Part shown: positions 1-32,000 of the stretch, piece after piece
Numbering within the stretch: the first letter of the stretch is position 1
Layout of the letters: every line of letters starts with the position of its first letter
Notes under the pieces: generated by a model
The model's input: only the letters and a program-made list of their open reading frames with translations
Told to the model about the DNA's origin: nothing
Databases searched by the model: none
Made by a program: the position numbers and the translations under genes
Source: an uncultured Clostridia bacterium
GTDB lineage: Bacteria; Bacillota; Clostridia; TANB77; CAG-508
Direction of reading: 5' to 3'
Assembly: GCA_948676835.1 (NCBI GenBank)
Contig: CAPOZU010000004.1
Location: forward strand, 99,149 to 131,148
Length of the DNA stretch: 32,000 nt

Positions 1-2243
1 ATAGTTTTTATTCCTTGGTTTAATAAGCTCATAACATGTCCATGTGCAAGTTTTGCAGGATAACAAACAGATTCTGAAGGCATAGATTCCATACCTTTTT
101 CATAAGTTTTTCTATTTGATTTTTCAGAAATAATAACTCTAAATCCTAACTTTGTAAGTAAAGTGAACCAGAACGGATAATCTTCATACATATTTAAAAC
201 CCTAGGGATTCCAATTGTTCCACGTTTAGCATCAGCCTCAGAAAGCGGTTGGTAACTGAATAATCTTTCGAATTTATATTTATAAATATTGGGTAATTCT
301 TTTTTATCTGAATTTTGATTTCCAGCACCTTTTTCACATCTGTTACCTGATATGAATCGTTTTCCATTTTCAAATGTGTTTATAGTTAATAAACAATTAT
401 TCTCGCAACCTTTACAACGAACATGTGAAATTTTTATATTTAGATTATCAAGTTCATCATTTTTAAAAATAGTTGATCTGTGAGTCATATCTAAATTACT
501 ATTATATTGTTCTTGTGCTAAAAGTGCTACACCATATGCGCCCATAAGTCCTGCAATATCTGGTCTAACGACCTCTCTTCCGACTATTAATTCAAAAGCA
601 CGAAGAACAGCATCATTGTAAAATGTACCACCTTGTACAACAATATTCTTTCCCAAAGTTTTTACATCTCTAACTTTCATAACTTTTTGAATTGCATTTT
701 TTATTATTGAATAAGAAAGTCCACTAGAGATATCACCTACAGAATATCCTTCTTTCTGAGCTTGTTTTATTTTAGAATTCATAAATACAGTACATCTAGA
801 ACCTAAATCTACAGGACCTTTTGATTTTAAAGCTTCTTCAACAAATTGCTCTATAGTTAAATCTAAGCTTTTAGCAAAAGTTTCTAGAAATGAACCACAT
901 CCTGAAGAACAAGCTTCATTTAGCATTATATTATCAATTGTATTTCCTTTCAATTTTATGTATTTCATATCTTGTCCACCGATATCGATAATACTGCTAA
1001 CTTTAGGTAAGAACTTCTTGGCAGCTGTATAATGTGCAATTGTTTCTATTTCATTTAAATCTACATTTAATGCAGTTTGAATTAATTTTTCACCATATCC
1101 AGTTACTCCGCTGAAACGAATAACAACTTTTTCAGGAAGAACTTTATATAATTTCTTTAGCATTGAAATAACGCTTTTTAGAGGATTTCCTTTATTATTT
1201 TCATATAAAGAATATAAAAGAGCACCTTCTTTATCAATTAAAACAAGTTTTGTTGTTGTTGAACCAGCATCTATTCCTAAAAAAGCATCACCTTCATAAG
1301 TAGATAATTCATTTCTTTTAACTTTATCTTTATCATGTCTTGCTTTAAATTCTTCGTAATCTTTATCAGTAGCAAATAGTGGATCTAAAGTTTGACCTTC
1401 AATAAATTTTGCGTCTTTAAATGATTTTAATCTTTCTTTTAAATCCTTAGATTCAATTTGCTCTGTTTCGACAGAAGCATAAGCAGCACCAGTGGCAACT
1501 AGAAGATGTGCATTGTTTGGAATAATAATTTTATCATCAGTTAATTTTAAAGTTTCAATAAATCTTTTTCTTAATTCAGAAAGATAATTTAATGGACCTC
1601 CTAAAAAAGCAACTTTACCTTTTATAGGTCTACCTTGAGCTAGACCACTAATTGTTTGATTAACAACAGCTTGAAAAATTGAAGCAGAAATATCTTCTTT
1701 TCTAGCACCTTCATTTAACAAAGGTTGAATATCAGTTTTTGCAAAAACACCACAACGAGAGGCAATAGGGTAAATTGTTTCATAAGTTTTTGCAAGTTCA
1801 TTTAATCCATCTGTATCTGTATTAAGTAAAGATGCCATCTGGTCTAAAAATGCTCCTGTACCACCAGCACAGGTACCATTCATTCTTTGTTCAATAAATT
1901 TATCAAAGTATATAATTTTAGCATCTTCACCGCCAAGTTCAATTACAACATCAGTTTGTGGAATTAATTTTTCAACAGCCGATTTACATGATATAACTTC
2001 TTGTATAAAATTAACATTTAATATTCGTGATATATCAAGTGCACCAGAACCTGTTAATGACATTGTGAATTTATTATCTGGATAGTCTTTTACAAGTTTA
2101 TTTAAAACATTATATAAGGTACTTTTTGTATCTGAATAATGTCTTTCATAATTTGAATAAACTATATTTAAATCTGTATCTAAAATTACAATTTTAACTG
2201 TTGTTGAGCCAATGTCTAATCCAACATGTAATAATTCTTTCAT
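1..2243 (-). CDS. Acyl-CoA dehydratase activase-type protein: two BadF/BadG/BcrA/BcrD-type ATPase modules plus the start of the activase-associated C-terminal region. Partial; the 3' end lies beyond the left edge.
   Basis: Absent from the ORF track because it has no stop codon in the window. Manual minus-strand translation starts at ATG 2243-2241, preceded by GGGAGAT(aaaa)ATG. It reads [22 protein letters not shown]...[13 protein letters not shown]..., then a second ATPase module ...[17 protein letters not shown]...IGGQDMKYI..., then ...[10 protein letters not shown]...[12 protein letters not shown].... These are typical of the long clostridial 2-hydroxyacyl-CoA dehydratase activator-like proteins. 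Confidence 0.8.
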
Positions 2244-2554
2244 TTTTATCTCCCATTTAAAAATATATATAAAATGTTCATATTATTTTTTAACAAAATA
2301 TGATTAAATTTTACTTAAAAATTCATAAGTAATAAGTATATTTTATAAGGTTTATCGAAATTTGTCAATGTTTATATTTCCCGTATTTCCCTAAACAAGA
2401 AGGGATTTTTTAGCAATAAAAATGCATAAAATTAAGTAATATGAATAACATTATAAAAAAGTAGATTGCAAGACACTTTAAATACCTTAAAAATTAATGT
2501 TTTATTAATTTTTTTGATAAGAAATGTTTGTACGAAAAAGTAGGAGGAAAAGCT

Positions 2555-3070
2555 ATGCAAAAATGGATAATATTAGGTGTTATTTTTATAATATTAATTT
2601 TAACCACAGTTATTGTATTAAATGTGGATATCGAGACTGAATACACGCCAGAAACAGAGATTGAAGAAACAGAATTGAGGAAAACAATTATAACATTGTA
2701 TTTCTTAGATAAGAATACAGGCGAACTTGCCAAAGAAAGTAGACTAATTGATTCTAAAGAATTGATTATAAAACCCTATGAAGAAGTAATAAATATGTTG
2801 ATAAATGGACCAGAAAATTCAAATTATGAAAGAATAATTCCAGAAAATGTTAAATTGTTAGAAACTAAACTAGAGGCTGATTGTTTAGTAATTAATTTTA
2901 GTAATGAAATTTTAGAAAGTATGAGAGATGAGAGTAAAAAAGTTAAAATAACAGAATCCATATATCAATCTTTGAAAGAATTTACAGAGATTAATAGTGT
3001 AAAAATTTTAGTGGAAAATCAAGAAATAGAAGGGATTCCAGAAGTTACGACAGAAAATAATGAAATATAG
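2555..3070 (+). CDS. GerMN-domain (sporulation/germination GerM-like) membrane-anchored protein
   Basis: The track ORF 2528-3070 starts at TTG. I prefer ATG 2555, which is preceded by GTAGGAGGAAAAGCT. It has an N-terminal hydrophobic anchor (WIILGVIFIILILTTVIVL). The pattern ITLYFLDKNTGELAKESRLI...MLINGPEN...IPENVKLL...LVINFSNEI...SLKEFTEINSVKILVEN matches the GerMN layout. Confidence 0.65.
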   Translation: MQKWIILGVIFIILILTTVIVLNVDIETEYTPETEIEETELRKTIITLYFLDKNTGELAKESRLIDSKELIIKPYEEVINMLINGPENSNYERIIPENVKLLETKLEADCLVINFSNEILESMRDESKKVKITESIYQSLKEFTEINSVKILVENQEIEGIPEVTTENNEI

Positions 3071-3140
3071 AAATGCGTTTGACATATAATATAATGAATG
3101 CTATAATAATTATAGATTAAAACGAAAATCATTATATTTA

Positions 3141-3176
3141 AAATCCCCATAACACAAGCACTGTTATGGGGATTTG
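3141..3176 (+). terminator. Hairpin downstream of the GerM-like gene (candidate intrinsic terminator)
   Basis: AAATCCCCATAACA (3141-3154) pairs with TGTTATGGGGATTT (3163-3176) around an 8-nt loop. The trailing U-tract is short (TTT). Confidence 0.5.
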
Positions 3177-3210
3177 CCTACTTATGTAATTGTTTAATAA
3201 TGGAGGAAAA

Positions 3211-3957
3211 ATGGACCTATTAGAAAATGAAAGAATAGATGATTTAGAATTTAAAAATTTGAAAATAATTCAAAATAGATTAGGGTTTTGTTTTGGAATA
3301 GATAGTGTATTATTATCAGATTTTGCAAAAGGAATAAAGAAAAATTCAATAGTTGTAGATATAGGAACAGGAACAGGAATTATATCTATTTTATTATCAG
3401 CTAAAACAGATATTAAAAAAATATATGGTATTGAAATTCAAGAAGATGTAGCAAATATGGCCAAAAGAAGTGTAGCTTTAAATGAATTAGAAGACAAAAT
3501 AGAGGTAATAAACACAAATATAAAAGATATATTTAATTTCTTAGAACCAAATAAAATAGACGCAATAGTAACAAATCCACCATATATGAAATTAAATACA
3601 GGAGCACAAAATGAGGAAAAGAAAAAATTAATATCTAGACATGAAGTGGAATGCACATTAGAAGATATAATTAAAATTAGTTACAAGCTATTAAAAAGCA
3701 ATGGAGAATTTTATATGGTACATAGGGCAGAAAGGATTGTAGATATTTTATATTACTTAAGGCAATATAAATTGGAGCCAAAAGTTTTAAGATTTATTCA
3801 GCCTAAAGAGAATAAAGAACCAAATCTTGTGCTAATAAAAGCAGTAAAAAATGCAGGTTATCAATTAACACTTGAAAAACCATTAATTATATATAATAAT
3901 GATGGTAGCTATACAGATGAAATTTTAGAAATATATAATAAAAAGGGAGAAAAATAA
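3211..3957 (+). CDS. SAM-dependent N6-adenine methyltransferase, tRNA1(Val) (adenine37-N6)-methyltransferase-like (YabB/TrmN6 family)
   Basis: ATG 3211 is preceded by TGGAGGAAAA; the track TTG at 3190 is less likely. It has a SAM-binding motif VVDIGTGTGIISILL and the catalytic NPPY motif (VTNPPYMK). It sits directly upstream of rsmI, as yabB-yabC does in Bacillus. Confidence 0.8.
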   Translation: MDLLENERIDDLEFKNLKIIQNRLGFCFGIDSVLLSDFAKGIKKNSIVVDIGTGTGIISILLSAKTDIKKIYGIEIQEDVANMAKRSVALNELEDKIEVINTNIKDIFNFLEPNKIDAIVTNPPYMKLNTGAQNEEKKKLISRHEVECTLEDIIKISYKLLKSNGEFYMVHRAERIVDILYYLRQYKLEPKVLRFIQPKENKEPNLVLIKAVKNAGYQLTLEKPLIIYNNDGSYTDEILEIYNKKGEK

Positions 3958-4794
3958 ATGTCTGGTAAATTATATTTAGTAGCAACACCAATTGGAAATT
4001 TAGATGATATAACAATTAGAGCATTAAATGTTTTAAAAGAAGTGGACTTGATTGCAGCAGAGGATACAAGGCATACACTTGGTCTTTTAAATCATTTTGA
4101 GATTTCAAAACCATTGATTAGTTATTATAAACAAACAGAAAAAGCAAGAAGTGAAATTTTAATAGAAAAATTAAAAGAAGGCAAAAATATTGCAATTGTT
4201 TCTGATGCAGGAACTCCAGGAATTTCTGATCCAGGTGAAGAGATTGTAAAAGTTGCTATAGAAAATAGCATAGAAATTATTCCTATACCTGGAGCGTGTG
4301 CGGCTATAAATGCATTAATTGCATCAGGATTATCAACAAAAGAATTCTCATTTATAGGATTTTTATCTGCTGTAAAAAAAGAAAAGAAAGAAAAGCTTGA
4401 AGAAATAAAATATGAAACAAGAACGTTAATATTATATGAAGCTCCTCATAAATTAAAAGGGACTTTAGAAATGATTTTAGAAGTTCTAGGTGATAGAAAG
4501 ATTGTCTTAGCAAGAGAATTAACCAAAATTCATGAAGAATTTATAAGAGATAAAGTAAGTTCAATATTAGATAAAATAGAAACAATAAAAGGTGAATTTG
4601 TTATATTAATTGAAGGAAGTTCAGTATCTAAAAAAGATATTGAAGAGGAAAATATAAATAGTTTATCTTTAGATGAACATTATGATTTATATAAAAATGA
4701 AGGTCTTAGCAAAAAAGAAATTATAAAAAAAATAGCTAAAGATAGAAACGTAAATAAAAATGAGATTTATCAATATTTTATTAATAAAGAATAG
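3958..4794 (+). CDS. rsmI: 16S rRNA (cytidine1402-2'-O)-methyltransferase RsmI
   Basis: The N-terminus MSGKLYLVATPIGNLDDITIRALNVLKEVDLIAAEDTRHT, plus SDAGTPGISDPG and YEAPHKL, are hallmark RsmI (tetrapyrrole-methylase fold) motifs. Its ATG abuts the stop of the upstream methyltransferase (TAAATG). Confidence 0.9.
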   Translation: MSGKLYLVATPIGNLDDITIRALNVLKEVDLIAAEDTRHTLGLLNHFEISKPLISYYKQTEKARSEILIEKLKEGKNIAIVSDAGTPGISDPGEEIVKVAIENSIEIIPIPGACAAINALIASGLSTKEFSFIGFLSAVKKEKKEKLEEIKYETRTLILYEAPHKLKGTLEMILEVLGDRKIVLARELTKIHEEFIRDKVSSILDKIETIKGEFVILIEGSSVSKKDIEEENINSLSLDEHYDLYKNEGLSKKEIIKKIAKDRNVNKNEIYQYFINKE

Positions 4795-4806
4795 AAAATT
4801 TTTGTG

Positions 4807-4842
4807 AGAGAGTTAAATTAAAATTAACTCTCTATTTTTTTT
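4807..4842 (+). terminator. Intrinsic terminator after rsmI
   Basis: AGAGAGTTAA (4807-4816) pairs with TTAACTCTCT (4824-4833). A T8 tract follows at 4835-4842. Confidence 0.75.
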
Positions 4843-4865
4843 GTAAAAATAATTTCTCTGCACAT

Positions 4866-4887
4866 TTGCATGACATATGTGATGCAA
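4866..4887. promoter_or_regulatory. 22-bp near-perfect palindrome (candidate operator) upstream of the adhesin leader region
   Basis: TTGCAT-G-ACATATGT-G-ATGCAA is self-complementary at 20 of 22 positions. It lies in the 490-nt intergenic region ahead of the leader ORF and giant adhesin. Confidence 0.35.
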
Positions 4888-5033
4888 TGCAACTATTACC
4901 ATATTAATATTTATACCGTAAGGCTTTTACTAAATTTTAACAATTTCTGTAATATTTCTGTTACATATTTCGAAATACTAATAAATTATACTAAAAATAA
5001 CTAATATAGATTAATAAGAAAGGAAAGTTGCAG

Positions 5034-5213
<180 letters not shown>

Positions 5214-5287
5214 AGGTCTATTTTTATTGTGTTTGAAACTATATAAAGATTAGTAAAAATACAAAAGAATGGAAGGAAGAGATAAAA

Positions 5288-8200
5288 ATGAAGATAAAAC
5301 TTAACTTAAAAAACAAAAAATTAGTAGTATTAAGTATACTTGCAAGTATTCTTGTAATTACAGGAATTGTTTGCTTTGTTCTTAATCAATCTAAAGTTGA
5401 TAATTACATATATAACTCGGATTTAAAGAGAGCAGAAATTGAGCAGATGAAAACGTATGACCCTGTAAAAGATAACGAATCACAAGTAGAAGGTTGTCCG
5501 AATGTAGAATTTGATGCATTCTTTACAAAAGACTTAGATGGAGACGGATATACAGAAGGTGTTCGTGGTTCATGTATTCAAATAGGTAATCAAGATACGA
5601 TTTATATGGAATTACAAGTAAATATTAATGGAGAATTGAAAAATGCAAGAATAGATATAAATAGTGATAATTTCTACTTTGAAACAGTACTTCCTAAAAG
5701 TGAAGATGTAGTAGAAAATGCAATTTCAGATAATACAAAAACAATACATTTAAAAAATATTGGGGCTGGAAAACAAATAACTTTAACAGGAAATGTAAAA
5801 TCAGGAGTTTATTCTTCTGCTAGTAGAACAGCGGAAGCTATAGGAAATGATATTACAAAACTGAGCAACAATGAAAATAGTGAAAATAGAAATAGTATTA
5901 CATTAACAGGTACATATGTAATTATTGATGAAAACGGAAATAATGTTGAAAAAGATATAAGTAAAACGGTATATTTTGACTTAGATTGGCATGGAACAAC
6001 ACACACATCATTACCAGCATTTTTGGGTGAAAATTATAATTTTAATTATAAAGATCAAGATAAAAATTTAGAAGGAGTTGTTGATGAAGAAAAAGGAGAA
6101 GTTAAATTAAGTTTTGAAATTTTAACAAGAGAAGATGATTATCAATTAAATTTAAGTAAGTCAGAAATTGAGATAGAAATTCCAAAATTAAATGGATGTG
6201 CTCCAAAAAATGTTGAGGCAATAGATGCAGATGTAGAAAAAATTCTAAATCAAGAAGAGATTATTGGAGCTAAAGTAACTAAAACAGCAATTTTGGATGA
6301 AAACGGAGAAAAAGTTCAAAAAGAAGCCTATACAGATACATATTCATATACAAATGATCATTATAGATATAATAAATTTAAATTAATAATAACATATCCA
6401 ATAGAAGCTTATGATGCTATTGGAGCAGATACTATACAATTAATAATGCCAGTTAAGGCATATTATGAAGGATATAATAATACAAGTGAGTATTTTATGA
6501 ATCCTTATAAATCAGAAGTAGCAGAAGATTCTGTAATACTTACTTTCAGTAACCCTCAAGGAAGAGGAGCTATTTTCCATGTTCGTATAGGAAAATATAG
6601 ATCATATCCATGGTATCAATATATGGTATCTAATAGAAATCCAATAAGAATTTGGAATGGAATTGGAGAAAATATTAAAAATGATACGTATGAAGTAAGA
6701 TGGGAAGCTTATACAGGAACAGAAGGAGAAAATAAAAAATTAACAATAAAAGAAAATAATACAGAACATGAAATCAAATTATCAGATGAACTTTTCGTTG
6801 GAAATGAAAGCATTAGTATGGAAGACTTTGTAAGCAATGTTGGAATATATTTTGGAGACCCAACAGTTATGCTTGGAAAAGATGGATGGATAAAAATATA
6901 TGATGACGATGATGAAGAATCAGAGCCATTAGTAACTTTTACAATAAATGATTGGAATAAATATAATAAATCCAATCCATATAGGTATGATGAACCTGTA
7001 AAACATATAAGAGTAGAAACAAGTGAAACAAAGAGTAATAGTACATTGTATGTTTACAATATAAAAGAAATAGATACAAACTATGTAACAGATAATTTTA
7101 GTAAAGAGGATTACTTAAAATATGACAGAATTCGCTCAAGAGTTAATGGATATGCAGATGGTGGTTATGTAAATGAAGACATAAATTGGGCTTATTATCA
7201 AAAAACAGAATCACTTGCGCAAGTTTCACTAAGCAATAATAAAATATCAACAACAGAAACACATAATTTAAAAATATATATTGATACACTCGTAGATGAA
7301 GAAAACAATCAAGAAAAATGGAAAAATGGTATGTTTTTATTAAAGCTTCCAAAGGAATTGACTTCAGTAGAAATTAAAGATGTTTATACAGAAAATAAAG
7401 AACTAAAAAATCCTTTAAATTATGAAATTTATGTAGAAGATGGATATACATTTATAAAAATAATAACAGAGAACGTAGAGCCTACGTCATATAGAATAAC
7501 AGTAGATTGTGATGTTACACCAGATTCAACATCATTAACTCAAACTAAACCTGTAGAATTATATGCTATTAACGAAAATTGTGAAAATTATCCAAATGGA
7601 TATAGTACACAAGATATATATGATTTAAATGATAATTCAAATTTCACAGAATTAGTGAACTATTTAACTACCTCATTAAATCTTATATCCACAAATAATT
7701 TATTAACAAGTGAGTATATAAGCAATTACGATAAAACAGGAACAAACAAAACATATTCACCAAAAGTAGCAGGAGTTTCAAGAGAAGATAGAACAGCAAG
7801 AATAAATGTTGTAGTAAATAACAATTATTCAGGAACAAATAGTGAAGTTATAATTTTAGGAAGAATACCGTTTAAAGGAAATAAATATGTTGAAGAAAAC
7901 AATGAGAATGATATGAAATCTGAATTTACAGCAATAATGAACAGTTCAGGAATTGTTGTACCAGAAGAATTAAAAAATATAGTGACTGTATATTATAGTG
8001 AAAATGGAGAAGCAACAACAGAGTTTAACGAGACTAATGATTGGCAAGATGCACCTATGGACTTTAGCAAAGTAAAAAGTTATATGATTTACTTTGATAA
8101 AAATTATAAACTACAAAGAGGAGAGCAACATGAGTTTTACTATGATGTAACAATACCAAAAGAAGTTGTATTAAATACAGAAAGTTATAGTCATCATGAA

Positions 8201-11200
8201 GTATCTTTTTGCTGGGATACACCACAAGGAAAACGCCCAACAAAAGTAAGACCAGGAAAAGTTGGGATAACTCCAGTTGAAAAATTTAATTTGCAGTTAA
8301 CTAAATTTCAAACTGGAATAGAGAAGCGTGTTCCAGGTGCATATTATAGTGTTACTGAAATAAAAACAAATGAAATGGGCGAAGAAGAAAGAATTAATTC
8401 AAAATCAGCTAGAACAAAAGAAGATGGCACATTGATAATATCAGATTTAAACATTGATAGATTATATGAAATTAAAGAAATTAAATCACCAGATACTCAT
8501 GAATTAAATTCAGATACTATTAGAATTTTGGTAAGTATAAATGATGAAACAGGAGAATTATATGTAGAAAAAAAGTCTGGAAAAACTAGAACAGATATAA
8601 TTGTTAACCAAGAAGAAAGAATAATATATTTAGAAGTTGAAGATAACCCTTCAGCAAAATTAAAAATACAAAAAACAGATAAAGATAATAGTGAAATAAA
8701 AATTGCAAATGTTAGATATAAAATAATAGGAGATAATTTGCCAGAATCAGGAAGTATTGTAACAACCAACAAAGATGGTATAGCAGAAATACAAGGTCTA
8801 ACAATTGGAAAAAAATATATATTACAAGAAACTAAAGCAGCAAATGGATATTATTTAGAGGAAGCTACTGTAGAATTTACTATATTAACAAGTGATTATA
8901 TAAATTATGATATAGAAGTAAGCGGAAATATTAAAGATTCAAATATAGAAATAATAGAAAACTCTCCAGCAATAACTTTTAATTTAACAAATGAAAGAAT
9001 ACCAATATTTAAAATAGTAAAAACAGATAAAAATACAGGAGAAAGATTAGGAAAAGTAAAATATAAATTAAAAGGAAAAGGTTTTGTAGAAAATGGATCA
9101 AAACTCATTACAAATGAGCAAGGAGAAATTCAGTTATCAACACTTTATCTAAATGAAGAATATATCCTTGAGGAAACAAAGGCTTTAGAAGGATATTATA
9201 CAAAAGCAGGAGAAATAAAATTTCAAATATTAAACAATAACGGAAATTATAGTTTAAAAATAAACAGTGGCGAAGATATTATAAAATCGACAGAATCAAC
9301 ATATACAAATGGAATACCAACATTAATATTATATATGGAAAATGAGAGAATCCCTACATTCAATTTAGATATAACAAAGATTGAAAAAGATAATCTTGAA
9401 GTTCTTTTACAAGGCGCAAAGTTTAGATTATATAGAGACGAAAAATTAGTAGGTGAAGCGATTTCAAACGAACAAGGAAAACTTGAATTTAAAAACTTAT
9501 ATCAATATGAGGAGGGAAAAGACTTCAATTCTACATACACATTAACAGAAGCAGAGGCGCCAAATGGATATACTACAATGAAAGATATCACATTTAGAGT
9601 ACAAAATGTTGATGGAATATTAAAGTTTATAGAAGAAAGTAATAATATAGAAAGCCCAAGAAGTTATGAAGTTGTTGAAAATACAATAAAGTTAGTATTA
9701 GAAAATTCCCCATCATTTAAACTAATAAAAGTAGATGGTGAGAAAAAAGAAGAGGTTAGATTACCAAATACAAAATTTGTAATTTACAATATAGATACAG
9801 ACGAAGAGGTTCCAGCAGTAGATAGTAAAGGAAATATTGTTGGTATAAAAGAGACAATTGATAGAAATGAATATTATACTTTAACAACAGATTCAAATGG
9901 AGAGTTCACAGTAGATTTAGCAGAAGGGTTTTATAAAGCAATAGAAGTAAAAGCCAATAGTGAAAAATTTGATATCACAAATCAAACATATTATTTTGGA
10001 ATTGGAAAATCTAAAAAAAGTGTCGAGTTAAAATTAGATTCAGCAAATTCAATGCTTATCTGTAGTCCTGATATGATGATAAATACAGTTGACGGTGGAA
10101 CAATAAGATATAGAAATATTAATAGAAATGAAGAAGTTGACATAGGAAACGGTAATATTATAAAAATAGCTCCAGATGTTGAATGTGAAGGTGTGATTGC
10201 TAAGTATGATAGTTTAGGAAATCTTGAATGGTATAATCAAATAAAAATATCTGAGTATAATGAAAGCTATAAATATCATAATTTTTCAAATATACATAAT
10301 ATAATAGAAAATTCATTAGGAGAGATTATTGTAAAAATTGTATCTACTGGTAAAGGTATACAAGTTGCAGATAATAATATTATTACGAATCCACATACAG
10401 GGGCTGGCATAGACTTACTTGTAAAGTATGATAATAATGGAAATGTATTAGATTATACAGAAGGCGATATAATAAATTGTTCAGACTACTATGGAAATGC
10501 AACTAGTTATTTAATTAATAATGATGTTGTGTTTTTAGAATTAAATGGAGAATCATTTGACATAGGCAATGGAAATATTTTAAGAAATGATAAACAATAT
10601 AGAAAATGTGATGGACATTATAATGGAAACGGTTCTTATTCTGAACATGGTACTGATTTATCTAATTGTGATAATCAGATAGATGCATATTATAATAGTT
10701 GCTATATGATTAAGTATAATGAAAATAAAGAAATCGAATGGTATAAAAAAATAAGTGCTAACGAAGATAATGTTAATATACAAAATATCTTAAAATTTGG
10801 AGATGAATATACCTTTACACTATTCTCAGAAAGACATTTAGAAATAGAAATTAATTTTGGAAATAAAGTAATTCCAAATCAATCAACTATATTATATGAC
10901 ATAAATCAAACAGAAAATGAGGCTATTGTAACTCCTTATAGTATACTTAGCATTGATAGTAGCGGCTTTTGGGCATATAAACATTTTGAAAAAGAAATAG
11001 GATCGATAACATTACCTAATGGAGAGAGTGTATATGGAGATGCGGATGTTAGTTATTTGTTGATAAGATTTAATTCTGAAGGAGTTGTACAGTGGTATAC
11101 AGTATTTGACGATAAATTAATTGAAGATGGGATAAATTATAATGAAGGCTATACTTTTGCTAATGAAACAAAAAATAATGGATATATAATTGGAACGGTA

Positions 11201-14200
11201 TGTAGAGGCAAAGAGAATAGGGAAACTAGAGGTGAAATAGTTCGAGGAAAACTTATAAAATATGATAGTAATGGAAATATTGAATGGGAAAAAACACCTA
11301 TTGAATATGATAAAGTAATAGTTTTTAACGGACTAGTAGAAGTAAATGAAGGATATTTGGTACAAGTATATGTAGATGGAGATGCAAAATTAGACAATGA
11401 TGTTATATTAGATGGAACTGTTAATTATTATACTGTTATGTATGATAAAAATGGAAATGTAAAATGGACAGTAAAAGGATATTTAGATTTTCAAGAGACA
11501 TCAGATAATGGTTTTATTGTTGGTATAGATAAGCGAGAAGAAAAAACAATAGACTTTGGGAATGGTATAAAAAGTTCGGAAAAGGGGCAATTTTATTTGA
11601 AATATAATCAAAATGGAATTTTACAGTATGGATTCAGAGGAGCTATGTGGGAAGATAAAATTGATAGACAAGAATATATACTACAAGGAAGAATAGATAA
11701 AGATGAAGTTGTAGATTTTGGAAATAATATTGTAATGAAAGGACCAACTAACTTTTTTATTCAATATGCAAGTGATAATAGTGTAATAACTGCACAAGAT
11801 GCAGGATTATGGGAACGACCTAAAAATACAGACAGTGGAAGAATATATCTTTTAGAAAGCAATAAAGATATAGAATTTAGAAATGGAACTAAAATACATG
11901 GGAATGGGAACTTTAATACATATTTAATAAAATGTAATTCTAATTTAGAAATTGAGTGGTATAAAACTTATGAAGAAATTTCTTTTTTGCTTGCAGAAGA
12001 AACATCCGATGGTGGAATTATTACTGTAGTAGATAATTATTATAAAGAACCGTTAAATTTAGGAAATGGAGTATATTTAGATTCTAATCCAGAACATTGT
12101 ACTACAGCACTAATAAAATTTAATAAAAATGGAATTGCAGAATGGGCAAAAAGCATAGAAGATGCAGAAGTATGGGTTTCAAAAATATCCGAACAAGAAA
12201 ATAACATTATACAAGTTGAAGGTGAAATTTATGGGACAATAAACATAAATGACAATAAAACTATAGGTACTCCAGAAAATTATACAAATATTTTATTTAG
12301 ATATACTCCTCAAGAAGTAGATACACAGGTAGAAGTTGAAAGTGCATATCAGATTGGTGGAGATTATCAGGATTTTCTAAATAATGTAGTTACTACTGAA
12401 GACGGAGGATACATAACAAGTGGAAGTCAAACAACATCAGAGAATGGTAGTTTAGAATACATTATTACTAAATATGATAGCAATGGAACAGAACTGTGGA
12501 AAAATATAATACCAGATAATAAGCAAATATTATCGATTGATAAAACTAGTGATAATGGGTGTATAGTGATAATAGAAAAAAATTATGATGAAAATTCTAT
12601 AATTAGATATGATAGTAGTGGAATACCATTGTATGAAAAAATATTAGATTTTTCTGCACAAGCTATAATGGAATATAGCAATGGAGAATATATAATAGTA
12701 GGAAGCAAAGAATCAATCTCAATACCAATTGATGAATATAATAGTATTAGAACATATGATGGAATATTAATAAAATACAAAGAAAATGATAATAAAAACG
12801 ACTGTGAAGTAATTTTTGAAAGTAAAATAACAGGAAATGTTGTTTATTTAAATACACTAGCAAAAACAGAAGATGGTGGAATTGTTGCTGGAGGGTATTT
12901 GTCAAATTTTACAGATACCAATTTTGGAAATGGTATAATTATAAATCCAAATAGTGAAATTAATATGAGGCAATTTCGTGGAGTAATTGCTAAATATAAT
13001 AGTAATGGTATTGCAGAAGATGCAATAGTAACAGACATTCCAATTAGAAAAATAGAATCAACGTCTGATGGTGGATATATTGTTCTTGAAAATTCTAATA
13101 TTCTAGCTTCTACAAGTATAGTTAAATTTAATAAAATGAATATTGAAGAATGGTCAAAATATGATAAAGATACATGTATATATTCCGTTATAGAGACATC
13201 TGATGGAGGATATATATATACTACTTCAAGAGCAAAAAGCTATCATGGAGTACAAATTCTAGAACAAGTAGCTGATATAATAAAATTAGATAGAAATGGA
13301 AATGAGGAATGGAGAAAAGAAATAGAGTCTAATGAAGATTATATGGTAACAAGACCTAGAGATATAAAACAGCATAAAAATGGAAAATATATATTAGTTG
13401 GAGAGTTTTGTACAGAAATATTGAATTTAGGAAATAGAATTATACTGGAAAATAAAAGCTATCCATGGAACGTAGGAATTCAATTAGGACCTTCACCTGA
13501 TGAAAAAATAGATGTAGTAGCACATTATTATGATGCAATGATTCTTACTCTAGATGCAGAAAAAATGATACCTGAAAAGCAGGAAATTACAGTTAGTAAT
13601 TTTTATAAAAGACATAATATTACTACAGAGGTAAAAGAAGTAAATGGAGAAAAAGGCGGAACAATTTCAGGAGAAGGACTTACTCCATATGAAAAAGTAA
13701 TACATGGAGACGCTTCTTCTAAACCAATAGAAATAAAACCAGACGAATATTATGAATTAGTTGATGTTACAATAAATGGTGAAAAATATTCTATTTCCTC
13801 ATTACAATATAATGAAGAAAAAGGAATATATACGATGCCGAAAGAAGGAATATTTGCAAATGTATTAGACGATATTCATATTGTTGTTACATTCTGTTAT
13901 ACTGAAAATAAATTTACAATTAAAAAAATTGATAGTCAAACAAAAGAACTATTAAAAGGAGCTAAATTTCAAATTATTCCAATGGAAGACACCTCAGAGA
14001 CTGAACTTTTAAATACAATGCAATCTGAAAGTGGAATAAGAGATACTGATATGCTGGCACTTACTGAAAATACTCAAGAAGGAGAATCTTCAATAAGGGA
14101 CACAGATATAGCTGAAGAAATGGTATCATACAGTTTTATAAAATCAGAAGATGGATCTTATAAATCAAACAACCAAGGTAAAGATAACACAACAGCAACT

Positions 14201-14371
14201 TCAAGGATAGAAGTAGATTTAAGTGATTTTAGTGGAGATTATTATTTAGAAGTAAATGCTGGTATATCTTCTTCAAGATTTGACGAAGGAAGAGCATATG
14301 TTACAAGAAAAAGTAGTTTAGCTCAACGGTGGATTGGAAATGTTATCACTAGAAGAACAAGTTTATTCTGA
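5288..14371 (+). CDS. Giant cell-surface adhesin, N-terminal portion (3027 codons). It has a signal/anchor segment but no C-terminal sorting signal. It is almost certainly the 5' part of one gene continuing in 14334-18575.
   Basis: GGAAGGAAGAG lies before ATG 5288. The N-terminus is hydrophobic (LVVLSILASILVITGIVCFVL). It contains five tandem SpaA/Cna-B-like domains, a beta-propeller-like repeat region, and an InlB-B-repeat-like module (GGTISGEG...YELVDVTINGEKY). The ORF ends in the middle of a domain. Confidence 0.85.
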   Translation: MKIKLNLKNKKLVVLSILASILVITGIVCFVLNQSKVDNYIYNSDLKRAEIEQMKTYDPVKDNESQVEGCPNVEFDAFFTKDLDGDGYTEGVRGSCIQIGNQDTIYMELQVNINGELKNARIDINSDNFYFETVLPKSEDVVENAISDNTKTIHLKNIGAGKQITLTGNVKSGVYSSASRTAEAIGNDITKLSNNENSENRNSITLTGTYVIIDENGNNVEKDISKTVYFDLDWHGTTHTSLPAFLGENYNFNYKDQDKNLEGVVDEEKGEVKLSFEILTREDDYQLNLSKSEIEIEIPKLNGCAPKNVEAIDADVEKILNQEEIIGAKVTKTAILDENGEKVQKEAYTDTYSYTNDHYRYNKFKLIITYPIEAYDAIGADTIQLIMPVKAYYEGYNNTSEYFMNPYKSEVAEDSVILTFSNPQGRGAIFHVRIGKYRSYPWYQYMVSNRNPIRIWNGIGENIKNDTYEVRWEAYTGTEGENKKLTIKENNTEHEIKLSDELFVGNESISMEDFVSNVGIYFGDPTVMLGKDGWIKIYDDDDEESEPLVTFTINDWNKYNKSNPYRYDEPVKHIRVETSETKSNSTLYVYNIKEIDTNYVTDNFSKEDYLKYDRIRSRVNGYADGGYVNEDINWAYYQKTESLAQVSLSNNKISTTETHNLKIYIDTLVDEENNQEKWKNGMFLLKLPKELTSVEIKDVYTENKELKNPLNYEIYVEDGYTFIKIITENVEPTSYRITVDCDVTPDSTSLTQTKPVELYAINENCENYPNGYSTQDIYDLNDNSNFTELVNYLTTSLNLISTNNLLTSEYISNYDKTGTNKTYSPKVAGVSREDRTARINVVVNNNYSGTNSEVIILGRIPFKGNKYVEENNENDMKSEFTAIMNSSGIVVPEELKNIVTVYYSENGEATTEFNETNDWQDAPMDFSKVKSYMIYFDKNYKLQRGEQHEFYYDVTIPKEVVLNTESYSHHEVSFCWDTPQGKRPTKVRPGKVGITPVEKFNLQLTKFQTGIEKRVPGAYYSVTEIKTNEMGEEERINSKSARTKEDGTLIISDLNIDRLYEIKEIKSPDTHELNSDTIRILVSINDETGELYVEKKSGKTRTDIIVNQEERIIYLEVEDNPSAKLKIQKTDKDNSEIKIANVRYKIIGDNLPESGSIVTTNKDGIAEIQGLTIGKKYILQETKAANGYYLEEATVEFTILTSDYINYDIEVSGNIKDSNIEIIENSPAITFNLTNERIPIFKIVKTDKNTGERLGKVKYKLKGKGFVENGSKLITNEQGEIQLSTLYLNEEYILEETKALEGYYTKAGEIKFQILNNNGNYSLKINSGEDIIKSTESTYTNGIPTLILYMENERIPTFNLDITKIEKDNLEVLLQGAKFRLYRDEKLVGEAISNEQGKLEFKNLYQYEEGKDFNSTYTLTEAEAPNGYTTMKDITFRVQNVDGILKFIEESNNIESPRSYEVVENTIKLVLENSPSFKLIKVDGEKKEEVRLPNTKFVIYNIDTDEEVPAVDSKGNIVGIKETIDRNEYYTLTTDSNGEFTVDLAEGFYKAIEVKANSEKFDITNQTYYFGIGKSKKSVELKLDSANSMLICSPDMMINTVDGGTIRYRNINRNEEVDIGNGNIIKIAPDVECEGVIAKYDSLGNLEWYNQIKISEYNESYKYHNFSNIHNIIENSLGEIIVKIVSTGKGIQVADNNIITNPHTGAGIDLLVKYDNNGNVLDYTEGDIINCSDYYGNATSYLINNDVVFLELNGESFDIGNGNILRNDKQYRKCDGHYNGNGSYSEHGTDLSNCDNQIDAYYNSCYMIKYNENKEIEWYKKISANEDNVNIQNILKFGDEYTFTLFSERHLEIEINFGNKVIPNQSTILYDINQTENEAIVTPYSILSIDSSGFWAYKHFEKEIGSITLPNGESVYGDADVSYLLIRFNSEGVVQWYTVFDDKLIEDGINYNEGYTFANETKNNGYIIGTVCRGKENRETRGEIVRGKLIKYDSNGNIEWEKTPIEYDKVIVFNGLVEVNEGYLVQVYVDGDAKLDNDVILDGTVNYYTVMYDKNGNVKWTVKGYLDFQETSDNGFIVGIDKREEKTIDFGNGIKSSEKGQFYLKYNQNGILQYGFRGAMWEDKIDRQEYILQGRIDKDEVVDFGNNIVMKGPTNFFIQYASDNSVITAQDAGLWERPKNTDSGRIYLLESNKDIEFRNGTKIHGNGNFNTYLIKCNSNLEIEWYKTYEEISFLLAEETSDGGIITVVDNYYKEPLNLGNGVYLDSNPEHCTTALIKFNKNGIAEWAKSIEDAEVWVSKISEQENNIIQVEGEIYGTININDNKTIGTPENYTNILFRYTPQEVDTQVEVESAYQIGGDYQDFLNNVVTTEDGGYITSGSQTTSENGSLEYIITKYDSNGTELWKNIIPDNKQILSIDKTSDNGCIVIIEKNYDENSIIRYDSSGIPLYEKILDFSAQAIMEYSNGEYIIVGSKESISIPIDEYNSIRTYDGILIKYKENDNKNDCEVIFESKITGNVVYLNTLAKTEDGGIVAGGYLSNFTDTNFGNGIIINPNSEINMRQFRGVIAKYNSNGIAEDAIVTDIPIRKIESTSDGGYIVLENSNILASTSIVKFNKMNIEEWSKYDKDTCIYSVIETSDGGYIYTTSRAKSYHGVQILEQVADIIKLDRNGNEEWRKEIESNEDYMVTRPRDIKQHKNGKYILVGEFCTEILNLGNRIILENKSYPWNVGIQLGPSPDEKIDVVAHYYDAMILTLDAEKMIPEKQEITVSNFYKRHNITTEVKEVNGEKGGTISGEGLTPYEKVIHGDASSKPIEIKPDEYYELVDVTINGEKYSISSLQYNEEKGIYTMPKEGIFANVLDDIHIVVTFCYTENKFTIKKIDSQTKELLKGAKFQIIPMEDTSETELLNTMQSESGIRDTDMLALTENTQEGESSIRDTDIAEEMVSYSFIKSEDGSYKSNNQGKDNTTATSRIEVDLSDFSGDYYLEVNAGISSSRFDEGRAYVTRKSSLAQRWIGNVITRRTSLF
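8275..10010 (+). repeat. Five tandem SpaA/Cna-B-type (prealbumin-like fold) domains inside the adhesin
   Basis: The recurrent pattern is K(I/T)(D/E)K...L.GA.F.L/I ... (T/S).E.G...(F/I)..L..G.Y.L.E.KAP.GY. Examples are AKLKIQKTDKDN...GKKYILQETKAANGYYL, IFKIVKTDKNTG...EEYILEETKALEGYY and LQGAKFRLYRDE...TYTLTEAEAPNGYT. Confidence 0.7.
10080..13550 (+). repeat. Array of at least 13 degenerate blades of about 55-75 aa (beta-propeller-like; reminiscent of the SBBP/PQQ-type repeat)
   Basis: The recurring motif is (K/R)(Y/F)(D/N)xxGxxxW. Instances: KYDSLGNLEWY, KYDNNGNVLDY, KYNENKEIEWY, RFNSEGVVQWY, KYDSNGNIEWE, MYDKNGNVKWT, KYNQNGILQYG, KCNSNLEIEWY, KFNKNGIAEWA, KYDSNGTELWK, RYDSSGIPLYE, KYNSNGIAED, KFNKMNIEEWS, LDRNGNEEWR. 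These alternate with (T/S)(S/E)DGG(Y/I)I motifs. Confidence 0.6.
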
Positions 14372-17300
14372 GCCAACATCACAAATTAATATGGATACAG
14401 ATAATTCCAAAGGCCTTGGTATTAGTAAACCTAACTATTTTATTCAAATAAGTGGAGAAGTAGAAACTCAAAACTATAGAACAATATTAAGTGGTGGTTC
14501 TAAGTATACAGTATATTTCGAATATGAAAAAATGGGATATAGTACAGAAGGTGAAGATACATTTACTATTAATAGTGTAAACATAAGAAGAGCAATAACA
14601 CCTCAAACAGTTGTAGAAACAAATGAAAATGGTGAAATTACAACAGAACTACTATTCGGAAAATATTTAATAAAAGAGATAGAAGCGCCAGATGGATATA
14701 TTTTAAATGATGAATCCTTTGAAATTGACTTCCAAGCAATTGAAATGGGACAAAATCCAGAAGAAGTTCATACAATTTTGGTAGAAAATACAAAAAAATC
14801 AAAAGTAACAGTACATTATTACAAGTTAGAAGAAAAGGATAATCCTACACCAGAAGCTTTGATAGAAGATTTAGTATTGATGGGAAATCCAGATGAGCCA
14901 TATACAACAGAAATAATTAAAGAATTCGAGAAAGACGGAATTGAATATGAATTAGAAAACACATTATCTGAAGATGGAACAAAAACATATGTAATTCCAG
15001 ATAATAGTACTGGAAAATTCAAACTAGGTGAAGATCAAGAAGTAATTTACTATTATGTTGAAAAGAAAACACCATTAATAGTACATCATTATATACAAGG
15101 AACAGCAGTAGGCGTTCCATTAGCAGATGGAACATCTGCTAAAGATGAAAGATTCTCAGGAAAAGAAGGAGAAGAATATACAACAGACGCACTTACAGCA
15201 GAAGAATTATCAGAAGAATATGAATTAGTTGAGGCTCCAGCCAATAGTACAGGAACATACGGAAAAGATGAAATTGTAGTTACATACTATTATAAAAAAA
15301 TAGGAAAAAATGTATCAATTTTCAAATATGATTTACAAAAGCAAATAAATCAAGAAACAGGTTTAGAGGAAGAAGTAAAAGTACCTTTAGCAGGAGCAGA
15401 ATTTACAATACTAAGAACAGACGTTGCAGAGAATACAACTGATGCTGAAAGCAGAATAAGAGATATAGATGTGGCAACAGAGATGGTAGGATATTCAGCA
15501 GAAAATATAGATAACAGTAAATATACCCTAGAGCAATCATCAAAAGCAACATTACCATCAAGAGAATTACAAAAATATACAACAGATGAAAACGGTAAAA
15601 TAGATGTAAAACTTGAAGTTGGAGAATACGAAATAGCGGAAGTAAAAGCACCAGAAGGATATATACTTCCAGAAGGTGAAGCAGCAAAAACTACAATCAT
15701 AGTAAATAGAGAAACAGAAGATGGACAACTTATAGAAATCGAAAATAACAAACCACAAGGAACAGTAATAGTAAAACATCTTCAATTAGATGAAAATGGA
15801 AATCCTACAGAAATACCAGTACAAATAAAAGATGGTGAAAATTTAGTAGATGCTCCAATAGAGACAAAAACAGGAGATATTGGAAGCGAGTATGCAACAA
15901 AGCCAGTAGAAAATCTTCCAATAAACTGGAAATATGTAAAAGCAGAAGGAGAAACAAGTGGAACATTTAAGGAAAGCGAAATAACAGTAATATATTATTA
16001 TCAACAAGTAGATTTTGAGGAAACAATAGATATTGAACTGACAAAAATATGGAAAGATAATAGCATACAAGCATTAAGAAGACCAAAAAGAATAAAGTTC
16101 ATTGTAACACCATATGTAGAAACTGAAGAACAAACACTTACAGAGGCTTCTCAAGAACAACCAATTTCAAATCCTGATGGTACAAATACTACACCAGATG
16201 TAGTAGAAGACATAGTTAATACAGAACCTAAATTAGAAGAACAAAAATCTACATCAGAAATTACAGGAAATGAAACAAACAAAACATCAGAAAACATAGC
16301 AGAAACTGCAAAAGAAGAAACTTTAGAAAAAGAAATTGCAGAGGTAGGAAGTACAGAAAAGGCAAACTCTGAAAAAGAGAATTCAGAAAACATAACAACA
16401 GAGGAAAATGTAGGAAATACAGATTCACAAAATACAGTTAATAATACTTTAAATGAAACTTCTAAAAATACAACAACACAAGAAAATACAGTATCAGAAA
16501 CACCAACAGCAAACATCACAGAACCAGAAAAAGTATCAAGTGCACCTGAAAAGGTAACAAATACACATGATACAATAGCAAGCGAAAATGCTGAAAATAG
16601 CGAGGCACAAAAAGTAATCGTTCAGGAATTAGAAGTTTATGAGTTTACATTTGATGTTGAAAAAGGTGAAAGCTATACTTATACATTATATAGTTTGCCC
16701 AAATATGACAAAACAACAGGAAAAACAAAACGCTATAAAATAACAGAAACATATGATGAAAAAGAAGGTTCAGAACATGACTTAGATTTCTATACAGCAC
16801 AAGGTGGAGAAGTAATTGAACTAATTGACGAAAACGGAAATATAAAATATACATCAAGAATAATAAATACATTCACATTGCCAGAGGATAATTCAAAAGA
16901 TATTAAGGCAATAAAAGTTTGGAAAGACAGAGACAATGAAAGAAAAACAAGACCAGAGTCAATTATTTTAGAACTAGTAGGAAGAGTTAAAAATATTGAG
17001 ATAGAAGAAAAAGAAGATGGAACTAAGGTACTTAACGTTCCAGAAACAGCAGAGCGAAAACTTGATAGTGAATCTGCAAATGTAGAAATACCAAACACTA
17101 ATCCATATGAACATACATTTTCTAAGAGTAAATATGATGCAGATGGACAAGAAATCGAATATAGTGTAGATGAGAAAGAAAAGACAGAAGGAAGCTTAAA
17201 GAAATACAATAAAACAATAACATCAAACGAAGATAAGTCAGAATTTACAATAATAAATAGCTTAAATGTACAAGGTTCAAGTATTACAAAAATAGGTTCA

Positions 17301-18575
17301 GAAAAGCTAAGAGCAAAAGATGGTAAAGTAAATTATACAATAGATTATGTAGCCGAATTAGATACAAACTACGAGGATGAAAATATCCAGGTAACAATAG
17401 TAGACAAATTGCCATATAAGATAAGTGAAAAAGAACGTAATATTGCAGGAGGAACTTATGATGAAGAATCAAAAACAATAACATGGACAGGAACATATAA
17501 TACAAAATCAGAAGAACAAGTTGTTTTATGGAGTGACGGAAGCAAAACACCAGTAACATTAAATGAAGAAAAACAAGTTAAAGTTCTTGAATTCAAAAAA
17601 GACATAAGCTTTTCGTATATAGGAATTACTTTAGATATTGAAACAATAGTAAATAATGTATCTGGAAAAATACAATTAAGAGATTCAGAAGAAACAGTAA
17701 CAGCACTATGCGAAACAAAAACAGAATGGAAACAAGATGTAATTGTTAACAAGTTGTGGAATGGAGATACTGAAAGTACAAGACCAGATTCAATTGATGT
17801 AGAGCTAAAGCTAGTTAAACAAGATGAAAATGGAAATCAAATTCTAGAAGATATAAAAGGATTTAATACCACAATAACTCCAACAGCCACTGCTGACGGA
17901 AAAACAGTATGGACATATACATATAAAGACTTACCAAGATATGATGCAGAAGGAAATGAGTATAAATATACTGTAGATGAAACTGGGGTAAATTACACAA
18001 AAGGTGAACAAACTGTGGAAAACGAGTACTACTGCGAAAAATCCGAAGAAGTTGTAGACAGCAATACAGTAATTACATTAACAAATAATAAATTCGGAAG
18101 TATAACAGTTACAAAGGTTGATAGCAGAAAAGAAGATGTAAAACTTCAAGGAGCAGAGTTCAAACTAGAAAAATTAATCCAAGATGAATCAGGAAATTGG
18201 GTAGTTCCAGAAGAAACAAGCGAAGACTATTCATGTGCTACTGGAACAACTACAGAAGACGGAACATATATATTTGAAAATCTAAAATACGGATTCTATA
18301 AATTAACAGAAATAAAAGCACCAGAGGATTACAGAATATCAAAAGAAGAACTAGAACTAATAGAAGTTAGGGCAGGAAATACAGATGTACAACTTACAGT
18401 AAAAAATGATAAGAAATACAGCTTACCAACAACAGGAGGCTTAGGAATAGACATCATAAGAAATGCTGGAATATTAATAGTAAGTATATTTGCAATAATA
18501 TTAACAAACAGAAAGAAGATAGTGCCTGTAAAAAGAAGTAAAATAATTGAAAAACCAGCAAGAAGAAAGAAATAA
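14334..18575 (+). CDS. Giant cell-surface adhesin, C-terminal portion (1413 codons) with an LPXTG sorting signal. It is the frame-shifted continuation of 5288-14371 (possible pseudogene, sequencing error or recoding).
   Basis: It has no signal peptide and no convincing RBS. It contains three MucBP-like modules (VTVHYY...VIYYYVEKK; LIVHHY...VVTYYYKKI; VIVKHL...VIYYYQQV). It contains three CnaB modules (TKIWKDN..RRP; IKVWKDRDNERKTRP; NKLWNGDTESTRPDS). It also has a DUF11-like module and a final SpaA-like domain. The C-terminus is LPTTG plus a hydrophobic helix plus RKKIVPVKRSK. Confidence 0.85.
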   Translation: MEMLSLEEQVYSEPTSQINMDTDNSKGLGISKPNYFIQISGEVETQNYRTILSGGSKYTVYFEYEKMGYSTEGEDTFTINSVNIRRAITPQTVVETNENGEITTELLFGKYLIKEIEAPDGYILNDESFEIDFQAIEMGQNPEEVHTILVENTKKSKVTVHYYKLEEKDNPTPEALIEDLVLMGNPDEPYTTEIIKEFEKDGIEYELENTLSEDGTKTYVIPDNSTGKFKLGEDQEVIYYYVEKKTPLIVHHYIQGTAVGVPLADGTSAKDERFSGKEGEEYTTDALTAEELSEEYELVEAPANSTGTYGKDEIVVTYYYKKIGKNVSIFKYDLQKQINQETGLEEEVKVPLAGAEFTILRTDVAENTTDAESRIRDIDVATEMVGYSAENIDNSKYTLEQSSKATLPSRELQKYTTDENGKIDVKLEVGEYEIAEVKAPEGYILPEGEAAKTTIIVNRETEDGQLIEIENNKPQGTVIVKHLQLDENGNPTEIPVQIKDGENLVDAPIETKTGDIGSEYATKPVENLPINWKYVKAEGETSGTFKESEITVIYYYQQVDFEETIDIELTKIWKDNSIQALRRPKRIKFIVTPYVETEEQTLTEASQEQPISNPDGTNTTPDVVEDIVNTEPKLEEQKSTSEITGNETNKTSENIAETAKEETLEKEIAEVGSTEKANSEKENSENITTEENVGNTDSQNTVNNTLNETSKNTTTQENTVSETPTANITEPEKVSSAPEKVTNTHDTIASENAENSEAQKVIVQELEVYEFTFDVEKGESYTYTLYSLPKYDKTTGKTKRYKITETYDEKEGSEHDLDFYTAQGGEVIELIDENGNIKYTSRIINTFTLPEDNSKDIKAIKVWKDRDNERKTRPESIILELVGRVKNIEIEEKEDGTKVLNVPETAERKLDSESANVEIPNTNPYEHTFSKSKYDADGQEIEYSVDEKEKTEGSLKKYNKTITSNEDKSEFTIINSLNVQGSSITKIGSEKLRAKDGKVNYTIDYVAELDTNYEDENIQVTIVDKLPYKISEKERNIAGGTYDEESKTITWTGTYNTKSEEQVVLWSDGSKTPVTLNEEKQVKVLEFKKDISFSYIGITLDIETIVNNVSGKIQLRDSEETVTALCETKTEWKQDVIVNKLWNGDTESTRPDSIDVELKLVKQDENGNQILEDIKGFNTTITPTATADGKTVWTYTYKDLPRYDAEGNEYKYTVDETGVNYTKGEQTVENEYYCEKSEEVVDSNTVITLTNNKFGSITVTKVDSRKEDVKLQGAEFKLEKLIQDESGNWVVPEETSEDYSCATGTTTEDGTYIFENLKYGFYKLTEIKAPEDYRISKEELELIEVRAGNTDVQLTVKNDKKYSLPTTGGLGIDIIRNAGILIVSIFAIILTNRKKIVPVKRSKIIEKPARRKK
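18423..18575 (+). other. Sortase cell-wall sorting signal (LPTTG, hydrophobic segment, basic tail)
   Basis: Codons tta cca aca aca gga at 18423-18437 encode LPTTG. They are followed by GLGIDIIRNAGILIVSIFAIILT and NRKKIVPVKRSKIIEKPARRKK, then stop. Confidence 0.9.
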
Positions 18576-18592
18576 GATTTTACAAAGAAAAG

Positions 18593-18630
18593 GAAGCACC
18601 CAGATTAGACTGTGGGCTTCTTTTTCTTTT
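18593..18630 (+). terminator. Intrinsic terminator after the adhesin
   Basis: An imperfect GC-rich hairpin, GAAGCACCCAG (18593-18603) with CTGTGGGCTTC (18610-18620), has two unpaired positions. TTTTTCTTTT follows. Confidence 0.6.
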
Positions 18631-18694
18631 AAAGTGTAAAAATTGCACTTTAAAAACTTATATAATATCAAGTGTGAAAAATATCATAATCAAA

Positions 18695-18723
18695 TTGACA
18701 CTAATTTTGGAATGGTGTAATAT
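18695..18723 (+). promoter_or_regulatory. Sigma-A-type promoter for tex
   Basis: TTGACA (18695-18700), a 17-nt spacer, then TAATAT (18718-18723). It lies about 48 nt upstream of the tex GTG start. Confidence 0.55.
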
Positions 18724-18771
18724 AAAATAGATTTAATTTTAAATTACATTATTAAAAAGAGAGGTAAATTT

Positions 18772-20928
18772 GTGGACAAAATATTTAAGAAAATAGCAGA
18801 AGAACTAGCTATAAGAGAATCTCAAGTAGAGGCAACAGTTAAGTTAATAGATGAAGGAAATACAATACCTTTTATTGCGCGTTACAGAAAAGAGGTAACA
18901 GGAAACTTAAGTGATGAAACACTAAGAGATTTAGGCGAAAGATTAACATATCTTAGAAATTTAGAGAAAAGAAAAGAAGAAATTATAAGATTAATAGATG
19001 AGCAAGGAAAGCTTACAGATGAGCTAACAATTAAGATTGCAAGTACAATGATTCTTTCTGAGCTTGAAGATATTTATAGACCTTATAAGCCAAAGAAAAG
19101 AACAAGAGCAACAATAGCAAAGGAAAAAGGATTAGAACCTTTAGCAAATATTATATATTTACAGGCAGAGAAAAATTCTATTTATGAAATTGCAAAAGAA
19201 TATATAAATGAAGAAAAAGAAGTTAATACAGAGGAAGATGCTATTGCAGGAGCATTAGATATTATTGCAGAAAATATAGCAGATGATGCCGATTATAGGA
19301 AAAAAATAAAATCATTCTGCTTTAGAGAGGCTGTTATTGAAAGTAAAGCATCTAAAGAAGATGAAAAATCACCTTATGAAATGTATTATGATTATAAGGA
19401 GCCTATACTTAGAATTCCTAGTCATAGAATATTAGCAATAAATAGAGGAGAAAAAGAAGAATTTTTAAAAGTTAAAGTTGCTAAACCAGAAGATAAGATT
19501 TTAGATTATTTAAAAAAACAAATAATAAAAGATTTTAAGAGTCAATTTAATGAACCTTTAACTATAGCAATAGAAGATTCTTATAAAAGATTAATAGAAC
19601 CTTCTATTGAGAGAGAAATTAGAAGTGATTTAACAGAACGTTCAGAAGAAAAAGCAATTAAAGTATTTGGAAAAAATGCTAAACAATTATTATTACAGCC
19701 ACCAATTAAAGAAATGACTGTTATGGGATTTGACCCAGCTTATAGAACAGGTTGCAAAATAGCAGTAATTGATAAAACAGGTAAATTACTAGAAACAACA
19801 ACAGTATATCCTACAGAACCACAAAATGATGTTGAAGGAGCTAAAAAAACTTTAAAAATGCTAATTGCAAAACATAATGTAGATATGATTGCAATTGGAA
19901 ATGGAACTGCATCAAGAGAATCAGAAAATTTTGTTTCTAATATGATAAAAGAAATTTCTGAAAAAGATATTTATTATGCAATAGTTAGTGAAGCAGGAGC
20001 ATCTGTTTATTCTGCTTCAAAACTTGCAACAGAGGAGTATCCAGATATAAATGTTTCTTTAAGAGGTGCAATTTCAATAGCAAGAAGATTACAAGATCCA
20101 TTATCAGAACTTGTTAAGATTGATCCTAAAGCAATAGGTGTTGGGCAATATCAACATGATGTTAATCAAAAGAAGTTATCTGAAAGTTTAACAGGCGTTG
20201 TTGAAGACGCAGTTAATTCTGTTGGTGTTGATGTTAATACTGCTACACCATCATTACTTTCTTATGTATCAGGAATCAATAGTACAATAGCTAAAAATAT
20301 TGTTAAATTCAGAGATGAAAATGGTGAATTAAAACAAAGAAAGGATTTGCTTAAAGTACCAAAATTAGGACCTACAGCTTTTAAACAATGTGCGGGATTT
20401 ATTCGTATATTTAATGGGAAAAATCCATTAGAAGTAACTGCAGTACACCCTGAAAGTTATGATGTTGCTGAAAAGTTATTAACAAATTTAGGATATTCTG
20501 TGGATTGCTTAACAGATAAAAAAGAGGTAGATAAATTACGAGCTGATTTATCAAAAGTAGATGTTATAAAAATGTCTGACGAATTAGGCGTTGGCGGTCT
20601 TACTCTAAAAGATATTATAGATGAACTTTCAAAACCAGGAAGAGATCCTAGAGAAGATTTACCAAAACCAATTTTAAGAAGTGATGTTTTGAAATTTGAA
20701 GATCTTCAAGAAGGAATGGAACTAACTGGTACAGTAAGAAATGTTATAGATTTTGGAGCATTTGTTGATGTAGGTGTTAAACATGATGGTTTAGTTCACA
20801 TTTCAGAAATGGCAGATAGATATATAAAAAATCCATCTGAGGTAGTATCAGTAGGGGATATTGTAAAAGTAAAGGTTATTGGAATAGATAGAGAAAAACA
20901 AAAAGTAAGTCTATCAATGAAATTTTAA
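18772..20928 (+). CDS. tex: Tex-like transcription accessory protein (YqgF/RuvC-like, HhH and C-terminal S1 RNA-binding domains)
   Basis: GTG start with AGAGAGG 7 nt upstream. The N-terminus ...ESQVEATVKLIDEGNTIPFIARYRKEVTGNL is the Tex signature. It also has GFDPAYRTGCKIAVID (YqgF-like) and a C-terminal S1 domain GTVRNVIDFGAFVDVGVKHDGLVHISE. Confidence 0.92.
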   Translation: MDKIFKKIAEELAIRESQVEATVKLIDEGNTIPFIARYRKEVTGNLSDETLRDLGERLTYLRNLEKRKEEIIRLIDEQGKLTDELTIKIASTMILSELEDIYRPYKPKKRTRATIAKEKGLEPLANIIYLQAEKNSIYEIAKEYINEEKEVNTEEDAIAGALDIIAENIADDADYRKKIKSFCFREAVIESKASKEDEKSPYEMYYDYKEPILRIPSHRILAINRGEKEEFLKVKVAKPEDKILDYLKKQIIKDFKSQFNEPLTIAIEDSYKRLIEPSIEREIRSDLTERSEEKAIKVFGKNAKQLLLQPPIKEMTVMGFDPAYRTGCKIAVIDKTGKLLETTTVYPTEPQNDVEGAKKTLKMLIAKHNVDMIAIGNGTASRESENFVSNMIKEISEKDIYYAIVSEAGASVYSASKLATEEYPDINVSLRGAISIARRLQDPLSELVKIDPKAIGVGQYQHDVNQKKLSESLTGVVEDAVNSVGVDVNTATPSLLSYVSGINSTIAKNIVKFRDENGELKQRKDLLKVPKLGPTAFKQCAGFIRIFNGKNPLEVTAVHPESYDVAEKLLTNLGYSVDCLTDKKEVDKLRADLSKVDVIKMSDELGVGGLTLKDIIDELSKPGRDPREDLPKPILRSDVLKFEDLQEGMELTGTVRNVIDFGAFVDVGVKHDGLVHISEMADRYIKNPSEVVSVGDIVKVKVIGIDREKQKVSLSMKF

Positions 20929-20966
20929 TATGTGTAGCAAGCATAGCTTTGGCGGTTAGTGAAAAG

Positions 20967-20995
20967 TTGACATTTTATGTAAATTGTTGTATAAT
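20967..20995 (+). promoter_or_regulatory. Perfect consensus sigma-70/sigma-A promoter upstream of the high-GC ORF
   Basis: TTGACA (20967-20972), exactly 17 nt (ttttatgtaaattgttg), then TATAAT (20990-20995). Confidence 0.7.
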
Positions 20996-20998
20996 TAA

Positions 20999-21016
20999 AA
21001 CAATGATGATATTGTT
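20999..21016. promoter_or_regulatory. Inverted repeat (operator-like) between the -10 box and the RBS of the high-GC ORF
   Basis: AACAAT-gatgat-ATTGTT. Perfect 6-bp arms begin 4 nt after the -10 hexamer. Confidence 0.35.
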
Positions 21017-21049
21017 CATCTTATATTAAAGAAGGAGCGTGCAAACACT

Positions 21050-21733
21050 ATGAAGAAGATTAACATCATGAATGCTATTCGCGAGTATGAGGATGAGCAG
21101 GCCCGGCTGGCCGAGGAGATGATGGAGCAGAAGGCTCAGGCCTCCGATACCGTCTCCGCCGAGACCGACTACCTGTGGGACTGCTGGTTCCAGTTCGCGC
21201 CGATGTATGAGCCCGAGTGCGACAAGGACCTCGAGGAGGACGTCTGCACCGAGCAGGAGAGCACGATCAGCTACCGCATGCCCAGCAAGAACCGCGCCAA
21301 GCGCGCCGAGCGCCGCAAGGCGACCGCTATGCACAAGAGGAAGATCAGCCGGAATGTGGCTGCCATCTGGAGCAACTACGGTAAGCGCATGGACAACGAT
21401 ATGCACAACTGGTCCTACCAGAAGATGAAGGATGGCGAGAAGCGCACCAACCCCATGTCCCAGGAGGCCAAGGCCGACAAGATTTTCAAGAAGGCCATGA
21501 GGGTCAACGCGATTCCCGAGCACCTGCTGCAGCCCATCACCGAGCACTTGGAGTGGCTCAGCGAGTACGGCAAGCGCAACGTCGCGGCCCAGCTGAACAG
21601 TGACCGCTACTACCGCGAGCGCGAGGAGAAGGTCAAGAGCGAGCTGGATGAGCTGACCAAGGCTAACGTCAACATCTTCGTGCAGCGGACGAGCCTGGAG
21701 CGCTACTTGCTCCTCAACGGCAAGGCCGCGTAA
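21050..21733 (+). CDS. Hypothetical 227-aa soluble, highly charged protein encoded by a compositionally foreign (high-GC) ORF; no family recognised
   Basis: ATG 21050 has GAAGGAG at 21031-21037. Third codon positions are mostly G/C; in my reading Lys is always AAG and Glu always GAG. There is no TM segment or signal peptide. The N-terminal third is acidic, and a basic patch KNRAKRAERRKATAMHKRKISR follows. A strong terminator follows the ORF. The antisense ORF is a composition artefact. Confidence 0.7.
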   Translation: MKKINIMNAIREYEDEQARLAEEMMEQKAQASDTVSAETDYLWDCWFQFAPMYEPECDKDLEEDVCTEQESTISYRMPSKNRAKRAERRKATAMHKRKISRNVAAIWSNYGKRMDNDMHNWSYQKMKDGEKRTNPMSQEAKADKIFKKAMRVNAIPEHLLQPITEHLEWLSEYGKRNVAAQLNSDRYYREREEKVKSELDELTKANVNIFVQRTSLERYLLLNGKAA

Positions 21734-21754
21734 GCAAAGCACAAACGATCCTGA

Positions 21755-21787
21755 AAAAGGGTGCCCTGAAATTTAGGGCACCCTTTT
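21755..21787. terminator. Bidirectional intrinsic terminator shared by the high-GC ORF (+) and the murA/MBL operon (-)
   Basis: AAAAGGGTGCCCT (21755-21767) pairs with AGGGCACCCTTTT (21775-21787) around a 7-nt loop. The A-tract and T-tract flanks allow termination in both directions. It abuts the MBL stop codon at 21789-21791. Confidence 0.8.
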
Positions 21788-21788
21788 G

Positions 21789-22577
21789 TTATACTTCAAC
21801 TATTTTTCCTGGAGTATTTCTACTAGCAACACTTAGTCTAATAGTATTTATATCAGAATTACTTTTCATTAATTCTTCTGCTACAGTTTGATATGCAAGT
21901 TCTGGAACATTATTTTCTTTACTTAAATGACCAAGCATAACCTGTTTTAAATCTTTTTTCATTAATGCAGCAATTGTTTTTCCAGCTGTTTCATTAGATA
22001 AATGACCATAAGGTCCTTTGATTCTTTGTTTTAAATGAAATGGATATCTAGATGCATTAAGCATTTCAGGTTCATAATTTGATTCTAATAAAATAAAAGA
22101 ACTGTTTTTTAGTTGATTAAATATGCTATCATCCATATGACCTAAATCAGTTGCTATACTAAGTTTTCTTTTTCCATTATGTATATTGAATCCACAAGGA
22201 TTTGCTGCATCATGTGGAGTACTAAAAGGATGAATTGTTAATTCATTTAATGAAAAATCATTGTCATTAATAAAGAAATTAACATTTTTTTCATCTATTT
22301 TTTCTTTTTGTTTTCCCATTGCGTTCCAAGTTTCTTGGTTAGCATATATAGGAATATTAAATTTACTTGAAACTAATCCTAATCCTTGTACATGGTCTGA
22401 ATGTTCGTGAGTAACTAAAATAGCATCAATATCTTCAATTGATGAATTAATTGATGCTAATCCTTCACAAATTTTTTTACAGCTTGTTCCACAATCTATT
22501 AAAATTTTTGTATTATTAGAACTAACATACAAACAATTTCCTGAACTACCACTATACAAGCTACAAAATTTTAACAT
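21789..22577 (-). CDS. MBL-fold metallo-hydrolase (YycJ/WalJ-like)
   Basis: MLKFCSLYSGSSGNCLYV...ILIDCG...THEHSDHVQG contains the HxHxDH metallo-beta-lactamase motif. AGAGGAT RBS. It starts 21 nt downstream of murA, so they probably form an operon. Confidence 0.85.
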   Translation of the reverse strand: MLKFCSLYSGSSGNCLYVSSNNTKILIDCGTSCKKICEGLASINSSIEDIDAILVTHEHSDHVQGLGLVSSKFNIPIYANQETWNAMGKQKEKIDEKNVNFFINDNDFSLNELTIHPFSTPHDAANPCGFNIHNGKRKLSIATDLGHMDDSIFNQLKNSSFILLESNYEPEMLNASRYPFHLKQRIKGPYGHLSNETAGKTIAALMKKDLKQVMLGHLSKENNVPELAYQTVAEELMKSNSDINTIRLSVASRNTPGKIVEV

Positions 22578-22598
22578 ATTTTTATCCTCTGCTTTTAT

Positions 22599-23861
22599 CT
22601 AATCTTCAACGACTCTTTCTATTTTTGCACCTAATTTTCTGAATTTTTCTTCGATATTCTCATAGCCGCGATCTATATGATTTAAGTTATAAATTTCTGT
22701 TTTACCTTTTGCCATGATTCCTGCAATAATTAATGCTGCTCCAGCTCTTAAATCTGTAGCATAAACAGGTGCAGCTGTAAGTTCATTAACACCTTCAAAT
22801 ACGGCAGTTTTTCCTTGAGCTGTAATTCTTGCGCCCATTTTATTTAGTTCTGCAGTATATTGAAATCTAGATTCCCAAATACTTTCATTAATAATACTTG
22901 TTCCTTCAGAAACAGAAAGTACAACACCCATTTGAGGTTGTAAGTCTGTTGGGAAACCAGGATATGGTAATGTTTTAATTGTTGCTTTATGAGGTCTTTT
23001 TGTATACCAAACTCTTAAATGATCTCCATTAGCATCAACATTTCCACCAATTTCAACAACTTTTGCTGTAATAGATTCTAAGTGTTTTGTAATACAATTT
23101 TTTATTGTAATATCACCTTTTGAGGCAATTGCTGCAAGCATAAATGTTCCAGCTTCTATTTGATCTGGAACTACAGAGTATGTAGCATTACCTTTTAATT
23201 CTTTTACACCATTTATTTTTATAATATCTGTTCCTGCACCTCTAATATCAGCTCCCATAGTATTCAAGAAGTTAGCAACATCAACTATATGAGGCTCTTT
23301 AGCTGCGTTATCTATAACTGTAGTACCTTCTGCTAAAACAGCAGCAAGCATACCATTTATAGTAGCACCAACAGAAACAACATCCATATAAATAGATGTT
23401 CCCTTTAGTTTTTTTGCTTTTGCAGAAATATTTCCATTTGAAACATCCACTGTAGCACCTAAAGCTTCAAAACTTTTGATGTGTTGATCTATAGGACGTG
23501 CTCCTAAGTTACATCCACCAGGGCTTCCAATAGTTGCACTTTTACATCTTCCAAGTAATGAGCCTAAAAGATAATATGATGCTCTAAACTTTCTAGTAGT
23601 TTCTAATGGTATATTATTTGAATTTATATTTCTAGTATCTATTGTGATTTCATGTTCTGTATTCCATGTTATTTTTGCACCTAATTCTGTTAAGATATCG
23701 CAATATAATCTAACATCACTTATATTTGGTAAATTATCTATTGTGCAAATTCCATTTATTAATAAAGTTGCTGGTATAATTGCAACAGCAGCGTTTTTTG
23801 CACCGCTAATTACTACTTCTCCTTTTAATGGAGTTTTACCAGTAATAACTAATTTTTCCAA
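22599..23861 (-). CDS. murA: UDP-N-acetylglucosamine 1-carboxyvinyltransferase
   Basis: TTG start with GGGGGT 6 nt upstream. It reads MEKLVITGKTPLKGEVVISGAKNAAVAIIPATLL and carries the active-site Cys in PGGCNLGARPIDQH. The 420-aa length is typical. Confidence 0.92.
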   Translation of the reverse strand: MEKLVITGKTPLKGEVVISGAKNAAVAIIPATLLINGICTIDNLPNISDVRLYCDILTELGAKITWNTEHEITIDTRNINSNNIPLETTRKFRASYYLLGSLLGRCKSATIGSPGGCNLGARPIDQHIKSFEALGATVDVSNGNISAKAKKLKGTSIYMDVVSVGATINGMLAAVLAEGTTVIDNAAKEPHIVDVANFLNTMGADIRGAGTDIIKINGVKELKGNATYSVVPDQIEAGTFMLAAIASKGDITIKNCITKHLESITAKVVEIGGNVDANGDHLRVWYTKRPHKATIKTLPYPGFPTDLQPQMGVVLSVSEGTSIINESIWESRFQYTAELNKMGARITAQGKTAVFEGVNELTAAPVYATDLRAGAALIIAGIMAKGKTEIYNLNHIDRGYENIEEKFRKLGAKIERVVED

Positions 23862-23918
23862 AGTTATACCCCCATGTCATGTATAATAAAATTAAATGAG
23901 TGACAACACTCACCCCGA

Positions 23919-23947
23919 ACTATATCACAAAAGAAAAAGATTTACAA
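23919..23947 (-). promoter_or_regulatory. Extended -10 sigma-A-type promoter for murA
   Basis: On the minus strand: TTGTAA (23947-23942), a 17-nt spacer ending in TGa, then TATAGT (23924-23919). A 6-bp hairpin TGAGTG/CACTCA (23897-23912) follows. It could be a 5' stem-loop of the murA mRNA or a weak spoIIR terminator. Confidence 0.5.
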
Positions 23948-23979
23948 TACCTTTTTTATATATTAGAGAATATAGAGAT

Positions 23980-24600
23980 TTAATATCCTTTTTCATTTAA
24001 AAGTTCTATAATTTTAAACTTAAATTTCACTGTTTCTGAATCGTCTGTAATTATTGCAAATTCATCATCAGATAGATTATCTTTTAAATATTTTTCTGAT
24101 TCTTCATCTATTACTCCAGCAGAAATATCTACAAAACATAAAGGTGGAAAAAGAGAACACCACCAATTTTTACCTTTAGCATCTCCTATTTCAATTTTTA
24201 AAGCATCATAGTATCCAGCTGGTAAAGAGATATTTCCATATTCTTTTGTTGGAAAATAAAAATTACCAATTTCTAATTTAACTGGATAATTATAACCTTC
24301 ACCTGCTATTGTTTTTTCTGCAATTTCTTGAAAAGAAACTAAATGAGAATTAGTTAAATTAATAGCTTCATCTTTGGTAAGACCAGAATAAGATAATGTG
24401 TTCATATAAGAAATTATATTGTCACGTACTTTTAATTTTAAAGATTGATCTTCGTTAGAATCGCTATTGGCTAATATATGAAGTCTAAAGAAATTATTAG
24501 ACAAGTCTTTAGAAACATCATTAGCATAAGATCTTATAGATGTAAATAAAAATAGTAAAAATAGTGAAATTAAACAAAATAAATAAAAAAATCTTTTCAT
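23980..24600 (-). CDS. spoIIR: Stage II sporulation protein R (pro-sigma-E processing signal)
   Basis: It has a signal peptide, then FFRLHILANSDSNEDQSLKLKVRDNI and WWCSLFPPLCF, the conserved SpoIIR motifs. GAGGAG RBS. Confidence 0.88.
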   Translation of the reverse strand: MKRFFYLFCLISLFLLFLFTSIRSYANDVSKDLSNNFFRLHILANSDSNEDQSLKLKVRDNIISYMNTLSYSGLTKDEAINLTNSHLVSFQEIAEKTIAGEGYNYPVKLEIGNFYFPTKEYGNISLPAGYYDALKIEIGDAKGKNWWCSLFPPLCFVDISAGVIDEESEKYLKDNLSDDEFAIITDDSETVKFKFKIIELLNEKGY

Positions 24601-24629
24601 AAATAACTCCTCTTTTTGTTTATTTCTCT

Positions 24630-24658
24630 TAATATTTCCTATGTTTCAAATTTTATGC
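24630..24658 (-). promoter_or_regulatory. Sigma-F-type forespore promoter upstream of spoIIR
   Basis: On the minus strand: GCATA (24658-24654), 14 nt, then GGAAATATTA (24639-24630). This resembles the Bacillus sigma-F consensus (GCATR, about 15 nt, GGnnAnAnT). spoIIR is sigma-F-dependent in B. subtilis. Confidence 0.55.
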
Positions 24659-24756
24659 AAAAAATATTATGTCGAAAAAGTGAGTACGAATTCATTTGAA
24701 AACAATTGAGCAGAATGTTAGAATAAAAAAGAATTAAATTGAATGGAGGAAAGCTT

Positions 24757-25230
24757 ATGAAAAAAGAAAAAATTTGTAGCTTTTATGTAAGTGACTTTCA
24801 TCTAATTACAATATTACTACCATATATAAACGAAAAAATAACAGAAGAAAAAGAAATTATAACAATCCTACAAAATGATGTATCTAAAAGTATAAAAAGA
24901 TATCTAAAAAATGTTAAAAATGTAAACGTAGAAAAAGAAAAGATATTAGATATTGGATGGAAAGAAATTAAAAAGATGAAAAATTTAGATTTAGAAAACA
25001 AAACGGTGATTGTTTCAGGAGAGGAAGATTTTGTTAAAAAAATAAATGATGAAATCTATAAAGAAATAGAAGATTATGAATTATTAAATTGTTATAAAAT
25101 AGATAATACAGAAGATATAGCTAAAATTGCATCAGAATACTCTATCTTTTTAAATACTAGCGGAAAAACAGAATTGACAGAAAATTCACAAAATGAACAA
25201 AAAAGAAAAACAATTCAAACACAAATATAA
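24757..25230 (+). CDS. Hypothetical protein (157 aa, Lys/Glu-rich, cytoplasmic); no family recognised
   Basis: ATG 24757 is preceded by TGGAGGAAAGCTT; the track TTG at 24739 is less likely. It is divergent from spoIIR. It reads MKKEKICSFYVSDFHLITILLPYINEK.... Confidence 0.6.
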   Translation: MKKEKICSFYVSDFHLITILLPYINEKITEEKEIITILQNDVSKSIKRYLKNVKNVNVEKEKILDIGWKEIKKMKNLDLENKTVIVSGEEDFVKKINDEIYKEIEDYELLNCYKIDNTEDIAKIASEYSIFLNTSGKTELTENSQNEQKRKTIQTQI

Positions 25231-25412
25231 AATAGTATTATCGATATAAAATATTATCAAGTGGAAAAATTTATTAGATCCGTAAGAATATATTAAATTT
25301 TTATCTTATATAAAGATTGTTGACTAAGCATAAAAAATATTATAAGATGTAAAAGATATTTAAATGGTTCGAGTTTTAAATTTCTATAAAAATAAAGGGA
25401 GGAGCGACCATA

Positions 25413-28379
25413 ATGAAGAATGAACTAGAAGACATAAAAAAAACACTTAAAAAGTATGGACAAGAACATTTACTTTTAAAATATGATGAAATGAATGATG
25501 AACAAAAAGAAGAATTATTAGAGCAAATTAGAACTATAGATTTTGAATTAATGAAAAATTTATATGAAAAAGCTAGCAAACCAGCTGATTTAGAAACAGT
25601 TACAATTGAACCAATTGAGCATGTAGATAAATCAAAATTAACAGTTGGCGAACGTGAAATGTATGAGAAAAAAGGTATCGAAGCTATCAAATATAATAAA
25701 TTTGCTGCTGTTACAATGGCTGGAGGACAAGGTACTAGACTTGGACATAAAGGACCTAAAGGAACATTTATATTTGATGTTGAGAAAAATAAATCCATAT
25801 TTGAAACTTTATGTGATACATTAAAAGAAGCTTGGAGAAAGTATGATACAGTAATACCTTGGTATTTAATGACAAGTAGAGAAAACAATGATGCTACAGT
25901 TAAATTTTTTGAGGAAAATAATTATTTTGGATATCCAAAAGATGCTATAAAATTCTTCAAACAAGGTGAATTACCTATGATTTCCCTTAATGGAAAAATT
26001 TTACTTGATAAAAATGGAATGGTAAAGAAAGCAGCCAATGGACATGGAGGAACATTGCAATCAATGGAAAAGGCTGGAGTTCTTGATGAAATGAAAGCAA
26101 ATGGAATTGAATGGGTATTTGTTAATGGTGTTGATAATGTTTTAGTAAAACCAGTAGATCCACTATTAATTGGTATGTCTATTCATAATAAAGTATTAGG
26201 AGCTGTTAAATCAATAGAAAAAACAGATCCAAAAGAAAATGTTGGTGTATTCTGTAGAAAAAATAAAAAAGTAGGTGTTGTTGAATACACTGAAATTTCA
26301 GAAGAAATGGCTAACTTAAGAGATGATGATAGATCTTTAGTATATGGAGATGCAAATGCAATTTTCCATTTATACAATATCAAAGGATTAGAAAAAGTAA
26401 GTGAATTAAGCTTACCATATCATACAGCTAAAAAGAAAGCAGATTATATTGATGAAAATGGTAAAGAAGTAATTGGTGATAAACCAAATGCATATAAATT
26501 TGAAATGTTTATTTTTGATTCATATGAAATGTTTGATGATGTAGTTGTTTTAAGAGTAAAAAGAGAGGAAGAATTTGCACCTATTAAAAATGCACAAGGT
26601 GCAGATAGTCCAGAAACAGCTAGAAAATTATATACAGATTATATGAATAAAGTTGAATATACAAATAAATATAAAGATTGGTCTACAAATCCAATATTTG
26701 ATGAAGAAACAAGAAAAGAACTTTTATCAATAGCTGGAAATGAAGAAGAAATAAAAGATAGATTCTATAAAGATTTAGAATTTGGAACTGCTGGAATGAG
26801 AGGAATTATTGGTAATGGTACAAATAGAATGAATATTTATACTGTTACAAAAGCAACTCAAGGTTTAGCAAACTATATTTTAAGACAAGGAACAGAAAAT
26901 AAAGGTGTTGCAATTGCATATGATTCAAGAAATATGTCACCTGAATTTAGTCAAGCTACAGCACTTTGCTTAAATGCAAATGGAATTAAAACATACATAT
27001 TTGATTCATTAAGACCAGTTCCAGAATTATCATTTGCTGTTAGAGAATTAGGATGTACAGCTGGTGTTATGATTACAGCAAGCCATAATCCACCAGAATA
27101 TAATGGATATAAAGTATACTGGGATGATGGAGCTCAAATCGTTTCTCCATACGATAAAGGTATTATTGCAGAAGTTAATAAAGTAAAAGATTATTCTTTA
27201 ATTAGAAATATTTCTTTAGAAGAAGCTAAAAAACTAAGACTTTATAATGTAATTGGAAAAGCAATGGATAAACTTTATTTAAAAGCGATAAAAAAACAAG
27301 TCTTAAATCCAGAAGTTATTAAAGAAGTTGAAAAAGATTTAAAAATAGTTTATACACCATTACATGGAACAGGAAATATTCCAGTTCAAACAGTATTAGA
27401 AGATTTAGGATTTTCAAATGTTTATGTTGTTCCAGAACAAGAATTACCAAATGGAAGTTTCCCAACAGTGGATTATCCAAATCCAGAAGATATTAAAGCA
27501 TTTGATTTAGCTATAAAACTTGCAAATAAAGAAAATGCAGATATCATTTTAGCAACAGATCCTGATGCAGATAGACTTGGAGTTTTAGCGAAAGATTCTA
27601 AAACTGGTGAATATAAAACATTTACAGGAAATATGTCTGGATTATTAATTGCAGAGTATATTTTATCTCAAAAGAAGGAAAAAGGAATATTACCAAAAAA
27701 CGGAGCATTAATAACAACTATAGTTTCTTCAAATTTGGCACAAGCAATTAGTAAAGAATATAAAATTGATTTTATTGAAGTATTAACAGGATTTAAATAT
27801 ATAGGAGAACAAATTAGAAAATTTGAAACATCAGGAAATAAAGAATATCTATTTGGATTTGAGGAAAGCTATGGATGCCTAGTAGGAACTCACGCAAGAG
27901 ATAAGGATGCTATAACGGCTGTTATGCTTCTTTGTGAAGCTGCTGCTTACTATAAAAAACAAGGATTAACTTTATGGGATCAAATGATGAATATATATAA
28001 TAAATATGGATTCTATAAAGAAGGAATTTCTACAATTACTTTAAAAGGTGCTGATGGAGCAATAAAAATGAAAGAATTATTAGATTCTATTAGAAACAAT
28101 CCACCAAAAGAATTAGGCGGATATAAAGTAACTAAAGTTAGAGATTATAAAACAGGAGTTATTGTTGATACAAAGACAGGAAAAGAAACAGAAACAGGAC
28201 TACCTACATCAAATGTTTTATATTATGATTTACAAGATGACGCTTGGTGTTGTGTAAGGCCATCTGGAACAGAACCAAAAGTTAAATTCTACATGGGTGT
28301 TAAAGGAAAATCTATGGAAGATGCAGATACAAAACTTCAAAAATTAGCAAACTCTATGATGAAATTATCAGAAAAATAG
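25413..28379 (+). CDS. Bifunctional fusion: UDP-sugar (UDP-GlcNAc/UDP-hexose) pyrophosphorylase of the UDPGP/UAP type (aa 1-410) joined to an alpha-D-phosphohexomutase of the PgcA/PGM-PMM type (aa 411-988)
   Basis: AAGGGAGGAG RBS. The N-terminal half carries AAVTMAGGQGTRLGHKGPKG, the UDPGP nucleotide-binding loop, and VNGVDN. The C-terminal half carries the phosphoserine loop TASHNPPEYNGYKVY, the metal loop DPDADRLG, and GFEESYG. The junction is ...TARKLYTDY-MNKVEYTNKYKDW..., with an in-frame ATG at 26643. Confidence 0.85.
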   Translation: MKNELEDIKKTLKKYGQEHLLLKYDEMNDEQKEELLEQIRTIDFELMKNLYEKASKPADLETVTIEPIEHVDKSKLTVGEREMYEKKGIEAIKYNKFAAVTMAGGQGTRLGHKGPKGTFIFDVEKNKSIFETLCDTLKEAWRKYDTVIPWYLMTSRENNDATVKFFEENNYFGYPKDAIKFFKQGELPMISLNGKILLDKNGMVKKAANGHGGTLQSMEKAGVLDEMKANGIEWVFVNGVDNVLVKPVDPLLIGMSIHNKVLGAVKSIEKTDPKENVGVFCRKNKKVGVVEYTEISEEMANLRDDDRSLVYGDANAIFHLYNIKGLEKVSELSLPYHTAKKKADYIDENGKEVIGDKPNAYKFEMFIFDSYEMFDDVVVLRVKREEEFAPIKNAQGADSPETARKLYTDYMNKVEYTNKYKDWSTNPIFDEETRKELLSIAGNEEEIKDRFYKDLEFGTAGMRGIIGNGTNRMNIYTVTKATQGLANYILRQGTENKGVAIAYDSRNMSPEFSQATALCLNANGIKTYIFDSLRPVPELSFAVRELGCTAGVMITASHNPPEYNGYKVYWDDGAQIVSPYDKGIIAEVNKVKDYSLIRNISLEEAKKLRLYNVIGKAMDKLYLKAIKKQVLNPEVIKEVEKDLKIVYTPLHGTGNIPVQTVLEDLGFSNVYVVPEQELPNGSFPTVDYPNPEDIKAFDLAIKLANKENADIILATDPDADRLGVLAKDSKTGEYKTFTGNMSGLLIAEYILSQKKEKGILPKNGALITTIVSSNLAQAISKEYKIDFIEVLTGFKYIGEQIRKFETSGNKEYLFGFEESYGCLVGTHARDKDAITAVMLLCEAAAYYKKQGLTLWDQMMNIYNKYGFYKEGISTITLKGADGAIKMKELLDSIRNNPPKELGGYKVTKVRDYKTGVIVDTKTGKETETGLPTSNVLYYDLQDDAWCCVRPSGTEPKVKFYMGVKGKSMEDADTKLQKLANSMMKLSEK

Positions 28380-28390
28380 ATTAATAAAAT

Positions 28391-28437
28391 AAACTCAAAT
28401 TGTTAAATTAAAGTTTAGCAATTTGGGTTTATTTTTA
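28391..28437 (+). terminator. Intrinsic terminator after the fusion gene
   Basis: AAACTCAAATTG (28391-28402) pairs with CAATTTGGGTTT (28419-28430); one pair is G-U. ATTTTTAT follows. Confidence 0.65.
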
Positions 28438-28559
28438 TGTAAAAATTTTGTAAAAAAATTGTTGTAATATCGTTAAAATATATTGACAAAAAATGAATTT
28501 AATGAAAGAATATTGTAGAGAAATTGTACGGAAATAAACGCTTTGGAGGCATTATTTTA

Positions 28560-31500
28560 ATGAAGAATTCAAAAATAAAAGTAGCTAAAATAATACTATT
28601 TATTTTACTAATTTTTATATTAATTTTTAATTTAATATCAACGAAAAGTTATGCAGCTACAGTAATAATAGATTCAGACTCTGAAATAATTAATGATGAT
28701 GAAATTTTTAATTATAAATTAAGGTTTGACAGCAAAATGGTTACATTTGATTTTATATTAGAGTATGATGCAGATTATATAGAATTTTTGGGTGTAAACA
28801 CGCCAAATGTTGAATATAGCGAATTAGAATATGGAAAAGTTATTGTTTTATATGTAGATGAAGAGGGAAACGGAACCAATAATATTGATATAAACTTTAA
28901 AGCAAATAAAGATAAATTTACAGATGATACTAGAGCTAAAATTAAAGCAATAGATATAAATGCATATTCTGTAACTAAAGGTCATGCATATTCTTCTAAA
29001 GATTTCGATTTAAGTATGACTAAAATGGAAGTTATGAAGATAAAAAAAGGTGATAATTCTTCAGATGATAAAGATTACATACATAAAAATGATCAAAACA
29101 GTAATAATGTGGGAGGAAATGGCTCATATACATATAACTATTATTACTACTATTATAATAACAATGATTCAAATGTAGGAAATATAAAAAATGACCAAAA
29201 TAAAAACAATACTTCTAATAACAATGAAATAGATGGAGAATTCTTTTATGGTACAAAAACGAATACTATTACAGATGGTGTAGGAGCTATTGATAATAAT
29301 GACGATACCAAAAAAGATGGTCAATTACTAATATTCACTCCTGAACCACCAGATGAAAATGAAGGAGATATTCCTTTCACAGGAACAAGAACTTCAAAAA
29401 TTGCAACATTGCTATTAGTTTTATTAATTATACATACGATATATGTATTTTTTAAATCACGTAATAATAAAATGAATTTTTATATGGCATTTGCATTAGG
29501 ATTGATTTTATTTGGAGCTGTAGATTCAAACGCAGCAGGAAATATATTTATTAGAAATTATGATAGAATTAAAAATTTTGAAAATATAATTATAGTAATG
29601 CCAGATTTGCAAAATAGAAATGTAAACAAATCAGATTTTGTTGCTATTCAAAATTCAAATAATTTAAATATCTTAAAAGTAACAGATAAAAATGCAGATA
29701 TTATAGGAAATGATGAATTAATTACAACAGGAAGCAATATATATACTAGCGAAAAGAAAAACTATAAAGTTTTATTATATGGAGATGTAAATTGTGATGG
29801 AAATATAAATTCTAATGATATAGCAGAAATAATAGTACACAAATTAAATAATGTTGAGCTTGAAGGAATAATTAGAAAAGCAGCAAATGTATATAATGAA
29901 AATGATATAGATGATAAAGAAATTGATGGTAACGATATAGAAGTAATTAAAAAATATATTCTAAGAACATTAAGAGGAAATCTTGTTAATAGTTTTCCAG
30001 AAGAATTGCCTAAAGGAATAAGCATAATTTATGAAAAATCTGAAATGGATGTTAGACAAGAACAACAATTAAGATACATTGTAGATCCAAGTAATATGAC
30101 AGTTGATGATGTAGAATGGACAAGTAATAATGAAAAAATAGCTACAGTAGATGAAAATGGTAAAGTAACAGCAAAGGGAAGTGGAACGGTATATATAACA
30201 GCAATGTCAAAAAGTGATAGTGTATTAAATGATACAATATCAATTAAAGTTGCTGATATTCCTACTAATGTTAGAATGCACCTTCATCAGATTCAATTTG
30301 AACTTGGAGAAACAAGACAATTAGGTGCAACTGTAGAACCTGCTACTGCAAAAAATAAAAATGTATTATGGAGTACAAGTAATGCAAGTATTGTAAGTGT
30401 AGACCAAACAGGAAAGATAACAGCAGTAAATGAAGGAACAGCAACAATAAAAGTAACAACAGAAGAAGGAAGACTTACAGATACTTGTGAAGTAATAGTT
30501 TATGAACAAGATGTTACAAAGCCTGGATTTGAATCACAAGTACAAGGCATAAAAATAAATAAAGCTTCTACTACTTTGAAAAAAGGAGAAACAGAACAAT
30601 TAGAAGCTTCTGTATTCCCATCAACAGCAATGTTCCAAGGAGTTTCATGGAAATCTTCTAATCCAGAAGTTGCAACAGTTTCTTCAAAAGGAAAGGTTAA
30701 GGCAATATCTTCTGGTATGGCTGTAATAACAGTAAAAAGTAATGATGGCGGATTTACTGATACATGTGTTGTGACAGTTGATAAAATTAATGTAACAGGA
30801 ATAAGTTTAAATAAAACATCAATAAGACTAAATAATGGAGAAACAGAAACTTTAATACCTACTGTTAGACCAAGTGATGCTACAAACAAAGAAGTTGTTT
30901 GGAGTACAGCAAATTCATTAGTAGCAACGGTAGTAGATGGAAAAGTAACTGCTAGAGGAGCTGGTGTAACAACAATATCAGCTAAAACAAAAGATGGTGG
31001 ACGTGTTGCTGTGTGCGCAGTACAAGTAAATCCAACTAATGTAACAGGTATAGAATTAGATAGGCAAGATGTAGCAATTTATGTTGATAAATCTTTGAAG
31101 ATAACTGCTACAGTAACTCCTGTAAATGCGGATAACAAAAATGTAATATGGGAAAGCAGTAATGAAGATATATTTACAGTAGATGCTTTTGGAAATATTA
31201 CGGGAGTTAGTAGAGGAACGGCAACATTAACAGCAAGAACAGCAGATGGAAATAAAACAGCAACTTGTAGAGTTACAGTAATAGAAGAAGAAATTCATGT
31301 AGAAAGTATAAAATTAAATAGAAATCAAATTATTGTAAAAGAAGGCGAATTTGAAAATCTAACTACAACTATTACTCCAGAAAGTGCAACAAATAAAAAT
31401 GTAACGTGGACTTCAAGTAACCCAACTGTTGCAGAAGTTGATTCTAACGGAAAAGTATTAGGAAAAAAAGAAGGTTTATCACTAATAACTGTGAAAACTC

Positions 31501-32000
31501 AAGATGGATATAAAACAGCAACATGTGAAGTAACAGTAACAAAAGTAGTTAAACCAGTAATGAGTGTTTCTCTAAATAAAACTACGTTAACTTTAAATGA
31601 AAATGAAAGTGAAACATTAGTTGCTACAATAGATCCAATAGATGCAGATAATAGAAATGTAACTTGGAGATCAATTAATACAAGAATTGCAGAAGTTGAT
31701 TCTAATGGAAAAATAACGGCAAAAGAACCAGGAAAAACAACTATAATTGTTACAACAGAATATGGAGGAAAAACAGCAACATGTGATGTTATAGTTAATA
31801 AAGTTTTTGTACCAGTAACTAGTGTAAGTTTAAATAAAACATCAATTACATTAGAAAAAAATCAAAAAGAAATTTTATTAGCCAACATAGAACCAGAAAA
31901 TGCGGATAATAAGGAATTAAGATGGACATCAAGTGATACAGCTATTGCAACAGTTGAACAAAATGGAGAAGTAACAGCAAGAGGCGCAGGAAATGCAATC
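28560..32000 (+). CDS. Large surface protein, open at the right edge. Order of modules: signal peptide, cohesin-like module, Asn/Tyr-rich linker, internal IPFTG sorting-signal-like element, second hydrophobic/signal-like segment, dockerin, then at least 8 Big_2 domains.
   Basis: Absent from the track because there is no stop in the window. I translated from ATG 28560 (TTGGAGG RBS) and found no in-frame stop to 32000. The absence of any + ORF in the track for this region agrees with that. The dockerin is YGDVNCDGNINSNDIAEII...IDGNDIEVIKKYIL. The Big_2 repeats read e.g. VTWTSSNPTVAEVDSNGKV...TATCEVTV. Confidence 0.8.
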   Translation, partial: MKNSKIKVAKIILFILLIFILIFNLISTKSYAATVIIDSDSEIINDDEIFNYKLRFDSKMVTFDFILEYDADYIEFLGVNTPNVEYSELEYGKVIVLYVDEEGNGTNNIDINFKANKDKFTDDTRAKIKAIDINAYSVTKGHAYSSKDFDLSMTKMEVMKIKKGDNSSDDKDYIHKNDQNSNNVGGNGSYTYNYYYYYYNNNDSNVGNIKNDQNKNNTSNNNEIDGEFFYGTKTNTITDGVGAIDNNDDTKKDGQLLIFTPEPPDENEGDIPFTGTRTSKIATLLLVLLIIHTIYVFFKSRNNKMNFYMAFALGLILFGAVDSNAAGNIFIRNYDRIKNFENIIIVMPDLQNRNVNKSDFVAIQNSNNLNILKVTDKNADIIGNDELITTGSNIYTSEKKNYKVLLYGDVNCDGNINSNDIAEIIVHKLNNVELEGIIRKAANVYNENDIDDKEIDGNDIEVIKKYILRTLRGNLVNSFPEELPKGISIIYEKSEMDVRQEQQLRYIVDPSNMTVDDVEWTSNNEKIATVDENGKVTAKGSGTVYITAMSKSDSVLNDTISIKVADIPTNVRMHLHQIQFELGETRQLGATVEPATAKNKNVLWSTSNASIVSVDQTGKITAVNEGTATIKVTTEEGRLTDTCEVIVYEQDVTKPGFESQVQGIKINKASTTLKKGETEQLEASVFPSTAMFQGVSWKSSNPEVATVSSKGKVKAISSGMAVITVKSNDGGFTDTCVVTVDKINVTGISLNKTSIRLNNGETETLIPTVRPSDATNKEVVWSTANSLVATVVDGKVTARGAGVTTISAKTKDGGRVAVCAVQVNPTNVTGIELDRQDVAIYVDKSLKITATVTPVNADNKNVIWESSNEDIFTVDAFGNITGVSRGTATLTARTADGNKTATCRVTVIEEEIHVESIKLNRNQIIVKEGEFENLTTTITPESATNKNVTWTSSNPTVAEVDSNGKVLGKKEGLSLITVKTQDGYKTATCEVTVTKVVKPVMSVSLNKTTLTLNENESETLVATIDPIDADNRNVTWRSINTRIAEVDSNGKITAKEPGKTTIIVTTEYGGKTATCDVIVNKVFVPVTSVSLNKTSITLEKNQKEILLANIEPENADNKELRWTSSDTAIATVEQNGEVTARGAGNAI
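29370..29540 (+). other. Internal tripartite sorting-signal-like element (IPFTG, hydrophobic helix, KSRNNK) followed directly by a signal-peptide-like segment starting with Met
   Basis: Codons att cct ttc aca gga at 29370-29384 encode IPFTG. Then come TRTSKIATLLLVLLIIHTIYVFF and KSRNNK. ATG 29472 then opens MNFYMAFALGLILFGAVDSNAAG. There is no in-frame stop between the two parts. Confidence 0.6.
30020..32000 (+). repeat. Tandem Big_2 (bacterial Ig-like group 2) domain repeats with a period of about 80-85 aa: seven complete plus one truncated by the window edge
   Basis: Each unit follows V.(S/G)I.LN....L..GE...L.A.V.P..A.NK.V.W.S.N..(I/V)A.VD..GK(V/I)TA...G.A.I...T.DG.K.A.C.V.V. Confidence 0.8.

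Follow-up and report, generated by a model that had tools for sequence, protein, structure and literature searches.

A single ORF of an uncultured Clostridia bacterium codes for a cohesin and a dockerin separated by a sortase sorting signal and a second signal-peptide-like segment. We think it rather likely that the ORF encodes a surface-display precursor, formed by fusion of an adjacent pair coding for a sortase-anchored cohesin and an X-dockerin cargo, and that the product is probably cut back into both during export. The precursor would probably assemble itself in surface display. The analysis shows the architecture, the folds, the conservation of the two cleavage motifs, and the homology to split gene pairs found beside sortase genes, whereas both cleavages and the binding of dockerin to cohesin are what we infer. 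An earlier sequence-only reading had described a non-cellulosomal cohesin-dockerin surface-display pair in one ORF, and to the extent that sequence and fold can tell, this description stands.

Results

The ORF and its surroundings

The window is the whole stretch of DNA analyzed, 32,000 nucleotides of contig CAPOZU010000004.1. From ATG 28560 the ORF runs through 1147 codons with no stop up to the end of the window. Four other assemblies extend it to a product of 1542 aa ending in KLLKRLFKLD. It encodes in order a signal peptide, a cohesin, an Asn/Tyr linker, IPFTG, a TM helix, KSRNNK, the second signal-peptide-like segment, an X module, a dockerin, and Big_2 repeats (Table 1). The elements previously listed for it (signal peptide, linker, IPFTG, helix, KSRNNK, ATG 29472, dockerin, and Big_2) are all present.

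Table 1. Features of the cohesin/dockerin ORF and its upstream region, in window coordinates.
Feature	Residues	Position	Strand	Basis or remark
Terminator-like hairpin		28388..28433	+	20-pair stem then T run; ends upstream UDPGP/PGM gene
Promoter-like site		28483..28511	+	TTGACA, 17 nt, TG-AAGAAT; consensus match only
Shine-Dalgarno GGAGG		28545..28549	+	10 nt upstream of ATG 28560; read from sequence
Sec signal peptide (MKNSKIKVAK...STKSYA/A)	1-32	28560..28655	+	Translation
Cohesin module	~33-163	28656..29048	+	Family profile, PF00963 matches of relatives, AF2 model, Foldseek
Asn/Tyr/Asp-rich low-complexity linker, including YTYNYYYYYYNNN	164-270	29049..29369	+	Translation
Sortase recognition pentapeptide IPFTG	271-275	29370..29384	+	P272 and G275 at least 90% conserved; motif in family
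Sorting-signal hydrophobic helix (stop-transfer) IATLLLVLLIIHTIYVFF	281-298	29400..29453	+	
Basic loop KSRNNK	299-304	29454..29471	+	K299 at least 90% conserved
Internal signal-peptide-like segment MNFYMAFALGLILFGAVDSNA	305-325	29472..29534	+	Predicted signal peptidase I cleavage after A325 (SNA/A)
X module	~326-404	29535..29771	+	Conserved beta-beta-alpha-beta-beta-beta domain ahead of dockerin; alignment A2, AF2 model
Dockerin	~405-471	29772..29972	+	PF00404, family profile, modelled fold
Big_2 Ig-like repeat array (cargo)		30042..32000	+	Runs past window to aa 1542; Pfam Big_2, 8 stretches, E = 4e-116

Two terminator-like sites were found against 0.2 expected in shuffled sequences. The hairpin closes the UDPGP/PGM gene, and the cohesin/dockerin ORF is therefore a separate transcription unit. 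Promoter-like sites in the region are no more frequent than in shuffles. The internal ATG 29472 is in frame and followed by MNFYMAFALGLILFGAVDSNAAG. Read from the sequence, no Shine-Dalgarno or comparable purine-rich site lies upstream of it, and Met305 is not conserved, the homologues having no Met at the start of the second half. An independent start there was rejected on these two grounds, and the gene is taken to be translated as a fusion.

The ORF had been placed next to a giant adhesin locus, a loose description, as about 10 kb of unrelated and mostly housekeeping genes lie between them. The neighbouring adhesin carries LPTTG as its motif. A sortase gene is encoded neither in the window nor within 10 kb downstream. 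Another locus of the window, 5288-18575, is split across two overlapping frames. Scanning the window against Rfam and for tRNAs gave nothing, and a plasmid megablast gave no match.

A family of fused genes

Homologues were collected by an exhaustive HMMER search. A word-index homology search with residues 1-486 gave no match, and a scan of genome contigs with the single protein as query found no relative. The orthologues with 91% and 47% identity are single ORFs too, and the cluster of the former holds five members of 1545-1547 aa each (10 contigs in all). In 37 representative homologue clusters, down to about 25% identity, the layout of cohesin, motif, helix, basic loop, helix, X module, and dockerin is kept in one ORF. 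The cargo that follows varies between Big_2, Big_3, metallo-beta-lactamase, and GH-like. Motif counts given below refer to 38 family members.

Cohesin, X module, and dockerin

The protein begins with a signal peptide in which a basic n-region is followed by a hydrophobic core and then by S-Y-A at -3 to -1, and all full-length homologues have an equivalent segment. The module behind it, which includes MVTFDFILEYDADYIEFLGV, had been called cohesin-like. Searched alone, the window cohesin had no match to PF00963 even at E <= 1 and no sequence match in the PDB. Taken by themselves these direct searches suggest that the module is not a cohesin, a conclusion that the family profile and the modelled fold show to be wrong. 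PF00963 is matched by 29 of the 37 aligned relatives (best 7.6e-9). Against the PDB, the family profile found cohesins in 20 of 23 matches, the best being the Clostridium perfringens NagJ cohesin (2jh2, E = 1.2e-6). The AlphaFold (AF2) model (pLDDT 91.4) is a nine-stranded jelly-roll beta-sandwich and matches cohesins almost exclusively. Nearly all of its Foldseek matches in the PDB at E <= 1e-4 are cohesins (2jh2_C, E = 6e-8), with TM scores of 0.65-0.73 for the top ones (0.69/0.73 for 2vo8). The window copy is, by these comparisons, too diverged for Pfam. Neither the sequence nor the length of the linker is kept among homologues; it is likely a wall-spanning spacer.

The X module was modelled with a pLDDT of 89.9 and a pTM of 0.83. 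Foldseek found no convincing relative for it in the PDB, only weak beta-grasp-like matches (the MCU N-terminal domain and TGS) at E > 0.4. The dockerin, GDVNCDGNINSNDIAEII...KKYIL, fared better than the cohesin in the Pfam check proposed for both modules. An isolated 172-aa fragment matched PF00404 with 23.9 bits (cut-off 22.9), longer queries reaching only 16.9-17.5 bits. PF00404 is also matched by 24 of 28 relatives (best 3e-16), the family profile matches dockerins at E = 1e-9, and the modelled fold does so with target-normalised TM scores of 0.74-0.78. The first Ca loop, DVNCDGNINSND, is canonical (DxNxDGxIxxxD type). The second is longer and atypical (N..N..D..D..ID..D), with Asn/Asp positions that are invariant in the family. 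No C-terminal anchor or other retention signal was found on the cargo in the full-length 1542-aa product.

The two predicted processing sites

IPFTG, IATLLLVLLIIHTIYVFF, and KSRNNK form the pentapeptide, helix, and basic tail of a sorting signal. IPFTG is an unusual variant of the sortase motif, and the match of the region to the NCBIfam EF0750_LPXTG tail is weak (16 bits, cut-off 47). Sorting signals are by definition C-terminal. Here 1238 residues follow K304, and this mid-protein location is what makes the protein unusual. P272, G275, and K299 are each conserved in at least 90% of the family within an otherwise unconserved stretch. A sortase motif ([LIS]Px[TA]G or LAxTG) is found at the homologous position in 34 of the 38 members compared to 3% of random windows drawn from the same family proteins. 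The other four, all fused, keep the hairpin with no such motif at all, and sortase cleavage is therefore not essential to the family design. The basic loop is net positive in all homologues parsed by a first hairpin parser, which missed a third of cases.

The stretch KSRNNK, MNFYMAFALGLILFGAV, DSNA/A fits a type I signal peptide with a basic n-region, an h-region of 10-20 residues, and small residues at -3 and -1. KSRNNK would double as charged tail of the sorting signal and n-region of this internal signal peptide. Signal peptides start at the N-terminus of the nascent chain, whereas this one starts at residue 299-305, behind a stop-transfer helix. An x-x-Ala follows the second hydrophobic core in all 38 members, a count inflated by their relatedness and for a pattern that is itself common (35% of random windows). 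The two predicted processing sites look selected.

A split cargo protein links the internal segment to a true signal peptide. This protein, P0086, is 61% identical to residues 185-394 of the fused P0030. In the alignment the signal peptide at the N-terminus of P0086, together with its cleavage site, pairs residue by residue with P0030's internal segment. Upstream of P0086 are a cohesin-LPQTG-helix-tail, a stop, 15 nt with an RBS, and then the ATG. Judged by this alignment, the internal segment and the genuine N-terminal signal peptide of the split cargo are homologous.

Split pairs and sortase genes in related genomes

For a scan of distant loci the pattern was a six-sequence alignment (A4), A3 and A2 being too diverse. 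The scan returned distant relatives only, 28-48% identical across the dockerin and a portion of the X module, and the GTDB representatives matched exclude the species itself and close relatives. In 47 of the 80 distant-relative loci an ORF for a cohesin of this family, ending in LPxTG, helix, KKK, and stop, is encoded near a separate X-dockerin ORF. The pair is directly adjacent in seven of those 47, with gaps of 1-145 nt and one overlap, and the X-dockerin lies at the N-terminus of the cargo. Of the 88 loci scored, a set that takes in the window and seven fused-gene loci, 38 have a sortase gene within the cassette. Cassettes of cohesin-LPXTG, sortase, and dockerin protein are encoded in gut Clostridia MAGs (L001, L013, L034, L047, L085, and others). 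The fused homologue with 47% identity is itself adjoined by a cohesin-LPKTG / sortase / dockerin operon. The split cassette is evidently, from these comparisons, the ancestral form of the fused gene.

A proposed route to the surface and its alternatives

We propose that the cohesin and linker enter Sec export by way of the N-terminal signal peptide, and that transfer would be stopped by the sorting signal of IPFTG, helix, and KSRNNK. The basic loop would stay in the cytoplasm and, as n-region of the next hydrophobic segment, would allow export of the downstream part to start again. Sortase would cleave IPFT/G and link the cohesin to peptidoglycan. Signal peptidase I would cleave A325/A326 after SNA, freeing an X-dockerin/Big_2 protein that has no anchor of its own and leaving a hairpin peptide of about 50 aa in the membrane. 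Binding of the dockerin to the wall-bound cohesin would then give a 1:1, co-localized, N-terminally tethered Ig-like fibre, probably an adhesin. The full proposal has, in our estimate, an even chance of being right: a natural surface polyprotein with a mid-precursor sorting signal and an internal cleavable signal peptide, which sortase and signal peptidase I would turn into a wall-bound cohesin and a released dockerin cargo for 1:1 self-assembly, in a diversified family with exchangeable cargo that came from a widespread, undescribed cassette of gut Clostridia.

It is also conceivable, though unlikely, that only sortase acts. The cohesin would go to the wall and the second segment would be an uncleaved signal-anchor. 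The hairpin remnant would then keep the X-dockerin cargo on the membrane, perhaps still within reach of the cohesin. Such processing fits with the conserved sorting signal, with a cut behind the second helix that is a prediction, and with the 35% background of x-x-Ala. It fits poorly with an Ala at -1 kept throughout a family whose members diverge by as much as about 75% and have an Ala content of only 5%, with second hydrophobic cores of only 10-18 residues, and with the homology of the segment, cleavage site included, to a genuine N-terminal signal peptide. On a membrane tether of about five residues the dockerin would also be far from a wall-embedded cohesin. The sequence-only reading had weighed a genuine polyprotein, its dockerin part held by a membrane hairpin, against two fused or mis-joined genes. 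The polyprotein is now the better supported of the two. Because the internal segment is homologous to a real signal peptide and the x-x-Ala is present in 38 of 38 members, release and re-capture of its cargo is likelier than retention by the hairpin.

We regard as improbable a protein that escapes processing altogether, a two-helix hairpin membrane protein showing both modules with its LPXTG-like motif a relic, and with binding in cis or to other partners. The four fused relatives that have the hairpin alone are consistent with it, as are split cohesin genes ending in a plain TM anchor (L011, L038, and L016) and the lack of a sortase gene near the window locus. Against it, the Pro and Gly of the motif are conserved in a linker that otherwise drifts freely, the motif is far above its background, and sortase genes lie inside related cassettes.

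There is similarly little to recommend processing as proposed into halves that are not mutual partners, the wall cohesin taking dockerins of other proteins and the cargo docking elsewhere. In L085, genes for another cohesin and another dockerin protein lie 1 kb away, and several partners therefore exist in related genomes. At the window locus, at the seven fused-gene loci, and in 47 of the 80 distant loci, the cohesin and X-dockerin are nonetheless either fused or no more than about 10 kb apart. Cognate pairing most simply explains a 1:1 fusion, and the cargo would have no other means of retention.

That two genes were joined by an error of sequencing or assembly, or by recent pseudogene-type read-through, is scarcely credible. 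An out-of-frame TAATAA (29462-29467), a T6 run just upstream of it, and the frame-split locus elsewhere in the window could be cited for such a join, but it is refuted by four independent assemblies, one of them from a strain with eight amino-acid differences, that share the same junction DNA and have a single 1542-aa product called, and by the single-ORF layout of the 37 diverged clusters. The sorting-signal tail KSRNNK also reads correctly in the present frame only. The gene is genuine and not an assembly error. The earlier suggestion of two joined genes thus stands as evolution, relatives having split adjacent pairs, and fails as artefact. The TAATAA noted with it is present but irrelevant, and a comparison of orthologous loci found one ORF and no stop between two genes.

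Discussion

Like the proposed precursor, Ruminococcus flavefaciens ScaE has one cohesin, a linker, and an LPXTG-type signal and captures an X-module-plus-dockerin, those of ScaB and CttA (4iu2/4iu3). Its LPXTG is C-terminal and fixed to peptidoglycan by sortase, and its cohesin fold matches that of the window protein (4iu2_A and 4iu3_A are among the Foldseek results). In the ScaE system, however, anchor and cargo are separate genes and part of a cellulosome, whereas here one ORF has a central sorting signal with a second export signal behind it. Its cargo, an Ig-repeat fibre, is neither a scaffoldin nor an enzyme, and the X module is not recognizably related to that of ScaB/CttA (Foldseek, 4iu2_B E = 2.4, probability 0.14; 4wkz_A E = 1.0). 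In the Limousia mucinolysome, cSca5 has a single N-terminal cohesin and a C-terminal LPxTG (PMC12997984).

The C. perfringens NagJ/NagH/NanJ pairs (2jh2, 2o4e, 2ozn, and 2vo8) have the closest cohesins by both profile and fold. They too are non-cellulosomal and from a low-GC Clostridium, but their modules lie within secreted enzymes, which they join together, without a sortase signal or internal signal peptide. Adaptor scaffoldins (such as Acetivibrio cellulolyticus ScaA and R. flavefaciens ScaA/ScaB) have cohesin and dockerin in one polypeptide as here. Their modules are not separated by membrane segments or a sorting signal, and they stay one mature protein and use the dockerin to bind a different scaffoldin. 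Two hydrophobic helices and a sortase motif between cohesin and dockerin set the window protein apart from them. The split cassettes of gut Clostridia share its cohesin family, sorting-signal type, and X-dockerin family, with the genes separate and often with their own sortase.

The arrangement of helix, basic loop, and cleavable signal follows the same logic as viral polyproteins. In the flavivirus prM-E envelope polyprotein a stop-transfer helix precedes an internal signal peptide, and signal peptidase cuts internal signal peptides behind a stop-transfer helix in viral polyproteins and engineered Lep constructs. In C. difficile, the surface protein precursor SlpA is cut by Cwp84 and its products re-associate. 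As proposed here, SlpA and the viral polyproteins turn one precursor into two extracytoplasmic 1:1 products that stay associated, though the proteases and partners differ. An internal sorting signal was reportedly still cut by sortase in the engineered Seb-Cws-BlaZ hybrids of Navarre and Schneewind in 1994. We know of no bacterial example that combines sortase and signal peptidase on one precursor. Our literature searches turned up no natural protein described with an internal sorting signal, no cohesin-dockerin precursor, and no cohesin / sortase / dockerin cassette, and the conserved fused layout appears to be undescribed.

For annotation, such proteins are readily mis-called as frameshift fusions or plain Big_2 domain proteins. 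For engineering, the design would be a ready one-gene cassette for stoichiometric non-covalent surface display. It permits tethering of the cargo by its N-terminus, the opposite polarity to direct LPXTG anchoring. If the proposal is true, a conserved natural family with a mid-protein sorting signal, its charged tail re-used as an n-region, would widen the rules that sortase substrates and membrane-topology signals follow in Gram-positive bacteria. To cohesin-dockerin biology it would add a non-cellulosomal use in which each cargo brings its own anchor, and it directs attention to a cohesin / sortase / dockerin cassette, widespread in gut Clostridia, with which they may display adhesin-like fibres and enzymes.

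A single ORF conserved among homologues

The window ORF begins at ATG 28560, which is preceded at 10 nt by GGAGG, and translation to the window end gave 1147 codons with no stops. Translation and domain search recovered every element listed in the sequence-only reading, with unchanged coordinates. We traced the locus through its upstream gene to at least 20 contigs in public assemblies and read four copies from different samples (ENA ERZ12802739 and ERZ15143657, NCBI MAG GCA_949007935.1, Logan SRR35309974). In all four the ORF is called as one 1542-aa product and the junction DNA (29430-29499) is the same; one of them is a strain with eight differences among the first 1146 residues. Colinear with window residues 1-486 are P0001 (91% identity, 1545 aa), P0002 (47%, 2230 aa) and further homologues with identity down to about 23-30%. 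As to whether orthologues hold one gene or two, these colinear homologues have one ORF and distant relatives have separate ORFs. An artefact at the junction was rejected given its identity in the four assemblies and the conserved layout. No Shine-Dalgarno site was seen upstream of ATG 29472 and the Met is missing there in most homologues, which argues that the second half cannot arise by independent translation from this codon. The earlier idea that a 1-nt indel would restore two genes fails against the same start-site reading and the conserved layout.

Features of the window protein and its surroundings
Feature	Residues (aa)	Window (nt)	Remarks
Signal peptide	1-32
Beta-rich module (cohesin)	~33-163
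Asn/Tyr/Asp-rich linker			between cohesin module and IPFTG
Tyr run YTYNYYYYYY	~190-201	29127-29160	in linker
IPFTG	271-275
Hydrophobic helix	281-298
KSRNNK	299-304
Second hydrophobic segment	305-327		end DSNA/AG
Conserved domain (X module)			~80 aa, between second hydrophobic segment and dockerin
Dockerin-like segment	~405-471
Big_2 repeats			to C-terminus
Terminator-like hairpin		28388-28433	upstream of window ORF
(AC) repeat		5066-5106	~20 units, ~180 nt upstream of adhesin start codon 5288
SpaA/MucBP/Cna_B adhesin, first ORF		5288-14371	3027 aa
SpaA/MucBP/Cna_B adhesin, second ORF		14334-18575	1413 aa
227-aa ORF		21050-21733 (+)	overlapped by 21026-21742 (-)
UDPGP + complete phosphoglucomutase/phosphomannomutase		25413-28379	988 aa, directly upstream of cohesin-dockerin ORF
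Transglutaminase-core protein; LRR protein			587 and 203 aa; downstream of window end, contig L082:17947-20343

Automated parsing identified the two-helix hairpin in the query and in 37 representatives of 50%-identity clusters, 38 proteins in all. A [LIS]Px[TA]G or LAxTG motif stands immediately before the first helix in 34 of the 38, and an [AVSTILGC]-x-Ala site immediately behind the second hydrophobic core in all 38. The background in random windows of these proteins was 3% for the sortase-type motif and 35% for the x-x-Ala-type pattern, a comparison that overstates significance because the sequences are related and not independent. In the family alignment A3 conservation reaches at least 90% at the Pro and Gly of the sortase motif and at the first loop Lys, while the surrounding stretch varies freely in sequence and length. 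The sortase motif is missing from four fused relatives, which still have the hairpin and the Ala site. Downstream of the dockerin the members carry different cargo (Big_2, Big_3, metallo-beta-lactamase, GH-like or unknown domains). The Tyr run of the linker is present in the 91% homologue and missing from the other relatives read; a Tyr-rich makeup is odd for a wall-spanning spacer.

Identity of the modules

The N-terminal module of the window protein alone had no Pfam match and no PDB sequence match. An exhaustive HMMER search returned 102 relatives. With a profile built from 37 sequences of the module (A1), 20 of 23 PDB matches were cohesins, the best being the C. perfringens NagJ cohesin 2jh2 (E = 1.2e-6), and 29 of the 37 members individually matched PF00963. 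The AlphaFold model (pLDDT 91.4) found almost exclusively cohesins (2jh2_C, E = 6e-8; 2vo8, TM 0.69/0.73). We assign the module as a cohesin because the profile, the relatives and the model all point to that family. The Pfam check proposed earlier succeeded for most relatives and not for the window copy, and the module did model as a cohesin fold, the point on which the sequence-only reading might have failed.

The dockerin segment alone matched only dockerins in the PDB. As an isolated fragment it passed the Pfam threshold (23.9 versus 22.9 bits), bearing out the earlier call, and its family profile reached E = 1e-9 against dockerins. The model (pLDDT 89.9) superposes on dockerins with a target-normalised TM of 0.74-0.78. 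The second Ca loop exceeds the canonical length, and its Asn/Asp positions are invariant across the family. The X module was well modelled and had no convincing structural relative in the fold comparison.

Split relatives and sortase cassettes

When one genome per species was scanned for the X-dockerin (X module plus dockerin), 80 loci with distant relatives emerged, mostly in gut Clostridia, Lachnospiraceae and Bacilli MAGs. At 47 of the 80 a cohesin of the window family is close by as a separate ORF, typically ending in LPKTG or LPQTG, a helix, KKK and a stop. Some split cohesins have plain TM anchors, paralleling the motif-less fused relatives, so anchor type is exchangeable. At seven loci a gene for a signal peptide, X-dockerin and long cargo starts 1-145 nt after the cohesin gene (in one case the two overlap); each such pair corresponds exactly to both halves of the window ORF.

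Sortase genes were scored at 88 loci, including the window and seven fused-gene loci. Such a gene lies within the cassette at 38, most frequently in the order cohesin, sortase, dockerin protein (20 loci). One operon of this kind, 1.1 kb from the 47% identical fused homologue, encodes a 349-aa cohesin (ending in KLPKTG, a helix and NNRKNK), a 207-aa sortase and a glucosaminidase-like protein whose dockerin is C-terminal. Many MAGs of gut Clostridia, Lachnospiraceae and Bacilli carry this conserved three-gene cassette, made up of a cohesin with LPXTG anchor, a sortase, and either an X-dockerin or a dockerin protein, for example at L001, L013, L014, L026, L043 and others, at L034, L047, L050 and L058, and at L085:17854-21056.

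Contig L091 is the most telling example: here a cohesin gene ends in LPQTG, a helix, KIRVDRFKDIK and TAA, and a 15-nt spacer with an RBS separates it from the ATG of P0086, a split cargo protein. P0086 shares 61% identity with the fused P0030 over residues 185-394 of the latter; the signal peptide at the N-terminus of P0086 and the cleavage site there (SSNLKA/N) align to the internal segment of P0030 (SSNVKA/T). P0037, a stand-alone cohesin on L091, shares 51% identity with residues 1-184 of P0030. These alignments indicate that the internal segment of fused proteins is homologous to a real signal peptide, from which it probably descended, and that the fused gene corresponds to the gene pair without its stop codon, spacer and start codon. 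On this short contig (L091:2-2111) P0037, with a plain TM anchor, follows the split pair, suggesting tandem duplication of anchors.

A rough NJ tree built on the X-dockerin groups the fused proteins into a single large clade, leaving most split forms outside it and P0086 nested inside. Tentatively, because the tree is weak, this suggests one old fusion that later diversified, with at least one fission or second event besides. Of the fusion or mis-joining of ancestral genes proposed earlier, fusion stands with the split pairs and P0086/P0030, and error falls with the identical junctions and conserved layout.

Neighbouring genes

The two ORFs of the giant adhesin lie in different frames and share 38 nt; the second lacks a signal peptide and has LPTTG, a helix and a basic tail at its end. 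Because other assemblies share the split (L088 and L090, 3027 + 1411 aa), it is a fixed frameshift, a pseudogene or possibly a programmed shift, not a local error. The (AC) tract is a candidate for slipped-strand phase variation. The 227-aa ORF, where both strands are open, lies within a 41% GC block in a ~27% GC genome; it had no Pfam match and is called as a gene, without annotation, in all related contigs. The fusion of a UDP-sugar pyrophosphorylase (UDPGP) with the phosphoglucomutase/phosphomannomutase would join two successive nucleotide-sugar synthesis steps in one protein. The 587-aa protein weakly matches a transglutaminase-related lipoprotein family.

Proposed processing of the precursor

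The analysis shows the architecture, folds and conservation of the window ORF and its homology to split pairs adjoining sortases. In the mechanism we propose, the first signal peptide would export the cohesin and linker until the sorting signal halts transfer. The basic tail of that signal would remain inside and also act as n-region for the hydrophobic segment that follows, which would restart export. Sortase would cut IPFT/G and attach the cohesin to peptidoglycan, and signal peptidase I would cut after A325. The freed X-dockerin/Big_2 protein would then dock on the cohesin, having no anchor of its own; the full-length protein ends ...KLLKRLFKLD with no C-terminal anchor. In engineered hybrids, sorting signals placed within the chain are cut by sortase; in viral polyproteins and engineered Lep constructs, internal signal peptides located behind a stop-transfer helix are cleaved by signal peptidase.

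We regard this full model, with both cleavages and re-docking, as probable. Processing by sortase only, leaving the cargo tethered in the membrane, is unlikely; the Ala site is found in every hairpin protein, its pattern being also the commoner one in the background. The polyprotein of the sequence-only reading is likely as judged from sequence, and release by signal peptidase is favoured over the membrane-hairpin retention it envisaged. More doubtful still is a precursor that is not processed at all, the sortase motif being absent from four fused relatives and present in most; equally doubtful is that the two halves, also found side by side in split pairs, are non-cognate partners.

Comparison with known systems

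Closest in function are the R. flavefaciens ScaE anchor with its X-dockerin ligands and single-cohesin LPxTG anchors, cSca5 of the Limousia mucinolysome (PMC12997984) being one; closest to the window cohesin in sequence and fold are the C. perfringens non-cellulosomal cohesins. Unlike these, the window protein is one ORF, its sorting signal is mid-protein and so departs from the 'C-terminal' criterion, and its putative second signal peptide is internal and so departs from the 'N-terminal' one. An adaptor scaffoldin was rejected because membrane segments part the cohesin and dockerin modules. A description of neither such a precursor nor the cohesin/sortase/dockerin cassette was found in the searchable literature, beyond whose reach much subscription literature lies. 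The components are familiar; their wiring, with the family's size and conservation, would be surprising to sortase and cellulosome specialists alike. If the two-cleavage model is true, anchor and cargo would be made at 1:1 stoichiometry and co-localised, and the fibre would be tethered N-terminally with its C-terminus as the distal end.
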